A stretch of DNA of 64,000 bases from Escherichia coli. GTDB lineage: Bacteria > Pseudomonadota > Gammaproteobacteria > Enterobacterales > Enterobacteriaceae. The notes below the pieces were generated by a model. It searched no databases. It saw nothing but the letters and a program-made list of their open reading frames with translations, and had not been told where the DNA came from. The translations under genes were made by a program, and so were the position numbers. The stretch lies in assembly GCF_044324875.1 (NCBI RefSeq), contig NZ_CP172185.1. One strand, 5' to 3'. This document shows, one piece after another, positions 1 through 64,000 of this stretch. How positions within the stretch are numbered: position 1 is the stretch's first letter; every line of letters starts with the position of its first letter.

Positions 1-931
1 ATCGGCACGCGGTGATATTTCCCTGACCTATTTCGAGTACGGTACGCTGTCGGCGTTGTGGCTGTTCAAGCAGGCACAACTTGACGTGGTGATTCTGGAA
101 GTAGGGCTGGGCGGTCGTCTGGACGCAACCAATATTGTCGATGCCGATGTCGCGGTAGTAACCAGTATTGCGCTGGATCATACCGACTGGCTGGGGCCAG
201 ATCGCGAAAGCATTGGTCGCGAGAAAGCAGGCATCTTCCGCAGCGAAAAACCGGCAATTGTCGGTGAGCCGGAAATGCCTTCTACCATTGCTGATGTGGC
301 GCAGGAAAAAAGTGCACTGTTACAACGTCGGGGCGTTGAGTGGAACTATTCCGTCACCGATCATGACTGGACGTTTAGCGATGCTCACGGCACGCTGGAA
401 AATCTGCCGTTGCCGCTTGTCCCGCAACCGAATGCCGCAACGGCGCTGGCGGCACTGCGTGCCAGCGGGCTGGAGGTCAGTGAAAATGCCATTCGCGACG
501 GGATTGCCAGCGCAATTTTGCCGGGACGTTTCCAGATTGTGAGCGAGTCGCCACGTGTTATTTTTGATGTCGCGCATAATCCACATGCGGCGGAATATCT
601 CACCGGGCGTATGAAAGCGCTACCGAAAAACGGGCGCGTGCTGGCGGTTATCGGTATGCTACATGATAAAGATATTGCCGGAACTCTGGCCTGGTTGAAA
701 AGCGTGGTTGATGACTGGTATTGTGCGCCACTGGAAGGGCCGCGCGGTGCCACGGCAGCACAACTGCTTGAGCATTTGGGTAACGGCAAATCATTTGATA
801 GCGTGGCGCAGGCATGGGATGCCGCAATGGCGGACGCTAAAGCGGAAGATACCGTGCTGGTGTGTGGTTCGTTCCACACGGTCGCACATGTCATGGAAGT
901 GATTGACGCGAGGAGAAGCGGTGGCAAGTAA
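1..931 (+). CDS. folC: folylpolyglutamate synthase / dihydrofolate synthase, 3' portion (5' end upstream of window)
   Basis: Reading frame open from the left edge to the stop at 931; track gives the C-terminal 291 aa ending ...IDARRSGGK; Mur-ligase-like C-terminal domain; followed by dedD-cvpA-purF as in E. coli. Confidence 0.9.
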   Translation, partial: SARGDISLTYFEYGTLSALWLFKQAQLDVVILEVGLGGRLDATNIVDADVAVVTSIALDHTDWLGPDRESIGREKAGIFRSEKPAIVGEPEMPSTIADVAQEKSALLQRRGVEWNYSVTDHDWTFSDAHGTLENLPLPLVPQPNAATALAALRASGLEVSENAIRDGIASAILPGRFQIVSESPRVIFDVAHNPHAAEYLTGRMKALPKNGRVLAVIGMLHDKDIAGTLAWLKSVVDDWYCAPLEGPRGATAAQLLEHLGNGKSFDSVAQAWDAAMADAKAEDTVLVCGSFHTVAHVMEVIDARRSGGK

Positions 932-1571
932 GTTTCAGAATCGGTTAGTGGGCACGATCGTGCTGGTGGCGCTGGGGGTGATTGTACTTCCAGGGCTGCT
1001 GGACGGGCAGAAAAAACATTATCAGGATGAGTTCGCGGCTATCCCGCTGGTGCCAAAAGCAGGCGATCGCGATGAGCCTGATATGATGCCAGCCGCCACC
1101 CAGGCGCTGCCGACGCAGCCGCCGGAAGGCGCAGCGGAAGAGGTGCGGGCAGGTGATGCCGCAGCACCGTCGCTCGATCCGGCCACTATTGCAGCCAATA
1201 ACACCGAGTTTGAACCGGAACCTGCACCGGTCGCCCCACCGAAGCCGAAACCGGTGGAGTCGCCTAAACCGAAGGTTGAAGCACCACCTGCGCCGAAGCC
1301 GGTCGTGGAAGAAAAAGCAGCGCCAACGGGTAAAGCCTATGTTGTACAACTGGGCGCACTGAAAAATGCCGATAAAGTGAATGAGATTGTCGGTAAGCTG
1401 CGCGGTGCCGGTTATCGGGTTTATACGTCGCCATCCACGCCAGTGCAGGGTAAAATTACCCGTATTCTGGTTGGGCCAGATGCCTCGAAAGATAAGCTGA
1501 AAGGTTCGCTGGGTGAGTTGAAGCAACTTTCTGGCTTAAGTGGTGTGGTAATGGGCTACACGCCGAATTAA
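903..1571 (+). CDS. dedD: cell division protein DedD (SPOR domain)
   Basis: 222 aa ORF with N-terminal TM segment, Pro/Ala/Lys-rich linker and C-terminal SPOR-like domain; start ambiguous: ATG at 903 or GTG at 921, which sits 5 nt after an AGGAG at 911-915. Confidence 0.85.
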   Translation: MTRGEAVASKFQNRLVGTIVLVALGVIVLPGLLDGQKKHYQDEFAAIPLVPKAGDRDEPDMMPAATQALPTQPPEGAAEEVRAGDAAAPSLDPATIAANNTEFEPEPAPVAPPKPKPVESPKPKVEAPPAPKPVVEEKAAPTGKAYVVQLGALKNADKVNEIVGKLRGAGYRVYTSPSTPVQGKITRILVGPDASKDKLKGSLGELKQLSGLSGVVMGYTPN

Positions 1572-1578
1572 TACGGTC

Positions 1579-1850
<272 letters not shown>

Positions 1851-1882
1851 ATTGCACGATGCCGCAAAGGCATAAAAAGTCG

Positions 1883-1918
1883 ATGGCGTTGAATATTTTT
1901 TCAGCGCCATTTTTATTG
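1883..1918 (+). terminator. candidate rho-independent terminator after dedD
   Basis: Imperfect hairpin ggcgttgaa...ttcagcgcc followed by a T-rich run (atttttatt). Confidence 0.45.
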
Positions 1919-1939
1919 ATGCGTGGGAAGGAAATCCCT

Positions 1940-1955
1940 ACGCAAACGTTTTCTT
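1940..1955 (+). promoter_or_regulatory. PurR operator (pur box) overlapping the cvpA-purF promoter
   Basis: acgcaaacgttttctt matches the 16 bp PurR box consensus ACGCAAACGTTTTCNT; a -10-like tagaat follows at 1963-1968, about 45 bp before the cvpA start. Confidence 0.8.
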
Positions 1956-2011
1956 TTTCTGTTAGAATGCGCCCCGAACAGGATGACAGGGCGTAAAATC
2001 GTGGGACACAT

Positions 2012-2500
2012 ATGGTCTGGATTGATTACGCCATAATCGCGGTGATTGCTTTTTCCTCTCTGGTTAGCCTGATCCGCGGCTTTGTTCGTGAAGCGTTATC
2101 GCTGGTGACATGGGGTTGTGCTTTCTTTGTTGCCAGTCATTACTACACTTACCTGTCAGTCTGGTTTACGGGCTTTGAAGACGAACTGGTTCGAAATGGG
2201 ATTGCCATCGCGGTACTGTTTATCGCTACCCTGATCGTTGGTGCTATCGTGAACTTCGTGATAGGCCAGTTGGTAGAGAAAACGGGGTTGTCAGGCACCG
2301 ATCGGGTGCTGGGCGTCTGTTTCGGTGCGTTGCGCGGTGTGTTGATTGTTGCCGCCATTCTCTTCTTTCTCGACTCCTTTACCGGGGTGTCGAAAAGCGA
2401 AGACTGGAGCAAATCACAGCTGATCCCCCAGTTCAGTTTTATCATCAGATGGTTTTTTGATTATCTGCAAAGCTCGTCAAGTTTCTTGCCCAGAGCGTAA
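2012..2500 (+). CDS. cvpA: colicin V production / membrane protein CvpA
   Basis: 162 aa multi-TM protein immediately upstream of purF, the conserved cvpA-purF-ubiX arrangement. Confidence 0.9.
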   Translation: MVWIDYAIIAVIAFSSLVSLIRGFVREALSLVTWGCAFFVASHYYTYLSVWFTGFEDELVRNGIAIAVLFIATLIVGAIVNFVIGQLVEKTGLSGTDRVLGVCFGALRGVLIVAAILFFLDSFTGVSKSEDWSKSQLIPQFSFIIRWFFDYLQSSSSFLPRA

Positions 2501-2536
2501 GTGCTCTGAGATGTGGCTTAACGAGGAAAAAGACGT

Positions 2537-4054
2537 ATGTGCGGTATTGTCGGTATCGCCGGTGTTATGCCGGTTAACCAGTCGATTTATGATGCCTTAA
2601 CGGTGCTTCAGCATCGCGGTCAGGATGCCGCCGGCATCATCACCATAGATGCCAATAACTGCTTCCGTTTGCGTAAAGCGAACGGGCTGGTGAGCGATGT
2701 ATTTGAAGCTCGCCATATGCAGCGTTTGCAGGGCAATATGGGCATTGGTCATGTGCGTTACCCTACGGCTGGCAGCTCCAGCGCCTCTGAAGCGCAGCCA
2801 TTTTACGTTAACTCTCCGTATGGCATTACGCTTGCCCACAACGGCAATCTGACCAACGCGCATGAGTTACGTAAAAAACTGTTTGAAGAAAAACGCCGCC
2901 ACATCAACACCACTTCCGACTCGGAAATTCTGCTTAATATCTTCGCCAGCGAGCTGGACAACTTCCGCCACTACCCGCTGGAAGCCGACAACATTTTCGC
3001 CGCCATCGCTGCTACAAACCGCTTAATCCGCGGCGCGTATGCCTGTGTGGCGATGATTATCGGCCACGGTATGGTTGCTTTCCGCGATCCAAACGGGATT
3101 CGTCCGCTGGTACTGGGAAAACGTGATATTGACGAGAACCGCACAGAATATATGGTCGCTTCCGAAAGCGTTGCGCTCGATACACTAGGCTTTGATTTCC
3201 TGCGTGACGTCGCGCCTGGCGAAGCGATTTACATCACTGAAGAAGGGCAGTTGTTTACCCGTCAATGTGCTGACAATCCGGTCAGCAATCCGTGCCTGTT
3301 TGAGTATGTATACTTTGCTCGCCCGGACTCGTTCATCGACAAAATTTCCGTTTACAGCGCGCGTGTGAATATGGGCACGAAGCTGGGCGAGAAAATTGCC
3401 CGCGAATGGGAAGATCTGGATATCGACGTGGTGATCCCGATCCCGGAAACCTCGTGTGATATCGCGCTGGAAATTGCTCGTATTCTGGGCAAACCGTACC
3501 GTCAGGGCTTCGTTAAAAACCGCTATGTAGGCCGTACCTTCATCATGCCGGGTCAGCAGCTGCGTCGTAAGTCCGTGCGCCGTAAACTGAACGCCAACCG
3601 CGCCGAGTTCCGCGATAAAAACGTCCTGCTGGTCGACGACTCCATCGTCCGTGGCACCACTTCTGAGCAGATTATCGAGATGGCACGCGAAGCCGGAGCG
3701 AAGAAAGTGTATCTCGCTTCTGCGGCACCGGAAATTCGCTTCCCGAACGTTTATGGTATTGATATGCCGAGCGCCACGGAACTGATCGCTCACGGTCGCG
3801 AAGTAGATGAAATTCGCCAGATCATCGGTGCTGACGGGTTGATTTTCCAGGATCTGAACGATCTGATCGAAGCCGTTCGCGCTGAAAACCCGGATATCCA
3901 GCAGTTTGAATGCTCGGTGTTCAACGGCGTCTACGTCACCAAAGATGTTGATCAGGGCTACCTCGATTTCCTCGATACTTTACGTAATGACGACGCCAAA
4001 GCCGTGCAACGTCAGAACGAAGTGGAAAATCTCGAAATGCATAACGAAGGATGA
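2537..4054 (+). CDS. purF: amidophosphoribosyltransferase
   Basis: 505 aa; N-terminal MCGIVGI (Ntn amidotransferase Cys1) and PRTase-type C-terminal domain. Confidence 0.97.
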
Positions 4055-4148
4055 TGCCTTCGCTCAGGGTGCCGGTCTGGCACCCTGACTTGCAACTCCC
4101 GCCGAAATCCTGCAAAGTCTGCCTGCAAGTCTGACAGGGCAACTATTT

Positions 4149-4718
4149 ATGAAACGACTCATTGTAGGCATCAGCGGTGCCAGCGGCGCGATTTATGGCG
4201 TGCGCTTATTACAGGTTCTGCGCGATGTCGCAGATGTTGAAACGCATCTGGTAATGAGCCAGGCCGCGCGCCAGACCTTATCTCTTGAAACGGATTTTTC
4301 CCTGCGCGAAGTGCAGGCGTTAGCTGATGTGACGCACGATGCGCGCGATATTGCTGCCAGCATCTCTTCTGGTTCTTTCCAGACGCTGGGGATGGTGATT
4401 TTACCCTGTTCAATCAAAACCCTGTCCGGCATTGTCCATAGCTATACTGATGGCTTACTGACCCGTGCGGCAGATGTGGTGCTGAAAGAGCGTCGCCCGT
4501 TGGTGCTCTGCGTACGTGAAACACCATTGCACTTAGGCCATCTGCGTTTAATGACTCAGGCAGCAGAAATCGGTGCGGTGATTATGCCTCCCGTTCCGGC
4601 GTTTTATCATCGCCCGCAATCCCTTGATGATGTGATAAATCAGACGGTTAACCGTGTACTCGATCAATTCGCCATAACGCTTCCTGAAGATCTCTTTGCC
4701 CGCTGGCAGGGCGCATAA
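4149..4718 (+). CDS. ubiX: flavin prenyltransferase UbiX
   Basis: 189 aa, N-terminal MKRLIVGISGASGAIYGVRLL flavoprotein fold; position after purF. Confidence 0.93.
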   Translation: MKRLIVGISGASGAIYGVRLLQVLRDVADVETHLVMSQAARQTLSLETDFSLREVQALADVTHDARDIAASISSGSFQTLGMVILPCSIKTLSGIVHSYTDGLLTRAADVVLKERRPLVLCVRETPLHLGHLRLMTQAAEIGAVIMPPVPAFYHRPQSLDDVINQTVNRVLDQFAITLPEDLFARWQGA

Positions 4719-4727
4719 CTCCGCTGT

Positions 4728-4748
4728 TGCCCTGTTTCAGGGCAATTT
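4728..4748 (+). terminator. candidate hairpin terminator after ubiX
   Basis: Inverted repeat ttgccctg-tttc-agggcaa directly after the ubiX stop; weak T-tract. Confidence 0.4.
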
Positions 4749-4899
4749 TGCAACCGCGATCAAATCCTCGACATTTTGTTTCTGCCATTCAATCGAAACG
4801 CTGCGATTCAACCGCTATACCTGCTATCTTCAACTTCAGGACAATAATGCAACGTCTTATTAACATATTTAACGTTGAATGTTACTGTTGTCGTAATGA

Positions 4900-4915
4900 T
4901 GGCATAAGACCTGCA
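4900..4915 (+). promoter_or_regulatory. candidate sigma54 (-24/-12) promoter for argT
   Basis: tGGcataagacctGCa fits the GG-N10-GC spacing of TGGCAC-N5-TTGCA; about 70 bp upstream of the argT ATG. Confidence 0.5.
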
Positions 4916-4983
4916 TGAAAGAGCCTGCAAACACACAACACAATACACAACATAAAAAAGCCATTTTCACTTGAGGGTTATGT

Positions 4984-5766
4984 ATGAAGAAGTCGATTCT
5001 CGCTCTGTCTTTGTTAGTCGGTCTCTCCGCAGCGGCTTCCAGCTATGCGGCGCTACCGGAGACGGTACGTATCGGAACTGATACCACCTATGCGCCGTTC
5101 TCATCGAAAGATGCCAAAGGTGACTTTGTTGGCTTTGATATCGATCTCGGTAACGAGATGTGCAAACGGATGCAGGTGAAATGTACCTGGGTTGCCAGTG
5201 ACTTTGACGCGCTGATCCCCTCACTGAAAGCGAAAAAAATCGACGCCATTATTTCGTCGCTTTCCATTACCGATAAACGTCAGCAGGAGATTGCTTTCTC
5301 CGACAAGTTGTACGCCGCAGATTCTCGTTTGATTGCCGCCAAAGGTTCGCCGATTCAGCCAACGCTGGATTCACTGAAAGGTAAACATGTGGGTGTGCTG
5401 CAGGGATCAACCCAGGAAGCTTACGCTAACGAGACCTGGCGTAGCAAAGGTGTGGATGTGGTGGCCTATGCCAACCAGGATTTGGTCTATTCCGATCTGG
5501 CTGCAGGACGTCTGGATGCCGCACTGCAGGATGAAGTGGCGGCCAGCGAAGGATTCCTCAAGCAACCTGCTGGTAAAGAGTTCGCCTTTGCTGGCTCATC
5601 AGTGAAAGACAAAAAATACTTCGGTGACGGCACCGGTGTAGGGCTACGTAAAGATGATGCGGAACTGACGGCTGCCTTCAATAAGGCGCTTGGCGAGCTG
5701 CGTCAGGACGGCACCTACGACAAGATGGCGAAAAAGTATTTTGACTTTAATGTCTACGGTGACTGA
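4984..5766 (+). CDS. argT: lysine/arginine/ornithine-binding periplasmic protein
   Basis: 260 aa with signal peptide; highly similar to the adjacent HisJ; upstream of hisJQMP. Confidence 0.93.
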
Positions 5767-5824
5767 TACGTCGCAGGGAAGCTGTACCTGATGGAATGAT
5801 CATCATGGTGCACGCCAGGTTTGT

Positions 5825-5841
5825 TGCACTATCGTAGTGCA
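5825..5841 (+). promoter_or_regulatory. candidate NtrC-type binding site upstream of hisJ
   Basis: Perfect palindrome tgcact-atcgt-agtgca in the TGCACY-N5-RGTGCA format, in the argT-hisJ intergenic region. Confidence 0.5.
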
Positions 5842-5986
5842 TTGAAATGCATACTTAAGCATTTTTAATGAAAAATAATACGTCTAACGGGGCGGGATAT
5901 TTTGCCTTGATGGTCAATTTTATGGCACGATAAGTGTAACAAACCTGTAAATATTCCCTATAAAAAGACTGTCAGTTGAGGACATT

Positions 5987-6769
5987 ATGAAAAAACTGGT
6001 GCTATCGCTCTCTCTGGTTCTGGCCTTCTCCAGCGCAACTGTGGCGTTTGCTGCGATTCCGCAAAACATCCGCATCGGTACCGATCCGACCTATGCGCCA
6101 TTTGAATCAAAAAATTCACAAGGTGAACTGGTTGGCTTCGATATCGATCTGGCAAAGGAGTTGTGCAAACGCATCAATACGCAATGTACGTTTGTCGAAA
6201 ACCCACTGGATGCGTTAATCCCGTCCTTAAAAGCGAAGAAGATTGACGCCATCATGTCATCGCTTTCCATTACGGAAAAACGTCAGCAAGAAATAGCCTT
6301 CACCGACAAACTGTACGCAGCCGATTCTCGTCTGGTGGTGGCGAAAAACTCCGACATTCAGCCGACAGTCGAATCGCTGAAAGGCAAGCGGGTAGGCGTA
6401 TTGCAGGGCACCACCCAGGAGACGTTCGGTAACGAACACTGGGCACCAAAAGGCATTGAAATCGTCTCGTATCAGGGGCAGGACAACATTTATTCTGACC
6501 TGACTGCCGGACGTATTGATGCCGCGTTCCAGGATGAGGTCGCAGCCAGCGAAGGTTTCCTCAAACAACCCGTCGGTAAAGATTACAAATTCGGTGGCCC
6601 GTCTGTTAAAGATGAAAAACTGTTTGGCGTAGGGACCGGCATGGGCCTGCGTAAAGAAGATAACGAACTGCGCGAGGCACTGAACAAAGCCTTTGCCGAA
6701 ATGCGCGCTGACGGTACTTACGAGAAATTAGCGAAAAAGTACTTCGATTTTGATGTTTATGGTGGTTAA
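5987..6769 (+). CDS. hisJ: histidine-binding periplasmic protein
   Basis: 260 aa with signal peptide, type-2 periplasmic binding fold; followed by hisQ-hisM-hisP. Confidence 0.95.
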
Positions 6770-6858
6770 TCGCCATCGGTGAAAGAAAGCCCGCTCCCTT
6801 CGGGTAACCGGAGGGAGACAAGAGGCGGTAATTCACCACACACGACAGGACAGGCTGC

Positions 6859-7545
6859 ATGTTGTATGGGTTTTCAGGTGTTATTTTACAGGGTGCGCTC
6901 GTCACGCTGGAGCTGGCTATCAGCTCTGTAGTGCTCGCTGTAATCATCGGTTTAATTGGCGCTGGCGGTAAGCTCTCGCAAAATCGGCTTTCGGGCCTTA
7001 TTTTCGAAGGCTACACCACGCTGATTCGTGGCGTGCCGGACTTGGTGTTGATGCTGCTAATTTTCTACGGTTTGCAGATTGCACTAAACACGGTGACGGA
7101 GGCGATGGGCGTCGGGCAGATTGATATTGATCCGATGGTCGCAGGTATTATCACTCTCGGTTTTATCTACGGTGCTTACTTTACCGAAACGTTCCGTGGC
7201 GCGTTTATGGCTGTGCCGAAAGGGCATATAGAGGCGGCGACGGCGTTCGGTTTTACTCGTGGGCAAGTGTTTCGGCGGATCATGTTTCCGGCGATGATGC
7301 GTTACGCCCTGCCAGGCATTGGCAACAACTGGCAGGTGATCCTCAAATCTACCGCTCTGGTTTCGTTACTTGGCCTGGAAGATGTGGTCAAAGCCACGCA
7401 GCTGGCAGGCAAAAGTACCTGGGAACCGTTCTATTTCGCCATCGTTTGTGGCGTGATTTACCTGGTTTTCACCACCGTTTCCAATGGTGTGCTGCTGTTC
7501 CTTGAGCGCCGCTACTCCGTGGGTGTGAAGAGGGCTGACCTGTGA
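6859..7545 (+). CDS. hisQ: histidine/lysine/arginine/ornithine ABC transporter permease
   Basis: 228 aa polytopic permease; its stop overlaps the hisM start. Confidence 0.93.
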   Translation: MLYGFSGVILQGALVTLELAISSVVLAVIIGLIGAGGKLSQNRLSGLIFEGYTTLIRGVPDLVLMLLIFYGLQIALNTVTEAMGVGQIDIDPMVAGIITLGFIYGAYFTETFRGAFMAVPKGHIEAATAFGFTRGQVFRRIMFPAMMRYALPGIGNNWQVILKSTALVSLLGLEDVVKATQLAGKSTWEPFYFAIVCGVIYLVFTTVSNGVLLFLERRYSVGVKRADL

Positions 7546-8258
7546 TCGAAATCTTACATGAATACTGGAAACCGTTGTTGTGGACCGACGGTTATCGCTT
7601 TACTGGCGTGGCGATCACCCTGTGGCTGCTGATTTTGTCGGTAGTGATAGGCGGAGTTCTGGCGCTGTTTCTGGCGATTGGTCGTGTCTCCAGTAATAAA
7701 TACATCCAGTTTCCAATCTGGTTATTTACCTATATTTTTCGCGGTACGCCGCTGTATGTTCAGTTGCTGGTGTTCTATTCCGGCATGTATACGCTGGAGA
7801 TTGTTAAGGGGACCGAGTTTCTTAACGCTTTCTTCCGCAGTGGCCTGAACTGTACCGTGCTGGCGCTTACGCTTAACACCTGCGCTTACACTACCGAGAT
7901 TTTTGCTGGGGCAATCCGTTCAGTGCCGCATGGGGAAATTGAAGCCGCCAGAGCCTATGGCTTCTCGACCTTTAAAATGTATCGCTGCATTATTTTGCCA
8001 TCGGCGCTGCGTATTGCGTTACCGGCCTACAGCAACGAAGTGATCCTGATGCTGCATTCTACTGCGCTGGCGTTTACGGCCACGGTGCCGGATCTGCTGA
8101 AAATTGCCCGTGATATCAACGCCGCGACGTATCAACCTTTTACCGCCTTCGGCATTGCCGCGGTGCTCTATTTAATCATCTCTTATGTCCTGATCAGCCT
8201 CTTTCGCAGAGCGGAAAAACGCTGGTTGCAGCATGTGAAACCTTCTTCAACGCACTGA
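7542..8258 (+). CDS. hisM: histidine/lysine/arginine/ornithine ABC transporter permease
   Basis: 238 aa polytopic permease; 4 bp overlap with hisQ. Confidence 0.93.
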
Positions 8259-8265
8259 GAATACG

Positions 8266-9039
8266 ATGTCCGAGAATAAATTAAACGTTATCGATTTGCA
8301 CAAACGCTACGGCGAACACGAAGTGCTGAAAGGGGTCTCACTGCAAGCGAATGCCGGAGATGTCATAAGCATCATCGGATCGTCGGGATCGGGGAAAAGT
8401 ACCTTTCTGCGCTGCATTAACTTCCTCGAAAAACCGAGTGAAGGGTCGATCGTGGTCAATGGCCAGACGATCAATCTGGTGCGCGACAAAGATGGTCAAC
8501 TCAAAGTCGCCGATAAAAATCAGCTGCGCTTACTGCGCACACGCCTGACGATGGTATTCCAGCACTTCAATCTCTGGAGCCACATGACGGTGCTGGAAAA
8601 CGTCATGGAAGCGCCGATTCAGGTGTTGGGCCTGAGCAAGCAGGAAGCGCGCGAGCGGGCGGTGAAGTATCTGGCAAAAGTTGGGATAGACGAACGTGCG
8701 CAGGGGAAATATCCGGTGCACCTGTCCGGTGGTCAGCAACAGCGTGTTTCCATCGCAAGGGCGCTGGCAATGGAACCGGAAGTTTTACTATTTGATGAAC
8801 CTACCTCGGCGCTCGATCCTGAACTGGTAGGCGAAGTGTTACGTATTATGCAGCAATTGGCAGAAGAGGGGAAAACCATGGTGGTAGTGACTCACGAAAT
8901 GGGCTTTGCTCGCCATGTTTCTACTCACGTCATTTTCCTCCATCAGGGGAAAATAGAAGAAGAGGGCGCGCCAGAACAGTTATTTGGTAACCCGCAAAGC
9001 CCTCGTCTGCAACAGTTCCTTAAAGGTTCGCTGAAATAA
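8266..9039 (+). CDS. hisP: histidine/lysine/arginine/ornithine ABC transporter ATP-binding protein
   Basis: 257 aa; Walker [13 protein letters not shown] signature LSGGQQQRV, Walker [12 protein letters not shown]. Confidence 0.96.
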
Positions 9040-9044
9040 TTTCC

Positions 9045-9076
9045 TCTCCGGTGGCTAACGCTGCCGGAGTATTTTC
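9045..9076 (+). terminator. candidate rho-independent terminator after hisP
   Basis: Hairpin ctccgg...ccggag followed by tatttt. Confidence 0.5.
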
Positions 9077-9235
9077 AAGGGGAATTTGCGAGTCCGCTTC
9101 CGCTGAAATGTAAAAGTTGCAGTCCGCTAAAAATAGTTCTGAATTCGCTGTCCAAAGATAAAAACTGCCTGCTGCATTGGGTGTAAATCGTGGTTATTGT
9201 CGCGTCATCTTAAATTTGAGGGGTGACGGAACGCC

Positions 9236-10126
9236 ATGACAATATCGACAACTTCCACGCCGCATGATGCGGTATTTAAATCTTTTTTACGCCATCCAGA
9301 CACCGCGCGGGATTTTATTGATATTCATCTTCCCGCGCCGCTGCGCAAACTGTGTGATTTAACGACGCTTAAACTGGAACCAAACAGTTTTATTGATGAA
9401 GACCTGCGGCAATATTATTCCGACCTCTTGTGGTCTGTGAAAACGCAGGAGGGAGCGGGTTATATTTATGTGGTGATAGAGCACCAAAGTAAGCCAGAGG
9501 AATTAATGGCTTTTCGCATGATGCGCTATTCCATTGCGGCGATGCAAAACCATCTTGATGCGGGTTATAAAGAGCTTCCATTAGTGATCCCGATGCTGTT
9601 TTATCATGGTTGCAGAAGCCCTTATCCATATTCACTCTGCTGGCTTGATGAATTTGCCGAGCCTGCGATTGCCCGCAAAATTTATTCATCGGCTTTTCCG
9701 CTGGTGGATATTACCGTGGTGCCGGATGACGAGATTATGCAACATCGCAAAATGGCGCTGTTGGAGTTAATTCAGAAACATATTCGTCAGCGCGATCTGT
9801 TGGGATTAGTCGACCAAATTGTTTCGCTGCTAGTTACAGGGAACACTAATGACAGACAGCTAAAAGCCCTGTTTAATTATGTATTACAAACGGGAGATGC
9901 CCAGCGTTTCCGTGCATTTATTGGTGAGATAGCGGAACGCGCACCACAAGAAAAGGAGAAACTGATGACCATTGCTGACAGATTACGTGAAGAAGGCGCA
10001 ATGCAGGGCAAACACGAAGAAGCCCTGCGTATTGCTCAGGAGATGCTGGAGAGAGGTTTAGACAGAGAGTTAGTTATGATGGTGACCCGACTTTCACCAG
10101 ACGATCTTATCGCGCAAAGCCACTAA
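9236..10126 (+). CDS. rpnB: recombination-promoting nuclease RpnB (transposase_31 / PD-(D/E)XK family, YhgA-like)
   Basis: 296 aa; N-terminal HDAVFKSFL motif typical of Rpn/YhgA-like proteins; position matches yfcI downstream of hisP. Confidence 0.8.
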
Positions 10127-10173
10127 TTCTGTAACACCAGGAGTTAACTGGCGGATGTTTGCAGTAAACCACA

Positions 10174-11067
10174 TCAGCGAACAACATCCGCCAGCGCCTC
10201 TTCTAAATCGTACCAGCGAAACGCAAAACCCGCTTCTTCCAGCCGTTTAGGCAATGCTCGTTGTCCACCTAATACCAGCACTGAAGATTCGCCCATTAAC
10301 AGTCGAATGGCGGTCACAGGGACGCGCAAAATGGCCGGGCGATGCAGCGCATGACCGAGCGCATGGGCAAATTGTTCATTGCGTACCGGGTAGGGCGAAA
10401 CCATATTAAATGGTCCACGCAGCTCGTTATCCAGCAGCCAGAGAATGCCGTTGACCATATCATCAATATGAATCCAGGCCAGATACTGCCGACCGGAGCC
10501 AATCGGCCCGCCCAGACCAAGACGAAACGGCGGCAGCATTTTACCGAGAATACCGCCATCCGGTGCCAGCACTACGCCGGTACGCAGCAGGCACACTCGC
10601 GTTTTGTCACTTTGCGCCCGGCAGGCAATCTCTTCCCAGCGGGCGCAGAGTTTATGAGTAAATTCGTTATGCGGCGGTTCCTCTTCGGTAACCACCACTT
10701 CACCTAAGTCGCCATAATAGCCCGTTGCCGAGCCGGAAATGAGTACCGACGGCGGCGTGTCGCTGGCATTAATCAAATCGACCAGTTTTTGCGTGATATT
10801 CCAGCGGCTTTGGCAGAGACGCTCTTTTTGCTCGTGAGTCCAGCGTTTATCAGCAATCGGCTCTCCGGCCAGGTTGATTACCGCATCAACGCCGTTGAGG
10901 TTACTTTGATCGGCAAGCCCTTGCCATAGTGTCACCCGAGGGCCGAGAACGGAACTGGCTTTCTGCGGGTTACGCGTCACTACCGTGATTTGATGGCCCA
11001 GATCCAGCAAACGCGGAATCAAATGGCGACCAATTAATCCCGTCCCTCCGGTGATCACTATGTTCAT
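10174..11067 (-). CDS. yfcH: NAD-dependent epimerase/dehydratase family protein (SDR-like)
   Basis: 297 aa; N-terminal [16 protein letters not shown]ossmann motif. Confidence 0.8.
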
Positions 11068-11087
11068 GCAGCCTCCCGATATGGCGG

Positions 11088-11450
11088 TTAACGCTGCCAG
11101 CTTAAGGTCATGGATACCGAATCGGCGTAGCGCAGCGCGTGCAGTTTATCGATCTCCACTTCAGCATACGTCACCCAGTGATGTTCACGTGCGATATCGA
11201 GCACATCCTGAGTTAATTTTTCCAGCAAAGAGAAACGGTTATTCTCTACATGCTGAATAATGTTTTTCGTTACAGTGCGATAATTCAGCGCATCGTTGAT
11301 ATCTTCGCTAGTGCGCGCTTTATCGGCGGGGTAGTGGATCGTCACATTGATAACAATATCCTGACGGTTGTTAATTTCTTCTTCCTTAATTCCGATAAAC
11401 GTACGTAAACGAAGGTTCTTTATACGAATAATAGCGGCAGGTTGTGCCAT
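11088..11450 (-). CDS. folX: dihydroneopterin triphosphate 2'-epimerase
   Basis: 120 aa FolB/FolX-fold protein, 20 bp upstream of yfcH on the same strand. Confidence 0.85.
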
Positions 11451-11506
11451 TGCAGGTTCTCCGTTGTTTTACTTAGGATGAAATAATACACGAGAACCTG
11501 TTTCTG

Positions 11507-12985
<1,479 letters not shown>

Positions 12986-12988
12986 TGA

Positions 12989-13543
12989 GTGATGAAACTG
13001 ATGTTTGCATCGGACATTCATGGGTCGTTACCGGCGACGGAACGTGTTCTGGAGTTGTTTGCCCAAAGCGGTGCCCAGTGGCTGGTGATCCTTGGCGACG
13101 TGTTGAATCACGGCCCGCGTAATGCTTTACCGGAGGGTTACGCGCCAGCCAAAGTCGCTGAACGGCTTAATGAAGTGGCACATAAGGTTATCGCTGTGCG
13201 CGGCAACTGCGACAGCGAAGTGGATCAAATGCTTTTGCATTTCCCGATAACCGCGCCGTGGCAACAGGTATTACTGGAAAAACAACGTCTGTTTTTGACG
13301 CATGGTCATCTGTTTGGGCCGGAAAATCTGCCTGCTTTAAACCAGAACGATGTGCTGGTGTACGGTCATACCCATCTGCCAGTGGCAGAACAGCGGGGGG
13401 AGATTTTCCACTTCAACCCCGGCTCGGTGAGTATTCCTAAAGGCGGTAATCCGGCGAGTTATGGCATGCTGGATAATGACGTACTTAGTGTAATCGCACT
13501 CAATGATCAAAGTATCATTGCGCAGGTCGCGATTAATCCGTAA
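12989..13543 (+). CDS. yfcE: metallophosphoesterase (phosphodiesterase)
   Basis: 184 aa; calcineurin-like motifs DIHG, GDVLNHGPRN, GNCD. Confidence 0.8.
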   Translation: MMKLMFASDIHGSLPATERVLELFAQSGAQWLVILGDVLNHGPRNALPEGYAPAKVAERLNEVAHKVIAVRGNCDSEVDQMLLHFPITAPWQQVLLEKQRLFLTHGHLFGPENLPALNQNDVLVYGHTHLPVAEQRGEIFHFNPGSVSIPKGGNPASYGMLDNDVLSVIALNDQSIIAQVAINP

Positions 13544-13600
13544 TTTACCCACAACTCAAAATGCGCCGTAAGAGCGCCAGAAAAAGAAGGTTTCCTGATA

Positions 13601-14143
13601 ATGGAACAGCGTCGTTTGGCAAGTACTGAATGGGTGGATATTGTCAATGAAGAGAACGAAGTCATTGCACAAGCCAGCCGGGAACAAATGCGGGCACAGT
13701 GTCTGCGTCATCGTGCAACTTACATCGTCGTGCATGATGGCATGGGCAAAATTCTGGTCCAGCGTCGTACCGAGACAAAAGACTTTTTACCCGGCATGTT
13801 AGATGCGACCGCAGGCGGTGTAGTCCAGGCCGATGAGCAACTGCTGGAATCCGCGCGTCGCGAAGCGGAAGAAGAGTTGGGCATTGCCGGTGTCCCCTTT
13901 GCCGAGCACGGGCAGTTCTATTTCGAAGATAAAAATTGCCGTGTGTGGGGCGCGTTGTTCAGTTGCGTCTCTCACGGTCCCTTCGCCCTACAGGAAGATG
14001 AAGTCAGTGAAGTTTGCTGGCTGACACCGGAAGAAATCACCGCACGCTGCGATGAGTTCACTCCAGACTCGCTGAAAGCGCTGGCGTTGTGGATGAAGCG
14101 CAATGCCAAAAATGAAGCCGTAGAGACTGAAACGGCAGAATGA
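13601..14143 (+). CDS. yfcD: Nudix hydrolase
   Basis: 180 aa; Nudix box [23 protein letters not shown]. Confidence 0.8.
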
Positions 14144-14177
14144 AAAAAGAGCCGCAATTGCGGCTCTTAACATTTTT
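14143..14177. terminator. bidirectional hairpin terminator between convergent yfcD and yfcC
   Basis: aaaaaagagccgcaattgcggctctt...ttttt: perfect stem flanked by A-run and T-run. Confidence 0.7.
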
Positions 14178-15696
14178 AGTGGTAGCCCATCAACTGAGCG
14201 CCGATCACCACGACGCTGGACATAATAAACAGCAGTCCAAGCAGTGTCGCGCCCACCTTCAGCCAGTTACGGAAGTCCACCCGGCAAACACCTAGCGTTG
14301 CCATTAACGAAGCTGAGGTCGGGTAAATGATGTGGCTGAAGCCATCACCAAACTGGAACGCCAGCACGGTAACCTGACGGTTAACACCGACCAGATCGCC
14401 AAGCGGTGCCAGTAACGGCATGGTTAACGCCGCCTGACCAGAACCGGACGTCACGAAGAAATTAAATACCGCCTGGAAGAGCAACATAAACCAGGCCGCG
14501 ACCGCATTGTCCAGACCGCTAATGGCATTGGCAATGCTGTTGAGGATGGTATTTAACACGCTGGCATCACCCGCTTCACCATTACCGACCAGCAGCAAAA
14601 TCCCTTTGGCGAAACCCACCAGCAGGGCAGGGGCGATCATCATTCGCGCCCCTTCGGTAAAGGATGAAGCCATGGTATTAACCGTCATGCCGTTAAGGCG
14701 GAAAACAACGCCGATGATGCCAATCACCAGACCCATGGTGAAGAACTGGCTGGCAATTTCTGGAATAAACCAGGCATTAACGATCACGCCCCAAATCACC
14801 CAGACCATTACGGCGGTCAGGACAATCAATACCAGCCAGTCACCAAAGGTAAACGGACGTTGTTCAACATCCGCCTGCTTTTCACGAAAGAAGCGGTCGG
14901 ACTCATGCACGCGTGACAGAAGAGGATTCTTTTTCACTCGTGAGGCGTACACCATGGTAAAGATCAGGCCAATCAGAGTGGCGATAACCCACACCACGAT
15001 GCGCAACCCGGAGCCAGAAAGCACCGGAACGCCGGCAATCCCCTGAGCAACAACCACACAAAACGGGTTCATCCACGAACTGGCAAAACCGATTTGCGTG
15101 GCGATATAGGTCACCAGGACGGTGGTAATACTGTCATAGCCCAGCCGGACCATTAGCGGTGCGATGATAATGGCAAAGGCGACGGCCTCTTCTCCCATAC
15201 CAAATACCGCGCCGCCAAGTGAAAACAGAATAAAGAGCGCAGGAATAAAGAGAATTTCATTTCCGCGGGTATGGCGAATAAGCGCCAGGATACCGTTATC
15301 AATGGTTCCTGTACGCATCACAATGCCAAACGCGCCGCCAATCACCAGCATAAACATGATGATGCCAACGGCTGTCCCGTATTTCGATCCTGAGGTTAAC
15401 CCTTCAAACGGGAAGTTCATCAGACCCGGGCGTTCATCGCCCGTCGTGAACAGCTGTACGCGGTGATACTCAGGTTCGCCTGCTTCGTTAGTCAGAATGC
15501 GAAAAGAGTGTGGATCTACGACTTTGCGAGTTTTTGTTTGACCATCAACCTGATACTGCACTTCCTGACTGTCAAACATGCCCACCGGAACTACCCAGGT
15601 GGCAAGGCTGGTTAAAATAGCAACAAAAAAGATAATCACCAACGTATCGGGCATTGCCCATCTTCTTGTTGGTTTAGATTCAGTGATTGCGGACAT
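14176..15696 (-). CDS. yfcC: inner-membrane transporter, YfcC/C4-dicarboxylate anaerobic carrier family
   Basis: Large polytopic membrane ORF; ATG at 15696 (MSAITESKPTRR...) preferred over the in-frame GTG at 15717 used in the track. Confidence 0.8.
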   Translation of the reverse strand: MSAITESKPTRRWAMPDTLVIIFFVAILTSLATWVVPVGMFDSQEVQYQVDGQTKTRKVVDPHSFRILTNEAGEPEYHRVQLFTTGDERPGLMNFPFEGLTSGSKYGTAVGIIMFMLVIGGAFGIVMRTGTIDNGILALIRHTRGNEILFIPALFILFSLGGAVFGMGEEAVAFAIIIAPLMVRLGYDSITTVLVTYIATQIGFASSWMNPFCVVVAQGIAGVPVLSGSGLRIVVWVIATLIGLIFTMVYASRVKKNPLLSRVHESDRFFREKQADVEQRPFTFGDWLVLIVLTAVMVWVIWGVIVNAWFIPEIASQFFTMGLVIGIIGVVFRLNGMTVNTMASSFTEGARMMIAPALLVGFAKGILLLVGNGEAGDASVLNTILNSIANAISGLDNAVAAWFMLLFQAVFNFFVTSGSGQAALTMPLLAPLGDLVGVNRQVTVLAFQFGDGFSHIIYPTSASLMATLGVCRVDFRNWLKVGATLLGLLFIMSSVVVIGAQLMGYH

Positions 15697-15811
15697 AGCG
15701 CAAATATTCCCTTGCACAAAACAAAGTGGTAAGTATGCAAAGTGAGATGGCGCAATTCATTGATGCAGCGCAGTTAAGCAAGATAATCAGAAAGGATTAA
15801 TGCAAATTAAG

Positions 15812-15876
15812 AGAATAAAAAACCGGAAATAGTCACTATTTCCGGTTCCGATATCCGCAGCGCAAAGCTGCGGATG
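15812..15876 (-). terminator. pta terminator region (two hairpins, one with T-tract)
   Basis: Minus-strand hairpins ccgcagc-tttgc-gctgcgg and aaccggaaatagtgactatttccggtt followed by tttttt, directly downstream of the pta stop. Confidence 0.7.
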
Positions 15877-15885
15877 ATGACGAGA

Positions 15886-18030
15886 TTACTGCTGCTGTGC
15901 AGACTGAATCGCAGTCAGCGCGATGGTGTAGACGATATCGTCAACCAGTGCGCCACGGGACAGGTCGTTAACCGGCTTGCGCATACCCTGCAGCATCGGC
16001 CCGATGGAGATCAGGTCGGCAGAACGCTGTACCGCTTTGTAGGTGGTGTTACCGGTGTTCAGATCCGGGAAGATGAACACGGTAGCGCGACCTGCAACCG
16101 GAGAGTTCGGCGCTTTGGATTTCGCAACGTCAGCCATTACCGCAGCGTCGTACTGCAGCGGACCGTCGATCATCAGGTCAGGACGTTTTTCCTGCGCCAG
16201 ACGAGTTGCTTCGCGAACTTTTTCTACGTCGCTACCAGCACCAGAAGTCCCGGTGGAGTAGGAGAGCATAGCAACGCGCGGTTCGATACCGAAGGCCGCA
16301 GCGGAATCAGCGGACTGAATCGCGATTTCTGCCAGCTGTTCTGCGGTCGGATCCGGGTTGATCGCACAGTCACCGTAAACGTAAACCTGTTCCGGCAGCA
16401 GCATGAAGAACACGGAAGATACCAGGGAGCTGCCCGGTGCAGTTTTGATCAGCTGCAGCGGCGGACGGATGGTGTTTGCGGTGGTGTGAACAGCACCGGA
16501 AACCAGACCATCAACTTCATCCTGTTCCAGCATCAGCGTACCGAGAACCACGTTGTCTTCCAGCTGTTCGCGGGCAACGGTTTCGGTCATGCCTTTGTTC
16601 TTACGCAGTTCGACCAGACGACCAACATAGCTTTCGCGAACCACTTCTGGATCAACGATTTCAATGCCTGCACCCAGTTCTACACCCTGAGACGCTGCAA
16701 CACGGTTGATCTCTGCCGGATTACCCAGCAGTACGCAAGTTGCGATACCACGTTCAGCACAGATAGCGGCTGCTTTAACGGTACGCGGTTCGTCACCTTC
16801 CGGCAGAACGATACGTTTGCCCGCTTTGCGCGCAAGTTCGGTCAGCTGATAACGGAACGCTGGCGGAGACAGACGACGGCTGCGCTCAGAAGTGGCAGTC
16901 AGAGAATCGATCCAGTCAGCGTTGATGTAGTTAGCAACGTATTCCTGAACTTTCTCGATACGCTCGTGATCGTCAACCGGAACTTCCAGGTTGAAGCTCT
17001 GCAGGCTCAGAGAAGTCTGCCAGGTGTTGGTGTTCACCATAAATACCGGCAGGCCGGTAGCGAAAGCACGTTCGCACAGTTTAGAAATGCGCGCGTCCAT
17101 TTCGTAGCCGCCAGTCAGCAGCAGGGCACCGATTTCTACGCCGTTCATGGCTGCCAGGCACGCGGCAACCAGCACGTCAGGGCGGTCTGCGGAAGTCACC
17201 AGCAGAGAACCGGCACGGAAGTGCTCCAGCATGTGCGGAATGCTGCGTGCGCAGAAAGTGACGGATTTAACGCGGCGAGTATTGATGTCGCCTTCGTTGA
17301 TGATGGTCGCATTCAGGTGGCGAGCCATATCGATCGCACGAGTCGCGATCAGGTCAAAGCTCCACGGCACAGCGCCGAGAACCGGCAGCGGGCTGGATTC
17401 TTGCAGCTTCGCCGGATCAACATTGTTTACTTTAGCTTTGGAAGAGTCGTCGAAAATCTCGGACAGATCCGGGCGAGTACGACCCTGTTCATCAACCGGT
17501 GCGTTCAGTTTGTTAACGATAACGCCGGTGATGTTGGTGTTTTTGGCACCGCCGAAGCTGTTGCGGGTCAGTTCGATACGCTCTTTCAGCTGTTCCGGGG
17601 TGTCAGTGCCCTGAGACATAACGAAGACGATTTCCGCATTCAGCGTTTTAGCGATTTCGTAGTTCAGAGACTGGGCAAACTGGTGCTTACGTGTCGGGAC
17701 CAGACCTTCAACCAGAACGACTTCAGCGTCTTTGGTGTTAGCGTGGTAGTTTGCGACGATCTCTTCCATCAGCACATCTTTCTGATTGCTGGAAAGCAGA
17801 CCTTCAACGTAGCTCATTTTCAGCGGTTCAGCGGCCGTCGTGGTGGAAGAGTTCGCACGCACGATAGTGGTAGTCTGATCGGGCGCATCGCCACCGGTAC
17901 GCGGCTGAGCGATAGGTTTGAAAACGCTCAGACGAACGCCTTTGCGTTCCATTGCACGGATCACGCCAAGGCTGACGCTGGTCAGACCGACGCTGGTTCC
18001 GGTAGGGATCAGCATAATAATACGGGACAC
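15886..18030 (-). CDS. pta: phosphate acetyltransferase
   Basis: 714 aa with N-terminal [28 protein letters not shown] and C-terminal PTA domain. Confidence 0.97.
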
Positions 18031-18104
18031 GGTTTATCCTCTTTCGTTACCGCCGATTTGGCGGGTTACAAAACAGCACCGCCAGCTTAGCTGGCGGTGT
18101 GAAA

Positions 18105-19307
18105 TCAGGCAGTCAGGCGGCTCGCGTCTTGCGCGATAACCAGTTCTTCGTTGGTTGGGATAACCACTGCAGGACGGGTACCTTCTTTGTTGATGAAACC
18201 AGATTTGCCGAAACGTGCAGCCAGGTTGCGTTCATGATCAACTTCAAAGCCCAGCACGCCCAGTTTGCCCAGAGACAGCTCACGAACCATCGCGGCATTT
18301 TCACCGATACCACCGGTGAATACAACAGCGTCCAGACGACCATCCATCAGCGCAGTGTAGGCACCGATGTATTTCGCCAGGCGGTGGCAGTAAACGTCCA
18401 TTGCGCGCTTCGCGTCTTCTTTCGTCGCGTAGTTGTCTTCAACATAGCGGCAGTCGCTGGTCACTTCGGTCAGACCCAGCAGGCCAGACTCTTTGGTCAG
18501 CAGTTTGTTGATTGCGTCAACGCTCATGCCCAGGGTGTCGTGCAGGTGGAAGATGATCGCCGGATCGATATCACCAGAACGGGTACCCATGACCAGACCT
18601 TCCAGCGGGGTCAGGCCCATAGAGGTGTCAACGCATTTACCGTTGCGGATAGCAGAAACGGAACCACCGTTGCCCAGGTGGCAGGTGATGATGTTCAGTT
18701 CTTCTACCGGTTTGTTCAGCATTTTTGCCGCTTCCTGGGTTACATAGAAGTGGCTGGTGCCGTGCGCGCCGTAACGACGGATGCCGTGCTCTTTGTACAG
18801 GTTGTACGGCAAGGCGTAGAGGTAAGACTCTTCCGGCATAGTCTGATGGAACGCGGTGTCAAATACAGCAACGTTTTTGTCTTTCAGCTGTGGGAAAGAT
18901 TTCAGAGCTTCTTCGATACCGATCAGGTGAGCCGGGTTGTGCAGCGGTGCAAAAGAAGCTGCATCTTTGATACCCTGAATAACAGACTCATCGATCACTA
19001 CGGAGCTGGTATACTTTTCGCCGCCGTGTACGATACGGTGACCGATAGCAGTCAGCTGCGCAGACAGTTCTGGTTTTTGTGCCAGAATAGTATTAACGAT
19101 AAAGTTGAGCGCTTCGCTGTGAGCGGCGCCTGCACCTAAAGCCGCTTCCTGTTTATTGCCGTCCATTTTCCATTTGATACGTGCTTCGGGCAGGTGGAAA
19201 CATTCGGCTAAACCAGAAAGGTACTCTTCACCATTTACTGCATCGATGATGGCAAATTTCAGTGAAGAACTACCGCAGTTCAGAACCAGTACTAACTTAC
19301 TCGACAT
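18105..19307 (-). CDS. ackA: acetate kinase
   Basis: 400 aa, N-terminal [20 protein letters not shown]; upstream of pta on the same strand. Confidence 0.97.
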
Positions 19308-19644
19308 GGAAGTACCTATAATTGATACGTGGCTAAAAAAACGTCAGGGAGCCATAGAGCGTAGCGCATGATGACACCGACATTTATGATTAACATCATG
19401 CACTGCAAATTTTTTTTGCATGATGGAAGAAATATCTTGAGTCTATGCCATTTTGCGTAATTTTCAGCCAATGGCATAATGTATATGAATTTGACGACTC
19501 AATGAATATGTACTACTTAGGCCTTCAGGCTGCTAAAGGATACCTGATAGTGGGTATGGAAGACAAAATGTTTTGAACGTTGTCCCGCTGAGTTGTGAAT
19601 TTGCACAAATTTTTGAATCTTTATATGTGAAGTTGAGGTGAAGC

Positions 19645-20100
19645 ATGTCAACGCCGGATAATCGTTCTGTTAATTTTTTTAGCTTGTTTCGCCGGGGACA
19701 GCATTACTCAAAGACGTGGCCGCTGGAAAAACGCCTTGCCCCGGTCTTTGTCGAAAATCGCGTTATCAAGATGACGCGTTATGCGATCCGTTTTATGCCG
19801 CCGATCGCCGTATTTACTCTCTGCTGGCAGATTGCCCTGGGCGGTCAGCTTGGGCCGGCAGTTGCCACTGCGCTGTTCGCTTTTAGTTTACCCATGCAGG
19901 GATTGTGGTGGCTGGGCAAACGTTCTGTAACGCCATTACCCCCTGCAATCCTTAACTGGTTTTATGAAGTTCGCGGTAAATTGCAGGAGTCTGGACAGGT
20001 GTTGGCACCCGTTGAAGGCAAGCCTGATTACCAGGCATTAGCTGACACGCTTAAGCGCGCCTTCAAACAACTGGATAAAACTTTCCTTGATGATTTGTAA
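19645..20100 (+). CDS. yfbV: UPF0208 family inner-membrane protein
   Basis: 151 aa with two predicted TM segments, divergent from ackA. Confidence 0.75.
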
Positions 20101-20104
20101 TTGA

Positions 20105-20677
<573 letters not shown>

Positions 20678-20687
20678 GGAGGCCCGC

Positions 20688-21338
20688 GTGCGGTGCAAAG
20701 GTTTTCTGTTTGATCTTGATGGAACGCTGGTGGATTCCCTGCCTGCGGTAGAACGGGCGTGGAGCAACTGGGCCAGACGTCATGGGTTAGCGCCGGAAGA
20801 GGTGCTGGCTTTCATTCACGGTAAACAGGCGATCACCTCTCTGCGCCATTTTATGGCGGGCAAATCCGAGGCTGATATTGCCGCCGAGTTTACGCGTCTG
20901 GAGCAAATCGAGGCCACGGAAACCGAAGGTATTACCGCGCTTCCGGGGGCAATCGCCTTACTCAATCATTTGAATAAAGCAGGTATTCCGTGGGCCATTG
21001 TGACTTCTGGCTCCATGCCGGTAGCGCGAGCGCGCCATAAAATAGCTGGGCTTCCCGCGCCAGAGGTGTTTGTGACCGCTGAGCGAGTGAAGCGCGGAAA
21101 ACCAGAACCTGATGCGTATCTGCTAGGCGCGCAGCTGCTGGGGCTTGCGCCGCAGGAGTGTGTAGTGGTGGAAGATGCTCCCGCTGGCGTGCTTTCTGGC
21201 CTGGCGGCGGGTTGTCATGTCATTGCGGTTAACGCTCCGGCAGATACCCCGCGCCTGAATGAGGTCGATTTGGTCCTCCACAGTCTGGAGCAAATTACTG
21301 TGACCAAACAGCCAAATGGCGATGTTATTATTCAGTGA
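20688..21338 (+). CDS. yfbT: HAD-family sugar phosphatase
   Basis: 216 aa; HAD motif I FLFDLDGTLVDS near the N-terminus. Confidence 0.8.
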   Translation: MRCKGFLFDLDGTLVDSLPAVERAWSNWARRHGLAPEEVLAFIHGKQAITSLRHFMAGKSEADIAAEFTRLEQIEATETEGITALPGAIALLNHLNKAGIPWAIVTSGSMPVARARHKIAGLPAPEVFVTAERVKRGKPEPDAYLLGAQLLGLAPQECVVVEDAPAGVLSGLAAGCHVIAVNAPADTPRLNEVDLVLHSLEQITVTKQPNGDVIIQ

Positions 21339-21356
21339 AACACCTGATCATGATTT

Positions 21357-21383
21357 AGCCCCGTCTCGTCGGGGCTTTTTTAT
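21357..21383 (+). terminator. rho-independent terminator after yfbT
   Basis: gccccg-tctcgt-cggggc followed by tttttat. Confidence 0.7.
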
Positions 21384-21424
21384 GGCAGAATCAAGTCATC
21401 CCCCTCAATTAACAAGGATAAGTT

Positions 21425-23257
21425 GTGAACGGTGAATTGATTTGGGTTCTTTCATTACTGGCCGTTGCCATCATCTTGTTTGCGACGGGCAGAGTGCGTA
21501 TGGATGCGGTCGCTTTGTTTGTTATTGTCGCGTTTGCATTAAGCGGAACGCTGACGGTCCCCGAAGTATTTTCCGGCTTTTCCGATCCTAACGTTGTCCT
21601 GATTGCCGCCTTGTTCATTATTGGCGATGGTTTGGTCCGTACCGGTGTTGCCACTGTAATGGGGACATGGCTGGTCAAAGTGGCGGGCAACAGTGAAATC
21701 AAAATGTTGGTTTTGTTGATGCTGACCGTCGCGGGGCTTGGCGCGTTTATGAGTTCAACCGGCGTTGTCGCTATCTTTATTCCCGTGGTGTTAAGCGTTG
21801 CCATGCGTATGCAAACGTCGCCGTCGCGCCTGATGATGCCGTTAAGTTTTGCCGGGCTGATAAGCGGCATGATGACGCTGGTGGCGACGCCGCCGAACCT
21901 GGTAGTCAACAGTGAATTGCTGCGTGAAGGCTATCATGGTTTTAGTTTCTTTAGCGTAACACCTATTGGCCTGGTCGTGCTGGTGCTGGGTATTTTGTAT
22001 ATGTTAGTGATGCGTTTCATGCTGAAAGGGGATACCCAGACCCCGCAGCGCGAAGGCTGGACGCGCCGAACCTTTCGCGATCTTATCCGTGAATATCGAC
22101 TGACCGGGCGTGCGCGTCGTCTGGCTATTCGCCCCGGTTCGCCAATGATTGGTCAACGGCTGGACGATCTCAAACTACGTGAGCGTTATGGCGCTAACGT
22201 CATCGGTGTTGAACGCTGGCGGCGTTTTCGTCGCGTTATCGTGAATGTTAACGGGGTTTCTGAATTTCGCGCGCGTGACGTTTTGCTTATTGATATGTCT
22301 GCGGCTGATGTCGATCTCCGGCAATTTTGTAGTGAGCAGTTGCTGGAGCCGATGGTACTACGCGGCGAGTATTTTTCTGACCAGGCACTTGATGTGGGCA
22401 TGGCAGAGATTTCATTAATTCCTGAGTCTGAACTTATTGGTAAATCGGTGCGCGAAATTGGTTTTCGTACCCGCTACGGACTGAATGTGGTGGGGCTAAA
22501 GCGCAATGGCGAGGCGATGGAAGGTTCGCTGGCGGATGAGCCTCTGCTGCTGGGCGATATCATCCTGGTTGTGGGTAACTGGAAACTGATCGGTATGCTG
22601 GCAAAACAGGGGCGTGACTTTGTGGCGCTGAACTTACCAGAAGAAGTGAGTGAAGCATCGCCAGCACACAGTCAGGCACCTCATGCCATTTTTTGCCTGG
22701 TGTTGATGGTGGCGTTAATGCTTACCGATGAAATCCCTAATCCTGTTGCCGCTATCATCGCCTGCCTGCTGATGGGGAAATTCCGCTGTATCGATGCTGA
22801 AAGCGCCTATAAATCCATTCACTGGCCGAGCATTATTTTGATCGTTGGGATGATGCCGTTTGCTGTGGCATTACAGAAAACGGGAGGTGTCGCGCTGGCG
22901 GTGAAAGGGCTGATGGACATTGGCGGCGGTTATGGGCCACATATGATGCTGGGTTGTTTGTTTGTCTTGTCGGCGGTTATTGGGCTGTTTATCTCTAATA
23001 CCGCTACGGCGGTGTTGATGGCTCCGATTGCGCTGGCTGCTGCCAAAACGATGGGTGTGTCGCCTTATCCATTTGCGATGGTCGTGGCGATGGCAGCATC
23101 CGCCGCCTTTATGACGCCGGTTTCTTCACCTGTTAACACACTGGTTTTAGGTCCGGGAAATTACAGCTTCAGTGACTTTGTGAAGTTGGGGGTACCGTTC
23201 ACCATTATCGTGATGGCGGTTTGTGTGGTGATGATCCCGATGCTGTTTCCGTTTTGA
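21425..23257 (+). CDS. yfbS: transporter with central TrkA-C (RCK_C) domains, SLC13/DASS-like permease
   Basis: 610 aa; polytopic N- and C-terminal halves separated by a soluble region; GTG start preceded by AAGGA. Confidence 0.8.
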
Positions 23258-23263
23258 CAAGAG

Positions 23264-23302
23264 CCTGATGTCGCATCCGGCGCTTATTGCCTGATGCGAC
23301 GC
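23264..23302. repeat. REP element
   Basis: gcctgatgtcgcatccggcgcttattgcctgatgcgacgc between convergent yfbS and yfbR. Confidence 0.75.
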
Positions 23303-23315
23303 AGACTCCAGCTGC

Positions 23316-23915
23316 TTACAGCGGTGAATCCTGGCTAATCTCATCGAGCGAAAGATGGAAGCTGGGAACAAAGACTTCCATGAAGTAGTCCATCTCCTGG
23401 CTGCGGCGCGCTTCAAGCGTCGCTTCCAGTCGCGTTTTTGCCAGCAAGAATTCATTATTTCCCGCCGCGAGTTCTTCCAGACATTTCAGATATGCACACA
23501 GTGCATCTGCCTGTTTCACCAGCGATTTTTCTTCATCGCTATATGCATGCTCGTCAATTAACGGCGCAAAGATATCCCGCAGCTCTTCCGGAACCATATC
23601 GACCAGTTTTTGCTGAGCGATTTTTTCAATCGCCTTGTACTCCTGAGCGATTTGCGAATTGAAGTATTTCACCGGAGTAGGGAGATCGCCGGTGAGCACT
23701 TCTGAGGCATCGTGGTACATCGCCAGTAAAGCGATACGTTCGGCGTTGACATTACCGCCAAATTTCCGATTTTTGATAGCTGCCAGCGCATGGGCGACCA
23801 TCGCTACCTGCAAACTGTGTTCGGACACATTTTCAGTCCGCACGTTGCGCATCAGCGGCCAGCGGTTAATGAGTTTCAGGCGGGAGAGATGGGCAAAAAA
23901 ATGGCTCTGTTTCAT
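23316..23915 (-). CDS. yfbR: 5'-deoxynucleotidase (HD domain)
   Basis: 199 aa with HD-domain motifs (SEHS...HDASE). Confidence 0.8.
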
Positions 23916-23998
23916 AGTGACCTTACGTATGATGACATCATCAGGTCATTGTGGCGGGATAACACTGCCGGATGCAATCTCCGGCAGTGAAATTAAGA

Positions 23999-25216
23999 TT
24001 ACAGCTGATGATAACCAGAAAGGAAACGCGCGAACTTGCTCAAAGACAGCTCGATATCATCGACACGCGGTAGCGTGACAATGCGGAAGTGATCCGGCCA
24101 CGGCCAGTTGAATGCCGTCCCTTGCACCAACAGAACTTTTTCCTGCAACAGGAAATCCAGCACCATTTTCTGATCGTCGTGAATATTAAAGCGTTTGGCG
24201 TCGATTTTCGGGAACATGTACAGCGCACCACGAGGTTTCACGCAGGAAACGCCCGGAATATCATTGATCAATTCCCATGCGCGGTTACGCTGCTCATAAA
24301 GACGACCGCCAGGGGTAATAAATTCACTGATGCTCTGATAACCGCCTAGTGCAGTCTGAATGGCGTGTTGCGCAGGAACGTTAGCACACAAACGCATTGA
24401 AGCCAGCATTTCCAGACCTTCGATGTAACCTTTGGCGTGTTTTTTCGGCCCGTTCAACACCATCCACCCCTGACGGAAGCCAGCAACGCGGTACGTTTTC
24501 GACAGTCCGTTAAAGGTAATAGTCAGCAGATCAGGTGCCAGCGGCGCAATTGAGTGATGCTCAGCGTCGTCGTAGAGAATTTTGTCATAAATTTCATCGG
24601 CGAAGATAATGAGATTATGCTGACGTGCAATCTCCACTATCTCCATTAAAAGCTCTTTGGAATATACCGCGCCAGTTGGGTTATTTGGGTTGATAATAAC
24701 GATCCCACGCGTACGAGGCGTAATTTTAGCGCGAATATCATCAAGGTCCGGGAACCAGTCAGAGGATTCATCGCAAAGATAATGCACCGCTTTACCGCTG
24801 GAGAGCGAAACCGCCGCGGTCCATAGTGGGTAATCAGGTGCAGGAACCAACATTTCGTCGCCGCTGTTCAGCAATGCCTGCATTGCCTGAACGATAAGCT
24901 CCGATACACCATTGCCGATGTAAATATCTTCCACGGTAACATCACGCATGCCACGAGCCTGGTAGTGCTGCATGATGGCTTTACGCGCGGAGTAAAGCCC
25001 TTTGGAATCGCAATACCCTTGAGCGGTAGGCAGGTTGCGAATCACGTCAACGAGGATTTCATCTGGCGCGTCAAAACCGAACGGGGCAGGGTTGCCGATG
25101 TTCAGTTTCAGTACCTTGTTACCTTCTTCTTCCAGGCGTTTTGCTTCTTTCAGCACCGGACCACGGATGTCGTAACAGACATTCTCTAATTTGCTGGATT
25201 TTTCAATGGGGGACAT
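23999..25216 (-). CDS. alaA: glutamate-pyruvate aminotransferase (alanine transaminase)
   Basis: 405 aa class-I PLP aminotransferase; position between yfbR and lrhA. Confidence 0.9.
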   Translation of the reverse strand: MSPIEKSSKLENVCYDIRGPVLKEAKRLEEEGNKVLKLNIGNPAPFGFDAPDEILVDVIRNLPTAQGYCDSKGLYSARKAIMQHYQARGMRDVTVEDIYIGNGVSELIVQAMQALLNSGDEMLVPAPDYPLWTAAVSLSSGKAVHYLCDESSDWFPDLDDIRAKITPRTRGIVIINPNNPTGAVYSKELLMEIVEIARQHNLIIFADEIYDKILYDDAEHHSIAPLAPDLLTITFNGLSKTYRVAGFRQGWMVLNGPKKHAKGYIEGLEMLASMRLCANVPAQHAIQTALGGYQSISEFITPGGRLYEQRNRAWELINDIPGVSCVKPRGALYMFPKIDAKRFNIHDDQKMVLDFLLQEKVLLVQGTAFNWPWPDHFRIVTLPRVDDIELSLSKFARFLSGYHQL

Positions 25217-26132
25217 GAATCTTGACCTTTTTTGCTGTTATCGCCACTCCCTGCCGTGGAAGTCAGCTTAGAACAATGTACTCCCCCAGGACGGCGTTTT
25301 GAAGGTCTGCAGAATAAGATTTTGCCAGAGGGGAAGACTCGATTGTGCTGTTAATAACTTAATAATGGCAAAATAATGAGGTGTATATGCTTAGTAATTA
25401 ATGTTATGTAGTGAATTGTTCTGATTCTTAATTGTGAGTGTGGTTTTTTTATCTGTAAGATAATTGTTTGAAAATGCCTCGTTTAAGAATTCACTAATGA
25501 ATCGTGATGATGATATTTCCGCATTACGGAGAGTTTAACAGCGTGATGATTTCCGAGGTGTCGTAATGGGTGCAAGGTGTGAAACTATTGTTAAGCGGGA
25601 TTAATGAATGAGGATGATGCTAATTAATTATTATTTAATATTCAAAAAGGTTTTGTTGTGCTTATTAATAATAGAAGATTACTTTGCCTAACATAACATA
25701 ACTTTGCATCAGATAATTCGCAATGACCCTTATAAATAAAAGGTTTTTGGGGTAAAATGCTCGCATAAATGACGGATCCCTGCTCTTGATGCCGCCTCAC
25801 CATTGCTGTTTGTACGTGTTCGCGTATGACCAGCGATGCTGCACGAGAGTGGAACAAGGACTCACATTTACATTTATACAAACACGCGCATGTCATAAAT
25901 ACAAAAGAGTGAGTAACTTAATAGATATGCGATTCCTGAAGATATATTCTGTGATCTACTTCAGGCATTATAACGGAACAATGTGAGTCGCTTTTTTAGT
26001 GCAACTCATATGCATTTTTACTTTCGTCCGGGTTCCGGATGAAACTGCCAGGGAGGCACATTACAAATGGAATTGCTTGTTTGTGTGTGCACAGCATTAA
26101 CCAGCTCAGTATGAGCCGCCAGTAAGTGATAA

Positions 26133-27074
<942 letters not shown>

Positions 27075-27127
27075 TCGACGGACCATAGATAATTTCTGAG
27101 ACAATAGTGTAAAAACGAGCCGCTGGG

Positions 27128-27167
27128 GGTGTTTTAAACCCCAGCGGCTTTTTTTTAGTAAAAAGCC
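27128..27167 (+). terminator. rho-independent terminator after lrhA
   Basis: gccgctggggg-tgttttaaa-ccccagcggc followed by tttttttt. Confidence 0.8.
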
Positions 27168-27703
27168 TTCCTCGTATCGTGCAGAACGTACAAAACTGTT
27201 CATTTTTCAATCACCAGAGATTCACGTCCCGAACGCACAAATAATCGCCTGAAAAAAATCACCTGCTACAATGATGTTAAAAAATACGTAAATTTGTTGC
27301 TGCGTTTTTGTTATGGAATGACAAAAGCGTGTCACAGATCAAGAAAATACTCTCTTTTGGGGGGAGGAATCGACACAAATTCCTGTCAAAATAGACCCGT
27401 ATTTTTTCCATTGCTTCACAACGGACACGATTCAACAACATCTAATTATCCTGGAGTCGTCAAGGATCTGGGGTGAAAGGGCATTAAATGCTAATGGTGT
27501 TGATATTATGTAAACTAATGTGAAGAAACTTTTGTTAAAGTTGACAAAAGGTTATAGAAAGGAGTAAAAGACCACATCAATTAGCTGTATAAAAGAATTT
27601 CTACAGTGATTGTAAGGTTTTTTTTATTCCTCCCCATGAATCGATGTGGCGTCCATCTGCCGTGAAGAGCAGTGAATCTGGCGCTACTTTTGATGAGTAA
27701 GCA

Positions 27704-28147
27704 ATGAGTATGTCAACATCCACTGAAGTCATCGCTCATCACTGGGCATTCGCTATCTTTCTTATCGTTGCCATTGGCCTGTGTTGCCTGATGCTGGTAG
27801 GCGGTTGGTTTTTAGGCGGTCGCGCACGCGCAAGGTCGAAAAACGTTCCGTTTGAATCCGGTATCGACTCGGTCGGCTCCGCCCGCTTACGCCTGTCCGC
27901 CAAGTTTTATCTGGTGGCCATGTTCTTCGTTATCTTCGACGTTGAAGCGCTGTATCTGTTCGCATGGTCAACCTCTATCCGCGAAAGCGGCTGGGTAGGC
28001 TTTGTGGAAGCTGCAATTTTTATTTTTGTGTTACTGGCAGGTCTGGTTTATCTGGTGCGTATTGGCGCGCTGGACTGGACGCCCGCGCGTTCACGCCGCG
28101 AGCGTATGAACCCGGAAACGAACAGTATCGCTAATCGTCAACGCTAA
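27704..28147 (+). CDS. nuoA: NADH-quinone oxidoreductase subunit A
   Basis: 147 aa membrane subunit, first gene of a 13-gene cluster in canonical nuo order. Confidence 0.95.
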
Positions 28148-28162
28148 CCGCGAGGCATTAAG

Positions 28163-28825
28163 ATGGATTATACGCTCACCCGCATAGATCCCAACGGTGA
28201 GAACGACCGTTACCCCCTGCAAAAGCAGGAGATCGTAACCGACCCTCTGGAGCAAGAAGTTAACAAAAACGTGTTTATGGGCAAGCTCAATGACATGGTT
28301 AACTGGGGTCGTAAAAACTCAATTTGGCCGTATAACTTCGGTCTTTCCTGCTGTTACGTTGAGATGGTGACTTCGTTTACCGCGGTGCATGACGTGGCGC
28401 GTTTTGGCGCAGAAGTATTGCGTGCTTCGCCGCGTCAGGCTGACCTGATGGTCGTTGCAGGAACCTGCTTTACCAAAATGGCACCGGTTATTCAGCGTCT
28501 GTATGACCAGATGTTGGAACCAAAATGGGTTATCTCAATGGGTGCCTGTGCCAACTCCGGCGGTATGTACGATATTTATTCCGTTGTGCAGGGCGTCGAT
28601 AAATTCATCCCGGTTGATGTGTATATCCCGGGCTGCCCTCCGCGTCCTGAAGCGTACATGCAGGCACTGATGCTGTTGCAGGAATCTATCGGTAAAGAAC
28701 GTCGTCCGCTCTCCTGGGTGGTTGGCGATCAGGGCGTTTATCGCGCCAACATGCAATCAGAGCGCGAACGCAAGCGCGGTGAACGCATTGCCGTAACCAA
28801 CCTGCGTACACCTGACGAGATTTAA
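28163..28825 (+). CDS. nuoB: NADH-quinone oxidoreductase subunit B
   Basis: 220 aa; N2 Fe-S cluster cysteines ([18 protein letters not shown]). Confidence 0.95.
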
Positions 28826-28918
28826 TTTGCGCCTGTCGGCAAAGGGATTTTTCTTCGCTTATTCCTAAATCTATTTCGCGAAGCTTACTGCGCCGACAGT
28901 CACCACGGACCATTTGCA

Positions 28919-30721
28919 ATGGTGAACAATATGACCGACTTAACCGCGCAAGAACCCGCCTGGCAGACCCGCGATCATCTTGATGATCCGGTGATTGGCG
29001 AACTGCGCAACCGTTTTGGGCCGGATGCCTTTACTGTTCAGGCGACTCGCACCGGGGTTCCCGTTGTGTGGATCAAGCGTGAACAATTACTGGAAGTGGG
29101 CGATTTCTTAAAGAAACTGCCGAAACCTTACGTCATGCTGTTTGACTTACACGGCATGGACGAACGTCTGCGCACACACCGCGAAGGGTTACCTGCCGCG
29201 GATTTTTCCGTTTTCTACCATCTGATTTCTATCGATCGTAACCGCGACATCATGCTGAAGGTGGCGCTGGCAGAAAACGACCTGCACGTACCGACCTTCA
29301 CCAAACTGTTCCCGAACGCTAACTGGTATGAGCGTGAAACCTGGGATCTGTTTGGCATTACTTTCGACGGTCACCCGAACCTGCGCCGCATCATGATGCC
29401 GCAAACCTGGAAAGGTCACCCGCTGCGTAAAGATTATCCGGCGCGCGCTACCGAATTCTCGCCGTTTGAGCTGACCAAAGCCAAACAGGACCTGGAGATG
29501 GAAGCCCTGACCTTCAAACCGGAAGAGTGGGGGATGAAGCGCGGCACCGAAAACGAGGACTTCATGTTCCTCAACCTCGGCCCGAACCACCCGTCGGCGC
29601 ACGGGGCTTTCCGTATCGTTTTGCAGCTCGATGGCGAAGAGATTGTCGACTGCGTACCAGACATCGGCTACCACCACCGTGGTGCGGAGAAAATGGGCGA
29701 GCGCCAGTCCTGGCATAGCTACATTCCGTATACCGACCGTATCGAATACCTCGGCGGCTGCGTTAACGAAATGCCTTACGTGCTGGCTGTAGAGAAACTG
29801 GCCGGGATCACCGTGCCGGATCGCGTTAACGTCATTCGCGTAATGCTTTCTGAGCTGTTCCGCATCAACAGCCATCTGCTGTATATCTCCACCTTTATTC
29901 AGGACGTCGGCGCGATGACGCCAGTGTTCTTCGCCTTTACCGATCGTCAGAAAATTTACGATCTGGTGGAAGCAATCACTGGTTTTCGTATGCACCCGGC
30001 GTGGTTCCGTATTGGCGGCGTAGCGCACGACCTGCCGCGTGGCTGGGATCGCCTGCTGCGTGAGTTCCTCGACTGGATGCCGAAACGTCTGGCGTCTTAC
30101 GAGAAAGCGGCGCTGCAAAACACCATTCTGAAAGGTCGTTCCCAGGGCGTTGCCGCCTATGGCGCGAAAGAGGCGCTGGAGTGGGGCACCACCGGCGCGG
30201 GCCTGCGTGCTACCGGGATCGACTTCGACGTGCGTAAGGCGCGTCCGTATTCTGGCTATGAAAACTTCGACTTTGAAATTCCGGTGGGCGGTGGTGTTTC
30301 TGACTGCTACACCCGCGTAATGCTGAAAGTAGAAGAGTTGCGCCAGAGTCTGCGCATTCTTGAGCAGTGCCTCAACAACATGCCGGAAGGCCCGTTCAAA
30401 GCGGATCACCCGCTGACCACGCCGCCGCCGAAAGAGCGCACGCTGCAACATATCGAAACCCTGATCACCCACTTCCTGCAAGTGTCGTGGGGTCCGGTGA
30501 TGCCTGCCAATGAATCCTTCCAGATGATTGAGGCGACCAAAGGGATCAACAGTTACTACCTGACCAGCGACGGTAGCACCATGAGTTATCGCACCCGTAT
30601 CCGCACGCCGAGTTATGCGCATTTGCAGCAAATTCCGGCGGCGATCCGCGGCAGCCTGGTGTCTGACCTGATTGTTTATCTGGGCAGTATCGATTTTGTT
30701 ATGTCAGATGTGGACCGCTAA
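28919..30721 (+). CDS. nuoC: NADH-quinone oxidoreductase subunit C/D (fused)
   Basis: 600 aa single ORF covering the 30 kDa (C) and 49 kDa (D) subunit homologues. Confidence 0.95.
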
Positions 30722-30723
30722 TT

Positions 30724-31224
30724 ATGCACGAGAATCAACAACCACAAACCGAGGCTTTTGAGCTGAGTGCGGCAGAGCGTGAAGCGATTGAGCACGAGAT
30801 GCACCACTACGAAGACCCGCGTGCGGCGTCCATTGAAGCGCTGAAAATCGTTCAGAAGCAGCGTGGCTGGGTGCCGGATGGCGCGATCCACGCGATCGCC
30901 GATGTGCTGGGTATTCCGGCGAGCGACGTCGAAGGCGTGGCAACGTTCTACAGCCAGATCTTCCGCCAGCCGGTTGGCCGCCATGTGATCCGTTATTGCG
31001 ACAGCGTGGTCTGTCATATCAACGGTTATCAGGGTATTCAGGCGGCGCTCGAGAAAAAGCTGAACATCAAACCAGGGCAAACGACATTTGATGGCCGCTT
31101 TACGCTGCTGCCAACTTGCTGCCTGGGGAACTGTGATAAAGGGCCAAACATGATGATCGATGAGGACACTCACGCGCATCTGACCCCGGAAGCGATCCCT
31201 GAACTGCTGGAGCGGTATAAATGA
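30724..31224 (+). CDS. nuoE: NADH-quinone oxidoreductase subunit E
   Basis: 166 aa thioredoxin-like 2Fe-2S subunit. Confidence 0.95.
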
Positions 31225-32558
31225 AAAACATTATCCGTACTCCCGAAACGCATCCGCTGACCTGGCGTCTGCGCGATGACAAACAGCCAGTGTGGCTGGA
31301 CGAATACCGCAGCAAAAACGGTTACGAAGGGGCGCGTAAGGCGCTGACCGGGCTGTCTCCGGACGAAATCGTTAATCAGGTAAAAGACGCTGGTCTGAAA
31401 GGGCGCGGCGGCGCGGGCTTTTCGACTGGCCTGAAGTGGAGCCTGATGCCGAAAGACGAATCCATGAACATCCGTTACCTGCTGTGTAACGCCGATGAAA
31501 TGGAACCGGGCACCTATAAAGACCGCCTGTTGATGGAGCAACTGCCGCACCTGCTGGTGGAAGGTATGCTTATCTCCGCGTTTGCGCTGAAAGCTTACCG
31601 TGGCTACATCTTCCTGCGTGGCGAATATATTGAAGCGGCAGTGAATCTGCGCCGCGCCATTGCCGAAGCGACTGAAGCGGGCTTGCTTGGCAAAAACATT
31701 ATGGGAACAGGTTTCGACTTCGAACTGTTCGTCCATACCGGTGCAGGGCGCTACATCTGCGGGGAAGAAACAGCGTTAATCAACTCCCTGGAAGGGCGTC
31801 GTGCTAACCCACGCTCGAAACCCCCCTTCCCGGCAACCTCCGGCGTATGGGGCAAACCGACCTGTGTCAATAACGTCGAAACCCTGTGTAACGTTCCGGC
31901 GATCCTTGCTAACGGCGTGGAGTGGTATCAGAACATCTCGAAAAGTAAAGATGCTGGCACCAAGCTGATGGGCTTCTCCGGTCGGGTGAAAAATCCGGGC
32001 CTGTGGGAACTGCCGTTCGGCACCACCGCTCGCGAGATCCTCGAAGATTACGCCGGTGGTATGCGTGACGGTCTGAAATTCAAAGCCTGGCAGCCAGGCG
32101 GTGCGGGTACTGACTTCCTGACTGAAGCGCACCTTGACCTGCCGATGGAATTCGAAAGTATCGGTAAAGCGGGAAGCCGTCTGGGTACGGCGCTGGCGAT
32201 GGCGGTTGACCATGAGATCAACATGGTGTCGCTGGTGCGTAACCTGGAAGAGTTTTTCGCCCGTGAGTCCTGTGGCTGGTGTACGCCGTGCCGCGACGGT
32301 CTGCCGTGGAGCGTGAAAATTCTGCGCGCGCTGGAGCGTGGCGAAGGTCAGCCGGGCGATATCGAAACACTTGAGCAACTGTGTCGATTCTTAGGCCCGG
32401 GTAAAACTTTCTGTGCCCACGCACCTGGTGCAGTGGAGCCGTTACAGAGCGCCATCAAATATTTCCGCGAAGAATTTGAGGCGGGAATCAAACAGCCGTT
32501 CAGCAATACCCATTTGATTAATGGGATTCAGCCGAACCTGCTGAAAGAGCGCTGGTAA
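31221..32558 (+). CDS. nuoF: NADH-quinone oxidoreductase subunit F
   Basis: 445 aa NADH/FMN-binding subunit ([10 protein letters not shown] motif); ATGA overlap with nuoE. Confidence 0.95.
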
Positions 32559-32610
32559 CCGAATTTCGATTAACGCTCAGTCTCTGACTGAGAAAACTGG
32601 AAGCATGCTA

Positions 32611-35337
32611 ATGGCTACAATTCATGTAGACGGCAAAGAATACGAGGTCAACGGAGCGGACAACCTGCTGGAAGCTTGTCTGTCTCTGGGCCTTGATATT
32701 CCTTACTTTTGCTGGCATCCGGCGCTGGGAAGCGTCGGTGCTTGCCGCCAGTGTGCGGTGAAGCAATACCAAAACGCGGAAGACACGCGTGGTCGCCTGG
32801 TGATGTCCTGTATGACACCGGCTTCCGATGGCACCTTTATTTCCATTGACGATGAAGAAGCGAAACAGTTCCGTGAAAGTGTGGTCGAGTGGTTAATGAC
32901 CAACCACCCGCACGATTGTCCGGTATGTGAAGAAGGCGGTAACTGCCATCTTCAGGATATGACCGTGATGACCGGACACAGCTTCCGTCGCTACCGTTTC
33001 ACCAAACGTACCCACCGTAATCAGGATTTGGGGCCATTCATCTCTCACGAAATGAACCGCTGCATCGCCTGCTACCGCTGCGTGCGTTACTACAAAGATT
33101 ACGCTGACGGCACGGACCTGGGCGTTTACGGTGCACACGACAACGTCTACTTCGGTCGCCCGGAAGACGGCACGCTGGAAAGCGAATTTTCCGGTAACCT
33201 GGTCGAAATTTGCCCGACCGGCGTATTTACCGACAAAACGCACTCCGAGCGTTACAACCGTAAATGGGATATGCAGTTTGCGCCGAGCATCTGCCAGCAA
33301 TGTTCCATCGGCTGTAACATCAGCCCCGGCGAGCGTTATGGCGAACTGCGTCGAATCGAAAACCGTTACAACGGTACAGTAAACCACTACTTCCTCTGCG
33401 ACCGTGGTCGTTTCGGTTACGGTTACGTCAACCTGAAAGATCGTCCGCGTCAGCCAGTACAGCGTCGTGGCGATGATTTCATTACCCTCAATGCCGAACA
33501 GGCAATGCAGGGCGCAGCAGATATTCTGCGTCAGTCGAAGAAAGTGATCGGCATCGGTTCTCCGCGTGCCAGCGTGGAAAGCAACTTTGCGCTGCGTGAG
33601 CTGGTGGGCGAAGAAAACTTCTACACCGGTATCGCTCACGGTGAGCAGGAACGTCTGCAACTGGCGCTGAAAGTGCTGCGTGAAGGCGGCATTTATACGC
33701 CGGCACTGCGCGAAATCGAATCTTACGATGCGGTACTGGTGCTGGGCGAAGACGTTACCCAGACCGGTGCGCGCGTCGCGCTGGCAGTGCGTCAGGCGGT
33801 GAAAGGTAAAGCGCGCGAAATGGCGGCAGCACAGAAAGTGGCTGACTGGCAGATTGCGGCAATCCTCAACATCGGTCAACGTGCGAAGCATCCGCTGTTT
33901 GTTACCAACGTTGATGATACCCGTCTGGATGATATCGCGGCGTGGACTTACCGCGCACCGGTTGAAGATCAGGCGCGTTTAGGTTTTGCCATCGCCCATG
34001 CGCTGGATAACTCCGCGCCAGCGGTTGACGGAATCGAACCTGAGCTGCAAAGCAAAATCGACGTCATCGTGCAGGCTCTGGCGGGTGCGAAGAAACCGTT
34101 GATTATCTCCGGGACGAACGCTGGTAGCGCTGAAGTGATTCAGGCTGCGGCTAACGTGGCGAAAGCCCTGAAAGGTCGCGGCGCTGACGTCGGTATCACC
34201 ATGATTGCTCGCTCTGTAAACAGTATGGGGCTGGGCATTATGGGCGGTGGATCACTTGAAGAAGCGTTAACCGAACTGGAAACCGGACGCGCCGACGCGG
34301 TGGTGGTGCTGGAAAACGATCTGCATCGTCACGCTTCCGCTACCCGCGTGAATGCTGCGCTGGCGAAAGCGCCGCTGGTGATGGTGGTTGACCATCAACG
34401 CACGGCGATTATGGAAAACGCCCATCTGGTGCTTTCTGCTGCCAGCTTTGCTGAAAGCGACGGTACGGTGATCAACAACGAAGGCCGCGCCCAACGTTTC
34501 TTCCAGGTTTACGATCCGGCCTATTACGACAGCAAAACTGTCATGCTGGAAAGCTGGCGCTGGTTACACTCGCTGCACAGCACCCTGCTGAGCCGTGAAG
34601 TGGACTGGACGCAGCTCGACCATGTGATTGACGCTGTTGTGGCGAAAATCCCGGAGCTGGCAGGTATCAAAGATGCTGCGCCGGATGCGACATTCCGTAT
34701 CCGTGGACAGAAACTGGCCCGTGAACCACACCGTTACAGCGGTCGTACCGCCATGCGCGCCAACATCAGCGTTCATGAGCCGCGTCAGCCGCAGGATATT
34801 GACACCATGTTCACCTTCTCGATGGAAGGTAACAACCAGCCGACCGCGCACCGTTCGCAAGTGCCGTTTGCCTGGGCACCGGGCTGGAACTCCCCGCAGG
34901 CGTGGAACAAATTCCAGGACGAAGTGGGCGGCAAACTGCGCTTTGGCGATCCGGGCGTGCGTCTGTTTGAAACCAGCGAAAACGGTCTGGATTACTTCAC
35001 CAGCGTACCGGCACGCTTCCAGCCGCAGGACGGGAAATGGCGTATCGCGCCGTATTACCACCTGTTTGGCAGCGATGAATTGTCACAGCGTGCTCCGGTC
35101 TTCCAGAGCCGTATGCCGCAGCCGTACATCAAACTCAACCCAGCGGATGCCGCGAAGTTGGGTGTGAACGCGGGTACACGCGTCTCCTTTAGTTACGATG
35201 GCAACACGGTCACGCTGCCGGTTGAAATCGCCGAAGGGCTGACGGCAGGGCAGGTGGGCTTGCCGATGGGTATGTCCGGCATTGCTCCGGTGCTGGCGGG
35301 CGCGCATCTTGAGGATCTCAAGGAGGCACAACAATGA
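32611..35337 (+). CDS. nuoG: NADH-quinone oxidoreductase subunit G
   Basis: 908 aa from ATG at 32611 ([11 protein letters not shown]...); N-terminal 2Fe-2S and 4Fe-4S cysteine motifs; track ORF starts 6 nt earlier. Confidence 0.95.
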
Positions 35338-36311
35338 GTTGGATATCACCGGAACTGATTGAGATCCTGCTGACCATCCTCAAAGCGGTGGTGATCCTGC
35401 TGGTGGTTGTCACCTGTGGGGCATTCATGAGCTTTGGCGAACGTCGCCTGCTGGGTCTGTTCCAGAACCGTTACGGACCTAACCGTGTTGGCTGGGGCGG
35501 TTCGCTCCAGCTGGTCGCGGACATGATCAAGATGTTCTTTAAAGAAGACTGGATCCCGAAATTCTCGGATCGCGTCATCTTTACCCTGGCACCGATGATT
35601 GCCTTTACCTCGCTGCTGCTGGCCTTTGCGATTGTGCCAGTCAGCCCAGGTTGGGTGGTTGCCGACCTGAACATCGGGATTTTGTTCTTCCTGATGATGG
35701 CCGGTCTGGCGGTCTACGCGGTGCTGTTTGCGGGCTGGTCAAGTAACAACAAATACTCGCTGCTGGGTGCGATGCGTGCTTCTGCGCAGACTCTGAGCTA
35801 CGAAGTGTTCCTCGGGCTTTCCCTGATGGGCGTGGTGGCGCAGGCCGGTTCATTCAACATGACCGACATCGTTAACAGCCAGGCGCATGTGTGGAACGTC
35901 ATCCCGCAATTCTTTGGTTTTATTACCTTTGCCATCGCGGGCGTGGCGGTGTGTCACCGTCACCCGTTTGACCAGCCGGAAGCCGAGCAGGAACTGGCGG
36001 ATGGTTACCACATTGAATATTCCGGTATGAAGTTCGGTCTGTTCTTCGTGGGTGAGTACATCGGGATTGTGACCATCTCCGCATTGATGGTGACGCTGTT
36101 CTTCGGTGGCTGGCAAGGCCCGTTGTTACCGCCATTCATCTGGTTCGCGCTGAAAACCGCGTTCTTTATGATGATGTTCATTTTGATTCGTGCGTCGTTA
36201 CCGCGTCCGCGTTATGACCAGGTAATGTCCTTCGGCTGGAAAATCTGCCTGCCGCTGACGCTGATCAACTTGCTGGTAACGGCGGCTGTCATTCTCTGGC
36301 AGGCGCAATAA
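35334..36311 (+). CDS. nuoH: NADH-quinone oxidoreductase subunit H
   Basis: 325 aa polytopic membrane subunit; 4 bp overlap with nuoG. Confidence 0.95.
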
Positions 36312-36325
36312 GGGGCAATAAGACC

Positions 36326-36868
36326 ATGACCTTAAAAGAATTGTTAGTAGGTTTCGGCACCCAGGTTCGTAGTATCTGGATGATCGGCCTGCACGCGTTC
36401 GCCAAACGCGAAACGCGAATGTACCCGGAAGAGCCGGTCTATCTGCCGCCCCGTTATCGTGGTCGTATCGTTCTGACCCGCGATCCGGACGGCGAAGAGC
36501 GTTGCGTAGCCTGTAACCTCTGTGCGGTAGCCTGCCCGGTCGGCTGTATCTCGCTGCAAAAAGCAGAAACCAAAGACGGTCGCTGGTATCCGGAATTTTT
36601 CCGCATCAACTTCTCACGCTGCATTTTCTGTGGCCTGTGCGAAGAAGCCTGTCCGACCACGGCGATTCAGTTAACCCCGGATTTCGAAATGGGGGAATAC
36701 AAGCGCCAGGATCTGGTTTACGAGAAAGAGGATCTGCTGATCTCCGGTCCGGGCAAATACCCGGAATATAACTTCTACCGGATGGCAGGTATGGCAATCG
36801 ACGGCAAAGATAAGGGCGAAGCAGAGAACGAAGCCAAGCCTATCGACGTCAAGAGCCTGTTACCGTAA
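36326..36868 (+). CDS. nuoI: NADH-quinone oxidoreductase subunit I
   Basis: 180 aa; two 4Fe-4S ferredoxin motifs ([24 protein letters not shown]). Confidence 0.95.
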
Positions 36869-36879
36869 GGAGAGGGGCA

Positions 36880-37434
36880 ATGGAGTTCGCTTTTTATATC
36901 TGTGGCCTGATAGCCATACTTGCGACCTTGCGAGTGATCACCCATACCAATCCGGTACACGCACTGCTGTACCTGATTATTTCGCTGCTGGCGATCTCTG
37001 GGGTGTTCTTCTCACTGGGCGCTTACTTCGCCGGTGCGCTGGAAATTATCGTCTACGCGGGTGCCATTATGGTGCTGTTCGTGTTCGTGGTGATGATGCT
37101 CAACCTGGGCGGTTCAGAAATTGAACAGGAACGCCAGTGGCTGAAACCGCAGGTGTGGATTGGTCCGGCGATTTTGTCGGCCATCATGCTGGTGGTGATT
37201 GTTTACGCCATTCTCGGTGTTAACGATCAAGGTATCGACGGTACGCCAATCAGTGCTAAAGCAGTGGGTATTACGCTGTTCGGGCCTTACGTACTGGCGG
37301 TGGAACTGGCTTCTATGCTGCTGCTCGCGGGTCTGGTTGTGGCCTTCCACGTCGGTCGTGAAGAGCGTGCGGGTGAAGTGCTGAGCAATCGTAAAGACGA
37401 CAGCGCGAAAAGAAAAACGGAGGAGCACGCATGA
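36880..37434 (+). CDS. nuoJ: NADH-quinone oxidoreductase subunit J
   Basis: 184 aa membrane subunit. Confidence 0.95.
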
Positions 37435-37733
37435 TCCCCTTACAACATGGACTGATCCTCGCGGCAATCTTATTCGTTCTTGGCTTAACCGGTCTGGTTA
37501 TCCGTCGCAATCTGCTGTTTATGCTGATTGGTCTGGAAATCATGATTAACGCCTCCGCGCTGGCCTTTGTGGTCGCCGGAAGCTACTGGGGCCAGACCGA
37601 CGGTCAGGTGATGTACATTCTCGCCATCAGCCTCGCGGCGGCAGAAGCGAGTATCGGCCTAGCGCTGCTGCTGCAACTTCACCGTCGTCGCCAGAACCTG
37701 AACATTGATTCAGTAAGTGAGATGCGCGGATGA
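37431..37733 (+). CDS. nuoK: NADH-quinone oxidoreductase subunit K
   Basis: 100 aa membrane subunit; 4 bp overlaps with nuoJ and nuoL. Confidence 0.95.
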
Positions 37734-48045: not shown

Positions 48046-49341
48046 GTGCAATCACTTACTACGGCGCTGGAAAATCTACTGCGCCATTTGTCGCAAGAGA
48101 TTCCGGCGACACCCGGCATTCGGGTTATTGATATTCCTTTCCCTCTCAAAGACGCTTTTGATGCCTTGAGCTGGCTGGCCAGTCAGCAAACGTACCCGCA
48201 ATTCTACTGGCAACAACGTAATGGTGATGAAGAAGCTGCCGTCCTGGGTGCGATTACCCGTTTTACGTCGTTGGACCAGGCACAAACGTTTCTTCGTCAG
48301 CACCCGGAACACGCCGACTTACGCATCTGGGGGCTGAATGCGTTTGACCCGTCGCAGGGCAATTTACTTCTACCACGTCTGGAATGGCGACGTTGTGGCG
48401 GTAAAGCCACGCTGCGGCTGACGCTATTCAGCGAAAGCTCCCTTCAGCATGATGCGATTAAGGCAAAAGAATTTATCGCCACACTGGTGAGTATTAAACC
48501 CTTGCCTGGGTTACATTTAACCACCACGCGAGAACAACACTGGCCGGACAAAACGGGGTGGACGCAATTAATCGAACTGGCAACGAAAACCATCGCCGAA
48601 GGTGAGCTCGACAAAGTGGTGCTTGCTCGGGCAACTGACCTGCATTTCGCAAGTCCGGTCAATGCGGCAGCGATGATGGCTGCCAGTCGTCGGCTTAATC
48701 TGAACTGCTATCATTTTTACATGGCCTTTGATGGCGAAAATGCTTTTCTTGGCTCTTCACCGGAACGGTTATGGCGGCGGCGTGACAAAGCGCTGCGTAC
48801 TGAAGCGCTGGCGGGAACGGTAGCAAATCATCCTGATGACAAGCAGGCGCAGCAGCTAGGTGAGTGGCTGATGGCAGATGATAAAAACCAGCGCGAGAAC
48901 ATGTTGGTGGTGGAAGATATCTGCCAACGATTGCAGGCCGATACCCTGACGCTGGATGTTTTACCGCCGCAGGTACTGCGTCTGCGTAAAGTGCAGCATC
49001 TTCGCCGCTGTATCTGGACTGCACTCAACAAAGCGGATGATGTGATCTGTTTACATCAGTTGCAGCCAACGGCAGCAGTTGCTGGCTTACCGCGCGATCT
49101 GGCGCGACAGTTTATCGCCCGTCACGAACCGTTCACCCGAGAATGGTACGCCGGTTCTGCGGGCTATCTCTCATTACAACAAAGCGAATTCTGCGTTTCC
49201 CTGCGCTCAGCAAAAATCAGTGGCAATGTCGTGCGATTATATGCTGGCGCGGGCATTGTCCGTGGTTCCGACCCCGAGCAAGAGTGGCAGGAAATCGACA
49301 ACAAAGCGGCAGGGCTGCGTACTTTATTACAAATGGAATAG
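48046..49341 (+). CDS. menF: isochorismate synthase (menaquinone-specific)
   Basis: 431 aa chorismate-utilising enzyme fold; GTG start; first gene of the men cluster. Confidence 0.9.
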
Positions 49342-49429
49342 TAATGAGTCGCATCATTACCGATTCATATCAATAATCTATTTTTGTAGCTCCTTATACT
49401 TAGCCGCAATATTGATACCGGACAAACTC

Positions 49430-51100
49430 ATGTCAGTAAGCGCATTTAACCGACGCTGGGCGGCGGTCATTCTGGAAGCATTAACGCGTCACGGCGTCAG
49501 ACACATCTGTATCGCCCCTGGCTCGCGTTCTACACCGTTAACGTTAGCGGCGGCGGAGAATTCCGCATTCATTCACCACACCCATTTCGATGAGCGTGGA
49601 CTGGGGCATCTGGCGCTGGGGCTGGCGAAAGTCAGCAAGCAGCCGGTGGCGGTGATTGTGACCTCCGGCACGGCGGTAGCAAATCTCTATCCTGCACTGA
49701 TTGAAGCTGGGTTAACCGGAGAAAAACTGATCCTGTTAACCGCCGATCGCCCGCCGGAGCTAATTGACTGCGGCGCGAATCAGGCGATTCGTCAGCCGGG
49801 AATGTTCGCCTCTCACCCCACGCACAGTATTTCACTGCCGCGCCCGACCCAGGATATCCCCGCACGTTGGCTGGTTTCTACCATCGACCACGCTCTCGGT
49901 ACGCTTCATGCTGGTGGAGTCCATATCAACTGCCCGTTTGCTGAACCGCTGTATGGCGAAATGGACGACACCGGGCTTAGCTGGCAACAGCGTCTGGGCG
50001 ACTGGTGGCAGGACGATAAGCCGTGGCTGCGTGAAGCGCCTCGTCTGGAAAGTGAAAAACAGCGCGACTGGTTCTTCTGGCGACAAAAGCGCGGCGTGGT
50101 GGTTGCCGGGCGCATGAGTGCGGAAGAGGGCAAAAAAGTTACACTGTGGGCGCAAACTCTTGGCTGGCCGCTGATCGGCGATGTGCTGTCGCAAACCGGG
50201 CAGCCGCTGCCGTGTGCCGATCTCTGGTTAGGCAATGCCAAAGCGATCAGCGAACTGCAACAGGCGCAAATTGTGGTGCAACTGGGAAGCAGCCTGACGG
50301 GCAAACGGCTCCTGCAATGGCAGGCAATCTGTGAACCCGAAGAGTACTGGATTGTTGATGACATTGAAGGGCGACTTGATCCGGCACACCATCGCGGACG
50401 TCGCTTAATTGCCAATATTGCCGACTGGCTGGAGCAACATCCGGCAGAAAAACGCCAGCCCTGGTGCGTTGAAATCCCGCGCCTGGCTGAACAGGCAATG
50501 CAGGCGGTTATTGCCCGTCGCGATGCGTTTGGCGAAGCGCAACTGGCGCATCGCATCAGCGACTATCTGCCTGAACAGGGGCAATTGTTTGTCGGTAACA
50601 GCCTGGTGGTACGTCTGATTGATGCGCTTTCGCAACTTCCGGCAGGTTACCCGGTGTACAGCAACCGTGGTGCCAGCGGTATCGACGGGCTGCTCTCAAC
50701 TGCCGCTGGCGTTCAGCGGGCCAGTGGCAAACCGACGCTGGCGATTGTGGGCGATCTCTCAGCACTTTACGATCTCAACGCGCTGGCGTTATTACGTCAG
50801 GTTTCCGCGCCGCTGGTATTAATTGTGGTGAACAACAACGGCGGGCAAATTTTCTCGCTGTTGCCAACGCCGAAAAACGAGCGCGAGCGTTTCTATCTGA
50901 TGCCGCAAAACGTCCATTTTGAGCACGCCGCCGCGATGTTCGAGCTGAAATATCATCGTCCGCAAAACTGGCAGGAACTTGAAACGGCGCTTGCTGACGC
51001 CTGGCGCACGCCAACCACCACGGTGATTGAAATGGTGGTTAACGACACCGATGGTGCGCAAACGCTCCAGCAACTTCTGGCGCAGGTAAGCCATTTATGA
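49430..51100 (+). CDS. menD: SEPHCHC synthase (2-succinyl-5-enolpyruvyl-6-hydroxy-3-cyclohexene-1-carboxylate synthase)
   Basis: 556 aa from ATG at 49430 ([13 protein letters not shown]...), TPP-dependent enzyme; the track ORF from 49079 is an upstream extension overlapping menF. Confidence 0.9.
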
Positions 51101-51855
51101 TCCTGCACGCGCAGGCAAAACACGGCAAACCAGGTTTACCCTGGCTGGTGTTTTTGCACGGTTTTTCCGGCGATTGCCACGAATGGCAAGAAGTGGGCGA
51201 GGCGTTTGCCGACTACTCGCGGTTGTATGTTGATCTCCCAGGTCACGGTGGTTCAGCGACGATCAGCGTCGATGGATTTGATGATGTCACCGACTTACTG
51301 TGTAAAACGCTGGTTAGTTACAACATCCTTAACTTCTGGCTGGTGGGGTACTCGCTTGGCGGACGGGTGGCGATGATGGCGGCTTGCCAGGAGCTGGCGG
51401 GGCTTTGTGGAGTTGTTGTCGAAGGCGGGCATCCTGGGTTGCAAAATGCTGAACAACGCGCGGAACGTCAGCGTTCCGATCGCCAATGGGCGCAGCGTTT
51501 TCGTACAGAACCGTTAACGGCGGTATTTGCCGATTGGTATCAACAGCCTGTTTTTACCTCGCTCAATGACGATCAACGCCGGGAGCTGGTGGCGCTGCGC
51601 AGCAACAATAATGGCACAACCCTTGCCGCCATGCTGGAGGCGACTTCTCTCGCCGTTCAGCCTGATTTACGTGCTAACCTTAGCGCCCGCACATTTGCGT
51701 TTTATTATTTATGTGGTGAACGTGACAGCAAATTCCGCGCCCTGGCGGCGGAACTGGCTGCCGAATGCCATGTCATTCCTCGCGCCGGACATAACGCGCA
51801 TCGGGAAAATCCCGCTGGCGTAATCGCAAGTCTGGCGCAGATCTTGCGTTTCTGA
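51097..51855 (+). CDS. menH: SHCHC synthase (alpha/beta hydrolase)
   Basis: 252 aa alpha/beta hydrolase with nucleophile motif GYSLGG; 4 bp overlap with menD. Confidence 0.85.
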
Positions 51856-51869
51856 CTAAAGGACACAAT

Positions 51870-52727
51870 ATGATTTATCCTGATGAAGCAATGCTTTACG
51901 CACCGGTTGAATGGCACGACTGCTCCGAAGGTTTCGAGGACATTCGTTATGAAAAATCTGCCGACGGTATCGCAAAAATCACCATTAATCGTCCGCAGGT
52001 GCGCAATGCCTTCCGTCCTCTGACGGTAAAAGAGATGATCCAGGCGCTGGCAGATGCGCGTTATGACGACAACATCGGCGTGATCATTCTGACTGGTGCA
52101 GGCGATAAAGCGTTCTGCTCCGGTGGTGACCAGAAAGTGCGTGGCGATTACGGCGGCTATAAAGATGATTCCGGCGTACATCACCTGAACGTGCTGGACT
52201 TCCAGCGTCAGATCCGTACCTGTCCGAAACCGGTTGTCGCGATGGTGGCTGGCTACTCCATCGGCGGCGGTCACGTTCTGCACATGATGTGCGACCTGAC
52301 TATCGCGGCAGATAATGCCATCTTCGGTCAGACTGGCCCGAAAGTCGGTTCCTTCGACGGCGGCTGGGGCGCTTCCTACATGGCGCGCATCGTCGGGCAG
52401 AAAAAAGCACGTGAAATCTGGTTCCTGTGCCGTCAGTACGACGCGAAACAGGCGCTGGATATGGGCCTTGTAAACACCGTGGTACCGCTGGCGGATCTGG
52501 AAAAAGAAACCGTCCGCTGGTGCCGCGAAATGCTGCAAAACAGCCCGATGGCGCTGCGCTGCCTGAAAGCTGCACTGAACGCCGACTGTGACGGTCAGGC
52601 AGGTCTGCAGGAGCTGGCGGGCAACGCCACCATGCTGTTCTACATGACGGAAGAAGGTCAGGAAGGTCGCAACGCCTTCAACCAGAAACGTCAGCCTGAC
52701 TTCAGCAAATTCAAACGGAATCCGTAA
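51870..52727 (+). CDS. menB: 1,4-dihydroxy-2-naphthoyl-CoA synthase
   Basis: 285 aa crotonase-fold enzyme. Confidence 0.95.
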
Positions 52728-53689
52728 TGCGTAGCGCGCAGGTATACCGCTGGCAGATCCCCATGGACGCGGGGGTGGTTCTGCGCGACAGGCGGTTAAA
52801 AACCCGCGACGGGCTGTACGTTTGCCTGCGTGAGGGCGAGCGCGAAGGGTGGGGGGAGATCTCCCCACTGCCGGGCTTCAGCCAGGAAACCTGGGAAGAG
52901 GCGCAAAGCGTGCTGCTTGCCTGGGTAAATAACTGGCTGGCAGGCGATTGCGAGCTACCGCAGATGCCTTCCGTGGCCTTTGGCGTAAGCTGTGCATTGG
53001 CAGAACTGACCGATGCGTTGCCGCAAGCAGCCAACTACCGTGCGGCACCGCTGTGTAATGGCGATCCGGACGATCTGATCCTCAAACTTGCCGATATGCC
53101 GGGCGAGAAAGTGGCGAAGGTCAAAGTGGGATTGTACGAAGCCGTGCGCGACGGCATGGTGGTCAATCTGTTGCTGGAGGCAATTCCGGATCTGCATTTG
53201 CGTCTTGACGCGAACCGCGCCTGGACACCGCTGAAAGGCCAGCAGTTTGCCAAATACGTTAACCCGGATTATCGCCACCGCATTGCTTTTCTCGAAGAGC
53301 CGTGCAAAACCCGCGATGATTCGCGAGCGTTTGCCCGTGAAACCGGCATTGCCATTGCCTGGGATGAAAGCCTGCGCGAGCCGGATTTTACCTTTGTGGC
53401 TGAAGAGGGCGTGCGCGCGGTAGTTATCAAACCCACGCTCACGGGCAGCCTGGAGAAAGTACGCGAGCAGGTAGAGGCGGCGCACGCGTTGGGGCTGACG
53501 GCGGTGATCAGTTCATCTATTGAGTCGAGCTTAGGCTTAACGCAACTGGCGCGGATTGCCGCCTGGTTAACGCCAGAGACTATTCCAGGGCTGGACACGC
53601 TGGATCTGATGCAGGCGCAGCAGGTACGTCGCTGGCCGGGTAGCACGCTGCCTGTCGTGGAAGTTGATGCGCTGGAGCGGTTGTTATGA
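52727..53689 (+). CDS. menC: o-succinylbenzoate synthase
   Basis: 320 aa enolase-superfamily enzyme; start overlaps the menB stop. Confidence 0.9.
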
Positions 53690-55041
53690 TCTTCTCTGAC
53701 TGGCCGTGGCGTCACTGGCGGCAAGTGCGGGGAGAAGCCATCGCCTTACGTCTTAATGACGAGCAACTCAACTGGCGCGAGCTTTGTGCTCGCGTCGATG
53801 AATTAGCCTCCGGCTTTGCGGCGCAGGGCGTTGTTGAGGGCAGCGGTGTGATGTTGCGGGCGTGGAATACGCCACAAACGCTGCTCGCCTGGCTGGCGTT
53901 ACTGCAATGCGGGGCGCGGGTGCTGCCCGTGAACCCTCTGCTGCCGCAACCGTTGCTTGAAGAATTGCTGCCCAATCTTACGCTGCAATTTGCGTTGGTG
54001 CCGGATGGGGAAAACACGTTTCCGGCATTAACTTCGCTGCACATTCAGCTGGTTGAAGGCGCACATGCCGCTGCGTGGCAGCCGACGCGTCTGTGCTCAA
54101 TGACGTTAACCTCTGGTTCCACTGGCTTGCCGAAAGCCGCTGTTCATACTTATCAGGCTCATCTTGCCAGCGCCGAAGGGGTGTTATCGCTGATTCCGTT
54201 TGGCGATCACGATGACTGGTTGCTCTCTTTACCGCTGTTTCACGTCTCCGGTCAGGGAATTATGTGGCGCTGGTTATACGCTGGTGCGCGGATGACGGTG
54301 CGTGATAAACAGCCATTGGATCAAATGCTGGCAGGCTGTACTCACGCTTCACTGGTGCCAACACAACTCTGGCGTTTGCTGGTTAACCGCAGTTCCGTTT
54401 CCCTGAAAGCGGTGTTACTTGGTGGTGCGGCAATTCCAGTCGAGTTGACGGAACAGGCGCGCGAGCAGGGGATTCGTTGCTTTTGCGGCTATGGTCTGAC
54501 CGAGTTTGCCTCCACAGTGTGTGCGAAAGAAGCCGACGGTCTGGCAGACGTCGGTTCGCCGCTGCCGGGTCGGGAAGTGAAAATCGTAAACGACGAAGTG
54601 TGGCTGCGGGCTGCCAGCATGGCAGAAGGTTACTGGCGTAACGGGCAACTGGTTCCACTGGTTAATGATGAAGGCTGGTGCGCCACGCGCGATCGCGGTG
54701 AGATGCATAATGGCAAGCTGACCATTGTCGGACGTTTAGACAATCTGTTCTTCAGTGGTGGCGAAGGCATTCAGCCAGAAGAAGTCGAGCGCGTTATTGC
54801 TGCACATCCTGCGGTTTTGCAGGTGTTTATCGTTCCCGTTGCTGACAAGGAGTTTGGTCATCGACCGGTAGCGGTGGTGGAGTATGACCAGCAAACCGTT
54901 GATCTTGGCGAATGGGTGAAAGATAAGCTGGCCCGTTTTCAGCAACCGGTGCGTTGGTTAACGTTGCCGCCTGAACTGAAAAACGGCGGTATTAAAATTT
55001 CACGTCAGGCGCTAAAAGAGTGGGTGCAACGTCAGCAATAA
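53686..55041 (+). CDS. menE: o-succinylbenzoate-CoA ligase
   Basis: 451 aa adenylate-forming enzyme with AMP-binding motif [10 protein letters not shown]. Confidence 0.9.
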
Positions 55042-55150
55042 TTAACCCTCCGTTTCACTTCTCATTTCTGCCATTCCATTGCCGTTGATAAAGAGTTTAT
55101 CTGTTAATCTGTAAATTGATGTGAAAACTCTTAGCAAACAGGATAATGCA

Positions 55151-55417
55151 ATGGAATGGCTGGTCAAAAAATCGTGCTGCAATAAACAAGATAACAGACA
55201 TGTACTTATGCTCTGCGATGCTGGCGGCGCGATAAAAATGATCGCCGAAGTGAAGAGTGACTTCGCCGTGAAAGTGGGGGATTTACTCTCCCCTTTGCAG
55301 AATGCGCTTTATTGTATTAATCGTGAAAAGCTGCATACGGTGAAAGTCCTCTCGGCAAGCAGTTATAGCCCCGATGAGTGGGAACGGCAGTGTACAGCGG
55401 CAGGGAAAACTCAGTAA
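55151..55417 (+). CDS. pmrD: signal transduction connector protein PmrD
   Basis: 88 aa from ATG at 55151 (MEWLVKKS...); between menE and the arn operon. Confidence 0.75.
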
Positions 55418-55797
55418 CGTTGTTTTGTCGTGGGCAGGAAAATCAACATCAACCCGCTCATAATACAAGCAACTCCCAGTAGTGCCTTCAGCGAAAAAGT
55501 TCCTTCCCAGCCGGGAAGTATCATTGATGCAATCCATACCAGCACATAGCTCATACTGAGCAAGGCATAGGCTTTGCTTAACGCAAGTTTATGTAGCGTT
55601 TTATACCAACAAAAAACGGAAAGCAGATAACCCAGCAGCCCGAGTAACAGTATCCGGGCATCCAGGCCAAAAGCTAACAGCGCCGCGATAAAATCCCATA
55701 AGTGCGTCATCGGCGGCAGATGACTCGCCGCAAAACCCAGGCTTAATTGCGCAGCGGAGGCGATAATGACGCTGAATAATCCCCACATCAGGCCCAT
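55411..55797 (-). CDS. arnF: undecaprenyl-phosphate-L-Ara4N flippase subunit ArnF
   Basis: 128 aa from [17 protein letters not shown]..., 4-TM SMR-like protein; the 222 aa track ORF is a frame extension running into arnE. Confidence 0.75.
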
Positions 55798-56132
55798 TAC
55801 ACGGTACTCCCGAGGATCACAATGCCACCAATAATGAACGCCACCCCACACCAGTGACGCGGCGATACCGGTTCGTGCCACAGTTTTACTGCAGCCAGCG
55901 TCACCCAGACAAAATTCAGACTTAACATCGGGTAGGCAATGCCTACCGGTACGTTCTGCAAGACCAGCAGCCAGAGCACCATGGCAAGACCAAGACAAGC
56001 CAGCGCCAGTCCCAGCCACAGCACGATATGTTTGCGCCGTTTGTTTATCGCCACAAAGCAGGTTGCCTGTTTCTGACACAACTGCCCGGCAACGCTAAGC
56101 AAGCTGGCAAAGACTAATGTTAGCCAGATCAT
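55797..56132 (-). CDS. arnE: undecaprenyl-phosphate-L-Ara4N flippase subunit ArnE
   Basis: 111 aa 4-TM SMR-like protein; overlaps arnT and arnF ends. Confidence 0.75.
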
Positions 56133-57781
56133 TTGGGACGATACTGAATCAGCACCAGACGCTCCTGACGATCGATGGCATCTGCGGGCGGAATGGCGAG
56201 ACTGTTGATATCTTCATTGCGGTCAACCGAAAGCACGAGTGTAATAATCCCCTCCTGACGATGTTGATTAAGCCAGTTTGCGAACTCATCACCGCTGACA
56301 AATCTCCCTTTCGCATCCGGATAATTAAGGCCGTATTTCAACTCACCTGTCTGGCGATACATGATGATGTCATCGCGTTGCAGGCTCCATGCCAGACCTG
56401 CGGCAACACCGACGCTATCAGTAAGAATATAGCGGCTTGGCTGAAGTGATTCTTGTGTCATCTCGACAAAAAATTGCGGATGTTTTCCTTCCATGACTCT
56501 GTCAGGAATTGAAAATCCTACCAGCAACGCCAGCCCCAGCGGGCAAAGCGCGGCAAAAGACCAGGTCTTTTCGACGTTTGTTAAGGTGTACCAGCCGAAA
56601 AATGCCCATAGCGAAAAAATCGACCAGGCACAAAAGACTTTATAGCTCTCGAAGGTTTGCCACACTGGCGTGTTCATTGGTCCCCATGGGGAGACCACAA
56701 ATGTGGCAATAATGCCAGTGACACCAAAAGTGATGTTAATCCAGCCATTAATCCGCAGCGCCAGAGGATTATTTTTTGCTGCCAGCAAAGCGTAATGCGC
56801 CATCAGCATTGCCAGAGGTGCAAAGCAGGAAAGAATATAGGTGGGCAATTTGCCTTTGGCGACGGAGAAAAACAGCAGCGGCATTATCGTCCAGCTCAAC
56901 AAATAGACGGTTGCGGAATGCTTGCGGTTTTTCCAGCCTGCGTACAGTGCTCCGGGGAGTAATCCCAGCCACGGCAGGCTACCGGCAATGATGACCGGCA
57001 AGTAGTACCAGAACGGAGCTCTATGCTGAGCATCATCCATTGCAAAGCGTTGAATATGCTCAACCCAGAAAAAATAGTGCCAGAAGTCAGGCTCCCGCTG
57101 CGCTATCGCCAGTCCCCAGGGGAGAACCGTCAGTACGCAACTGATGACCGCCAGCCAGCCGTAAATAAAGAGATCTTTCCAGCGTTTTTGCGTTGCAACC
57201 CATGGAAGCACGCTTAATACCGGCACGGCAAGGGCGAGAAAACCTTTGGTCATCACCCCCATGCCGCAGGTGATTCCCAGCAGTAAAAATCCTGCGCTTT
57301 TGCCTTTCCACGTCTGTGCCTGCATTGCCAGCCAGAAGCTGCACATTCCCGCCACCAGCCAGAAGGCAATAAACGGATCGAGCACGGCATAAGTGCCGAT
57401 GGCATAGACAATAAACAATGAGAGATAAATCACTGCGGCGAGTAATGCCAGACGTTTATCGCGCCATAAGCGCAGAGTAAACCAGGTCACCAGCGCGGCA
57501 GTTAACAGGGTCGCAAAGATAACGCCTGCCCGCACACCAAAGTTATTCGCGCCAAATAGCCATTGCCCAATGCTGTTAATCCAGTATCCGGCAATGGGTT
57601 TTTCGAAATAACGTAGCCCTAACAGATGGGGCACAATCCAGTCGCCGGATGCCAGCATTTCCCGACTGATTTCCGCATAACGCGTTTCATCGGGTTGCCA
57701 GAGCAGACGCGTGCTGATCGGTAACAGGTAATAGCAGGCAATAAACGCGAAGAGGCCGATAAGGTAACGTACCGATTTCAT
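56129..57781 (-). CDS. arnT: undecaprenyl-phosphate-L-Ara4N:lipid A Ara4N transferase
   Basis: 550 aa GT-C/PMT-like polytopic glycosyltransferase. Confidence 0.9.
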
Positions 57782-58671
57782 CAGCGACTACCCGCAATTT
57801 GTTGGCAACCCAGCCAGCCTTCACGTCCGGCAATATTTCCGCGAACAACTTGCCCGAGCGGCAACGTCCCTGATAACAGTTCGCTTAAAGGGCAAAATGT
57901 CACGCCTTCCTGGGCTGCCCGTTTCAGGAGATCCACAAAATTATGCTGATAAGCGCAGCCTTCAACTTCTGCATGAATGGTATAAACCGGCATGCCTTTA
58001 TCTCGCAGGATGCGGTTGAGTAACCAACCGTTAAAATCTTCTGCTTTCACATCCCGACCAATCACTTCATCCCAGGTGGGTAAGGTCACCGGAATTTGCG
58101 CAGTACCGGGTTTTCCTGATTCGAGCAATGGACGAAACGGCATCGCCCCACGACAATCGCTGTTGTAGCGCAAATGGAACGCTTCTTTTGCTTCGATCAC
58201 CTGCTGGTCGGCACGCCAGCCAGCGGCTGCGGAGCAAGTTACCGGTTGGCCGATAATTTCTTCCAGGGTGCGAAGGCCGCGTGCGATATCGTCGACCATT
58301 GTTTGCCGATCCCAGTTACCGCTATGGGCTTGCCATGCATGGTGATCCCAGGCGTGCAGGCCGACTTCGTGGTGTTTAGCCGCTTCACGAATGATATCGG
58401 CATTGGCATGACCAATCTCTTTACCTGGCCAGGCCGTACCTGCCAGTAAAATATCCCAGCCATAAAGCGATGCCGCGTTTGAGCGCAGCATCTTCCACAA
58501 AAACCTTGGCTTCACCAGTCGCCAGAGATGGCGGCCCATATTGTCCGGGCCGACGCTGAAAAAAATGCTGGCCTGAATATTATGCTTACTCAAGATTTCC
58601 AGCAGACGCGGCACGCCTTCACGGGTGCCACGAAAGGTATCGACATCAATGCGTAAGCCGACTTTGGTCAT
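57781..58671 (-). CDS. arnD: Ara4FN-undecaprenyl-phosphate deformylase
   Basis: 296 aa polysaccharide deacetylase-family protein. Confidence 0.85.
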
Positions 58672-60649
58672 GATGGTTTATCCGTAAGATCAACGGTGCG
58701 CAGGAAGAAATCCAGCGTTTCGTCGATGGTTTCCTGCATATCAATTTTTGGTTCCCAGTCCAGGCAGCGGCGGGCATTGCGGATGCTCGGTTTACGATGC
58801 TCTACATCCTGATATCCTTTGCCGTAGTAGCTGCTACTTTCGACAACACGAAAGCCCGCAAACGGTGGGAAGTGATGGCGCAGCGGATGTTTTTCGAAGC
58901 TCGCCAGCAGCATCTCGCCCAGTTCCTCAATGCTCGCTTCGTTATCAGGATTGCCAATGTTGATAATTTCGCCGTCGCAGCGATTTCCCGCATTTTCGAT
59001 AATGCGGTATAACGCCTCGATACCATCGCGAATATCAGTAAAGCAGCGTTTTTGTTTTCCGCCATCAATCAGCTTAATCGGTGAACCCTCTACCAGATTG
59101 AGAATGAGTTGCGTAATAGCGCGGGAGCTGCCGATTCGTGCCGCATTAAGGTTATCCAGTCGTGGTCCCATCCAGTTAAACGGGCGGAAGAGGGTGAACT
59201 GTAAACCCTCTTTTTCGCCATAGGCCCAGATAACCCGATCAAGTAATTGTTTAGACACCGAATAAATCCAGCGTGGTTTATTCACCGGGCCGACGATTAA
59301 ATTAGAATGATCCTCATCGAAGTATTTATCGTTACACATCCCATAAACTTCTGAAGTCGACGGGAAGATGATTCGCTTACGGTACTTCACGCAGTAGCGG
59401 ATAATGCGCAGATTCTCTTCAAAATCGAGTTCAAATACGCGCAGTGGGTTGCGGGTATATTCAATCGGCGTGGCTATCGCCACCAGCGGCAAGACGACAT
59501 CACATTTTTTGACGTGATACTCAATCCATTCGGAATGAATACTGATATCGCCTTCGACAAAGTGAAAATGCGGATGATTCAGAAAACGGCTTATCGCATC
59601 GCTGCCGATATCCAGACCGTAAACTTCATAATGATCTTCGCGCAGCAGGCGTTCTGTCAGATGGTTGCCAATAAAGCCATTCACCCCGAGGATGAGTACC
59701 CGGGTACGGCGTCGGGCGGCACAGGCAGGCTGGCTATTCAAGCGTGAACCTTGCACCAGGCCCAGCGTCTGCGCTAATTGCGAGCCCTGCATAGTAATGC
59801 CGTCGCCCGCCTGTCCGGTGACGATTTCCAGCGCGCCATCGCCACAGGCAATCAGCAGTGGCGCAACAGAAATCACGCTCCCCGGTTGTGCTGCGGGCGC
59901 ATGAGAATGCACGCGTGACGACCAGACGGTAAATTTCTGATTACCAACATAGCTGAAGGCACCCGGCCACGGATCGGCAACGGCACGCACCATGTTGTGC
60001 AGCACGGATGCCGGTTTATGCCATTCGAGGAAACTGTCTTCCGGTGTTCTGCGACCAAAACAGGTGGCTTCGTTTTCGCGCTGGGCGATTTCCAGAATAT
60101 TACCGTGTTTAATGGCGGGTAATGTCTGTTCCAGTAGCTGGCGCGCGGCATGGCACAATTTATGATGCAGCGTAATAGCGATATCGTCTGGCGCAATGGC
60201 AATGCGCAGTTGCGCCACAATGGCCCCGGCATCGGCACGTTTCACCATTCGGTGCAATGTAACGCCAGTTTCCGTTTCACCGTTCACCAGCACCCAGTTC
60301 AGCGGCGCGCGACCACGATATTTTGGTAACAGCGAACCATGCAGATTAAATGCACCTGCGGGAGCGAGCTGCAAAATCTCGTCGCAAATAAGATGGCGAT
60401 AATAAAAAGAGAAAATCACCTCTGGTGAGAGTTGGGCAATACGTTCCACCCACAGCGGATGATTAACGTTATCCGGCGCATAAACCGGAATGCCTCTTTC
60501 CGCCGCCAGACGAGCTACGGAACCATAAAAGGCTTTTTCACCGGGATTATCGGTATGGGTAAAAATGGCGCTAATTTCGTAACCGGCAGCCAGCAGGGCT
60601 TCAATACCGAGGCATCCCATATCGTGGTAGGCAAAAACGACGGTTTTCA

Positions 60650-60650
<1 letters not shown>
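58668..60650 (-). CDS. arnA: bifunctional UDP-glucuronic acid decarboxylase / UDP-Ara4N formyltransferase
   Basis: 660 aa; N-terminal formyltransferase domain, C-terminal SDR domain with [14 protein letters not shown]. Confidence 0.95.
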
Positions 60651-61621
<971 letters not shown>

Positions 61622-62779
61622 TTATTGTCCTGCGAGTTGCTGAAGGGCTGTGATGACGCGGTCGGCATCGGCGGTGGTCATATCCGGGAACAGCGGCAAC
61701 GAACAGATGCGTTCGCTATTCCATTCGGTATTCGGTAACGACAGCGTGGGAAAACGCTCGCGATAATATTTTTGTGTGTGAGCGGCGCGGAAATGTAACC
61801 CGGTACCAATGCCTCTTTCTTTTAACGCTTCCATCAACGCATCGCGACTGATACCACAACGTTGTTCATTGACACGAATAATAAACAGATGCCAGGCGTG
61901 AACGTGCGGCCAGGCGGGAAGGCTTAATGGCTGAAAGGGGAGAGCTGCCAGTGCTTGCTGATATTGCAGAGCAATTTCGCGCCGACGGGTGTTGAGGTGC
62001 TCTAATTTGGCTAACTGGGTCAGGGCAATCGCGGCGTTAATATCGGTCAGATTATACTTATAGCCCGGCGTTAAGACTTCAGCTTGCGGTGCACGGCCCC
62101 AGGTTTGTCTGTCATAGGCATCGACACCCAGACCGTGAAATTTCAGCATCCGTAGCAGGCGGGCAAGGTTTTCATTATCTGTAACAATCAGGCCACCTTC
62201 CGCACAGGTAATATTTTTGATGGCGTGAAACGAAAAAATAGCGGTACCTTTTGCGCCAATATGTCGCCCTTTGTAATACGTACCGACGGCATGGGCAGCA
62301 TCTTCGATAACTGCGATGCCGTAACGTTCGCCAATGGCGCGAATGGCGTCAATATCTGCTGGCGCACCGGCATAATGCACCGGAATGATGGCTTTAGTGC
62401 GTGGCGTAATGGCTGACTCGATCGCTTCAGGCGTGACCATCAGCGTATCGCGGTCGACATCCACCATTACCGGCGTTGCACCCAACAAGGAAATCATATT
62501 GAGGGTTGAAACCCAGGTCAGGGAAGGCGTAATCACTTCATCGCCCTTGCCAATTTCCAACGCCATTAGCGTGATATGCATTCCGGCGGTGGCTGAACTG
62601 ACCGCGATGGCATGCTGATTTCCCGTCAACTGGCAAAAGGCTTGTTCAAGCGCCTGATTCTTCGGACCGGTTGTGATCCAACCGGATTCGAGAACCTCTT
62701 TAACTGCAGCGAGTTCCTCCACGCCCATTGCTGGTCGCGAAAAAGGCAAAAATTCTGACATTGCTTTTCCTTCCGCCAT
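61622..62779 (-). CDS. arnB: UDP-4-amino-4-deoxy-L-arabinose aminotransferase (DegT/ArnB family, PLP)
   Basis: PLP-dependent DegT-family aminotransferase; start ambiguous among in-frame ATGs at 62794, 62779 and 62761 (379-390 aa). Confidence 0.9.
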
Positions 62780-62859
62780 TGAATACCTGTCCACTTATAT
62801 TTGCTATAAAGAGTGTTGTGTATATTTTGCCATTTGGAGCAAAATTTTAAGGATAGAAT

Positions 62860-62876
62860 ATTAACTTAACCTTAAG
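62860..62876 (-). promoter_or_regulatory. PmrA (BasR) box upstream of arnB
   Basis: Minus strand reads cttaag-gttaa-gttaat, a hexamer direct repeat with 5 bp spacer as in the PmrA consensus YTTAAK-N5-YTTAAK; 81-97 bp upstream of the arnB start. Confidence 0.7.

Positions 62877-64000: not shown

Follow-up and report, generated by a model that had tools for sequence, protein, structure and literature searches.

Does the DNA upstream of cvpA and purF in this Escherichia coli genome contain an operator through which PurR represses purine synthesis, and is it the purF operator known from K-12? We addressed this in a stretch of 64,000 nucleotides (assembly GCF_044324875.1, contig NZ_CP172185.1), which we refer to as the window. 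It begins within folC, followed by dedD-cvpA-purF-ubiX-argT-hisJQMP with every gene on the + strand, and the gene order is identical to that in the K-12 MG1655 record. Megablast located the region, annotated dedD / cvpA / purF, in 5,425 of 5,426 complete E. coli genomes. E. coli carries purR; the gene lies outside the 64-kb window. The features discussed below are collected in Table 1.

Table 1. Positions of the genes, control elements and hairpins of the cvpA-purF region in the window.
Feature	Positions	Strand	Description and basis
dedD	921–1571	+	216 codons versus 220 in K-12, implying a 4-codon length difference
Intrinsic terminator of dedD	1882–1916	+	12-bp stem and T tract; terminator scan; fold −18 kcal/mol, z = −5.0
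Phylogenetic footprint	1930–1968	+	39 consecutive columns with major allele at least 97% in 80 genomes, anchored on the operator
PurR operator (pur box) ACGCAAACGTTTTCTT	1940–1955	+	Sequence, statistics, identity with the K-12 ChIP-chip site, conservation
Extended −10 element TGtTAGAAT	1960–1968	+	TG at 1960–1961, hexamer at 1963–1968; read from the sequence
GC-rich discriminator GCGCCCC and transcription start	1969–1976	+	Start at 1975 (nuclease mapping) or 1976 (5′-RACE)
cvpA	2012–2500	+	Annotated colicin V production protein; first gene of the controlled transcript; ATG at 2012
purF	2537–4054	+	Amidophosphoribosyltransferase; starts 36 nt past cvpA, no terminator between
GC-rich hairpin TCAGGGTGCCGGTCTGGCACCCTGA	4064–4088	+	Just past the purF stop codon; 11-bp stem, −19.5 kcal/mol, no T tract
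ubiX	4149–4718	+	Annotated third operon gene; flavin prenyltransferase for ubiquinone synthesis
Hairpin UUGCCCUGUUUCAGGGCAA	4726–4750		9-bp stem followed by UUUUG, just past the ubiX stop codon

The first-pass annotation of this DNA had read a PurR operator, acgcaaacgttttctt, at 1940–1955 and a −10-like tagaat 8 bp further downstream. Both are present exactly as read, with tagaat at 1963–1968; seven bases (1956–1962) intervene, and the hexamer starts eight positions past the operator. Compared with the perfect palindrome ACGCAAACGTTTGCGT, the 16-mer agrees at 14 of 16 positions, and its central CpG lies at 1947–1948. The left half-site ACGCAAAC equals the PurR consensus at 8/8 positions, whereas the right half-site GTTTTCTT differs from GTTTGCGT at two positions. 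The earlier wording "consensus" was therefore right for the left half and slightly generous for the non-consensus right half. The ChIP-derived motif ACGNAAACGTTTGCNT is matched at 13 of its 14 specified positions.

We then estimated how often such a site would appear by chance. The operator is the sole match to ACGCAAACGTTTGCGT in the window with three or fewer mismatches. At this tolerance chance would yield 0.61 matches per window; at two or fewer mismatches, the expectation falls to 0.06, and 5 of 100 shuffled windows contained one. A position weight matrix was built from the 27 other PurR motifs found by ChIP-chip (Table 1 of Cho et al, 2011, PMC3159470), with the cvpA-purF entry left out against circularity. 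The operator scored 21.95 bits with this leave-one-out matrix, which ranks it among the higher-scoring half of bound sites (range 12.0–25.3), and it stands 8.7 bits above anything else in the 64 kb, the second-best match scoring 13.26 bits. Among 500 first-order Markov windows of 64 kb, only one reached 21.95 bits (maxima: mean 15.6, sd 2.0). The matrix scan, which the first-pass annotation had proposed as a check, thus returned a value within the range of bound sites and above background. Matches at 29005, 17932 and 21809 (11.7–13.3 bits) fall below the mean maximum of the random windows, 15.6 bits, and we dismissed them as chance.

Comparison with K-12 identified the site. Read on the opposite strand, the 16-mer is exactly AAGAAAACGTTTGCGT, which ChIP-chip assigned as the motif to the PurR-binding region of cvpA-purF-ubiX at 2,428,842–2,428,857 (PMC3159470), so the earlier attribution of the operator to cvpA-purF was correct. 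These U00096.2 coordinates correspond to 2,430,820–2,430,835 of NC_000913.3 and agree once the 1,978-bp offset between the genome versions is taken into account. When window positions 1860–2040 were aligned to NC_000913.3, a single difference was observed, T at 1924 in place of C in K-12, upstream of the operator. The 16 bp, the spacer, the −10, the discriminator, the 5′ UTR and the distance to the cvpA ATG (the operator beginning at −72) are all the same in K-12, as is the dedD-cvpA-purF-ubiX neighbourhood. What differs is base 1924 and the REP/BIME units of the dedD–cvpA spacer, neither of which touches the operator. The 16-mer is the purF operator itself, which is already known, and the differences from K-12 lie outside the site. 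We take this operator to be the archetype that was used in defining the pur regulon and in solving PurR–DNA structures.

Binding of PurR to the identical sequence is documented in the literature. In K-12, ChIP-chip detected PurR at cvpA-purF only when exogenous adenine was supplied (PMC3159470), and purified PurR shifted a cvpA-purF fragment of EHEC spanning −171 to +56 in EMSA (PMC5829826). The PurR (Pur-1) iModulon includes cvpA-purF (PMC8376909). For the strain analysed here, binding would be expected by identity of the site. No observation spoke against binding by PurR. Purine repression of the transcript, as proposed in the first pass, agrees with the bound K-12 site of identical sequence, membership in the PurR iModulon and the position of the transcription start.

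The dedD–cvpA spacer in which the site is located measures 440 bp in the window versus 258 bp in K-12. It contains three tandem 91-bp REP/BIME units (97% alike) at 1579–1847, two more than K-12, and two of the units, at 1634–1704 and 1725–1795, are matched by the Rfam family naRNA4 (RF02564). Rfam family RF01748, the cis-regulatory nuoG RNA motif, is matched at 32561–32603 (50.3 bits), inside the nuo region of the window. The dedD terminator ends only ~ 25 bp upstream of the operator and insulates the cvpA promoter from transcription coming from upstream. A genomic SELEX screen placed a weak RpoN holoenzyme peak (31–32%) in the dedD/cvpA spacer, at 2,429,072 of K-12 U00096.2 (PMC8743547), and this corresponds to about 1500–1900 in the window. 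Inspection by eye revealed no obvious −24/−12 motif of the TGGCAC-N5-TTGCA type near the operator.

The relation of the operator to the promoter follows from the mapped transcription start. Start site cvpAp1 was placed at −37 from the cvpA start codon by nuclease mapping (Makaroff, 1985; Nonet, 1987) and at −36 by 5′-RACE (Mendoza-Vargas et al, 2009, PMC2760140). In the latter study its −10 was assigned as GTTAGAAT (also given as ttctGTTAGAATgcgc) and no −35 was given; TAGAAT of the window is this assigned −10 (PMC2760140). Counted back from the ATG, the start falls at 1975/1976, 7–8 nt past TAGAAT and downstream of the operator, which is the order that the first-pass annotation had predicted. 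Relative to this start, the operator covers about −36 to −21. The combination of TGn with a TATAAT-like hexamer, a start 7–8 nt downstream and no acceptable −35 marks a sigma-70 promoter of the extended −10 class; ACGCAA and TACGCA come closest to a −35, yet they agree with TTGACA at just 2–3 of 6 positions. A generic −35/−10 scan, in which no hexamer matched TTGACA at 4 or more of 6 positions, did not call the cvpA promoter because the promoter is of the extended −10 type without an acceptable −35. We rejected this miss as an argument against the promoter, since the start is mapped and the −10 carries a TG extension. The discriminator ends in CCCG at −3/+1, a sequence noted for Eσ70-preferred promoters in a run-off array study that scored all of cvpA, purF and ubiX as σ70-preferred in vitro (PMC3141248). 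We also considered a leader or attenuator in the 5′ UTR (1975–2015) and discarded it, as the fold was no better than chance (z = +0.13).

To see how the site has been maintained, we scanned a genome collection for CvpA and obtained 80 species-level Enterobacteriaceae loci; these are the 80 closest relatives, with Yersinia, Serratia, Vibrio and Pasteurella outside the sample. Upstream DNA sufficed for analysis in 79 of the loci; in these, the best matrix match was located 70–75 nt upstream of the cvpA ATG, and the operator read ACGCAAACGTTTTCTT in 78 of these 79 species. The lone variant carries an A7 to T change, and the validated sites of tsx and glyA contain this base too. The footprint given in Table 1 comprises a 10-bp upstream flank, GGAAATCCCT, the operator, the spacer and the −10, and the discriminator and start region (1969–1976) is likewise conserved across species. 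As a baseline, third-codon positions of cvpA have a mean major-allele frequency of 0.79, only 20% of them reach at least 0.97, and they diverge from the window by a median of 31%. Among E. coli strains, 5388 of 5425 complete genomes carry one copy of the 47-bp core (1930–1976), with 100% identity.

Two parts of the conserved block deserve separate mention. The flank GGAAATCCCT (1930–1939, about −46 to −37) is as invariant across the 80 genomes as the operator; it could be a contact of the RNA polymerase alpha subunit (UP-like), the edge of the PurR footprint or the site of another factor. The imperfect right half (1949–1955, TTTTCTT versus TTTGCGT) is invariant in 79/79 species. Its imperfection appears to be maintained, by a tuned repressor affinity or by a constraint on the promoter spacer.

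PurR is a dimer of the LacI/GalR family whose binding to DNA needs a purine corepressor (PMC5866929, PMC4052901, PMC6245113). Insertion of its hinge helices into the minor groove, at the centre of the operator, gives a DNA bend of about 50° (PMC5866929). PurR sites as a rule fall in the −35 to −10 interval, and their effect is on initiation (PMC3159470). Applied to this locus, these properties suggest the following sequence of events. When hypoxanthine or guanine is abundant, the corepressor-loaded PurR dimer would bind the 16-bp imperfect palindrome at 1940–1955, its hinge helices would enter the minor groove at the CpG at 1947–1948 and the DNA would bend by about 50°. From a dimer at −36 to −21, the TG that extends the −10 would be five bases away. 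Because the operator covers this part of an extended −10 promoter, bound PurR would occlude RNA polymerase: it would take up the DNA that the enzyme needs upstream of the −10, and initiation of cvpA-purF mRNA would be blocked. We infer that steric exclusion of RNA polymerase is the most likely repression step.

The cvpA-purF operator shares the 16-bp palindrome, the central CpG and the range of matrix scores with the operators of purT, purHD, purL, purEK, purMN and purC, which conform to ACGNAAACGTTTGCNT. The half-sites of purT and purHD are stronger than GTTTTCTT. Its location between −35 and −10 is that of 44% of PurR-regulated promoters (PMC3159470). It differs from the operators of purB and purR, where PurR acts as a roadblock at a site downstream of the start (PMC3159470), and from that of carAB, where the PurR site is far upstream (PMC6245113). 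With LacI and the lac operator O1 it has in common a dimer of the LacI/GalR family, a helix-turn-helix with a hinge helix, kinking of the central CpG by that helix, and an operator that overlaps the promoter region (PMC5866929). The response to ligand is reversed, however, as PurR needs its ligand, the corepressor, to bind DNA whereas LacI is released by its ligand, and the DNA bend is about 50° for PurR versus about 40° for LacI (PMC5866929). In contrast to lac, the cvpA-purF operator stands alone, and neither auxiliary operators nor looping are involved.

Operator and promoter overlap at this locus, and sequence conservation by itself does not tell the constraint on one from that on the other. 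We therefore considered whether the block might be constrained purely as a promoter, through RNA polymerase contacts, spacer and an UP-like flank, with a likeness to the pur box that has no regulatory effect. Such a reading would account for an operator that lies wholly within the promoter (−36 to −21), for a conserved block (1930–1968) that exceeds the 16-mer at both ends, and for a non-consensus right half that is T-rich spacer DNA. It does not explain why the left half, which is invariant, fits PurR perfectly (8/8) yet makes a poor −35 (2–3/6 to TTGACA), given that extended −10 promoters need no specific −35; judged from the sequence, this half points to selection for the operator. Classic operator-constitutive mutants of purF are also relevant, as point mutations in them reportedly abolish purine repression while promoter strength is kept. 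The site identical in K-12 is, moreover, bound in adenine-dependent ChIP-chip (PMC3159470) and in EMSA (PMC5829826), and cvpA-purF belongs to the PurR iModulon (PMC8376909). We consider a promoter-only explanation very improbable. That a short degenerate palindrome was matched by chance is less probable still, to the point of being negligible. At three or fewer mismatches the expectation of 0.61 per window would leave room for such a match, but it is 0.06 at the two mismatches observed, and the matrix score was reached in one of 500 simulated windows. The site is also located 20 bp upstream of the transcription start for the first committed purine gene, is invariant in 78 of 79 species where neutral positions vary, and has published binding data.

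A further reading is that the site is shared with another LacI/GalR regulator, RbsR being the closest paralogue. This would add to regulation by PurR and not exclude it. Some promoters of purine genes are reportedly bound by RbsR. PurR stems from a duplication of RbsR and "retained the motif" (PMC4052901), and the core AAACGTTT is common to both. The flanking ACGC arm, on the other hand, is of the PurR type, and PurR ChIP together with the purR-dependent iModulon suffices to explain the regulation, so we regard a role for RbsR here as improbable. With these alternatives weighed, we assign a probability of about 0.97 to the reading in which the 16-mer serves the E. coli purine regulon as its purF (cvpA-purF) operator, at which PurR with its corepressor blocks initiation.

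Does the operator also define the transcript? The first-pass annotation had taken it to confirm the operon structure. This part overreached, as an operator alone cannot do so; the co-transcription of cvpA and purF that it proposed nevertheless fits the sequence. The two genes are on the same strand and separated by 36 nt with neither a terminator nor a significant fold (z = −0.05), and the gap is 34–38 nt in most of the 80 related genomes. On these sequence grounds, co-transcription of cvpA and purF appears well supported.

The position of ubiX is less straightforward. Synteny with ubiX holds in 70 of the 80 genomes, and the purF–ubiX spacer is 94 nt long with the hairpin at 4064–4088 at its start. 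This hairpin is a candidate partial terminator or 3′-end stabiliser. When the window was compared with 79 related genomes, nearly all of these 80 sequences had a stable hairpin (median −20 kcal/mol) that starts 5–20 nt past the purF stop codon; the structure is kept while the stem sequences are quite different. In 17 of the 80, mostly Klebsiella and Raoultella, the hairpin is followed by a T tract, as in a canonical terminator. Behind it, TTGCAA (4090–4095) is conserved in most genera, and GCAAAGT is conserved at 4112–4118. Past ubiX, the unit likely ends at the hairpin at 4726–4750, whose short T run explains why the terminator scan missed it.

Published data on ubiX point in different directions. 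The published transcription unit is cvpA-purF-ubiX (PMC3159470), and in vitro run-off ratios were alike for cvpA, purF and ubiX (PMC3141248). The Pur-1 iModulon list names cvpA-purF and ubiX is absent from it (PMC8376909), and in a transcriptome meta-analysis cvpA and purF were down-regulated and ubiX up-regulated (PMC9501238). The accessible part of the SMRT-Cappable-seq supplementary tables has no entry for cvpA, purF or ubiX. That ubiX is on the PurR-controlled transcript is plausible, and this placement rests on the published annotation, not on the operator; promoter-level evidence says nothing on where a transcript ends. Tentatively, the hairpin behind purF could be a partial terminator or 3′-end element and TTGCAA with GCAAAGT a separate weak ubiX promoter, so that ubiX would be largely uncoupled from PurR, a possibility that we consider real although we lean against it.

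The site matters as a correct annotation, and its rediscovery brings nothing new. Its value is that of a positive control, as a reader without tools located a real regulatory element to single-base accuracy. For the biology of the locus, two consequences would follow if the more tentative observations hold. Were ubiX largely uncoupled from PurR, the textbook cvpA-purF-ubiX unit would become cvpA-purF plus read-through or an independent ubiX. GC-rich discriminators are typical of promoters that are inhibited by ppGpp/DksA; if ppGpp/DksA acts via the conserved discriminator GCGCCCC(G), stringent control would add to the control of cvpA-purF by PurR.

Follow-up and report, generated by a model that had tools for sequence, protein, structure and literature searches.

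The window analysed here is a 64,000-nt stretch of Escherichia coli DNA, in which the argT locus has the E. coli order ubiX-argT-hisJQMP and which is collinear with strain SC418 over the checked genes. A 2-kb query around the site of interest, annotated as ubiX-argT-hisJ, has matches in 5425 of the 5426 complete E. coli genomes. The ubiX-argT spacer contains a terminator hairpin of ubiX (Table 1), which insulates argT from upstream transcription. This hairpin is kept across genera, and in Buttiauxella its stems are altered yet still pair; a simple terminator scan narrowly missed it, as it is followed by only 4 T. On the 3' side of the terminator, on the plus strand and in the orientation of argT, lies the -24/-12 element that forms the core of the argT promoter, argTp. 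A scan against Rfam found no known RNA family at the argT locus.

Table 1. Features of the ubiX-argT-hisJ region, in window coordinates
Feature	Position	Strand	Basis
ubiX terminator hairpin, TTGCCCTG-TTT-CAGGGCAA, then TTTT	4727..4745	+	Fold energy -15.5 kcal/mol, z = -2.9
Sigma-70-type promoter overlapping argTp; candidate -35 TTAACA (4860-4865), candidate extended -10 TGtTACTGT (4880-4888)	4860..4894	+	Start after Schaefer 2015; hexamers assigned here from the sequence
argTp core, sigma-54 -24/-12 element, 17-mer ATGGCATAAGACCTGCA	4899..4915	+	Sequence, ChIP identity, PWM, conservation
Predicted leader of the sigma-54 transcript, 58 nt	4926..4983	+	Start placed 12 nt past the -12 C and 19 nt past the motif centre
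argT CDS, lysine/arginine/ornithine periplasmic binding protein, gene driven by argTp	4984..5766	+	260-codon ORF; annotation in SC418 and K-12
Tandem NtrC-type sites in the argT-hisJ spacer: weak (5796-5812, 9/13) and strong, TGCACTATCGTAGTGCA (5825-5841, 11/13)	5796..5841		Consensus scan
Decayed sigma-54-type element before hisJ, ATGGCACGATAAGTGTA	5922..5938	+	PWM, 11.0-12.7 bits

The sequence-only reading had singled out the 16-mer TGGCATAAGACCTGCA (also given as tggcataagacctgca), which we read at positions 4900-4915, as carrying GG and GC doublets with the exact 10-bp spacing of an RpoN promoter, about 70 bp before the argT ATG. This description is borne out by the geometry of the site: GG lies at 4901-4902 and GC at 4913-4914, the spacer between them (4903-4912) is exactly 10 nt long, and the ATG lies 68 nt past the last base of the 16-mer, or 70 nt past the C of the -12 doublet.

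The motif alone says little in a sequence of this length. With two mismatches allowed, the consensus TGGCACN5TTGCA is found at 29 sites in the 64-kb window against 28 expected, so that matches of this level occur at chance rate and are uninformative. The stricter pattern TGGCAYN5YTGCW has 4 matches where 0.59 are expected, two of which are known from published sigma-54 ChIP data, OS22 at argT and IS28 at arnT. We also scored the window with a leave-one-out position weight matrix (PWM) made from 133 of the 135 E. coli sigma-54 ChIP-seq motifs of Bonocora 2015, the argT motif and the arnT motif that lies within the window being left out. The RpoN PWM scan that had been proposed as a check does find the argT element, with 13.25 bits (31st percentile of the real sites, which range from 6.9 to 20.5) and at rank 7 among ~128,000 positions, but 3.65 +/- 1.9 equally good matches are expected per shuffled window; the motif score by itself is thus not beyond chance in 64 kb and would fail a genome-scale threshold. 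Only two of the 25 best PWM matches lie between genes and point towards one: the argT element and a weaker match before hisJ. It is through this position, together with the conservation and the published binding and expression data described below, that the argT element is convincing.

Some intragenic matches in the window score above argTp. The sequence CTGGCATGGAGCCTGCA within arnT (56379-56395, minus strand) is identical to the published intragenic ChIP-seq site IS28, and the arnT site is also included in the list of sigma-54-repressed class III genes. Further matches of 14.5-16.0 bits lie in elaD (45044-45060, plus strand, antisense), menH (51832-51848, plus strand, sense) and elaA (47504-47520, minus strand, antisense), and these three are absent from the published high-stringency sigma-54 ChIP list.

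The identification as an RpoN -24/-12 element is supported by published data on the identical sequence. The 17-mer ATGGCATAAGACCTGCA is the same as site OS22 of E. coli K-12, which is bound by sigma-54 upstream of argT in ChIP-seq (fold above threshold, FAT, 12) and whose predicted start lies 58 nt from argT (Bonocora 2015); RNA polymerase beta occupancy covers OS22 in K-12, and the status of the K-12 argT promoter in EcoCyc was "predicted" in 2015. K-12 argTp also agrees in its flanking genes and in its distance from argT. An RpoN-holoenzyme gSELEX peak has been reported in the ubiX-argT spacer (Shimada 2021). The suggested comparison with the Salmonella Typhimurium argT promoter (argTr; STM2355) gave an identical 18-mer, TGGCATAAGACCTGCATG, which is the sigma-54 site bound in ChIP-chip (Samuels 2013). 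In the same study Salmonella argT was 3.5-fold higher in the wild type than in an rpoN deletion when a promiscuous activator was expressed, and argT was counted among four operons whose dependence on sigma-54 was already established, NtrC being named as its activator. In nitrogen-starved E. coli, argT is among the NtrC ChIP-seq targets, albeit with a weak 5.4-fold peak that was added by eye (Brown 2014). NtrC-dependent induction of argT under nitrogen limitation is stated in the literature, and expression data have placed argT among the NtrC-activated genes. The nitrogen control of argT that had been proposed from the sequence therefore finds support both in the activator named for Salmonella and in the NtrC ChIP-seq list.

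A single DNA-pattern scan built around GTDTTYAPF, a peptide specific to ArgT, gave 46 usable argT loci for comparison. They represent at least 8 genera: Escherichia, Salmonella, Citrobacter, Pseudocitrobacter, Kluyvera, Buttiauxella, Cedecea and a "Klebsiella" isolate. In all 46 the homologous element is the best sigma-54 PWM match within 300 nt upstream of the gene, at a distance of 55-74 nt to the ATG. Together the loci contain 12 different 17-mers, in which TGGCA, the A at position 11 and the terminal TGCA are invariant, and only positions 1, 7-10, 12 and 13 vary; the same trend of conservation is seen in table S5 of Bonocora 2015. Invariant -24 and -12 elements with a drifting spacer are the pattern that a sigma-54 core promoter should show across genera, and this excludes a chance match. 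The idea that the element is a functionless chance hit to a loose consensus, for which the ~3.7 equal scorers per shuffled 64-kb sequence and the chance rate of two-mismatch matches could be cited, is hardly credible and effectively refuted by conservation and ChIP, given the intergenic sense position, the 46 loci in which GG and GC never change and keep a fixed spacing and distance, and the published binding of sigma-54 to the identical sequence in vivo in two species.

Other blocks upstream of argTp are also conserved in the cross-genus alignment. One of them spans 4858-4866. A dyad, GAAACGCTGCGATTC (4795-4809, centre -124), becomes a perfect palindrome, GAAACGCTGCGTTTC, in Citrobacter werkmanii, and CTGCTATCTT (4821-4830, centre about -100) is nearly invariant in all genera. 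The blocks at 4795-4809 and 4821-4830 fit neither the NtrC nor the IHF consensus; the dyad was considered as a weak NtrC site and rejected, as it has 7/13 of the consensus and no GCAC core. An inspection of 4719-4899 by eye on both strands for the IHF consensus WATCAANNNNTTR found nothing with fewer than two mismatches.

We therefore conclude, with a probability of roughly 0.93, that the 16-mer is the core of argTp, a sigma-54 (RpoN) promoter of argT that is opened by NtrC under nitrogen limitation. This is the already published argT sigma-54 promoter of K-12 and Salmonella, and as a catalogued sigma-54/NtrC promoter the element itself adds nothing new. It is of use as a positive control, being a real sigma-54 promoter that was recognised from raw sequence in spite of a PWM score below a genome-wide threshold. 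Against the assignment to argTp and NtrC can be set the chance-level PWM score, the lack of an upstream NtrC site of at least 9/13, the weak NtrC ChIP signal, the absence from NtrC gSELEX and the higher argT RNA without rpoN in nitrogen-replete culture. In sequence, position and conservation the element agrees with a sigma-54 promoter throughout, and the one expected feature that we looked for and did not find is a recognisable upstream NtrC site; its absence takes nothing from the identity of the sigma-54 promoter and bears only on the route of activation by NtrC.

Transcription from argTp would start at about 4926 according to the rule of Bonocora 2015, which reproduces the published 58-nt distance. 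The predicted leader contains a conserved CA-rich stretch (4929-4952) and a Shine-Dalgarno sequence, GAGGG (4973-4977). In the mechanism that we envisage, the sigma-54 holoenzyme would sit on the GG and GC doublets as a closed complex that does not initiate unaided, and phosphorylated NtrC would open this complex with ATP under nitrogen limitation. The resulting transcript would comprise the 58-nt leader, with the CA-rich stretch as a GcvB target, followed by argT and possibly, by read-through, hisJQMP. With NtrC inactive, the holoenzyme bound to the element instead damps an overlapping sigma-70-type start.

How NtrC would reach argTp is less apparent. NtrC sites are typically found within 100-250 nt upstream of the promoter that they serve. 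We scanned for them with the published consensus TGCACC(A/T)4TGGTGCA, and no match reaching 9/13 lies within 350 nt upstream of argTp, either in the window or in any of the Escherichia loci. A useful comparison is glnAp2, which likewise has a -24/-12 core, NtrC as the activator and a paired sigma-70 promoter in the same control region. In glnAp2 the core is closely preceded by tandem strong NtrC sites, at about -108 and -140, whereas Escherichia argTp has none within 350 nt upstream and its nearest consensus sites lie downstream, in the argT-hisJ spacer, with centres at +878 (weak) and +907 (strong) from the predicted start. The strong site is the best match to the NtrC consensus in the 64 kb. 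Brown 2014 reported a 23.7-fold NtrC ChIP-seq peak labelled hisJQMP, the centre of which converts to about 5816 in window coordinates and falls on the tandem sites. Two to three NtrC sites are kept in the argT-hisJ spacer of Escherichia, Salmonella, Citrobacter, Pseudocitrobacter, Kluyvera and Buttiauxella; the sole exception is a Cedecea-like group, which lacks them and has two 10/13 sites upstream instead. An NtrC-only gSELEX lists neither spacer of the argT locus, and we consider this data set uninformative, because the consensus site beneath the strong in vivo peak is missing from it as well.

Outside Escherichia, traces of an upstream site are found. An NtrC palindrome of 11-12/13 lies ~283 nt before the argT ATG in Pseudocitrobacter, Buttiauxella and Kluyvera sichuanensis (12/13 in the first two), many Citrobacter have a 9-10/13 half-site at the same position, and Salmonella has a decayed version. 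The segment that follows the ubiX stop in Pseudocitrobacter is 31 nt long (ACTGCACCAGTGTGGTGCTCATCTGTGCTTT). The hairpin lies 29-32 nt from the ubiX stop in Salmonella, Citrobacter, Pseudocitrobacter and Kluyvera, Salmonella keeping a 32-nt stop-terminator segment in spite of the decay of its palindrome, as opposed to 6-8 nt in all seven Escherichia loci, in which the segment has been lost; the -24 element of Escherichia is correspondingly 23-24 nt closer to the ubiX stop (window region 4719-4726). Escherichia thus lacks the upstream NtrC site of other genera because ~23 bp have been deleted.

The spacer sites have a possible partner of their own. The sigma-54-type element before hisJ lies 48 nt before the hisJ ATG and 100-130 nt downstream of the spacer NtrC sites. 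Its homologue in Citrobacter, Kluyvera and Pseudocitrobacter is near-perfect (ATGGCACGATAACTGCA, ~18 bits), and its -12 region reads ...GCCGCA in Salmonella and ...AGTGTA in Escherichia, where GT replaces GC in every locus. In K-12 this position has no reported sigma-54 ChIP peak, not even in the low-stringency table. The element before hisJ is the ancestral partner of the spacer NtrC sites. A sigma-70 promoter of hisJ, TTGAAA-16-TTTAAT (5842-5869, plus strand), is known from the RpoD gSELEX paper and begins one base past the strong NtrC site; on account of this adjacency, NtrC bound there could also influence sigma-70 transcription of hisJQMP.

As to the DNA sites from which NtrC would act on argTp, two readings have to be weighed. 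In the first, argTp is sigma-54-dependent and NtrC acts on it without a dedicated site, either from solution at high levels of phosphorylated NtrC or from very degenerate sites between ubiX and argT, for instance the half-sites TGCAAC at 4749 and 4848; the argT-hisJ sites would be uninvolved. This agrees with the absence of an upstream consensus site and with the weak NtrC ChIP signal centred on argTp itself, and it is general knowledge that NtrC at high concentration is able to activate some promoters from solution. The same reading could draw on the activity of a 197-bp argTp fragment on a plasmid that does not carry the downstream spacer, albeit this result is from a multicopy plasmid and has no rpoN or glnG control. 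The half-sites at 4749 and 4848, on the other hand, match only 5/13 of the consensus, and every examined lineage keeps at least one good NtrC site within ~1 kb of argTp, which argues that tethering matters. On balance we give this reading somewhat less than an even chance.

The second reading starts from what Escherichia has retained: a single good core promoter, argTp, and, 0.9 kb away in front of hisJ, a single good enhancer. NtrC enhancers are able to act at a distance, also from downstream, and our hypothesis is that the spacer sites at 5796-5841 act on argTp. In this scenario of reciprocal decay, argT would have lost its upstream NtrC site and hisJ its -12 element (CTGCA to GTGTA), the surviving enhancer would drive argTp from 0.9 kb downstream, hisJQMP would come under nitrogen control by read-through, and the weak NtrC ChIP signal at argTp would be a cross-link of the loop. 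We regard this scenario as tentative and, taken as a whole, rather unlikely. If true, it would provide a natural bacterial enhancer that works from downstream over nearly 1 kb, and would show a route by which two adjacent sigma-54 units merge into one.

The sigma-54 promoter overlaps a second start. Table S3 of Schaefer 2015 gives an active sigma-70-like start for argT, relative to which the sigma-54 motif spans +6 to +22; this places the sigma-70-type +1 at about 4894. TTAACA and TGtTACTGT, separated by a 17-nt spacer, are the likely -35 and extended -10 of this start; the hexamers were assigned in the present analysis and do not come from that paper. TTAACA is kept across genera and the -10 is not conserved outside Escherichia. 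A simple sigma-70 scan of 4650-6050 found nothing, and it misses the start of Schaefer 2015 because the weak -10 (3/6 plus TG) falls under the threshold. The "repressive" class II sites of Schaefer 2015 (argT, mdfA, topA) include argT itself as a listed member, with no sequence difference: under non-activating, nitrogen-replete conditions argT RNA with rpoN was 23% relative to the vector, and sigma-54 lowered sigma-70 initiation in vitro.

It has to be considered, then, whether the element is mainly a brake, in which a parked sigma-54 holoenzyme blocks the sigma-70-type promoter that supplies most argT RNA and initiation with NtrC is minor. Besides the RNA level, the position of the motif over the sigma-70-like start, the in vitro effect and the conservation of the -35-like TTAACA, the cloned fragment mentioned above may be cited. 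In Ma 2020, argTp served as an expression part for engineering, and its 197-bp fragment was the strongest of 12 in yeast-extract medium, with activity rising in stationary phase; from the primers it corresponds to window positions 4729-4925 and ends at -1 of the sigma-54 start. The activity was seen on a multicopy plasmid in experiments that lacked rpoN or glnG controls, and the sigma-70-type start within the fragment could account for it; for these reasons we rejected the argTp-gfp fusion as proof against the need for a downstream enhancer. The element can nevertheless fire, as a DNA-binding-independent activator raises Salmonella argT 3.5-fold in an rpoN-dependent manner; argT also belongs to the expression-based list of NtrC-activated genes, and the sigma-54 element is kept everywhere, whereas the sigma-70-type -10 is not kept outside Escherichia. 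We therefore consider a role mainly as a brake to be improbable, although the roles of brake and promoter are not mutually exclusive. The loss of argT expression in an rpoN mutant that the sigma-54 promoter predicts would be expected only in nitrogen-limited medium, and the change should have the opposite sign in rich medium, since sigma-54 is repressive when unactivated.

The argT region of the window also shows some strain variation. At 99% identity or more over the argT region, the only relative among the 5426 complete E. coli genomes is SC418 (sediment, USA), the others having 90-99%; the window thus belongs to an E. coli lineage that is uncommon. Over the 301 bp from 4700 to 5000 the window differs from K-12 at two bases only, 4895 (C to A) and 4897 (A to T), which correspond to -31 and -29 of argTp and to +2 and +4 of the sigma-70-type start; this two-base allele is common to 4 of the 5075 matching genomes. 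A further difference lies in the strong NtrC site, where a G-to-A change at 5836 turns TGGTGCA into TAGTGCA. The A is found in neither K-12 nor SC418, nor in any of the 5419 matching complete E. coli genomes. Either it is a mutation private to this strain, in a half-site of a conserved enhancer, or it stems from a sequencing error. If the spacer enhancer does serve argTp, this change would slightly weaken the nitrogen induction of argT.

Elsewhere in the window, two Rfam families were detected above their gathering scores: naRNA4 (REP-derived), as two tandem elements between dedD and cvpA (1634-1795, plus strand), and the nuoG RNA element between nuoF and nuoG (32561-32603, plus strand).

Follow-up and report, generated by a model that had tools for sequence, protein, structure and literature searches.

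Organization of the argT-hisJQMP cluster

The 64 kb Escherichia coli window (the whole stretch of DNA that was analyzed) carries two adjacent binding-protein genes, argT and hisJ, with ubiX as the upstream neighbor of argT and with hisQ, hisM, and hisP following on the same strand (Table 1). The RefSeq annotation lists the same five genes. Both binding-protein ORFs encode 260 residues on the plus strand, as the original prediction had stated, and the gene names that it proposed are supported by the NCBIfam equivalog models, since each ORF passes its own model only. The argT ORF scores 582.8 bits on the ArgT model NF011586 (cut-off 440) and 423.8 bits on the HisJ model, which is below the cut-off of 459. 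The hisJ ORF scores 597.5 bits on the HisJ model NF011965 (cut-off 459) and 433.3 bits on the ArgT model, which is below the cut-off of 440. Mature ArgT is identical to the Salmonella LAO structure 1LAF at 223 of 238 residues, and mature HisJ is identical to the E. coli HisJ structure 2M8C at all 238 residues (100%) and to structure 1HPB at 234 of 238. The crystallized mature chains begin at ArgT ORF residue 23, and the preceding residues 1-22 show the basic-hydrophobic-small pattern of a putative export signal. The spacer between argT and hisJ measures 220 nt and is free of ORFs of at least 80 aa, and the start of hisM overlaps the stop of hisQ by 4 nt.

Table 1. Genes and sequence elements of the argT-hisJQMP cluster (positions in the window)
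Feature	Position	Strand	Description
sigma54 (-24/-12) promoter of argT, TGGCATAAGACCTGCA	4900..4915	+	Exact match to TGGCAY-N5-YTGCW
C/A-rich element, argT 5' leader	4925..4952	+	Predicted GcvB sRNA (R1 seed) pairing site
argT	4984..5766	+	Lysine/arginine/ornithine-binding periplasmic protein (LAO), 260 aa precursor; NCBIfam ArgT equivalog
NtrC-type palindrome, TGCACTATCGTAGTGCA	5825..5841	+	argT-hisJ spacer
ARG-box-like sequence	5836..5853	+	Tentative ArgR site; 3 mismatches to the ARG-box consensus
Candidate hisJ sigma70 promoter	about 5907-5935		TTGATG-17-ATAAGT, identified by eye
sigma54-like element, TGGCACGATAAGTGTA	5923..5938	+	5' of hisJ; -12 'GC' changed to 'GT' (5936-5937)
hisJ	5987..6769	+	Histidine-binding periplasmic protein, 260 aa precursor; NCBIfam HisJ equivalog
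GC-rich hairpin, CTCCCTTCGG-GTAA-CCGGAGGGAG	6794..6817	+	Just 3' of hisJ; 10 bp, no T-run
C/A-rich element, CACCACACACGACAGG	6835..6850	+	5' of the hisQ start; reported GcvB site for hisQ
hisQ	6859..7545	+	Permease subunit; NCBIfam HisQ 479.1 bits (cut-off 319)
hisM	7542..8258	+	Permease subunit; NCBIfam HisM 464.7 bits (cut-off 306)
hisP	8266..9039	+	ATP-binding subunit; NCBIfam HisP equivalog 577.6 bits (cut-off 466)
Intrinsic terminator	9046..9069	+	Cluster end; 10-bp stem with 7 GC pairs, then TATTTTC

ArgT and HisJ are anciently diverged paralogs

Since the early 1980s, ArgT and HisJ, as homologs that share a membrane complex, have served as a founding case of ABC transport that depends on binding proteins. 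This paralogy and the common use of HisQMP2 are therefore already known, and the original prediction, which was made without tools, had rightly presented them as textbook knowledge. The case serves here as a positive control in which a reader of the letters alone correctly recognized both the paralog pair and the transporter, and the added analysis gives a picture of one binding-protein gene becoming two.

A pairwise BLASTP alignment of the two proteins gave 167 identical residues out of 246 (68%), with 83% positives, no gaps, and an E value of 6e-132. The match goes far past what chance would give and lies well above the threshold of about 50% that accompanied the original prediction, and it is close to the identity of about 70% given in the literature (PMC6640053, PMC5708682, PMC3102756, PMC10846223). 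Without gaps and over the full length, 174 of 260 residues are identical (66.9%), and over the mature chains 164 of 238 (68.9%). The long identical stretches that had been noticed in the translations are genuine, with the longest runs covering 15, 14, and 10 residues; the string quoted as an example is present, and its 41-residue ArgT and HisJ versions differ at three positions only. The identical stretches include the ligand-backbone-binding residues S69, S70, S72, and R77.

At the DNA level the two genes are far apart. The nucleotide identity is 67.8% overall and 43% at third codon positions, no run of identical DNA exceeds 14 nt, and the substitution estimates are a pS of 0.717 (dS about 2.3) and a dN of 0.23. 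Each copy is 94 to 98% identical to its own Salmonella ortholog, as compared to only 164 to 168 of 238 residues shared between the paralogs. The duplication is ancient, not recent. Because silent sites are saturated and the Salmonella orthologs are far closer than the neighboring gene, we attribute the identical peptide stretches to purifying selection. A recent duplication, or continuing gene conversion between the neighbors, would also account for shared peptide runs of up to 15 residues, and the layout of argT and hisJ as adjacent direct repeats would permit conversion. However, in the most conserved block (aa 75-116) a pS of 0.74 accompanies a pN of 0.03, so silent sites there are as saturated as elsewhere (pS 0.71), which indicates selection and not conversion. 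Moreover, across about 25 genera ArgT is monophyletic in 493 of 500 replicates and HisJ in 485 of 500. Silent-site saturation rules out this explanation, to which we assign practically no probability.

The ligand pocket separates the two proteins

The ligand-contact residues are the same in ArgT and HisJ at 11 of 13 positions. ArgT has all of the LAO pocket residues, namely D11, Y14, F52, S69, S70, S72, R77, L117, S120, T121, Q122, and D161, a list that follows PMC3102756, PMC10609312, and the crystal-structure papers. The pocket of ArgT in the window contains F52 and S120, and that of HisJ contains L52 and T120. This difference is fixed in the sampled sequences, with F52/S120 in 26/26 ArgT and L52/T120 in 26/26 HisJ proteins; F52 is also found in 17/17 intact single-copy proteins. 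The ligands of ArgT are lysine, arginine, and ornithine (PMC6640053). In our preferred reading, both exported products close around the amino acid with nearly identical backbone-binding residues, and positions 52 (Phe/Leu) and 120 (Ser/Thr) account for the binding of Lys, Arg, and Orn by ArgT and for the preference of HisJ for His. Of the two copies, HisJ is the more derived, and we infer that the functional change ran in its direction, through a shift in specificity (F52L).

One permease set is reported to serve both binding proteins

Only one permease/ATPase set is encoded in the cluster (6859-9039, same strand), and no second set is linked to argT. The same layout with a single hisQMP set occurs in 51/51 tandem loci among the matches listed. 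The docking of liganded ArgT and HisJ on HisQMP2 (at HisQM), with stimulation of the HisP ATPase, has been described (PMC6640053, PMC5708682, PMC3102756, PMC10846223). The common use of HisQMP2 is thus a literature statement, which fits the single permease set found here; in our reading, ArgT and HisJ both dock on this single ABC importer, HisQMP2, whose genes directly follow hisJ. The terminator at the end of the cluster has a predicted folding energy of -22.8 kcal/mol (z -4.3).

The hisJ-hisQ spacer is highly structured, with a folding energy of -34.8 kcal/mol (z -3.8) and none of 200 shuffles as stable. The C/A-rich element CACCACACACGACAGG that follows the hairpin is kept in the Escherichia, Salmonella, Citrobacter, and Kosakonia spacers, and the verified R1 targets of GcvB include hisQ, at its junction with hisJ (PMC9299463). 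The calculated GcvB duplex at this site was no better than that of shuffles (-23.0 vs -21.0 ± 2.9). Together, the hairpin after hisJ and the second GcvB site, which precedes hisQ, probably determine how much binding protein is made relative to permease.

argT and hisJ differ in their control regions

The sigma54 promoter sequence TGGCATAAGACCTGCA matches without any difference the motif ATGGCATAAGACCTGCA that sigma54 ChIP-seq in E. coli K-12 placed 5' of argT (PMC4591121). Among the matches listed, an exact sigma54 motif occupies the argT-promoter position in 49/49 tandem loci that include ubiX and in 22/23 loci that hold one binding-protein gene. These 23 loci comprise 17 that are truly single-copy (16 with the motif) and six that are the argT of tandem pairs split at the edge of the stored locus (6/6). 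Downstream of the promoter, the predicted duplex between the argT leader and nt 62-92 of K-12 GcvB has an energy of -37.0 kcal/mol, as compared to -21.2 ± 2.9 for 500 dinucleotide shuffles, none of which was as good. It should be noted that the duplex was calculated on R1 only; full-length GcvB gave unrealistically long duplexes. argT is among the GcvB R1 targets (PMC9299463), and the hisJ leader lacks the C/A-rich GcvB element. In our reading, argT is now controlled by a sigma54 promoter that is functional and by a leader that GcvB targets.

The region upstream of hisJ is composed differently. The palindrome TGCACTATCGTAGTGCA is the sole zero-mismatch match to TGCACY-N5-RGTGCA in the 64 kb window and lies within a K-12 NtrC ChIP-seq peak assigned to hisJQMP (PMC4066584), the position of which was mapped with the argT sigma54 site as the anchor. 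Separate NtrC ChIP peaks are reported at argT and hisJ, with the hisJ peak being the stronger (PMC4066584). NtrC-type palindromes with up to two mismatches are present in 50/51 argT-hisJ spacers of other genera among the matches listed. The tentative ArgR site agrees in location with the report that ArgR binds upstream of the hisJ -35 element (PMC6640053), although ARG-box matches across the window are not above chance (10 found, 6.9 expected).

A sigma54 motif also recurs about -66 from the hisJ ATG, being exact in 16/51 spacers and present with at most one mismatch in 33/51, among the matches listed. The element reads ...GTGTA in Escherichia and ...CCGCA in Salmonella, whereas Citrobacter retains the exact ...CTGCA; the Citrobacter and Kluyvera motif is TGGCACGATAACTGCA. 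In E. coli, sigma54 ChIP found a site at argT and lists none for hisJ (PMC4591121), and argT is described as sigma54/NtrC-dependent and hisJ as sigma70/ArgR-dependent (PMC6640053). A sigma70 consensus scan of 4600-9300 returned no promoter, the hisJ sigma70 promoter of the literature being too weak for the scan. Likewise, no Rfam family matched within 4000-10200 at E ≤ 1. In the argT-hisJ spacer (fold z -1.7) we found no convincing intrinsic terminator after argT, the only candidate being one with a 5-bp stem at 5881-5894. With no strong terminator between the genes, and with argT-hisJQMP regarded as a single operon in some papers, argT and hisJ may be only partly independent in their transcription. 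Feeding one permease is nevertheless not the same as forming one simple operon, because each gene has a promoter of its own and the regulation of the two differs. In our reading, hisJQMP in Escherichia is now left with a sigma54 element that has decayed, alongside an NtrC site and the sigma70 promoter of the literature with its ArgR sites.

Because sigma54 motifs precede the first gene nearly everywhere and recur upstream of hisJ in the majority of spacers noted above, the promoter appears to have been copied together with the gene. A local alignment of the 200-nt regions upstream of argT and hisJ was marginal, with 26 of 500 shuffles scoring as well. A further reading is that, following such a promoter-inclusive copy, lineages differ in keeping the hisJ sigma54 promoter, and that NtrC at hisJ in E. 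coli acts in a non-canonical manner. NtrC could then use the crippled sigma54 promoter, use the sigma70 promoter, or act from a distance on argT. We consider this combined reading rather improbable; if true, the loci would form a natural series of regulatory subfunctionalization following a promoter-inclusive duplication.

Distribution and origin of the gene pair

The argT-hisJ locus was found in 5,424 of 5,426 complete E. coli genomes and is core in this species. A locus-specific divergent allele was considered for the window and rejected; the divergence of 1 to 2.7% per kb from typical E. coli spans its first ~16 kb. Loci of other genera came from a motif-limited scan, and the following counts hold among the matches listed. 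The order ubiX-argT-hisJ-hisQMP is found in 51/51 loci in which argT and hisJ are both complete; these loci come from genera of the Enterobacteriaceae and from related MAGs. The order ubiX-one gene-hisQ is found in 15 loci from seven genera (Pantoea, Erwinia, Mixta, Brenneria, Pectobacterium, Dickeya, and Serratia), and the single-copy loci belong to the Erwiniaceae, Pectobacteriaceae, and Yersiniaceae. The tandem duplication that had been predicted is supported by the adjacency of the genes, their shared strand, their gap-free collinear homology, and the single homolog in the ubiX-hisQ slot of the sister families. Taken together, we regard it as very nearly certain that an old tandem duplication including a sigma54/NtrC promoter was followed by a pocket-based split in specificity, with HisQMP2 kept in common and with control now separate. 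In outline, an ancestral gene for a single basic-amino-acid-binding protein would have sat between ubiX and hisQMP, and the gene and its sigma54/NtrC promoter would have been copied together in tandem.

In an NJ tree with ArtI/ArtJ as the outgroup, from which Erwinia persicina and Mangrovibacter HisJ (both mis-extracted, the latter truncated at a locus edge) and Mangrovibacter ArgT were left out, an ArgT+HisJ clade appeared in just 55 of 500 replicates. Because the tree does not recover this clade, some weight, though a minority of it, goes to a duplication that predates the Enterobacteriaceae, with the single-copy genes in Erwiniaceae, Pectobacteriaceae, and Yersiniaceae being ArgT orthologs and hisJ lost at least twice; we consider this somewhat unlikely. 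HisJ falls outside an ArgT+singles group in 240 of 500 replicates, a topology with less than 50% support, and the Erwiniaceae singles form the sister group of ArgT inside it, which matches the accepted family tree. Group-mean distances favor the quartet (outgroup,HisJ | ArgT,singles), and all single-copy proteins have the ArgT-type F52. However, once the distant outgroup (about 36% identity) is removed the topologies tie, with ArgT+HisJ in 195 and ArgT+Erwiniaceae in 207 of 500 replicates, and just three group-consensus sites are quartet-informative. The single-copy proteins are equally similar to ArgT (73.9%) and HisJ (74.1%). HisJ has twice as many fixed group-unique states as ArgT (10 vs 5), so its basal placement may be long-branch attraction. 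An older duplication also requires one duplication and at least two losses, as opposed to one duplication alone, and among the matches listed the motif-limited scan showed no genome with both genes outside the Enterobacteriaceae. The absence of a positive union of ArgT and HisJ in the tree would suit a horizontal gain of one gene beside a resident homolog, but this is very improbable. The two copies are about 70% identical to each other and about 74% identical to the single gene of the sister families, as compared to only about 36% identity to ArtI/ArtJ, the next E. coli paralogs. They are equal in length without indels, argT and hisJ have similar GC contents, and no mobile-element genes lie between them. 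The sigma54/NtrC architecture of argT is repeated upstream of hisJ, which is what a joint copy of promoter and gene would produce. A tandem duplication in place, which may date to the stem of the Enterobacteriaceae or to an earlier time, remains our preferred origin.

Comparison with related transporters

Similar arrangements of several binding proteins around one permease are known. In Pseudomonas, CbcWV with CbcX/CaiX/BetX follows the same principle, in which the substrate range is widened cheaply by extra binding proteins (PMC10846223), but these belong to an unrelated binding-protein family with unrelated substrates and form no tandem pair. The E. coli artPIQM-artJ system encodes a second ABC importer for polar amino acids. 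It belongs to the same family and has the paralogous ArtI and ArtJ for one permease, ArtQMP2, and family models cross-match at 165 to 190 bits. The sharing of ArtQMP2 is 'supposed' by analogy (PMC6640053). ArtI and ArtJ are only about 36% identical to ArgT and HisJ, and their genes are not adjacent, with artI inside the operon and artJ in a separate downstream unit.

The closest counterpart is argT-hisJQMP of Salmonella Typhimurium, the classic LAO/HisJ histidine permease, which has the same five genes in the same order. The Salmonella-type proteins, at the identities given above for the crystallized chains (ArgT 223/238, HisJ 234/238), share the F52/L52 pocket difference, and the locus of Salmonella enterica subsp. 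diarizonae is collinear with that of E. coli. The hisJ-hisQ spacer differs, measuring 89 nt with a single hairpin here and about 185 nt with a REP-type palindrome pair in Salmonella and Citrobacter. These palindromes were recognized by eye, and a strict REP regular expression gave no match on hisJ-hisQ spacers. A strong hairpin of different sequence was present at the same place in 20/20 genera inspected, single-copy families included.

Identity of the argT-hisJ pair

The original prediction described argT and hisJ as tandem paralogues that feed one permease. Two open reading frames (ORF1, argT; ORF2, hisJ) lie on the plus strand at exactly the positions predicted and are separated by a 220-nt spacer. 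BLASTP alignment of their products gave 167/246 identities (68%) and 83% positives with zero gaps (E 6e-132), which clears the threshold of about 50% identity attached to the predicted paralogy. Identity amounts to 174/260 residues over the full length and 164/238 over the mature chains, with the longest identical runs spanning 15, 14, and 10 residues. The shared peptide string quoted in support is found in both proteins, with mismatches at its three dotted positions only.

Using NCBIfam models, ORF1 scored 582.8 bits as the ArgT equivalog (cut-off 440) and 423.8 bits with the HisJ model, under the cut-off of 459. ORF2 passed the HisJ model with 597.5 bits and reached 433.3 bits with the ArgT model, under the cut-off of 440. 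The three ORFs 3' of hisJ pass the HisQ, HisM, and HisP models, and the cluster is flanked by UbiX upstream and an Rpn-family nuclease downstream. The E. coli annotation agrees with these identities; 5,424 of 5,426 complete E. coli genomes contain the 4.4-kb stretch at nearly full length, and its annotation names argT, hisJ, hisQ, hisM, and hisP. The mature ArgT chain agrees with the solved LAO protein of Salmonella at 223/238 positions; mature HisJ matches E. coli HisJ 2M8C at every position and 1HPB at 234/238. The pair is the E. coli counterpart of the classic LAO/HisJ-HisQMP system of Salmonella, and the prediction is correct in both observation and interpretation and describes known biology. 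All features of that system open to testing were found, except a tree uniting ArgT and HisJ.

LAO/ArgT takes Lys, Arg, and Orn as ligands, HisJ has a high affinity for His and a low one for Arg, their sequences are ∼70% identical, and both have the ABC importer HisQMP2 as partner (PMC6640053, PMC5708682, PMC3102756, PMC10846223). Docking of both proteins on HisQMP2 is thus stated in the literature and not read from the sequence. In the window and, among the matches listed, in all 51 tandem loci (stored loci with argT and hisJ complete), the pair is accompanied by a single linked permease set. The proteins have 11 of 13 pocket residues in common, the differences being F52/L52 and S120/T120; position 52 is also given as a pocket difference in the literature (PMC10609312).

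Features of the argT-hisJQMP region (window positions)
Feature	Position	Strand	Description
Hairpin then T-run	4725-4750		GTTGCCCTG-TTTC-AGGGCAATTTT; just 3' of ubiX
sigma54 -24/-12 element	4900-4915		exact; before argT
C/A-rich stretch	4925-4952		argT leader; predicted GcvB R1 pairing
argT (ORF1)	4984-5766	+	260 codons
NtrC-type palindrome	5825-5841		perfect; argT-hisJ spacer
sigma54-like element	5923-5938		before hisJ; -12 'GC' reads 'GT'
hisJ (ORF2)	5987-6769	+	260 codons
Hairpin	6794-6817		very stable, GC-rich, without T-run; just 3' of hisJ stop; z -3.8
C/A-rich element	6835-6850		matches hisQ GcvB site
Terminator	9046-9069		strong; end of cluster

Age and distribution of the duplication

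The two genes are 67.8% identical in DNA and 43% identical at third codon positions, and identical DNA runs reach 14 nt at most. Nei-Gojobori analysis gave a pS of 0.717, which is effectively saturated (dS ∼2.3), and a dN of 0.23; for aa 75-116, the block conserved best, the values were pS 0.74 and pN 0.03. Because silent sites are saturated, third positions have diverged, and identical DNA runs do not exceed 14 nt, the identical peptide stretches were kept by purifying selection. Recent copying or gene conversion as their source is ruled out by the silent-site saturation. These stretches include S69, S70, S72, and R77, with D161 in the second block, residues which grip a bound amino acid, whatever its side chain, by its alpha-amino and alpha-carboxylate groups (PMC3102756, PMC10609312). 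Since ArgT and HisJ are each 94-98% identical to their Salmonella counterpart as compared to 69-71% to their neighbour, the duplication is older than the Escherichia/Salmonella split.

A single degenerate-DNA scan of a species-representative genome collection for the shared peptide KRQQEIAF returned at least 120 loci; six of the matches listed, from unrelated phyla, were rejected as chance. Among the matches listed, the order ubiX-argT-hisJ-hisQMP was found in every locus with enough sequence from an Enterobacteriaceae genus (Citrobacter, Salmonella, Enterobacter, Klebsiella, Raoultella, Kluyvera, Kosakonia, Cedecea, Shimwellia, Siccibacter, Buttiauxella, Leclercia, Phytobacter, Superficieibacter, and others). 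At least 51 loci, part of them from metagenome-assembled genomes, hold complete argT and hisJ, and at least 15 loci from Pantoea, Erwinia, Mixta, Brenneria, Pectobacterium, Dickeya, and Serratia hold one binding-protein gene between ubiX and hisQ. The single protein is ∼74% identical to ArgT and HisJ alike, as compared to ∼70% between the two.

ArgT and HisJ were monophyletic in 493 and 485 of 500 bootstraps, respectively. A duplication on the Enterobacteriaceae stem is regarded as the simpler account, as it takes one event; an older duplication, which would need at least two subsequent losses, is less likely but plausible. The older date draws on the tree rooted with E. coli ArtI/ArtJ, a distant outgroup (∼36% identity), in which HisJ fell outside ArgT plus the single-copy proteins in 240/500 replicates and an ArgT-HisJ clade appeared in 55/500; when the outgroup was omitted, two rival groupings tied (195 versus 207 of 500). 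HisJ is read as the more derived copy because it has 10 fixed group-unique residues versus five in ArgT, and because position 52 is Leu in all sampled HisJ and Phe in all sampled ArgT and intact single-copy proteins.

Control of the two copies

The argT-hisJQMP genes are one cluster, not one simple operon. The argT sigma54 element is letter-identical to a sigma54 ChIP-seq site upstream of argT in K-12 (PMC4591121). With this site as anchor, published NtrC ChIP-seq peaks were placed on the window: the peak assigned to hisJQMP spans the spacer palindrome (23.7x), and a second, weaker peak lies over the argT promoter (5.4x) (PMC4066584). The palindrome is the only perfect NtrC-type one in the 64-kb window and lies ∼100 nt upstream of the hisJ sigma54-like element.

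Among the matches listed, 49/49 tandem loci carry an exact sigma54 motif ahead of the first binding-protein gene, as do 22 of 23 loci holding one such gene; 17 of the latter are truly single-copy (16 exact), and six are argT of tandem pairs whose stored locus stopped before hisJ (all exact). A second motif, fixed at about -66 from the hisJ ATG, is present in 33/51 argT-hisJ spacers (16 exact), and NtrC-type palindromes lie upstream of that position in 50/51, again among the matches listed. Because these motifs recur before both genes across genera, the duplicated unit seems, judging from sequence, to have included the nitrogen-regulated promoter. The sigma54 element of the hisJ copy is decayed in Escherichia, which fits the lack of a sigma54 ChIP site at hisJ in the K-12 data (PMC4591121). 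It also fits reports that hisJQMP is transcribed from a sigma70 promoter on which ArgR acts as a weak repressor, and that argT is sigma54/NtrC-dependent and ArgR-independent (PMC6640053). For NtrC action at the Escherichia hisJ control region, the literature consulted offers no explanation, although the peak is stronger than that at argT.

Transcription starting at the argT promoter may plausibly run on into the permease genes, since the argT-hisJ spacer contains no convincing terminator 3' of argT and argT-hisJQMP is taken as a single operon in some papers. The hairpin 3' of ubiX is probably the ubiX terminator; its two-mismatch match to the NtrC pattern, in the window and in other genera, was rejected as false. 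An inverted repeat (CAACGT...N16...ACGTTG, 4849-4876), in an A/T-rich region ∼30 nt before the argT sigma54 element, falls within the NtrC ChIP peak interval and is a possible site for IHF or a regulator.

The argT leader is predicted to pair with the R1 seed region of the K-12 sRNA GcvB at -37.0 kcal/mol (shuffles -21.2 ± 2.9, 0/500 as good), whereas duplex calculation on the hisJ leader (5939-5986), which lacks a C/A-rich stretch, gave no comparable R1 signal; sRNA control thus differs between the copies. In the literature, argT is listed as a GcvB R1 target and hisQ as a separately verified one, at the hisJ-hisQ junction (PMC9299463). A strong GC-rich hairpin lacking a T-run follows the binding-protein stop in 20/20 genera inspected (loci L002-L077 of the scan), single-copy ones included, with varying sequence and conserved architecture. 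The hisJ-hisQ spacer is 89 nt in the window but ∼185 nt in Salmonella and Citrobacter, where it carries an extra REP-type palindrome pair. The boundary hairpin would help to yield more binding protein than permease, as has reportedly been proposed for Salmonella.

Downstream gene and strain-level variation

Directly 3' of the hisP terminator lies an Rpn-family recombination-promoting nuclease gene (9236-10126, +; rpnB in RefSeq), which scores under the curated cut-offs of the RpnA and ISNCY-transposase models (∼465 bits versus 583). Over ubiX-hisP, two species-representative genomes labelled E. coli (L062 and L034) match the window at 95.3% and 93.2% identity; because thousands of RefSeq E. 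coli reach 98.4%, they are probably divergent Escherichia lineages under the E. coli name. Over argT-hisP, only one of the 5,426 complete E. coli genomes (isolate SC418, sediment, USA) matches the window at 99.9% identity, and none of the rest exceeds 98.4%; for the nuo region (30-34 kb), 203 genomes reach 99.9%. Compared with strain XJ6.1, the first ∼16 kb shows mismatches of ∼1-2.7% per kb, with lower rates thereafter (1-16000 versus 16000-34000). The divergence of the first ∼16 kb is not confined to argT-hisJ and resembles ordinary core-genome mosaicism.

Follow-up and report, generated by a model that had tools for sequence, protein, structure and literature searches.

The described systems closest to the locus reported here are the NtrC sites of glnA, the site upstream of hisJ in Salmonella, and the control region of astCADBE. 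Sites 1 and 2 of glnA have the same 17-bp dyad format as the site at hisJ, and glnA site 2 (AGCACTATATTGGTGCA) shares its TGCACTA-type half. On the weight matrix described below, the glnA NtrC sites score 19.6–20.7 bits compared with 19.8 bits at hisJ, and a second site lies about 3 helical turns away in both regions (32 bp at glnA and 29 bp at hisJ). Both also have sigma70 promoter-like sequence adjoining the site and a sigma54-type element ∼100 bp downstream. However, glnAp2 is a strong sigma54 promoter detected by ChIP (OS37), whereas the hisJ element is weak and has no ChIP detection, and the second site at hisJ is, unlike that at glnA, a half-site alone (3.3 bits).

In Salmonella, an NtrC site upstream of hisJ (the "dhuA" region) is the positional homologue of the E. 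coli site. The NtrC consensus TGCACC(A/T)4TGGTGCA has been credited to Ames and Nikaido 1985 (EMBO J 4:539) by a later paper (PMC4987338), and the Salmonella diarizonae sequence TGCACCATTTTGGTGCA is literally this consensus. The 1985 footprint may have been on the hisJ site. The identity between the Salmonella orthologue and the published consensus suggests that the site has been known for 4 decades, and the hisJ-proximal NtrC site is an already-known regulatory element. Compared with Salmonella, Escherichia has an adjacent 21-bp deletion and C to T changes in the arms, and the sequence analyzed here also has a G to A change.

The astCADBE region resembles hisJ in the order of its elements—i.e. 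NtrC site, ARG boxes, and a −24/−12 element—and both operons serve to scavenge nitrogen from arginine and basic amino acids, with an NtrC ChIP peak at each. At astC, ArgR is said to be an architectural co-activator. The astC promoter is a strong ChIP-verified sigma54 promoter (OS17), while at hisJ ArgR is reported to act on a sigma70 promoter, which it represses weakly.

The window (the whole 64-kb stretch of DNA that was analyzed) comes from an Escherichia chromosome and carries genes in the order purF-ubiX-argT-hisJ-hisQ-hisM-hisP, and its argT-hisJ spacer of 220 bp is equal in length to that of K-12 (Table 1). A first-pass annotation, made from the sequence alone, had described a perfect 6-5-6 palindrome of the NtrC format at 5825–5841, located between the argT stop and the hisJ start, with a ggtgca half-site about 18 bp upstream. 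All of these features are present, with the argT stop at 5764–5766 and the hisJ ATG at 5987. The sequence at 5825–5841 is TGCACTATCGTAGTGCA, and its arms are in fact longer than described, with TGCACTA and TAGTGCA pairing over 7 bases around a 3-base center (a 7-3-7 palindrome); the half-site is found at 5807–5812, 18 bp away from start to start.

Table 1. Coordinates of genes and regulatory features in the argT-hisJ region of the window.
Feature	Position	Strand	Basis and remarks
Probable argT NtrC site	4728..4744	.	TGCCCTGTTTCAGGGCA; TGCCCTG-TTT-CAGGGCA; 14.1 bits, second-best in window
argT sigma54 promoter	4899..4915	+	ATGGCATAAGACCTGCA; 14.8 bits; upstream of argT, 926 bp from hisJ NtrC site
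argT	4984..5766	+	Upstream gene; stop codon before spacer
Weak upstream NtrC half-site	5796..5812	.	ATGATCATCATGGTGCA; 3.3 bits; center 29 bp upstream of main site
NtrC (GlnG) site, strong	5825..5841	.	TGCACTA-TCG-TAGTGCA; matrix, K-12 ChIP-seq interval, homology; species-typical G at 5836
Sigma70-like promoter TTGAAA-16-TTTAAT	5842..5869	+	RpoD gSELEX (PMC3946193); −35 at 5842–5847, −10 at 5864–5869
Probable ArgR operator	5846..5884	.	Two 18-bp ARG-box-like repeats, AATGCATACTTAAGCATT and AATGAAAAATAATACGTC, 3 bp apart; inferred
Candidate sigma70 PhisJ	5902..5931	+	−35 TTGCCT at 5902–5907, 18-bp spacer, extended −10 TGgCACGAT at 5923–5931
Sigma54-like −24/−12 element	5922..5938	+	ATGGCACGATAAGTGTA; 12.8 bits; 97 bp downstream of NtrC site
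hisJ	5987..6769	+	ORF; annotation in matching E. coli genomes; first gene of hisJQMP, an NtrC-controlled operon

The palindrome is an exact match to TGCACYN5RGTGCA, for which 0.02 matches are expected by chance per 64-kb window; such a match was present in 2 of 100 dinucleotide shuffles of the window, and 5825–5841 is the only one in the 64 kb even with 1 mismatch allowed. We also derived an NtrC motif from the 13 best-supported ChIP-seq intervals of Brown et al. 2014 (PMC4066584), with hisJ and argT excluded, coordinates converted from NC_000913.2 to NC_000913.3, and 150 bp added on either side of each interval. De novo EM on these 13 regions returned a 17-bp palindromic motif (consensus TGCACCATTTTAGTGCA), the sites of which include the classical glnA sites and the glnL site, and a symmetrised weight matrix was built from 15 sites. 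A weight-matrix scan had been proposed as a check on the palindrome, and it gives 5825–5841 the top score in the window, at 19.8 bits (rank 1 of 63,984 positions; the next is 14.1 bits). This score is reached in none of 30 shuffles, is exceeded by 2 of the 15 training sites, and is on par with the glnA and glnL sites. The 2 best matrix scores in the 64 kb fall in the 2 spacers that precede Ntr-regulated genes. A text search of the literature with the site sequence itself returned no paper.

Published NtrC ChIP data at hisJ, also named as a check by the first-pass annotation, agree with this assignment. Interval 12 of Brown et al. 2014 (PMC4066584; NC_000913.2 2424941–2425021) is enriched 23.7-fold and assigned to hisJQMP, compared with 5.4-fold enrichment upstream of argT; Table 1 of the same study credits its gene-expression evidence for hisJQMP to Zimmer 2000. 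The hisJ ATG is at 2426788 in NC_000913.3 and at 2424810 in version 2, an offset that agrees with the argT promoter coordinates of 2 other papers, and a gapless alignment of the spacer to K-12 places the interval at 5776–5856 of the window. The orthologous K-12 site (2424956–2424972 in NC_000913.2) is contained in the interval with the 2 centers 17 bp apart, at a ChIP resolution of ∼80–200 bp for an 80-bp interval and in a K-12 derivative with a G allele rather than in the window's strain. These data place NtrC on the orthologous K-12 spacer in vivo under nitrogen limitation, and within those 80 bp, the 17-mer that NtrC contacts is presumably 5825–5841. In vitro, hisJ and argT are both missing from the 93 peaks that NtrC gSELEX yields at a 40% cut-off (PMC8743547).

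The position of the hisJ interval is unusual. In all 11 comparator operons, the NtrC ChIP interval is centered on the sigma54 promoter motif (Bonocora 2015), at −48 to +11 bp, and in 8 of these operons the strong NtrC sites (at least 11 bits) are located 68–152 bp upstream of the sigma54 promoter. Centering on sigma54 promoters may arise when looped NtrC becomes cross-linked to promoter complexes. hisJ departs from this pattern: its interval is centered on the NtrC site, with the sigma54-like element 114 bp farther downstream, which counts against a local sigma54 partner. A hidden NtrC site in the 3′ end of argT, which would be predicted if the ChIP interval lay downstream of its site as elsewhere, was considered and rejected, as no match of at least 9 bits is found there. 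Separately, the best NtrC match at gltI in the IS5 region of K-12 (TGCACTCTTTTAGTGCT, 17.6 bits) is located 84 bp downstream of the sigma54 motif center, on the transcribed side, and adjoins the IS5 insertion of MG1655.

The perfect symmetry of the palindrome exists because of an A at 5836. K-12 (TGCACTATCGTGGTGCA) and all other Escherichia sequences inspected have G at this position, including 4 other Escherichia genomes; E. albertii reads TGCACTATTGTGGTGCA. The 56-mer around the site with the G allele is found at 100% identity in 5111 of 5426 complete E. coli genomes, while the window's own 56-mer with A at 5836 is in no complete E. coli genome. Compared with the closest complete genome (isolate SC418), 5836 is the sole difference across 4479–7906 of the window. 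The change looks neutral because the 2 alleles score equally on the NtrC matrix (19.8 bits with A vs. 19.7 bits with G) and because TAGTGCA/TGCACTA halves are common among genuine NtrC sites (e.g. glnL, glnK, gltI, and glnA site 2); it could also be a sequencing error. As such, the description "perfect palindrome" is right for the window but does not extend to the conserved state of the site, since the symmetry comes from a private single-base variant with no gain on the matrix.

Conservation across Enterobacteriaceae was assessed with 1 genome per species carrying HisJ, which returned 80 loci. An NtrC site of at least 12 bits is found between −260 and −60 from the hisJ ATG in 73 of 78 species, and the density of NtrC matches is 6.2 per kb in this slot region vs. 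0.21 per kb across the other 425 kb. Of the 59 matches elsewhere that reach at least 14 bits, 58 are the argT-upstream site. In a 14-species alignment, 5825–5841 matches the Salmonella (TGCACCATTTTGGTGCA / TGCACTTTTTTGGTGCA) and Citrobacter sites column for column, so the conservation check proposed at first pass also favors the site. The upstream GGTGCA is kept in at least 90% of the 14 aligned species, and the half-site aligns with Salmonella GGAACTATCACGGTGCA (13.3 bits).

Across species, the NtrC sites fall into 3 phased slots with centers at about −153, −175, and −205 from the hisJ ATG. Other genera have 2 or 3 full NtrC sites, whereas Escherichia has 1 strong site and the 3.3-bit half-site. 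Escherichia, including E. albertii, carries the 21-bp deletion immediately downstream of the NtrC site (junction between about 5844 and 5845; alignment columns 125–145). This deletion removed the −153 slot and shifted the strong site into that position, and its length corresponds to 2 helical turns, which keeps the helix face relative to the downstream elements.

Both the matrix and ChIP mapping and the cross-species conservation support the original reading of the palindrome as an NtrC site, and we hold with high confidence that 5825–5841 is a functional one. Its identity as an NtrC site and a role in hisJQMP control are, taken together, likely. In the features compared, the hisJ site is like an NtrC enhancer in all but the partner promoter and a second full site. 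The sequence-only reading thus picked out a genuine NtrC enhancer before a classic nitrogen-scavenging transporter, which makes it a rediscovery. What goes beyond the textbook is the private and apparently neutral base change, along with the fact that public data do not pinpoint the partner promoter of a strongly occupied site.

The best explanation for the palindrome is a high-affinity NtrC~P upstream activator sequence (enhancer) in the hisJQMP control region. An NtrC~P dimer would bind the 17-bp dyad, the weak conserved half-site 29 bp upstream would aid the assembly of the active oligomer, and the oligomer would raise hisJQMP transcription under nitrogen limitation. The most likely partner would be the sigma54-type element at 5922–5938, which would put the site ∼116 bp upstream of the predicted start. 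This element overlaps the candidate sigma70 PhisJ, and contact would be made by DNA looping across the putative ArgR operator. We propose the local sigma54 promoter as the partner only tentatively, at somewhat less than an even chance.

The sigma54-like element was scored with a matrix built from 41 intergenic sites mapped by ChIP-seq in Bonocora et al. 2015, with argT left out. The element has GG at −24 but GT instead of GC at −12, and it scores below 39 of the 41 ChIP-verified sites. Its Citrobacter orthologue (ATGGCACGATAACTGCA) reaches 18.3 bits, and Citrobacter and several other genera have strong sigma54 motifs of 17.6–18.4 bits at this place. The 97 bp between the site and the element is within the 68–152 bp that separate strong NtrC sites from sigma54 promoters in 8 comparator operons; like the helical phase kept by the 21-bp deletion and the strong motifs of the other genera, this geometry favors a local sigma54 partner. 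No sigma54 signal at hisJ is present in E. coli ChIP-seq tables and supplements, in Salmonella ChIP-chip and microarray data, or in RpoN gSELEX with or without NtrC; hisJ is absent from the Bonocora supplements, and both hisJ and argT are absent from those of the Cho 2014 sigma-network study. The same E. coli sigma54 ChIP-seq caught motifs as low as 8.7 and 9.7 bits elsewhere. Judged by GG/GC dinucleotides together with holoenzyme occupancy, 5922–5938 does not classify as a sigma54 promoter.

Among 77 species, which are not phylogenetically independent, the strength of the NtrC site and the local sigma54 score are not significantly correlated (rho = 0.17, P = 0.14), and 10 of the 12 species without a credible sigma54 element, again not independent, keep an NtrC site of at least 14 bits. 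The element could be a weak activator-dependent promoter, and the conserved TGGCACGAT block could just as well serve a sigma70 PhisJ as its extended −10. An antisense sigma54-like sequence (CTGGCGTGCACCATGAT) at 5802–5818 coincides with the center of the ChIP interval and was also considered; it was rejected, as it lacks the −12 GC, is in no ChIP list, and has a score (8.2 bits) below that of the weakest ChIP-verified sigma54 site (8.7 bits).

The hisJ spacer also contains candidate elements for sigma70 and ArgR. RpoD gSELEX selected the spacer with the RpoD holoenzyme alone and predicted TTGAAA-16-TTTAAT for hisJQMP (PMC3946193). The −35 of this predicted promoter, TTGAAA, begins 1 bp past the NtrC site and lies across the 21-bp deletion junction, and therefore exists only in Escherichia. 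A different paper, summarizing earlier work, states that a sigma70 promoter drives hisJQMP during exponential growth, that ArgR represses it weakly by binding 2 ARG boxes located 17 bp ahead of the PhisJ −35, and that the sigma54/NtrC promoter belongs to argT (PMC6640053). From its sequence, 5846–5884 is probably the ArgR operator; the AT-rich block TGCATAnnTAnnC...TG..AA within it is invariant in 14 species. TTGCCT begins exactly 17 bp after 5884, and this ARG-box spacing, along with the invariant TTTGCC and TGGCACGATA blocks, makes 5902–5931 the candidate PhisJ. A simple sigma70 scan of 4650–6050, which needs T at the last −10 position plus 9 of 12 matches and misses extended −10 types, returned no promoter. 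The ARG-box-like pair thus has the NtrC site on one side and the core promoter of hisJ on the other, as in the element order of astCADBE.

The palindrome had also been proposed at first pass as an enhancer for either promoter. This is imprecise, as the argT sigma54 promoter is not in the spacer but 926 bp upstream, with a conserved NtrC-like site of its own. The argT promoter sequence (ATGGCATAAGACCTGCA) is identical to the E. coli ChIP-seq site OS22 and to the Salmonella STM2355 site, and scores at least 13 bits in 76 of 77 species. The NtrC-like site at 4728–4744 in the ubiX-argT spacer is a perfect 7-3-7 palindrome located 171 bp upstream of the argT sigma54 motif center, and no base of it differs among Escherichia, Salmonella, Citrobacter, Kluyvera, and Enterobacter asburiae. 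As the probable argT enhancer, it would account for the weak peak 13 of Brown. This site and the one at hisJ are alike in format, in cross-genus conservation, and in preceding genes for paralogous binding proteins. They differ in that the argT-upstream site is of a weaker type (TGCCC...GGGCA, 14.1 bits, and 5.4-fold in ChIP) and has a clear sigma54 promoter 171 bp downstream.

The hisJ site may have other targets. One would be the argT sigma54 promoter 926 bp upstream, with hisJQMP induced by read-through along argT-hisJQMP. NtrC enhancers are known to act over kilobases and from downstream. In line with such distal action, the argT promoter is kept in nearly all species while the local hisJ element is often lost and the NtrC sites persist, ChIP enrichment is much higher at the hisJ-proximal site than upstream of argT, the argT-hisJ spacer has no convincing intrinsic terminator, and several groups treat argT-hisJQMP as 1 operon, controlled by replacing argTp alone. 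We nonetheless consider this unlikely, as the argT promoter already has a perfectly conserved NtrC-like site at a canonical 171 bp, the constant spacing of the phased slots from the hisJ start points to local action, and a Salmonella promiscuous-activator study lists argT but not hisJQMP as upregulated, so that read-through is not obviously large. Alternatively, the site could modulate sigma70 transcription, either by occluding TTGAAA-16-TTTAAT or by competing with ArgR to relieve the repression of PhisJ. NtrC occludes the sigma70 promoter glnAp1, and at hisJ the TTGAAA −35 practically abuts the site in a spacer that the RpoD holoenzyme selects unaided. The ARG-box-like repeats at 5846–5884 start 4 bp downstream of the site and are invariant across genera, other genera have a slot-1 NtrC site at nearly the same position beside ARG boxes, the hisJQMP sigma70 promoter is under weak ArgR repression (PMC6640053), and sigma54 occupancy at hisJ was not detected in E. 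coli or Salmonella studies. However, the TTGAAA −35 is an Escherichia-only product of the deletion junction and the NtrC sites are much older, repression would not account for the reported induction of hisJQMP under nitrogen limitation, and anti-repression of a weakly repressed promoter would have only a small effect. Modulation of this kind is therefore quite improbable.

The palindrome could also act without binding any protein—i.e. as an RNA hairpin that terminates or stabilizes the argT transcript at its 3′ end. A 7-bp stem with a 3-nt loop is possible 59 nt after the argT stop, and the spacer RNA folds somewhat better than shuffles (z = −2.3). Yet a rho-independent terminator (GC-rich hairpin plus U-tract) is rejected here, with no U-tract following 5841 and no call from a terminator scan, and the minimum-free-energy fold pairs the arms with other sequences. 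In addition, the arms keep the specific letters TGCAC/GTGCA across genera, and not mere complementarity, with a fixed loop length, which argues for a protein-binding site, and the same matrix also finds this type of site upstream of argT, a place where no transcript would be expected to end. We regard the hairpin as very improbable. A palindrome arisen by chance and without function is hardly credible: about 1 exact match to the loose consensus is expected per 4.6–5 Mb genome (extrapolated from the rate per 64 kb), but this one is under a ChIP-seq peak, its position and format are conserved in more than 70 species, and it precedes a known Ntr-regulated operon. A relic without present function takes up what remains once the local sigma54, distal argTp, and sigma70/ArgR readings have been given their shares. 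It is also conceivable, though doubtful, that in Escherichia and several other enterobacterial lineages the hisJ NtrC enhancer no longer has, or has never required, a sigma54 partner nearby. The 21-bp deletion would then have removed a slot, placed the strong site beside the ArgR operator, and created the sigma70 −35, with the −12 GC gone; the site would either enhance the argT promoter from ∼0.9 kb downstream or modulate sigma70/ArgR control. If true, this would be an unusual mode of NtrC action and would explain why the ChIP signal is on the site and not on a promoter. Should the gap in the partner promoter be real, hisJ would be a tractable case for the retention or re-use of an enhancer as its sigma54 promoter decays.

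Two further observations concern the window as a whole and the spacer within E. coli. The 2 top sigma54 matrix matches in the window are CTGGCACCACGGTTGCT (15.1 bits; 50660–50676, minus strand), which is an exact match to TGGCACN5TTGCW, and CTGGCACTATTTTTTCT (15.3 bits; 57067–57083, minus strand), and both outscore the genuine argT promoter. The argT-hisJ spacer (5767–5986) is more conserved within E. coli than the flanking coding sequence: it is at least 99% identical in 4205 of 5421 matching genomes, while the 1.4-kb region that includes argT (4700–6100) is 95–99% identical in nearly all.

Follow-up and report, generated by a model that had tools for sequence, protein, structure and literature searches.

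rpnB (yfcI), a Resident Nuclease Gene Between hisP and yfcH in Escherichia, Very Probably Works as a Single-Gene Toxin-Antitoxin Pair

The gene at positions 9236..10126 (+ strand) of the window, the 64,000-nucleotide stretch of Escherichia coli contig NZ_CP172185.1 analyzed here, is rpnB (yfcI), very probably a long-standing chromosomal gene of Escherichia that works as a one-gene toxin-antitoxin pair, with the full-length protein (RpnB_L) as nuclease toxin and a 53-aa product of an internal start (RpnB_S) as antitoxin. The locus is already known: the family, the missing transposon ends, and the internal antitoxin have all been published. Mildly new here, and descriptive only, are the allele census, the deletion scar, and the structural variation at the rpnB/yfcH junction. 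The first-pass annotation had presented rpnB as a domesticated, transposase-like gene that promotes recombination; this interpretation is partly supported, being right in part and out of date, and the label “transposase-like recombination gene” is better replaced by [quoted passage not shown]

The rpnB open reading frame starts with ATG at 9236, ends with TAA at 10124-10126, and is intact over its 296 codons (RpnB_L, 296 aa) in the list of reading frames, in agreement with the earlier identification of the gene as rpnB/yfcI beside the his transporter. E. coli SC418 (NZ_LR778147.1) is 100% identical to the window across 1.6-kb and 2.1-kb stretches spanning rpnB, and its RefSeq record labels the gene, at identical coordinates and between hisP and yfcH, “recombination-promoting nuclease RpnB.” The encoded protein shares 293 of 296 residues (99%) with K-12 RpnB, from which it differs by A74V, I118L, and E272D; judged by sequence, the gene is the ortholog of K-12 rpnB and a member of the Rpn/YhgA family. 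The assignment to the YhgA/transposase_31 PD-(D/E)XK family was borne out by a profile search, in which PF04754 (Transposase_31) matched residues 8-209 (9257..9862, + strand), the YhgA-like domain with a PD-(D/E)XK core, over profile positions 1-202 of 203 (E 2.1e-91; 305 bits, cut-off 21), and TIGR01784, the Rpn family model, was passed at 188 bits (cut-off 52). Two NCBIfam models, one for RpnA (469 bits) and one named “ISNCY family transposase” (NF007418; 463 bits), scored below their 583-bit cut-offs. The top-ranking matches in the PDB, designer pentatricopeptide-repeat proteins (E down to 9e-14), were rejected as an artifact of summation: a weak helical match of 30 residues recurs about 10 times, and the individual E values are 50-500. 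It is the RpnB_S helices (9998-10120, residues 252-287) that draw these inflated whole-sequence E values, with no single stretch significant; they are a trap for automated annotation.

The residues known to be functionally important in RpnA, a K-12 paralog, span 9266..9730 (+ strand) of the window and are invariant in the alignment of RpnB with K-12 RpnA: D11 (9266-9268), D63 (9422-9424), E82 (9479-9481), the family-specific Q84 (9485-9487), R94 (9515-9517), and D165 of the PDDE motif (9728-9730). In RpnA, the D11A, D63A, E82A, and Q84K substitutions abolish all three phenotypes, R94A abolishes the recombination phenotype alone, and D165A makes the enzyme hyperactive in vitro (Kingston et al., 2017, PMC5350276). 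Divalent-cation-dependent DNA endonuclease activity in vitro has been reported for RpnA only (PMC5350276). Over-expression of K-12 RpnB induces the SOS response and stops growth (PMC10400941; PMC5350276), and this SOS induction and toxicity suggest that RpnB, too, is a DNA endonuclease.

Where does the antitoxin reside? All five K-12 rpn genes carry an internal start (Zhong et al., 2023, PMC10400941), and in the window the corresponding signal is plain: a consensus Shine-Dalgarno sequence, AAGGAG (9953..9958, + strand), lies 6 nt before an ATG at 9965, so that ribosome-binding site and start together span 9953-9967. The first-pass annotation overlooked this internal antitoxin gene. The reading frame that opens here, rpnB_S (9965..10126, + strand), is in frame with rpnB, shares its stop codon, and encodes 53 aa beginning at Met244. 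This methionine is identified as the published RpnB_S start by three observations: (i) counted from Met244, position 29 is the Asp of K-12 RpnB that was changed to a stop in the “RpnBS D29” mutant (PMC10400941); (ii) residues 1-48 of RpnA_S in PDB entry 7th0 align to RpnB residues 244-295, a match weak by sequence (E 1.1e-3) and exact in register; and (iii) RpnA and the RpnB of the window agree at K240, E241, and M244, the positions at which mutations were made to eliminate RpnA_S. The pairwise alignment of RpnA and RpnB is, moreover, unbroken through the tail, and the 17-mer that forms the internal-start context, AAGGAGAAACTGATGAC, does not vary among four E. coli alleles or any of the Escherichia loci retrieved, which include those of all four other Escherichia species in which rpnB was found. 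A scan for internal sigma-70 promoters returned weak candidates, the best matching 8 of 12 positions at 9853-9880; start sites determined by dRNA-seq are cited inside all rpn genes (PMC10400941). RefSeq records for SC418 and for MG1655-derived genomes carry only the full-length rpnB coding sequence and leave the 53-aa product, which has experimental support, unannotated; annotation at this locus should add it.

The functional case comes from K-12. Both RpnB_S and RpnB_L are detected when expressed from the K-12 chromosome; RpnB_L*, in which the internal start is disabled, inhibits growth more strongly than does the wild-type gene; and RpnB-dependent SOS induction is blocked by RpnB_S and not by RpnA_S (PMC10400941). 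In the case of RpnA, the small protein prevents DNA from being cleaved in vitro and complexes with its full-length partner through the tail common to both (PMC10400941). Toxicity and specific neutralization by RpnB_S, as shown for K-12, are assumed to carry over to the window allele, which is three residues apart. The proposed mechanism runs as follows. Translation from the first ATG (9236) would yield RpnB_L, a PD-(D/E)XK nuclease that presumably damages DNA; translation from the second start would yield RpnB_S, which is the C-terminal helical tail alone. By analogy with RpnA, RpnB_S would attach to this tail within RpnB_L and inhibit the nuclease, and the fit between the two would depend on variable four-residue modules in the first helix. 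An excess of RpnB_S would keep RpnB inactive until it is released under some condition, possibly phage infection, whereupon DNA cleavage by the freed nuclease could limit phage spread.

We infer that the physiological role of RpnB is phage defense by nuclease release; protection against T-even phages has been demonstrated for the plasmid paralog RpnP2 only (PMC10400941). The genes around rpnB are housekeeping genes and do not form a defense island, neither RpnB_L nor RpnB_S matched any PADLOC-DB model, and a search of the 2024-2026 literature found nothing on Rpn mechanism beyond the 2023 work. Several points count against the explanation favored here: these surroundings, the lack of a PADLOC-DB match, the demonstration of phage protection for RpnP2 only, the weakness of the promoter candidates for a short internal transcript, the weak sequence similarity of the tail to RpnA_S, and the absence of rpnB from 12% of E. 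coli genomes.

The pattern of constraint along the gene is uneven. Pooled over ten alleles, pN/pS is 0.05 for codons 1-243 vs. 0.36 for the RpnB_S part, and variable residue columns number 22 of 247 in the N-terminal part vs. 23 of 57 in the RpnB_S part: purifying selection acts strongly on the nuclease domain, and the RpnB_S tail is fast-evolving and length-variable. Allele alignments locate a hypervariable four-residue module site at A255-G258, AMQG in the window (9998..10009, + strand). Long alleles have RNDG-LILG in place of AMQG and are thus 12 bp longer, and this indel, 11 residues after Met244, falls within the published range for the variable four-residue repeats, which were located 8-20 residues past the internal Met (PMC10400941). 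Two tail classes result, REEG-AMQG (short) and REEG-RNDG-LILG-KREE (long). The short class, which is also that of the window allele and of K-12, accounts for 3,522 (65%) of the 5,426 complete E. coli genomes in a census, and the long one for 1,176 (22%). Both classes also occur outside E. coli, the short in E. albertii and Escherichia sp. E1V33 and the long in E. whittamii and Escherichia sp. MOD1-EC7003; on an unlikely reading, taken up below, this distribution would point to a polymorphism long kept in balance, or else to transfer from one species to another, with a phage factor as driver. These population data (constraint, tail indel, a fixed site, and loss from 670 genomes by a deletion that left a scar) fit the toxin-antitoxin model. 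A second place in rpnB where a four-residue unit is doubled lies in the nuclease domain: RpnB of E. albertii NBRC 107761 has a tandem 12-bp duplication at codons 129-132, reading PYPYPYPY vs. PYPY after residue 128.

Could rpnB instead encode a transposase-like nuclease that has been domesticated and serves to drive RecA-independent recombination and the horizontal transfer of genes? This is the reading closest to the first-pass annotation, and it has an experimental basis in that, when RpnB is over-expressed, a conjugal assay registers a 19-fold rise in RecA-independent recombination and the SOS response is induced (PMC5350276); the Pfam family name, Transposase_31, points the same way. Deletion of the four active genes, rpnA, rpnB, rpnC, and rpnD, however, left the basal frequency of recombinants unchanged (PMC5350276), so the recombination claim stands as an over-expression phenotype and not as a demonstrated role. 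The over-expression constructs, moreover, unknowingly co-expressed RpnB_S (PMC10400941), and recombination is the expected by-product of any DNA-breaking toxin. Descent from a mobile element is likewise unsupported, since no autonomous transposase is known with the PD-(D/E)XK fold of RpnB. A dedicated recombination function is accordingly improbable. Much less probable still is that rpnB is a decaying, functionless relic that happens to be intact in this strain. The gene is dispensable, since 12% of genomes have lost it and an IS4-like element disrupts it in strain 3985, but a relic would not be expected to show a nuclease-domain pN/pS of 0.05, a frame intact in ten alleles from five species, conserved catalytic residues and internal start, and, in K-12, detectable RpnB_L and RpnB_S (PMC10400941).

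The toxin-antitoxin reading also holds that the gene is an old resident, and its distribution bears this out. Among the 5,426 complete E. coli genomes, 4,755 carry rpnB, always on the chromosome, at the same locus, and with a median of one copy. In a collection of 72,556 plasmid records, rpnB at 95% identity or more occurs in five, of 0.37-4.9 Mb, four of them above 1.4 Mb, and these five appear to be chromosomal sequence deposited under a plasmid label; other full-length plasmid homologs reach at most ~63% identity, and the wider family is present on 4,845 of the records. A scan of one genome per species found rpnB in four other species at 94-97% protein identity. The order hisP-rpnB-yfcH-folX is kept in Escherichia sp. 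E1V33, Escherichia sp. MOD1-EC7003, and E. whittamii, and in E. albertii hisP is followed by rpnB and then by the contig end. Residence at the same site with high identity across Escherichia species marks rpnB as an old member of the genus complement and not a recent arrival. The reading frame was unbroken in all ten alleles examined, from five species. Two further records deserve mention. In E. coli strain 3985, rpnB is split after about codon 135 by the IS4-like ISVsa5 (locus positions 766-3006), and RefSeq calls both halves pseudogenes. A 380-bp contig of the Novosphingobium sp. BW1 assembly (NZ_VIRF01000009.1; coverage 0.9) holds the last (3′) third of rpnB, 99% identical at the protein level, together with the rpnB-yfcH junction hairpin, in which one loop base is unlike that of other Escherichia copies; this contig is almost certainly E. 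coli contamination of the Novosphingobium assembly.

What is found where rpnB is missing? An empty junction is present in 670 of 5,426 E. coli genomes (12%). Alignment of occupied and empty alleles shows that a 1,002-bp segment (9146..10147), comprising rpnB plus the 90 bp before it and the 21 bp after it, is swapped for 27 bp, ATCTATATTTATTCATCAGCGTTTCCG. Together with the adjoining left hairpin arm, this replacement reads ATTTATTCATCAGCGTTTCCGCTGGCGGATGTT, a 29/33 match to rpnB codons 149-159 (9680..9712, + strand), so that a 33-bp copy of this internal part of the gene persists in genomes that lack the rest. Because a piece of rpnB lies within it, the empty site is a deletion scar and not an unoccupied target. 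At the right-hand join of the deletion, rpnB CTGGTGGATATT and the hairpin arm CTGGCGGATGTT are alike at 10 of 12 positions; the scar may therefore have arisen by deletion between short imperfect repeats. That the empty site represents the ancestral state was considered and rejected, given the rpnB-derived scar and the presence of the gene at this site in all other Escherichia species sampled.

The search for transposon ends covered repeats of both orientations across 8700-10700, within the 500-bp flanks of the gene, and at the boundaries of the indel, with no result above chance. Between the two 500-bp flanks, the best inverted match scored below the mean of shuffled sequences, and at the rpnB flanks and the segment boundaries (9146 and 10147) no direct repeat longer than 4 bp was present; the earlier remarks that the gene has no flanking inverted repeats or target duplications and is not an active element hold, the latter also in view of its fixed chromosomal locus in 4,755 genomes. 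One candidate pair, 20 nt long and 75% complementary (9026-9045 and 10163-10182), does bracket rpnB; it was set aside, since its arms lie in the hisP and yfcH stop regions and persist in genomes without rpnB. rpnB is not a transposable element, and its reading as an insertion-sequence transposase or remnant lodged between hisP and yfcH, for which the presence/absence polymorphism (670 E. coli genomes without the gene) and the frequency of homologs on plasmids (4,845 records) might speak, is effectively refuted by the lack, both beside the ORF and at the indel boundaries, of terminal inverted repeats and target duplications, the single copy at a constant site, the restriction of close plasmid matches to records that resemble chromosomes, the occupation of the same site in other Escherichia species, and the deletion origin of the empty site, which contains the 33-bp internal piece.

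rpnB is preceded by the genes of the his transporter operon, hisQ, hisM, and hisP, the last of which ends at 9039; a terminator-like hairpin (9046..9069, + strand; -22.8 kcal/mol, z = -4.5) followed by TATTTTC parts rpnB from this operon. Downstream, in convergent orientation, are yfcH (10174-11067, minus strand) and then folX, yfcG, and yfcF. The “large inverted repeat” at which rpnB was said to end, at its junction with yfcH, is real and lies in a stable fold, but it is only 12 bp long, begins 21 nt past the rpnB stop, and is kept where rpnB is lost. Found by repeat search and folding, this hairpin (10148..10194) is a perfect 12-bp inverted repeat with arms at 10148-10159 and 10183-10194 and a 23-nt loop; the stop codon of yfcH (10174-10176) falls inside it, and the 96-nt segment 10120-10215 folds at -26 kcal/mol (z = -3.6). 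It is present in rpnB-less alleles and in other Escherichia, and its retention in genomes without rpnB indicates that it belongs to the yfcH-side backbone and is not an end of rpnB. A role as a canonical intrinsic terminator was rejected: the loop has 23 nt (14 nt after extra pairing) and there is no U-tract. Downstream of the hairpin, no T-run is found on the + strand and only TTAACTCCTGGTGTT on the - strand. A scan for terminator patterns left the 12-bp repeat uncalled, its - strand call being a weaker 8-pair stem (10193-10175) with 3 G-C pairs that takes in part of the right arm. In MG1655, yfcH and rpnB form an overlapping convergent transcript pair (PMC12288877); three of the five K-12 rpn genes are found in the published MG1655 “excludon” list, as rpnA-bioH, rpnB-yfcH, and rpnC-panC (PMC12288877).

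An Rfam search of 8900-10400 gave no match even at E values up to 1. Elsewhere in the window, Rfam models matched at two places. The REP-derived nucleoid-associated RNA naRNA4 (RF02564) has two tandem matches, at 1634-1704 and 1725-1795 (+ strand; 83 and 81 bits), which are placed between ubiX and argT by offset from the SC418 locus; the nuoG RNA cis-regulatory motif (RF01748) is matched at 32561-32603 (+ strand; 50 bits, gathering score 33), consistent with the presence of the nuo operon in the window.

A different rearrangement of the rpnB/yfcH junction is present in 69 E. coli genomes, IAI39 and CE10 among them. In these, ~3 kb that encode a trans-sulfuration-family enzyme and nhaC are inserted between the two genes (E. 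coli IAI39 locus 7082-10138). Lost to the insertion are the final ~9 codons of rpnB, whose tail now ends in SPEELLNQKQ, along with the 12-bp hairpin and the terminal codons of yfcH; the new junction has a different, longer hairpin (TTTCATGCCTGGCA...TGCCAGGCATGAAA).

A bolder proposal, that the rpnB/yfcH junction is a small hotspot of structural change at which two incompatible RpnB_S specificity classes are kept side by side, is in our view unlikely. On this proposal, the rearrangements themselves (the 1-kb deletion, the 3-kb IAI39-type insertion, and the 12-bp duplications) may be by-products of cutting by RpnB_L. The census, with 65% of genomes short, 22% long, and 12% deleted with a scar, amounts to a natural experiment on a possible defense role of chromosomal RpnB and on possible cross-incompatibility of the tails.

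How does the gene compare with known systems? Likeness to insertion-sequence transposases extends to the name and to the patchy spread of the wider family; RpnB differs from them in its fold, which is PD-(D/E)XK and not DDE, in being without terminal repeats or target duplications, and in its single fixed locus. The plasmid-borne RpnP2_LS belongs to the same family and has the same gene-within-a-gene layout (PMC10400941), but phage protection is reported for RpnP2, and RpnB, unlike it, is strictly chromosomal. Closest of all is K-12 RpnB (YfcI, b2305; Zhong et al., 2023, PMC10400941; Kingston et al., 2017, PMC5350276), which has the same locus (hisP-rpnB-yfcH), length, internal Shine-Dalgarno sequence and ATG, and short variable block; the functional data all come from K-12, and the window allele differs by the three substitutions given above, of which E272D falls at RpnB_S position 29, an Asp in K-12. 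K-12 RpnA (YhgA) is a paralog encoded at a separate locus; its tail has four residues fewer than that of RpnB at the variable site, and RpnA_S fails to neutralize RpnB (PMC10400941). The two proteins are nonetheless 67% identical and share every catalytic residue that has been tested as well as K240, E241, and M244 at the internal start, and each gene has a convergent downstream neighbor, bioH for rpnA and yfcH for rpnB; RpnA, with a crystal structure of RpnA_S (PDB 7th0), is the biochemically and structurally characterized member against which RpnB can be read.

Follow-up and report, generated by a model that had tools for sequence, protein, structure and literature searches.

Bidirectional terminators are said to occur at convergent genes, where Ju and colleagues reportedly described them by SEnd-seq in 2019. 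A different route to a defined 3′ end has been described for Rho-dependent transcripts: in Dar & Sorek 2018 (PMC6061677), precise steady-state ends lie right after stable stem-loops without U-tracts, sequence richer in C than in G and the true, diffuse site of Rho termination lie downstream of the stem-loop, and PNPase and RNase II trim the transcripts back to the stem. Convergent genes can also form excludons; in the ExcludonFinder survey (PMC12288877), yfcH-rpnB is one of 165 convergent pairs in Escherichia coli whose transcripts overlap in half or more of 58 transcriptomes. Three of the five rpn genes of K-12 appear in that list (rpnA-bioH, rpnC-panC, and yfcH-rpnB; PMC12288877 Table 1), which suggests that rpn genes often lie tail-to-tail with a neighbor, with no insulating terminator between the two.

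Here, we consider a 12-bp inverted repeat at the convergent junction of rpnB and yfcH within a window of 64,000 nt of E. coli sequence (GCF_044324875.1, NZ_CP172185.1), where the gene order is hisQMP, rpnB (+), yfcH (−), folX, and yfcG, and where 47 nt separate the two convergent genes (Table 1). The region searched is 100% identical to NZ_LR778147.1. Because features of the locus match those of the Rho-dependent transcripts of PMC6061677, we conclude that the repeat probably acts as a protective 3′ stem-loop of yfcH mRNA after Rho-dependent termination further downstream.

Table 1. Features in and around the rpnB-yfcH junction (positions counted from the first nucleotide of the window)
Feature	Position	Strand	Description
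hisP terminator	9046-9069		Intrinsic; loop in the 3-4 nt class, then a T-run
rpnB	9236..10126	+	Transposase_31 / YhgA-like recombination-promoting nuclease (Pfam); convergent with yfcH
Left copy of direct repeat, CTGGTGGATATT	9701..9712	+	rpnB codons L-V-D-I; deletion endpoint in rpnB-less E. coli
Best Rho coordinate, approximate equivalent	9930..9950	−	Bicyclomycin-sensitive termination region
C-over-G tract, rut-like	9988..10107	−	C/G of 1.7-2.0 in 80-nt windows; 40-160 nt downstream
Second stem-loop	9998..10035	−	−18.6 kcal/mol, z −2.4; alternative yfcH end just after it; ~150 nt downstream
K-12 yfcH 3′ ends, window equivalent	10138..10142	−	6-10 nt after the stem; tail UUAACUCC(UG)
3′ arm in yfcH mRNA, AACAUCCGCCAG	10148..10159	−	rpnB-yfcH intergenic spacer
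Loop, 23 nt	10160..10182	−	Last two yfcH codons, stop codon, and 14 nt of 3′ UTR
5′ arm in yfcH mRNA, CUGGCGGAUGUU	10183..10194	−	Codons Leu-Ala-Asp-Val near the C-terminus
yfcH	10174..11067	−	NAD-dependent epimerase family with C-terminal DUF1731 (Pfam)
Other perfect 12-bp inverted repeat, AACCGGAAATAG	15821-15847		3-nt loop

Anatomy and stability of the hairpin

The original prediction, made from the sequence alone, was of a perfect 12-bp inverted repeat at this junction, and a sequence check finds the repeat to be present. Its left arm, CTGGCGGATGTT, lies where it was placed (10148-10159); its right arm, AACATCCGCCAG, is the exact complement of the left and sits at 10183-10194, one base above the predicted 10182-10193, and the spacer is 23 nt long rather than 22. 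Seven of the 12 pairs are G-C. The right arm was correctly assigned to the yfcH coding sequence, of which it forms codons 292-295 of 297 (3 to 6 codons before the stop), and the stop codon itself (10174-10176) falls inside the loop. The loop is able to form a small inner helix and is polymorphic at position 10163 (A in the window, T in K-12 and Nissle, and G in Escherichia whittamii). With the 5′ arm coding and the stop codon in the loop, every ribosome that finishes yfcH presumably has to open the stem, and such opening would further disfavor intrinsic termination under coupled transcription and translation.

Two perfect 12-bp inverted repeats with spacers of 3 to 30 nt are observed in the window, against 0.14 expected per 64-kb window from first-order Markov simulations (at least one such repeat in 10% of the simulated windows). 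The other of the two, at 15821-15847, is flanked on the minus strand by an A-run ahead of the stem and a T-run behind it, is situated downstream of a minus-strand ORF (15886..18030), and looks like a canonical intrinsic terminator, possibly a two-way one.

As RNA, the 47-nt segment from arm to arm folds more stably than shuffled controls on both strands, with none of 200 shuffles as stable on either (−20.9 kcal/mol, z −6.13, for the plus strand; −22.6 kcal/mol, z −4.33, for the minus strand). The perfect stem is a minority allele. In the common allele, which K-12 shares, a G at 10183 reduces the stem to 11 Watson-Crick pairs, closed by a terminal U.G on the rpnB-sense strand or C.A on the yfcH-sense strand; the K-12 sequence reaches −28.0 kcal/mol (z −3.3) in a 71-nt context in the yfcH sense, and −25.6 kcal/mol in the rpnB sense, or −30.5 kcal/mol (z −4.8) when the 71-nt context is included.

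History of the hairpin and of its neighbor rpnB

Among 5,426 complete genomes of E. coli, 5,355 carry the hairpin, each in exactly one place. In all but five of these (5,350/5,355), the 61-nt hairpin region is at least 95% identical, in contrast to the neighboring 3′ coding region of rpnB, which diverges by up to ~10%; the exact 61-nt haplotype of the window occurs in 435 of the 5,355. Low diversity is, by itself, no proof of selection. A permissive Rfam scan of the element returned only noise, the sole overlapping hit being a plant miRNA model (E-value of 8.7).

Among 80 yfcH loci taken from GTDB species, the noncoding arm is restricted to Escherichia (E. coli, E. whittamii, and two further Escherichia species), whereas the coding arm is kept as protein sequence (EEALADV) across the Enterobacteriaceae loci compared. 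The coding arm is ancestral coding sequence, so the hairpin arose within the Escherichia lineage when one complementary arm of 12 nt was gained in the 3′ UTR. In Citrobacter, Enterobacter, Klebsiella, and others, the sequence at the position of the hairpin is unrelated. The two Salmonella loci lack both rpnB and a GNAT gene, and there, a single canonical terminator, made up of a hairpin plus a T-run, serves both yfcH and hisP. The GNAT gene is seen in a Citrobacter locus (L009, 4966-5481), where it encodes an acetyltransferase of 171 aa between yfcH and hisP, in the position that rpnB holds in Escherichia, and has a long inverted repeat of its own in its upstream region; the gap between yfcH and hisP in other non-Escherichia genera is of comparable size (0.6-1.6 kb). 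In E. albertii NBRC 107761, the contig ends 6 codons before the yfcH stop, at the hairpin.

Eight distinct haplotypes are available within Escherichia for a test of covariation, a number held down by the absence of the hairpin from other genera. The stem has undergone five substitutions among them, each a single transition, and no pair has changed on both sides. Four of the five substitutions leave a G.U pair on the rpnB-sense strand and one does so on the yfcH-sense strand, such that 99.0% of cells are paired across haplotypes in the former sense versus 91.7% in the latter; in E. whittamii, the yfcH-sense helix has two adjacent mismatches (−12.9 kcal/mol on the 47-nt segment). On the leading strand of replication, C-to-T changes are expected to be the commoner ones. 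The plus strand of the window is the leading strand (GC skew of +0.04; 2.42 Mb in K-12, left replichore), and the sample is tiny, so we set aside the pairing bias as a sign of function in the rpnB sense. The whole hairpin is missing from ST2747 (NZ_CP007394.1; L002, 3030-3052), where a deletion of 311 bp, equivalent to window positions 10057-10367, fuses a truncated rpnB to a truncated yfcH, both of which are annotated as pseudogenes.

The gene on the other side of the junction is itself variable. About 670-740 complete E. coli genomes (~13%), Nissle 1917 included, lack rpnB, and in these, homology with the window returns at precisely position 10148, the base of the left arm. The rpnB-less allele (compared in L001, 2969-3012, and in the Nissle locus, L093) has 27 nt in place of the rpnB segment of ~1 kb, and those 27 nt, together with the left arm of the hairpin, constitute a 33-nt relic of rpnB codons (window 9680-9712). 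In Nissle, 30 of the 33 positions are identical (local alignment score of 32, where the best of 300 shuffles scored 27). Within rpnB, CTGGTGGATATT forms an imperfect direct repeat with the left arm (9701-9712 versus 10148-10159; 10 of 12 positions, with ~0.04 such matches expected by chance per 1 kb); a 447-bp deletion between the two copies reproduces the observed right junction, and position 5 of the Nissle arm still has the T found in rpnB. At the left junction, which is less clean, window 9145 is joined to ~9676, with an odd ATCTAT.

Since rpnB occupies the same position in E. whittamii and in two further Escherichia species, the gene is ancestral at this site and its absence derived; and since a 33-nt relic of the gene is fused to the left arm at a direct repeat, the strains without it are deletion derivatives and not ancestral empty sites. 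The outer arm of the hairpin thereby served as a microhomology endpoint in the loss of rpnB from a lineage that includes Nissle 1917. That rpnB might be a mobile cassette directed at the hairpin was also considered, an idea ruled out by the presence of an rpnB relic in the "empty" allele and by a junction that is a direct repeat.

Where rpnB is retained, its last ~130 nt (window 10000-10126, compared with L084-L091) are far more variable than the spacer, the hairpin, or the end of yfcH; the 3′ end falls into two deeply divergent allele groups that encode proteins of 296 and ~300 aa, and strain A29 carries an rpnB with an internal stop.

Transcript ends of yfcH and how they might arise

Mapping of 3′ ends was among the checks proposed for the original prediction, and published K-12 data allow it. 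The K-12 equivalent of the hairpin spans 2,422,581-2,422,627 on the yfcH-sense strand, and ends were transferred to the window by alignment. In Supplementary file 1 of Adams et al. 2021 (PMC7815308), Term-seq ends of yfcH are called on the plus strand at 2,422,637 (LB, OD 2.0) and 2,422,635 (M63), 10 and 8 nt past the stem, and are classed as "primary yfcH, antisense yfcI"; none was called in the third sample (LB, OD 0.4), leaving two of three conditions positive. In Supplementary Data 2-4 of TRS 2023 (PMC10687069), the primary yfcH terminus is placed at 2,422,633-635, with the same hairpin printed as its structure. The two maps thus agree on a primary end 6 to 10 nt after the stem, and across both, the ends are narrowly confined to 2,422,633-2,422,637 (the TRS table gives a cluster of 2,422,628-642). 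What was to count against the original prediction, namely, that no transcript ends map here and that the fold is no more stable than shuffled controls, is the opposite of what the data give: ends map at the hairpin, and the fold exceeds every shuffle in stability. An alternative primary end of yfcH is recorded at K-12 ~2,422,776-778 in TRS (PMC10687069), directly after a second stem-loop. This second structure is antisense within the 3′ coding region of rpnB and overlaps a stretch with strain-variable repeats of four amino acids. In the rpnB sense, no end near the hairpin is listed in either PMC7815308 or PMC10687069, which may reflect nothing more than low expression of rpnB.

Farther downstream, Supplementary file 2 of PMC7815308 lists a Rho termination region in the yfcH sense with its best coordinate at 2,422,836, ~209 nt past the stem. 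Reads upstream and downstream number 179 and 18 without bicyclomycin but 93 and 123 with it, for a Rho score of 13.15 (p of 2.1e-26), a score computed on 800-nt windows and, hence, of coarse resolution; the same file lists no Rho region antisense to yfcH. Alternatively, bicyclomycin could be exposing antisense promoters that lie within rpnB. The RNA between the stem and this region contains the C-over-G tract of Table 1, which is antisense to the 3′ coding region of rpnB, and the first 80 nt past the stem in the rpnB sense are rut-like as well (C/G of 2.08).

The sequence immediately around the stem bears little resemblance to that of a terminator. The yfcH-sense tail, UUAACUCC, is U-poor (3 U in 8 nt, although it begins UU), and the sequence upstream of the stem, GAAGAGGCG, has no A-tract; the rpnB-sense tail, CGCCUCUU, likewise has 3 U in 8; and the flanks of the hairpin, GGAGTTAA and CGCCTCTT, show no symmetric arrangement of A-tract and U-tract. 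T-tract scores are 1.95 in the yfcH sense and 0.27 in the rpnB sense, compared with 2.57 for the hisP terminator, whose tail has 5 U in its first 8 nt against 3 for the hairpin; even so, the yfcH-sense score (1.9) falls at the 93rd-94th percentile of random positions in the window. In strains without rpnB, the hairpin is retained and the tail, CGGAAACG, contains no U at all. A consensus terminator scan, which admits loops of 3 to 8 nt, did not call the 12-bp stem and flagged only an inner hairpin of eight pairs with a poor tail.

These results do not support the bidirectional terminator that was originally proposed. An intrinsic terminator has a short loop and at least 5 U in 8 nt, whereas the loop here is 23 nt and either strand has 3 in 8; termination is not Rho independent, as read-through depends on bicyclomycin in the published data (at coarse resolution); and ends are listed on the yfcH-sense strand only in the two data sets. 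The U-tract is missing on both strands, no rpnB-sense ends are listed, and transcription reads through into antisense rpnB once Rho is inhibited. The other half of the proposal, an RNA stability element, is supported for the yfcH strand only, on the strength of the mapped 3′ ends and of a fold that beats its shuffles.

We therefore favor, as the probable explanation, that the repeat gives the yfcH (folX-yfcH) mRNA a stem-loop at its 3′ end. With no U-tract after the stem, RNA polymerase transcribing yfcH would not be stopped efficiently at the hairpin and would continue antisense to the 3′ region of rpnB, where Rho would release it within roughly the next 200 nt, on RNA that is C-rich and G-poor. 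Exonucleases working from 3′ to 5′ would then trim the tail and stall within a few nucleotides of the 12-bp stem, leaving a defined, protected 3′ end 6 to 10 nt past the hairpin. By this account, which we infer from the combined data, the ends come from trimming and not from termination at that spot, and the hairpin prolongs the life of the yfcH mRNA. The second 3′ end, after the second hairpin, fits with successive roadblocks to an exonuclease, and a near-invariant hairpin beside a variable rpnB 3′ region counts for a protective stem; counting against it are the lack of compensatory changes and the greater weakening of the yfcH-sense helix by natural variants.

The positions of the ends admit another source. 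Those lying +8 to +10 past the base of the stem coincide with the canonical release positions of an intrinsic terminator, which speaks against trimming, and a weak terminator of this sort could release a fraction of yfcH transcripts at the two proximal U residues and leave Rho to mop up the read-through. The UU at the start of the tail, its high T-tract percentile, and the narrow range of ends (2,422,633-637) all agree with such a terminator, but it is an unlikely one: its first 8 nt hold 3 U where the hisP terminator has 5, its loop is 23 nt, the terminator scan made no call for the 12-bp stem, bicyclomycin-dependent read-through is strong, a second downstream end is present even without bicyclomycin, and the ~13% of strains that lack rpnB keep the hairpin with a U-free tail. 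It is also conceivable, if doubtful, that the stem stabilizes 3′ ends in both directions, with transcripts of rpnB, or read-through transcripts from hisP, being terminated by Rho in antisense yfcH and trimmed to the same stem. This would not make the element a two-way intrinsic terminator and is compatible with a protective stem for yfcH. The rpnB-sense fold is at least as stable (−20.9, z −6.1; K-12, −30.5, z −4.8), the G.U-preserving substitutions (4/5; 99.0% paired) favor that sense, the first 80 nt past the stem are rut-like there, and the pair is in the convergent excludon list of PMC12288877. Set against this are the lack of any rpnB-sense end in Adams 2021 and TRS 2023, the lack of a listed Rho region antisense to yfcH, and a substitution bias that is confounded by the leading strand and drawn from five events only.

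It is improbable that the hairpin has an effect with no selected function, having originated in the ancestor of Escherichia through a single event (for instance, a template switch that copied the complement of yfcH codons) and merely happening to stall exonucleases. Its absence outside Escherichia, the lack of covariation in a stem whose coding arm is constrained by the protein anyway, and the two yfcH-sense mismatches tolerated by E. whittamii would all be expected of such an accident; however, the noncoding arm and loop are near-invariant over 5,355 E. coli genomes while neighboring rpnB is highly variable, and the hairpin was kept when rpnB was deleted. An element acting as DNA (a protein-binding palindrome, a cruciform, the end of a mobile element, or a recombination site for an rpnB cassette) is scarcely credible. 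Its one attraction is that the boundary between presence and absence of rpnB coincides exactly with the base of the left arm (window 10148), but this boundary is explained by the 12-nt direct repeat and the 33-nt relic and not by inverted symmetry; moreover, the element is single-copy and, thus, neither a REP nor a transposon end, a spacer of 23 bp is atypical of a dimeric operator, and no Rfam or repeat-family match was found. The REP element was separately ruled out as a candidate by the single place per genome, by the half of the hairpin that is coding sequence, and by the absence of a REP consensus.

RpnB_S has been described as the intragenic antitoxin of the RpnB toxin-antitoxin defense system (Zhong et al., bioRxiv 10.1101/2023.05.02.539157). 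In the window, a candidate start for RpnB_S consists of a Shine-Dalgarno sequence (AAGGAG, 9953-9958) and an in-frame ATG (9965, plus strand), from which a 53-aa product would extend to 10126; this candidate has no Pfam match and fits the published RpnB_S. The RpnB_S segment is spanned by yfcH antisense transcripts, by both of their 3′ ends, and by the Rho region, so that yfcH transcription reaches the antitoxin-coding end of a defense gene. We mention, as a very long shot, that a leaky hairpin, together with the Rho zone downstream, might gate the entry of convergent yfcH transcription into the final ~190 nt of rpnB and so tune the ratio of antitoxin to toxin; if true, this would be excludon-type control of a gene-within-a-gene defense system.

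Comparison with known systems

With the intrinsic terminators of the window (hisP, 9046-9069, and 15821-15847), the yfcH hairpin has in common a perfect, G+C-containing stem at the 3′ end of a gene and ends 8-10 nt after it, but it lacks their U-tract, its loop is long, and it shows strong Rho-dependent read-through. As in bidirectional terminators, a single palindromic hairpin is common to a convergent pair with a short spacer (47 nt); unlike the genes that such terminators insulate, however, yfcH and rpnB are reported as overlapping, in the form of an excludon, and have ends on one strand only. The transcripts of yfcH and rpnB overlap across the junction as in other convergent excludons (PMC12288877), although the excludon concept refers to genes that interfere with each other by way of RNase III and a long antisense overlap, whereas the yfcH hairpin is a local structure at a 3′ end. 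There is also a likeness to REP sequences that act as 3′ stabilizers, in that an extragenic palindrome is able to block 3′ exonucleases after Rho termination.

The closest match is with the Rho-dependent transcripts of PMC6061677. As in that class, a stable stem-loop lies directly upstream of the narrow steady-state 3′ end of yfcH, the tail is U-poor, no A-tract precedes the stem, the element is not a REP, and both C-over-G sequence and bicyclomycin-sensitive termination follow downstream of the hairpin. Two traits set the yfcH hairpin apart from the class as described there: its 23-nt loop is much longer than typical terminator-like loops, and its 5′ arm lies within the coding sequence, with the stop codon in the loop. 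The element is thus of a known and described kind, and the 3′ end of yfcH was already present in two published tables; as another example of how an E. coli mRNA can acquire a defined 3′ end without an intrinsic terminator, it matters little alone. Its value is rather that of a worked case, in which a palindrome that is perfect and conspicuous, and lies between convergent genes, is nevertheless not a bidirectional terminator, and in which a half-coding hairpin was formed, within the Escherichia lineage, by the addition of a single noncoding arm.

Follow-up and report, generated by a model that had tools for sequence, protein, structure and literature searches.

The terminators between rplL and rpoB and between rpsU and dnaG are classical examples of Rho-independent terminators which are internal to an operon and allow substantial read-through. 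Other cases, such as prs-dauA and dapA-bamC, appear in the study of full-length primary transcripts of E. coli MG1655 by SMRT-Cappable-seq (Yan et al. 2018, PMC6131387), where sites with high read-through have less well-defined U tracts. Protective structures of the malE-malF type (Dar and Sorek 2018, PMC5927463) are another kind of stem-loop found between the genes of an operon. The distance from a terminator to the preceding gene has been studied with a tR2 reporter: the ribosome represses almost completely a terminator located a few nt past the stop codon, and full efficiency is only reached beyond about 27 nt (Li et al. 2016, PMC4824070). The hairpin between ackA and pta which we describe here is an element of an ordinary, well-known kind, E. 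coli has many such terminators with read-through inside its operons.

The window, that is, the whole stretch of DNA that we have analyzed, contains 64,000 nt from E. coli. The hairpin region is located on its minus strand, between ackA and pta. An 801 nt stretch around this site is found, with 95–100% identity, in 5,425 of the 5,426 complete E. coli genomes, and the annotation corresponds to ackA and pta. The ackA coding region (acetate kinase, 18105–19307, minus strand) is a 400 amino acid open reading frame which matches the acetate/propionate kinase model of NCBIfam (TIGR00016) with 622 bits, it is called ackA in 5,425 E. coli genomes. Its TGA stop codon is found at 18105–18107 (minus strand). 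The pta coding region (phosphate acetyltransferase, 15886–18030, minus strand) has 714 amino acids, a match of 1105 bits to NF004167 and a GTG start codon at 18028–18030 (minus strand). A gap of 74 nt, 18031–18104, separates both genes, and RefSeq has no annotated feature in it, either in K-12 or in the other genomes compared. The operon ends with a terminator-like hairpin after pta (15819–15849, minus strand), a 14-pair stem leading into a U run (-17.3 kcal/mol, z = -4.9). Adams et al. 2021 list a Rho termination region just past this hairpin, at K-12 position 2416989. Two open reading frames on the plus strand, with 738 amino acids (15874–18090) and 73 amino acids (17918–18139), are antisense to pta and reach the hairpin region. 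A Pfam search with these two frames gave no match, they are most likely shadow open reading frames.

The mRNA (minus) strand of the gap, with its two hairpins in parentheses, reads UGA-UUUCA-(CACCGCCAGC-UAA-GCUGGCGGUG)-CUGUUUUGU-AA-C(CCGCC-AAAUC-GGCGG)-UAACGAAAGAGGAUAAACC-GUG, and the whole gap has a folding z = -5.1. Hairpin 1 (18077–18099, minus strand) consists of a 5' arm CACCGCCAGC (18090–18099), a UAA loop (18087–18089) and a 3' arm GCUGGCGGUG (18077–18086), it begins 5 nt past the ackA stop codon. On the plus strand, 18077–18099 is CACCGCCAGC-TTA-GCTGGCGGTG, a perfect 10 bp inverted repeat with 8 G-C pairs and a 3 nt loop. A preliminary description of this DNA, made from the sequence alone, had proposed a perfect 10 bp stem at this place, between the ackA stop and the pta start on the minus strand; both the stem and its location agree with what we find. 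The 4 nt loop, ttag, proposed in the same description has to be corrected to 3 nt (TTA): one g had been counted twice, which gives 24 letters for coordinates which cover 23.

The stability of hairpin 1 is far beyond what is expected by chance. The RNA fold on the mRNA strand has -18.9 kcal/mol (z = -5.6), and none of 200 shuffled sequences is equally stable. The window contains six perfect stems of at least 10 bp, when 0.43 are expected from shuffles. The hairpin 1 pattern appears once, with no occurrence expected, and still once when up to 3 mismatches are allowed. There is a single locus in each E. coli genome, the two places found by BLAST are due to the palindrome matching both strands. 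Hairpin 1 does not belong to the REP/BIME repeats: we have considered a REP-like repeat family and rejected it on account of the single copy per genome. An Rfam scan of 15500–20000 with E values up to 10 gave only sub-threshold chance matches. The best one over the gap is STnc490, with 21.2 bits for a threshold of 56 (E = 0.5), so the element does not correspond to a curated family. Four further perfect inverted repeats of at least 10 bp are found in the window, at 4064–4088, 20122–20148, 23963–23989 and 26386–26412. The one at 20122–20148 is followed by TTTTTCACC on the plus strand and is terminator-like.

Within E. coli the 74 nt gap is nearly fixed. The K-12 version, with a UCA loop, is found without changes in 5,141 of 5,423 genomes, and the version present in the window, with a UAA loop, is a minority allele (254 of 5,423). 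This loop position, 18088 in the window, is the only common polymorphism of the gap, and it does not affect the folding energy.

A U-rich tail, CUGUUUUGU (18068–18076, minus strand), is found directly 3' of hairpin 1, with 6 U in 9 nt; the hairpin on the minus strand is followed by CTGTTTTGT. A consensus scan in which a U-rich tail needs at least 5 T in 8 nt accepts CUGUUUUGU, and it gives a terminator-like call only on the minus strand: 10 pairs, 8 of them G-C, a loop of 3 and the tail CTGTTTTGTA. The tail on the opposite strand, TGAAATCAG, does not contain a T run. Hairpin 1 has the stem of a Rho-independent terminator, G-C-rich, within the usual 5 to 14 bp or so, and with a short loop. The orientation is also that of a terminator, on the ackA sense strand just past the TGA, with the U tail on the sense side only. 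The U tract 3' of the stem is present, although it is imperfect: CUGUUUUGU has a single U among its first 3 positions, which is atypical of an efficient terminator. When the tail is included in the fold, there is an equally stable alternative in which two extra pairs form around a bulged C and UUUUGU comes directly after the stem. No structure competing for the 5' arm of hairpin 1 appears in the minimum free energy or centroid folds of the region, and there is no mutually exclusive structure before the termination decision, as a regulated attenuator with a terminator/antiterminator switch would have. We have also considered an antiterminator in which GGCGG, from the 3' arm of hairpin 1, would pair with its only complement, CCGCC, the 5' arm of hairpin 2. 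It was rejected, the partner is transcribed after the decision point and it is not conserved where the sequence of hairpin 2 differs.

In order to follow this element in other species, we have used 80 ackA loci of Gammaproteobacteria, one genome per species, and have extracted the ackA-pta gap from 78 of them. These span Enterobacterales, Orbales, Pasteurellaceae, Vibrionaceae, Aeromonas and Shewanella. In 68 of the 78 loci the 90 nt after the ackA stop contain a hairpin of -10 kcal/mol or lower whose 9 nt tail has 4 T or more, compared with 12 of 1,560 dinucleotide shuffles (0.8%). The stem CACCGCCAGC is the form found in Enterobacteriaceae. Other lineages have other stems: CAACACCGTCAGC/GCTGACGGTGTTG in Pectobacterium, AAACCGCC in Gilliamella, AAGGCCGCC in Aeromonas, AAACTGCCGA in Pasteurellaceae, ACTGGCTAAC in Vibrio and AGCCTGC in Shewanella. 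Despite this turnover of the stem sequence among lineages, the position of the hairpin and the U tail are kept. The tail is directional: in 64 distinct hairpins, the 9 nt flanks have an average of 5.4 T after the stem and 2.7 A before it (Wilcoxon p = 4e-10, for sequences which are not phylogenetically independent). In 21 Enterobacteriaceae both the stem and the TGTTTT which follows it are invariant. Some species do not have the hairpin: in Yersinia thracica (locus L022, 2704–2745) and in two Rosenbergiella (loci L046 and L077, 2704–2744) it is missing from a gap of 41–42 nt, which indicates that the element is dispensable in some lineages. It is present in other Yersinia species.

An alignment of 42 Enterobacterales gives a more detailed picture of the stem. 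Practically all stem cells (98.8%) pair, and 7 of the 10 pairs have changed on both sides in a compensatory way. None of 500 shuffles reaches the observed values, and registers which are slid along the alignment are only 24–65% paired. Ten stem cells are U-G on the sense strand, they would be A-C mismatches on the antisense strand. The length of the loop varies from 3 to 6 nt. Taken together, the variable loop, the U-G pairs tolerated only on the sense strand and the compensatory changes point to an RNA structure of the sense strand, not to a DNA palindrome which binds a protein. Hairpin 1 is thus under selection as such a structure.

Between the U tract and the ribosome-binding site of pta there is a smaller hairpin 2, CCGCC-AAAUC-GGCGG (18050–18064, minus strand, -9.2 kcal/mol). 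In 21 Enterobacteriaceae, 4 of its 5 pairs are compensatory and 90.5% of the cells are paired, examples of the variants being CCGTC/GACGG, GCGCC/GGCGC and GCCAG/CTGGC. Cedecea has an unrelated, longer stem in the same position. Hairpin 2 could serve to protect a processed pta RNA at its 5' end. It is followed by the Shine-Dalgarno region of pta, AAGAGGA (18037–18043, minus strand), 6 nt upstream of the GTG; AAGAGG is invariant in the alignment. A different, conserved pta leader, TTGAC(T/C)AACGAGCAACCGTAAAGAGGTTT, is common to Yersinia, Brenneria, Photorhabdus, Pectobacterium and Acerihabitans (loci L019, L028, L029, L033, L036, L039 and L043). It is found in the gap after the terminator, in the place which corresponds to hairpin 2.

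The transcripts of this operon have already been catalogued as ackA-only, ackA-pta and pta-only units. Supplementary Data 4 of the SMRT-Cappable-seq study (Yan et al. 2018, PMC6131387) contains an ackA-only (b2296) unit which starts at 2413305 and matches a RegulonDB unit. In the same source there are also b2296-b2297 units from four starts upstream of ackA, and a pta-only (b2297) unit from a start at 2414486, inside ackA and 187 nt upstream of the gap. The last position corresponds approximately to 18291 in the window, where the start base is G (A in K-12). Promoter-like hexamers are found upstream of it, inside ackA on the minus strand (18297–18325): TTGTAT (18320–18325), a 17 nt spacer and GAAAAT (18297–18302), read by eye in both the window and K-12. 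Every pta-containing unit listed in that part of the source starts upstream of hairpin 1, and neither a scan nor inspection by eye detected any promoter-like site in the 46 nt from hairpin 1 to the pta start. The element must therefore be leaky in E. coli. Since there is no room for a pta promoter between the hairpin and the start codon, all expression of pta relies on read-through.

These units show what a partial terminator should give, terminated and read-through RNAs with a downstream gene which needs read-through, in so far as the end of the ackA-only unit is not simply that of the longest read. In fact, Yan et al. 2018 (PMC6131387) take the longest read as the limit of any unit for which no end is defined, so the ackA-only unit need not end at hairpin 1. 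No coordinate beginning with 24147 appears in the parts of the Yan et al. tables and of the TERMITe supplements that were covered, and a search for a 3' end mapped at the U tract gave none. Neither ackA nor pta has an end in the curated Term-seq lists of Adams et al. 2021. Since the terminator of pta itself is also absent from them, their silence on ackA is uninformative. The Term-seq supplements for V. cholerae have no ackA entry, and a full-text search of the literature gave no specific description of a terminator between ackA and pta. Two observations on expression are also relevant. Antisense silencing of the ackA mRNA decreases AckA by 78% and Pta by 48% (PMC1635301), which indicates partial co-transcription. 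The small RNA SdhX represses AckA and leaves Pta unchanged.

Our preferred reading is that ackA probably ends in a weak Rho-independent terminator, formed by hairpin 1 and its U-rich tail, which is leaky. In the same reading, hairpin 1 would also protect the 3' end of the ackA mRNA from exonucleases. Polymerase coming from the ackA promoters, or from the start inside ackA, would transcribe hairpin 1, and part of the complexes would be released at the U tract, giving an ackA-only mRNA whose 3' end would be capped by a very stable stem, resistant to exonucleases. The remaining polymerases would go on to pta, which starts 46 nt further on. A ribosome at the ackA stop codon would sit over the 5' arm of hairpin 1 and would lower termination. 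Our data and the published units establish the structure, its selection as sense-strand RNA, the directional U tail and the existence of ackA-only, ackA-pta and pta-only units; we infer, in this reading, that the 3' ends are formed at the U tract by termination, and also its efficiency and the effect of the ribosome. Low termination is expected because the U tract is interrupted (CUGUUUUGU), and because hairpin 1 begins 5 nt past the stop codon, within ribosome cover. On the other hand, the fact that SdhX leaves Pta unchanged argues against a strong dependence of read-through, or of pta output, on the translation of ackA. The preliminary description had suggested partial termination or processing of the transcript at this hairpin. 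The anatomy of the element, its compensatory conservation, the recurrence of hairpin and U tail, and the ackA-only and ackA-pta units speak for this suggestion; against it, no 3' end mapped at the U tract was found in the available parts of the published tables. The same description proposed that the hairpin could set the ratio of ackA to pta expression, a ratio to which the pta-only start inside ackA also contributes.

A processing or stability element would explain many of the same observations. RNase E would cut the full ackA-pta RNA in the U-rich stretch between the two hairpins, hairpin 1 would block 3' exonucleases and stabilize the ackA half, and hairpin 2, near the new 5' end, would protect the pta half. 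The very stable hairpin 1, a single-stranded G-U-UUU stretch and the covarying hairpin 2 are found in this order, and the stretch, G-U/UUU, fits the consensus motif of RNase E. The effect of SdhX, which lowers AckA and not Pta, is easier to understand if both halves have separate fates, and a hairpin which blocks exonucleases after cleavage would yield the same RNA species as a terminator. The layout of hairpin, cleavage and hairpin also matches the differential-decay layouts of Dar and Sorek 2018 (PMC5927463). Nevertheless, an exonuclease block does not need a U tract, yet a directional U-rich tail is found in nearly all lineages, even with unrelated stems, and TGTTTT is invariant in the 21 Enterobacteriaceae. 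The Salmonella tables of RNase E cleavage have no ackA or pta entry, a weak argument because genes may appear in them under locus tags. What speaks most for termination over pure processing is the conserved, directional U tail. We consider processing by itself rather unlikely, but the two do not exclude each other. It is much harder to suppose that the terminator is efficient, with a monocistronic ackA and a separate promoter for pta past the hairpin. Such a situation would be easier in Vibrio, Photobacterium, Erwinia, Budvicia, Hafnia and Rahnella, where strong U tracts and gaps of 100–200 nt leave room for a promoter. For E. coli we regard it as very improbable: the 46 nt between hairpin and pta contain no promoter-like site, the published pta units in the part of the source available begin before the hairpin, from four starts in front of ackA and from the one inside it (2414486), and silencing of the ackA mRNA cuts Pta by 48%.

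Two other proposals concern the DNA itself and the translation of pta. A perfect palindrome of 23 bp, invariant in 21 genera, might be the site of a dimeric protein, a cruciform or a recombination signal, and it contains GCTGGCGG, which differs in one base from the Chi octamer, GCTGGTGG. The spacing between the arms varies from 3 to 6 nt, however, the asymmetric U-G states are tolerated only on the sense strand, in distant lineages the sequence has changed while pairing and U tail persist, and the resemblance to Chi is lost in the variants GCTGACGG, ACTGGCGG and GCCTGCGG. We have rejected both the DNA palindrome or protein site and the Chi-like octamer on these grounds, variable arm spacing, sense-only U-G pairs and sequence turnover, a function at the DNA level has hardly any probability left. 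The proposal about translation deserves a little more credit, although it is still improbable. In the read-through RNA the U tract would pair with ACGAAAGAG, which takes in the 5' half of the pta Shine-Dalgarno, and the extended stem, capped by hairpin 2, would damp the translation of pta. The predicted fold of 18031–18076 has -15.7 kcal/mol (z = -3.6), and RNAalifold gives the same pairs across 21 species. However, the paired columns are all invariant, so there is no covariation to assess; U-rich and A/G-rich stretches pair trivially, each of them being conserved for its own reason. The helix is weak, rich in A-U and G-U pairs, and length variants on its 3' side in several genera would shift the register.

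A more ambitious version of the leaky terminator would make the 74 nt gap a controller with two parts. Hairpin 1 would terminate mainly those polymerases which are not closely followed by a ribosome, tying the transcription of pta to the translation of ackA, and the U tract would pair with the pta Shine-Dalgarno around hairpin 2, tuning the translation of pta. Both parts would jointly set the balance between AckA and Pta, and with it acetyl-phosphate. This is a speculative scheme, to which we give little credit.

AckA and Pta jointly set the level of acetyl-phosphate, a metabolite involved in signalling and in the acetylation of proteins, so whatever uncouples their expression matters for the physiology of the cell. 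If there is a leaky terminator between both genes, it would help to explain the ackA-only transcript, and also how SdhX can lower AckA but not Pta. The value of our analysis is to show that hairpin 1 is real, conserved and ordinary.

When the locus is compared with the systems described at the beginning, the tR2 reporter (Li et al. 2016, PMC4824070) shares its geometry: a hairpin a few nt past the stop codon, where the terminating ribosome represses folding and favors read-through. The tR2 system is an engineered reporter, however, and at ackA-pta the data on SdhX do not show the coupling which tR2 would predict. Protective structures of the malE-malF type (Dar and Sorek 2018, PMC5927463) are also found in polycistronic RNAs, where the upstream cistron ends at its 3' side in a stable stem-loop, followed by a single-stranded stretch which could be cleaved. 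The malE-malF element is a REP repeat, whereas the ackA-pta hairpin is present in a single copy per genome and has a conserved U tail, superfluous for a pure exonuclease block. The operon-internal terminators with read-through, such as prs-dauA and dapA-bamC (Yan et al. 2018, PMC6131387), differ from ackA-pta in two respects: at ackA-pta the hairpin is unusually near the stop codon (5 nt), and upstream of it we detect no antiterminator or attenuator structure which would compete with it. They resemble it in having a G-C-rich hairpin and a U tract between co-transcribed genes, in giving both terminated and read-through RNAs, with a downstream gene which needs the read-through, and would share with it the relation by which a poorer U tract goes with higher read-through.

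Follow-up and report, generated by a model that had tools for sequence, protein, structure and literature searches.

The nuoA-N control region of Escherichia coli: conserved upstream blocks, a sigma-70 promoter and a terminator-like hairpin in the nuoA leader

The window, a stretch of 64,000 nucleotides from the Escherichia coli contig NZ_CP172185.1, contains the genes lrhA (26136-27074) and nuoA (27704-28147), both on the plus strand and separated by a gap of 629 bp. About 547 bp of the gap lie between the lrhA terminator, which ends at 27156, and the nuoA start. The gap ranks second in length among the 39 intergenic gaps of the surrounding 40 kb and first among those with co-directional genes; this length is unusual and is not a chance event. 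The G+C content of the gap is 0.38, as compared with 0.52 for the window. Of 5,426 complete E. coli genomes, 5,423 contain a single copy of the stretch, with no RefSeq feature annotated beneath it, and the K-12 annotation of the gap has no feature either. The spacer is 100% identical to that of strain 118UI and agrees with K-12 MG1655 at 620 of its 629 positions. Most of the nine differences are concentrated in 27157-27270 and none falls in 27212-27569. Position 27570, the last base of the -10 element of the main promoter, is G in the window strain and A in K-12. All the binding and RNA-end data discussed below come from K-12 and were projected onto the identical or near-identical window sequence (window position = 27704 + (2405072 - K-12 position) for version 3 of the K-12 sequence, or 27704 + (2403094 - K-12 position) for version 2).

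The gap begins with the Rho-independent terminator of lrhA. It folds with -29.3 kcal/mol (z = -5.8), and pairing in its stem is retained in the alignment despite sequence change between genera. A simple terminator scan did not report it because its loop is 10 nt long and loops over 8 nt are missed by the scan. A search of Rfam 15 at E = 1 or better gave two weak, noise-level matches, both over this terminator, and zero matches in the leader or the upstream region.

The interval 27168-27703 had been described in the initial annotation as a gene-free stretch with no credible ORF, and both statements are accurate: no ORF of the gap is conserved among 79 other species. Eight ORFs of 9-60 amino acids can be drawn mechanically in the gap, and their start, frame and stop are jointly kept in at most 12 of these 79 Enterobacteriaceae. 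The two upstream ORFs of the leader, 27636-27665 and 27643-27699, which are candidates for leader peptides, are intact in 4 and 0 of the 79 species, respectively. They are preceded by a sequence resembling the anti-Shine-Dalgarno rather than by a Shine-Dalgarno sequence, and single-base indels in Kosakonia, Pluralibacter and Yokenella disrupt their frames. Small ORFs and leader peptides were rejected on account of this lack of conservation.

Conservation was examined at the orthologous locus of 80 Enterobacteriaceae species, whose spacers were aligned and in which E. coli was compared with the 79 others. The spacer is 606-664 bp long in 76 of the 79. Yersinia, Serratia, Dickeya and Erwinia have a LysR-type gene, lrhA-like by its domains and position, 637-707 bp upstream of nuoA. 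Agreement with the E. coli base amounts to 0.31 over 27168-27270, 0.70 over 27271-27540, 0.93 in the core promoter and 0.75 in the leader; the identity of 0.45 at third codon positions of lrhA served as the neutral yardstick. From 27271 on, blocks of 8-45 bp with 87-100% identity occur, and the constraint is very uneven. The alignment indicates that only 27271-27703, about 430 bp, is under selection, and that 27168-27270 drifts at the neutral rate. The features of the region are listed in Table 1.

Table 1. Features from the lrhA terminator to the start of nuoA, in window coordinates
Feature	Position	Strand	Elements and remarks
Rho-independent terminator of lrhA	27110-27156	+	Stem 27117-27128 / 27139-27150 (12 bp, G+C-rich); T8 at 27149-27156; A-run at 27111-27115
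Unconstrained spacer	27157-27270		Identity over 27168-27270 in 79 species (0.31) is below the 0.45 yardstick
Distal ArcA-bound region	27275-27317	+	Three TGTTA-type direct repeats; ChIP-seq site 'nuoA2' (Park 2013); overlaps conserved blocks 27274-27284 and 27295-27302
Near-invariant 38-bp block, FNR-bound region	27315-27352		Conservation 0.89; palindrome TGACA-N6-TGTCA at 27319-27334; half-site ATCAA at 27338-27342
G-box, inverted repeat and extended -10 of weak upstream promoter	27360-27393	+	G-box GGGGGAGGAAT; inverted repeat AGGAAT-N8-ATTCCT; extended -10 TGTCAAAAT (27384-27392); conserved blocks 27360-27370 and 27378-27393
Invariant block ACGGACACGATTCAACAAC	27421-27439		Conservation 0.95; just upstream of minor 5' ends (5' end 27435; database start probably at about 27441-27452)
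Conserved block with perfect palindrome	27475-27497		Palindrome GCATTAAATGC (27481-27491); plus-strand RNA 3' end at 27479
Proximal ArcA-bound region	27497-27527	+	Three direct repeats with 11-bp phasing; site 'nuoA1' (Park 2013)
Main sigma-70 promoter	27525-27579	+	UP-like A/T tract 27525-27540; TTGACA 27541-27546; 18-bp spacer; TAAAAG 27565-27570; starts A27576 and A27579
5'-terminal leader hairpin	27578-27612	+	In MFE and centroid folds
U8 run and invariant CU-rich box	27618-27635	+	Box AUUCCUCCCC; unpaired in centroid fold; conservation 0.91 over 27620-27642
Terminator-like hairpin	27646-27691	+	Outer stem GUGGCGUC / GGCGCUAC (27646-27653 / 27680-27687); inner hairpin 27657-27672 (CUGCC...AAGAGCAG); U-tract 27688-27691
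RyhB pairing region	27699-27715	+	Covers the ribosome-binding site and the two candidate start codons, ATG at 27704 and at 27710

The main promoter is of the sigma-70 type. Its -35 element matches the consensus at all six positions and lies directly behind the A/T tract GAAACTTTTGTTAAAG, and its -10 element, which is TAAAAA in K-12, matches at four of six and is without the final T. A strict promoter scan found no site in the interval because of this missing T, which is a threshold artefact and not evidence of absence. A perfect -35 combined with a poor -10 is consistent with a promoter at which bound factors determine the output. The block 27525-27569, spacer between the two elements included, has an identity of 0.98 over its 45 bp in the 80 species, and the promoter core is recognisable also in Yersinia, Serratia, Erwinia, Mixta and Chimaeribacter. 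This extreme conservation of both the core and the spacer suggests that the core promoter is contacted by some further factor.

Several groups have mapped nuo promoters or RNA polymerase in K-12. The mapped nuo promoters all lie inside the interval, in agreement with its earlier designation as the regulatory region of the operon. Two 5' ends, represented by 4,218 and 1,744 reads and situated 128 and 125 nt ahead of the ATG (Kim 2012), coincide with the starts given in Table 1, both of which lie within 5-9 nt downstream of the -10 element. Genomic SELEX with the RpoD holoenzyme recovered TTGACA-18-TAAAAA in the K-12 lrhA-nuoA spacer (Shimada 2014). ChIP-seq placed a sigma-70 peak enriched in air at window position 27567 and another, enriched without oxygen, at 27409 (Myers 2013), and the 5' ends obtained by 454 sequencing were 27399 and 27435 (Mendoza-Vargas 2009). 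Judging from Table S6 of Park 2013 and the numbering used by Chareyre 2019, the start sites of the older literature would correspond to about 27614-27625 and 27441-27452, that is, to about -88 and -263, as opposed to -128/-125 for the dominant start in the genome-wide data. The end near -88 falls on the 3' foot of the 5'-terminal leader hairpin and may have arisen by processing or by a stop of the reverse transcriptase. The dominant start and the extreme degree to which core and spacer are conserved together suggest that the older promoter map needs revisiting.

The nuo regulatory region as such is already known, and its control by ArcA, FNR, NarL, IHF, Fis, CRP, CpxR and RyhB is textbook knowledge. 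The complex multi-factor control proposed earlier for the whole interval is borne out by published K-12 data for ArcA, FNR, sigma-70 switching, CRP and CpxR. It does not extend to the first 100 bp or so, which are filler, nor to the last 128 bp or so, which are transcribed leader and belong to post-transcriptional control. The evidence for ArcA consists of two ChIP-seq regions reported with their sequences and a 2.7-fold repression of nuo (Park 2013). The window sequence is identical to that of K-12 at both sites, and a scan with the ArcA consensus gave four matches where 0.9 was expected. The centre of the FNR ChIP peak is at window position 27348, in the near-invariant 38-bp block (Myers 2013). 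An FNR-dependent change in nuo expression was not detected despite this binding (Table S9 of the same study). The FNR dyad TTGAT-N4-ATCAA has zero matches at up to two mismatches, and beneath the peak only the ATCAA half-site is found. According to the same study, nuoA has two promoters, and its other known regulators are IHF, NarL and Fis, in addition to ArcA.

Position-weight-matrix scans had been proposed as a way to locate the individual sites. Run as consensus scans, they did not locate them: matches to FNR, IHF, the NarL 7-2-7 arrangement, Fis and CRP were near, at or below chance, IHF having no match at all and Fis and NarL 7-2-7 counts close to those expected. Exact NarL heptamers occur twice, with 0.3 expected, and one of them, TACTCCT at 27560-27566 on the minus strand, lies in the invariant spacer of the main promoter. 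CRP binds in SELEX, and the promoter activity is lower in a crp mutant. Binding of CpxR to the nuo promoter has been reported, without a site position. A CpxR-like box, GTAAACTAATGTGAA at 27510-27524, has one mismatch to GTAAA-N5-GTAAA (0.1 such matches expected by chance) and overlaps the proximal ArcA site. Counts for NsrR and PdhR were at or near chance. A Cra site was considered and rejected: the eight Cra-like matches (2.9 expected) are a weak excess, and although two TGAATCG half-sites lie in invariant blocks, nuoA does not occur in the text of the Cra ChIP-exo paper.

The remaining conserved blocks lie between the FNR peak and the proximal ArcA site. The extended -10 TGTCAAAAT is followed by the 454 5' end at 27399 and by the anaerobically enriched sigma-70 peak at 27409. 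Term-seq found a 3' end at K-12 position 2405297 (window 27479) with 31,207 reads (Adams 2021). The blocks of 27315-27497 might be read as encoding a small protein that has escaped annotation, or a non-coding RNA with structure, instead of being protein-binding DNA. Over 11-38 bp they are near-invariant and thereby more strongly conserved than many transcription factor sites, and they are accompanied by the weak plus-strand 5' ends at 27399 and 27435 and the 3' end at 27479. This explanation is very improbable. There is no conserved ORF, Rfam has no matches in the interval at E = 1 or better, and the inverted repeats show no compensatory changes. Furthermore, the body of the putative transcript (27440-27475) is poorly conserved and its promoter is conserved, and ChIP has placed ArcA, FNR and sigma-70 on the DNA of 27315-27497. 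A long-range pairing of the G-box (27361-27370) with the CU-rich box of the leader (27626-27635) was also rejected. A 10-nt inverted repeat arises in 16% of shuffles, all the changes are one-sided, and the mapped starts all lie downstream of the G-box.

The interval closes with the transcribed leader of 125-128 nt. Its 5'-terminal hairpin covaries, eight of the 11 pairs changing on both sides among 74 distinct sequences, and 63 distinct hairpin sequences fold alike. The CU-rich box that follows resembles the anti-Shine-Dalgarno sequence and has the form UCCUUCCC in Yersinia, Serratia, Dickeya and Erwinia.

The 3' half of the leader contains the terminator-like hairpin, which RNAalifold found unaided. 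In its 8-bp outer stem, 98.8% of the cells of the alignment pair, as compared with 16-51% when the partners are slid, and double changes occur from GC to AU or the reverse in 15 sequences and between CG and UA in 14. The inner hairpin and its loop (CAUCUGCC-N3-AAGAGCAG) are invariant. UUUU follows the outer stem directly, and the median energy of the hairpin is -15.2 kcal/mol. A covariance model found one copy in the window and, in each of Serratia, Pectobacterium, Yersinia, Chimaeribacter, Dickeya, Erwinia and Mixta, one copy immediately before nuoA (E = 6e-12 to 1e-6); in Leminorella it found no copy. The element is thus present upstream of nuoA in four families of Enterobacterales, and no Rfam family matches it. 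An extension of the outer stem, AUCGA / UUGAU, was rejected as a conserved feature: the share of sequences in which a pair is formed ranges, over its five pairs, from about half to more than 95%, with no consistent covariation, and it is lineage-specific.

The Term-seq tables of Adams 2021 contain 3' ends at K-12 positions 2405086 and 2405082, which are window positions 27690 and 27694, 14 and 10 nt before the ATG. The reads number 282,730, 475,924 and 124,622 in three conditions. The end has a Rho score of 0.82 and is classified as not Rho-dependent ('No'), and its intrinsic terminator score is 11.6 with a cut-off of 3. These data appear in the tables only; the text of that paper does not mention nuo. 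Partial intrinsic termination at the leader hairpin, just before the coding region, is the most likely interpretation. The two ends could instead be intermediates of decay or processing, the hairpin blocking 3'-to-5' exonucleases or shaping the ribosome-binding region with no termination taking place. An interior of 26 nt, such as the outer stem has here, is unusual in an efficient intrinsic terminator, and the U-tract is short, with a median of five T (range 3-6) in the 8 nt after the stem; these two properties somewhat favour the hairpin as an exonuclease stop. Moreover, nuo is well expressed in spite of the hairpin, the 3' position moves from -14 to -10 between conditions, and most 3' ends in 5' UTRs were ascribed to processing in Adams 2021. 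On the other hand, the terminator score is far over the cut-off, the 3' end is within the U-tract right behind the stem, and 71 of the 74 distinct sequences retain a T-rich tail, with four or more T among the 8 nt that follow the stem. Processing is a serious alternative, though judged somewhat improbable.

Termination at the leader hairpin may further be conditional. According to this possibility, the hairpin is an attenuator whose read-through is set by some signal (a protein, Hfq with a small RNA, or the choice of promoter), or else the leader RNA of about 115 nt is itself functional as a sponge or in trans. The 3' ends are abundant and Rho-independent and score as an intrinsic terminator, and other 3' ends of this kind in 5' UTRs yield functional RNAs (Adams 2021). 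The covarying outer stem and the invariant inner hairpin and loop amount to more constraint than a plain terminator needs, and this constraint has been kept across the four families. An attenuator would be expected to have a switching device, but a conserved antiterminator pairing was not found. The candidate CCACATC / GATGTGG (27572-27578 with 27643-27649) pairs fully in 20 of the 80 species and its central pair is broken, uncompensated, in 39, so that it was rejected. Nor is a leader peptide conserved among the 79 species, and a literature search gave no paper tying nuoA to attenuation. An attenuator or functional leader RNA is put forward only as a tentative suggestion, on the doubtful side.

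The leader ends in a region of pairing with the small RNA RyhB. AAGCAAUG with its flanks is complementary to the core region CAUUGCUU of RyhB in a duplex calculation, in which the core complementarity alone was used, an unconstrained prediction having given a meaningless full-length duplex. Repression by RyhB was reported by Chareyre 2019, who confirmed the pairing by means of compensatory mutations. The AAGAGCAG segment of the inner hairpin is an (ARN)3-like motif and could bind Hfq beside the RyhB site.

The interval is very probably the control region of the nuoA-N operon, which encodes the proton-pumping NADH dehydrogenase I, and works in layers. The first layer is about 115 bp of unconstrained filler after the lrhA terminator. 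In the second (27271-27540), conserved blocks of DNA are bound by global regulators: ArcA, on its distal and proximal regions, represses in the absence of oxygen and FNR binds near 27348, and the other upstream blocks probably serve Fis, IHF, NarL, CRP and CpxR. The weak upstream promoter with the extended -10 and a start at about 27399 also belongs to this layer and gains sigma-70 in the absence of oxygen. The main sigma-70 promoter, starting at 27576 and 27579, forms the third layer and is occupied mainly in air. In the fourth layer, the leader, the 5' hairpin probably protects the 5' end, and the U8 and CU-rich tract next to it would be single-stranded. A large fraction of the transcripts ends, probably through partial intrinsic termination, at the hairpin and U-tract 10-14 nt before the start codon. 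Immediately downstream, pairing of RyhB, with Hfq, over the ribosome-binding site and start codon turns translation off under iron limitation.

The conserved leader hairpin seems to have remained uncharacterised so far and to be a candidate attenuator. It is proposed, with considerable reservation, that the nuoA leader of Enterobacterales contains an undescribed conserved RNA element, in which an invariant CU-rich box precedes an 8-bp stem that covaries, the invariant inner hairpin CUGCC-N5-G-A-GCAG and a U-tract, and which acts as a conditional attenuator for complex I or as the source of an abundant regulatory leader RNA of about 115 nt. If read-through is regulated, the 15-kb operon would have an extra checkpoint for the synthesis of complex I between initiation and RyhB-controlled translation.

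The nuoA-N promoter region of Pseudomonas putida, studied by the Teras lab (2018), comprises two promoters ahead of nuoA, with four Fis sites in a stretch of about 300 bp. No sequence relationship to the window was found, and the regulator set and genomic context differ there. The K-12 nuoA-N regulatory region (Bongaerts 1995; Wackwitz 1999; database-curated with two promoters, ArcA, NarL, FNR, IHF and Fis) is the same locus with the same regulators, from which the window strain differs by its G instead of A at 27570. The premature 3' ends in 5' UTRs described in Adams 2021, for example that of the ispU 5' UTR, resemble the nuoA leader in having a hairpin with a U-tract, a Rho-independent end and a high terminator score. 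The nuoA leader, which was neither discussed nor tested there, differs in that 26 nt, and not a small loop, lie within its covarying stem, its inner hairpin is invariant and the element is conserved across Enterobacterales. The promoters of cydAB, cyoABCDE and sdhCDAB are similar to that of nuo in their long A+T-rich upstream regions with several ChIP-seq ArcA regions, in the input from FNR and nucleoid proteins and in the control of the leader by RyhB; nuo is set apart from them by the unusual conservation of its spacer length and of its promoter core, which over 45 bp reaches 0.98 in 80 species.

The main sigma-70 promoter upstream of the nuo operon is invariant except for the final base of its -10 hexamer. 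The present strain has G at this base, as do E. albertii and two further E. coli strains, C7 and 439, whereas K-12 and essentially all other genera have A; outside Escherichia, G was found in none of the 79 other Enterobacteriaceae species compared. Unusually for a spacer, the sequence between the two promoter hexamers, AAAGGTTATAGAAAGGAG, does not change from genus to genus. Within it, on the minus strand and overlapping the -10 hexamer, is a perfect match to the NarL heptamer, TACTCCT.

A divergent haplotype, carrying 13 substitutions in 48 bp, was seen in strains C7 and 439, the two in which it was examined and which stand for 1,043 of the 5,423 complete E. coli genomes carrying the lrhA-nuoA spacer, at 90-95% identity. 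It spans the conserved palindrome and the proximal ArcA/CpxR-like site, and the TGT-type repeat cores are retained. Several of its variants are identical to those of E. albertii, which suggests that the haplotype is an old or imported allele.

Features of the lrhA-nuoA region and its surroundings
Feature	Window position	K-12 position
alaA-lrhA divergent gap	~25217-26135
3' ends within the long lrhA leader (Adams 2021)		2406691 and 2406927/33
Term-seq 'primary' 3' end of lrhA	~27105	2405672/3
RNA 3' end, + strand	27479	2405297
Divergent haplotype	27483-27530
Promoter spacer	27547-27566
NarL heptamer, minus strand	27560-27566
Polymorphic -10 base	27570
Annotated nuoA start (ATG)	27704
Second nuoA ATG (ATGTCAACA)	27710
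Minor 5' ends inside nuoA	~27722-27727
Weak leader-model match	58454-58502

Conservation of the annotated nuoA start stops at the Enterobacteriaceae: the corresponding codon is TAG in Serratia, and an ATG is likewise missing at this position from Dickeya and Erwinia. The second ATG is found in 7 of 8 outgroup genera, Leminorella having ATGCCTACA in its place. The second ATG may therefore be the true start. Minor 5' ends have been mapped inside nuoA, near its start, by Kim 2012 (40 reads, attributed to nuoB) and by Mendoza-Vargas 2009 (at +23). The covariance model of the terminator-like hairpin in the nuoA leader RNA gave one weak match elsewhere in the window (14.8 bits, E = 0.34), which was taken as chance.

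For lrhA, the 3' end labelled 'primary' in published Term-seq data falls 31 nt past the stop codon, upstream of the terminator hairpin and not in its T8 tail. Another 3' end, supported by 31,207 reads, borders the conserved palindrome block, upstream of the main promoter. It lacks terminator features, and may mark where transcripts from the upstream promoter meet a roadblock or are processed. The alaA-lrhA gap, at 919 bp, is longer still than the lrhA-nuoA gap; Kim 2012 mapped the start of lrhA transcription to 371 nt before its ATG, and Adams 2021 mapped 3' ends within the long leader.

Follow-up and report, generated by a model that had tools for sequence, protein, structure and literature searches.

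The open reading frame (ORF) at positions 28919..30721 of the window, by which we mean the whole 64,000-nucleotide stretch of DNA analysed here, is almost certainly E. coli nuoCD, the gene for the fused NuoC-NuoD subunit of the proton-pumping NADH:quinone oxidoreductase (complex I, NDH-1). It is initiated by ATG and runs for 600 codons plus TAA without an internal stop. In RefSeq/PGAP this span bears the annotation 'NADH-quinone oxidoreductase subunit C/D' (WP_000247878.1), and the translation of the ORF is identical to that protein. As a criterion for membership among fused NuoCD proteins we used a score above the curated cut-off of the NCBIfam equivalog NF008728 ("subunit C/D") together with a full-length match. 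The ORF scored 1218.2 bits against a cut-off of 840, and its residues 3-600 aligned with positions 2-598 of the 598-position profile. This is the ordinary textbook nuoC-nuoD fusion, already known and nothing new: reports of it go back to the late 1990s, to judge from the citation of Braun et al. 1998 in PMC8138167, and NuoCD has been described at the atomic level (PMC8357420) and tested genetically (PMC7050243).

One reading frame with two domains in an intact operon

The gene and its neighbourhood comprise the following features:

26136..27074: lrhA, upstream of the nuo operon
27704..42730, + strand: complete operon of 13 genes, nuoA-B-CD-E-F-G-H-I-J-K-L-M-N (from the ORF list, the RefSeq annotation and the gene junctions)
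28163..28825, + strand: nuoB, a separate ORF upstream, with a 93-nt gap to nuoCD
28919..30721, + strand: nuoCD (gene symbol nuoC), longest ORF; RefSeq/PGAP annotates the same span
30724..31224, + strand: nuoE, downstream, starting 2 nt past the nuoCD stop codon

Within the frame, Pfam PF00329 (Complex1_30kDa) matches residues 50-178 (E 9e-43; 146 bits, cut-off 22.5) and PF00346 (Complex1_49kDa) matches residues 329-600 (E 2.5e-104; 349 bits, cut-off 24). The Pfam 49 kDa model spans only the C-terminal two-thirds of NuoD; TIGR01962, the full-length NuoD model, covers residues 215-600 (590 bits, cut-off 459), and the NuoC model TIGR01961 covers residues 49-176 (152 bits, cut-off 122). The sequence-only reading had claimed that nuoC and nuoD are fused in one 600-aa ORF and that this single frame encodes homologues of the 30 kDa and 49 kDa subunits. 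The uninterrupted frame bears this out, the domain search detected both Complex1_30kDa and Complex1_49kDa rather than one of them only, and E. coli is known to have this fusion (PMC8138167). In the 596-residue numbering of Kolata and Efremov (PMC8357420), the C domain comprises residues 1-172 and the D domain residues 212-596, joined by a linker of 35 residues with an alpha-helix (180-194) touching NuoB. Converting these limits to the 600-residue numbering and to window positions gives the layout below:

28931..29446, + strand: NuoC (30 kDa / Nqo5 / NDUFS3) domain, ORF residues 5-176 (PF00329; PMC8357420)
29447..29563, + strand: C-D linker, ORF residues 177-215, outside the NuoC and NuoD models
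29468-29512, + strand: linker alpha-helix contacting NuoB, ORF residues 184-198 (PMC8357420)
29564..30718, + strand: NuoD (49 kDa / Nqo4 / NDUFS2) domain, ORF residues 216-600 (TIGR01962)
29600-29602, 29747-29749 and 29903-29905, + strand: quinone-site codons for H228, Y277 and D329, each codon checked

The conserved quinone-site His, Tyr and Asp of the D domain are thus all present. Thermus Nqo4 (2fug_4), which aligns to ORF residues 213-600 (E 5e-103), pairs its quinone ligands H38 and Y87 with H228 and Y277, and the three residues correspond to H224, Y273 and D325 in the 596-residue numbering used by the Friedrich laboratory (PMC8138167). In the C domain, an ERETWD motif lies at residues 138-143, with E138, E140 and D143; residues of this motif have been reported to be needed for the stability of NuoCD and of other subunits (PMC7050243).

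At the protein level the ORF matches chain C of PDB 7p61, the NuoCD of E. coli complex I, at all 600 residues (100% identity). Indeed, it agrees with E. coli NuoCD (NUOCD_ECOLI; b2286 nuoC; 7p61 chain C; 7awt/7nyr/7z7s chain D) in length, domain order, linker, operon position and quinone-site residues. No protein-level difference separates it from 7p61_C; over the part aligned (residues 193-600), the 596-aa chains of 7awt/7nyr show two conservative differences from it, I/V and Y/F, in ...SYRTR(I/V)RTPS(Y/F)AHL.... At the DNA level, positions 28600-31000 reach up to 99.6% identity to E. coli chromosomes, with the closest complete genome in the collection at no more than 99.6% for the nuoCD segment. 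The best-matching complete genome has an annotated CDS whose span equals that of the window ORF and differs from it at 8 nucleotides, 8 of 8 synonymous. Of 5426 complete E. coli genomes, 5423 contain the locus, each as a single copy; the matched DNA carries the annotations nuoB, nuoC ("subunit C/D") and nuoE in the records listed.

Elsewhere in the operon, mismatches against the nearest complete genome rise to 34 per kb in the nuoG region at 33600-34600 (about 1-15 per kb elsewhere), and an indel in the nuoL-nuoM spacer (39572-39736) shifts the alignment register. Both are probably ordinary recombination patches or intergenic variation.

nuoCD lies between nuoB and nuoE, and the gene order is collinear with the RefSeq annotation. 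A promoter and terminator scan of 27000-31500 against shuffles suggested no internal transcription unit at the C/D junction: promoter-like sites were fewer than in the shuffles, and terminator-like sites were only slightly more numerous (9 against 5.5 +/- 2.6). The 52-nt nuoF-nuoG spacer carries an Rfam match at 32561-32603 (+ strand) to the nuoG RNA (RF01748; 50.3 bits, gathering score 33), a known enterobacterial cis-regulatory motif. Near the start of the window are two tandem matches to the Rfam family naRNA4 (RF02564), at 1634-1704 and 1725-1795 (+ strand; 83 and 81 bits), which we take to be likely REP/BIME-type repeats. Directly downstream of nuoN, the segment at 42731-48100 contains yfbM, yfbL, elaD, rbn and elaA; in the matched region of some other E. 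coli genomes yfbK and yfbP are present as well. This segment is a strain-variable region, since only 4169 of the 5426 genomes have a match in one place to 80% or more of it, and only 3 reach 99% identity or more.

The start codon and the 5' end of nuoCD

The length of 600 aa given by the sequence-only reading holds as the longest-ORF (PGAP) length of nuoCD, but it departs from the curated K-12 MG1655 CDS b2286 (1791 nt, 596 aa) and from several solved structures, which also have 596 aa. The curated CDS begins at the second ATG of the frame:

28931..28933, + strand: second in-frame ATG (codon 5), the curated K-12 start and the basis of the numbering in most structural papers

Both lengths have been deposited in the PDB, as 7p61_C (600 aa) and as 7awt_D (596 aa, aligning to ORF residues 5-600). 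The second ATG (28931) is preceded at 5 nt by a GGTGA motif, which matches the extended Shine-Dalgarno consensus in its 3' part, and no comparable motif was found upstream of the first (28919). A single position varies within CACCACGGACC.TTTGCAATGGTGAACAATATGACCGA when the window is aligned with K-12, Citrobacter freundii and Klebsiella pneumoniae, and the rest of the 93-nt nuoB-nuoCD spacer and the downstream synonymous positions are variable. Such conservation fits a putative translation-initiation region and would be compatible with either ATG. The second ATG (28931) is the most probable start of translation and gives a protein of 596 aa. The cryo-EM model leaves the choice of N-terminus undecided, because the modelled chain begins at residue 9 in the 596-residue numbering (PMC8357420). 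The two lengths therefore reflect a start-codon discrepancy between automated and curated annotation. For nuoG, the longest ORF starts at 32605 (910 aa) and the RefSeq start lies two codons later, at 32611 (908 aa).

Codon usage at the 5' end of nuoCD is uneven. All five TTA (Leu) codons of the gene fall within its first 91 codons (28919-29191), at codons 8, 57, 64, 77 and 91, where they make up 5 of the 11 Leu codons; none of the 46 Leu codons further on in nuoCD is TTA, and the sole other TTA, CTA or TCA codon is the TCA at 596. GC3 is lowest in the first 100 codons (0.58-0.60, with 0.62-0.80 elsewhere). Enrichment of rare codons at the 5' end of genes is a general phenomenon, and the TTA cluster could be a 5' rare-codon ramp or could be due to chance. 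In addition, E. coli, Citrobacter and Klebsiella hardly differ in the stretch CACCACGGACC.TTTGCAATGGTGAACAATATG, within which both candidate ATGs lie. We could speculate that the TTA cluster and this nearly invariant initiation stretch together form a programmed slow-translation ramp or a regulated start, by which the NuoC scaffold domain would fold or assemble co-translationally before the NuoD domain emerges. If true, this would be a feature specific to the fused nuoCD gene, although for a pattern recognized post hoc in one gene we consider it quite unlikely.

The nuoB-nuoCD spacer itself (within 28826-28933) is, at 93 nt, unusually long for the tightly packed nuo operon. Its last ~20 nt and the first four codons of the gene (ATGGTGAACAAT) contain one variable position across E. 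coli, Citrobacter and Klebsiella. In a predicted hairpin, UCACCA...UGGUGA, the first AUG and the GGUGA motif would both be covered. The fold of the 93-nt spacer taken with the gene start is not significant (minimum free energy -28.4 kcal/mol, z -1.32, 21 of 200 shuffles as good or better), and no Rfam family matched the spacer at the gathering threshold.

The covalent link between NuoC and NuoD in complex I

The residue roles, linker contacts and split phenotype considered here come from the literature and are applied to a protein of identical sequence; the ORF, its domains, the sequence identity, the operon context and the conserved residues were established in this analysis. On this basis, nuoCD would be transcribed within the nuoA-N operon, and its NuoD domain would form, together with NuoB, the quinone-reduction cavity adjoining the Fe-S cluster N2 at the base of the peripheral arm. 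His228 and Tyr277 would hydrogen-bond and protonate the quinone head group, as described for the corresponding His and Tyr about 12 Å from cluster N2 (PMC8138167), and Asp329 would pair with the histidine. The NuoC domain, which carries no cofactor, would serve the connecting (Q) module as a scaffold for assembly and stability, and the linker of about 35-39 residues, with its one helix packed on NuoB, would tether both domains covalently. This covalent C-D link is a functional requirement in E. coli, because complex I activity is abolished once nuoCD is split into two genes; removal of the NuoC part likewise abolishes it (PMC7050243).

Could the fusion be an artefact of sequencing or assembly, a missed base having merged two adjacent genes? 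Single-base errors can fuse or split neighbouring genes, and Sinorhizobium meliloti GR4 has nuoC and nuoD in one frame with only a stop and a few codons between them, so that one substitution can toggle their state. However, 5423 of 5426 E. coli genomes, assembled independently, have this locus once, with a single C/D gene in the records listed, Citrobacter and Klebsiella also have an uninterrupted fused ORF, and the cryo-EM structures model a single chain with the linker included. Population-wide conservation and single-chain structures effectively refute an artefact, whose probability we regard as negligible. A fusion in the gene might still yield two proteins, by internal initiation at M193, M205 or M216 or by proteolytic cleavage. 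There are indeed in-frame ATGs near the domain boundary, codon 216 being one, and the paralogue HycE tolerates the physical separation of its domains (PMC7050243). Such a merely genetic fusion is nevertheless very improbable: the cryo-EM models run continuously through the linker, from residue 9 to residue 596 (PMC8357420), and an engineered strain with nuoC and nuoD split lost complex I activity completely (PMC7050243), which speaks for the importance of the covalent link. By analogy with 7p61 and related entries, in which the identical sequence is modelled as one chain, the product of the window ORF would be a single polypeptide in complex I.

A further possibility concerns the opposite strand, where a long ORF overlaps most of nuoCD:

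29189..30631, - strand: antisense ORF of 480 aa with a TTG start

Were this a real overlapping gene, it would constrain the sequence of nuoCD, and its length is indeed unusual, as only 3 of 20000 shuffles of nuoCD among synonymous codons gave a run as long as its 504 stop-free codons in register. In this register, however, antisense stops correspond to the sense codons TTA, CTA and TCA, of which nuoCD has six only (8, 57, 64, 77, 91 and 596). Antisense ORFs of like length lie inside nuoL (37745..39190, 481 aa) and pta (15874..18090, 738 aa), the latter opposite a 714-aa ORF on the - strand. Moreover, a Pfam search at E <= 0.1 gave no match for the antisense ORF; in Citrobacter it falls into pieces of 175 + 255 aa and in Klebsiella into 364 + 107 aa, and Acinetobacter has no antisense ORF of at least 100 aa. 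We rejected it as a gene on these grounds (no Pfam match, no conservation, similar ORFs in nuoL and pta), and a genuine overlapping gene here seems to us highly doubtful. Because comparably long ones sit inside nuoL and pta, we judge the antisense ORF to be a general by-product of codon bias.

Related proteins and the spread of the fusion

The two halves of NuoCD have homologues of the same fold and function in Thermus thermophilus (2fug/4hea) and in the mitochondrial NDUFS3 and NDUFS2. There, the two domains are two polypeptides from two genes, whereas the ORF encodes a single chain that has gained a linker of about 35-39 residues (PMC8357420); separate NuoC chains align to ORF residues ~93-180. 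HycE / HyfG (7z0s chain E) is a paralogous fusion with the same domain order, NuoC-like and then NuoD/[NiFe]-large-subunit-like, and the comparison of HycE with NuoCD has been drawn explicitly (PMC7050243). The similarity is only distant: 7z0s_E aligns to ORF residues 113-496 with an E of 7e-39, against 0 for NuoCD. Splitting is tolerated by HycE, which has a [NiFe] site, but not by NuoCD, which binds quinone and is free of cofactors (PMC7050243). The ORF has no Pfam match at E <= 0.01 to the nickel-dependent hydrogenase domain (NiFeSe_Hases, PF00374), on which ground we rejected its identity as a HycE/HyfG [NiFe]-hydrogenase large subunit. Another relative is the NuoBCD triple fusion (NF009808) of Thermodesulfobacteriota and others, whose C-D part is common to the window ORF. 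The ORF matches profile positions 220-791 of 791 with 710 bits against a cut-off of 1156; this identity was likewise rejected, the score being below the cut-off, the B part missing and nuoB a separate gene at 28163..28825.

The sequence-only reading had taken the fusion to be characteristic of E. coli and its relatives and to support the taxonomic assignment. E. coli does have it, but the fusion reaches far wider, across clade E of complex I. According to Spero et al. 2015 (PMC4453560), fused NuoCD is found in essentially all clade E complex I, a group that comprises the derived Gammaproteobacteria, Pseudomonas included, as well as horizontally acquired second isozymes in Alpha-, Beta- and Deltaproteobacteria and Bacteroidetes, and in which E. 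coli is named. In a 2025 bioRxiv survey, NuoD was counted as fused, either to C or to both B and C, in 1374 species, and further cases have been cited in Aquifex aeolicus (PMC1959517) and Bacteroides fragilis. The window itself has clade E traits: for NuoG, PMC4453560 gives an average of ~894 aa and the N7 motif CXXCXXXC-(X)27-C, and the window NuoG has 908 aa and the motif as C228-C231-C235, 27 residues, C263, alongside the fused NuoCD.

We checked the spread of the fusion by tblastn of a plasmid collection, followed by ORF and Pfam checks on selected matches:

Acinetobacter baumannii (locus L006): one ORF, 595 aa, with both Pfam domains
Phocaeicola massiliensis, Bacteroidota (locus L005): one ORF, 518 aa, with both Pfam domains
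Haloarcula sp. GH36, an archaeon (locus L004): one ORF, 547 aa, with both Pfam domains
Sinorhizobium meliloti GR4, pRmeGR4c (locus L003, 985-3192): two ORFs in the same frame split by a stop, with one domain each

In Sinorhizobium meliloti GR4, nuoC has 327 aa, including an N-terminal extension of ~175 residues before the 30kDa domain, and nuoD has 404 aa; one stop and a few codons separate them. Here a one-piece tblastn alignment failed as proof of fusion, having read through the stop, and the fusion was counted only at the ORF-checked loci of Haloarcula, Phocaeicola and Acinetobacter. With fused ORFs in these three, the fusion hardly discriminates; it is consistent with E. coli and not diagnostic of it. 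What supports the assignment to E. coli is the 99.6% nucleotide and 100% protein identity, not the fusion.

The case of Sinorhizobium meliloti GR4 shows how easily fused and split states can interconvert and is a trap for automated fusion calls, and a domain fusion alone is a weak taxonomic marker. As for the organism at hand, the check on nuoCD places the window in the nuo region of the E. coli chromosome, with an intact complex I operon.
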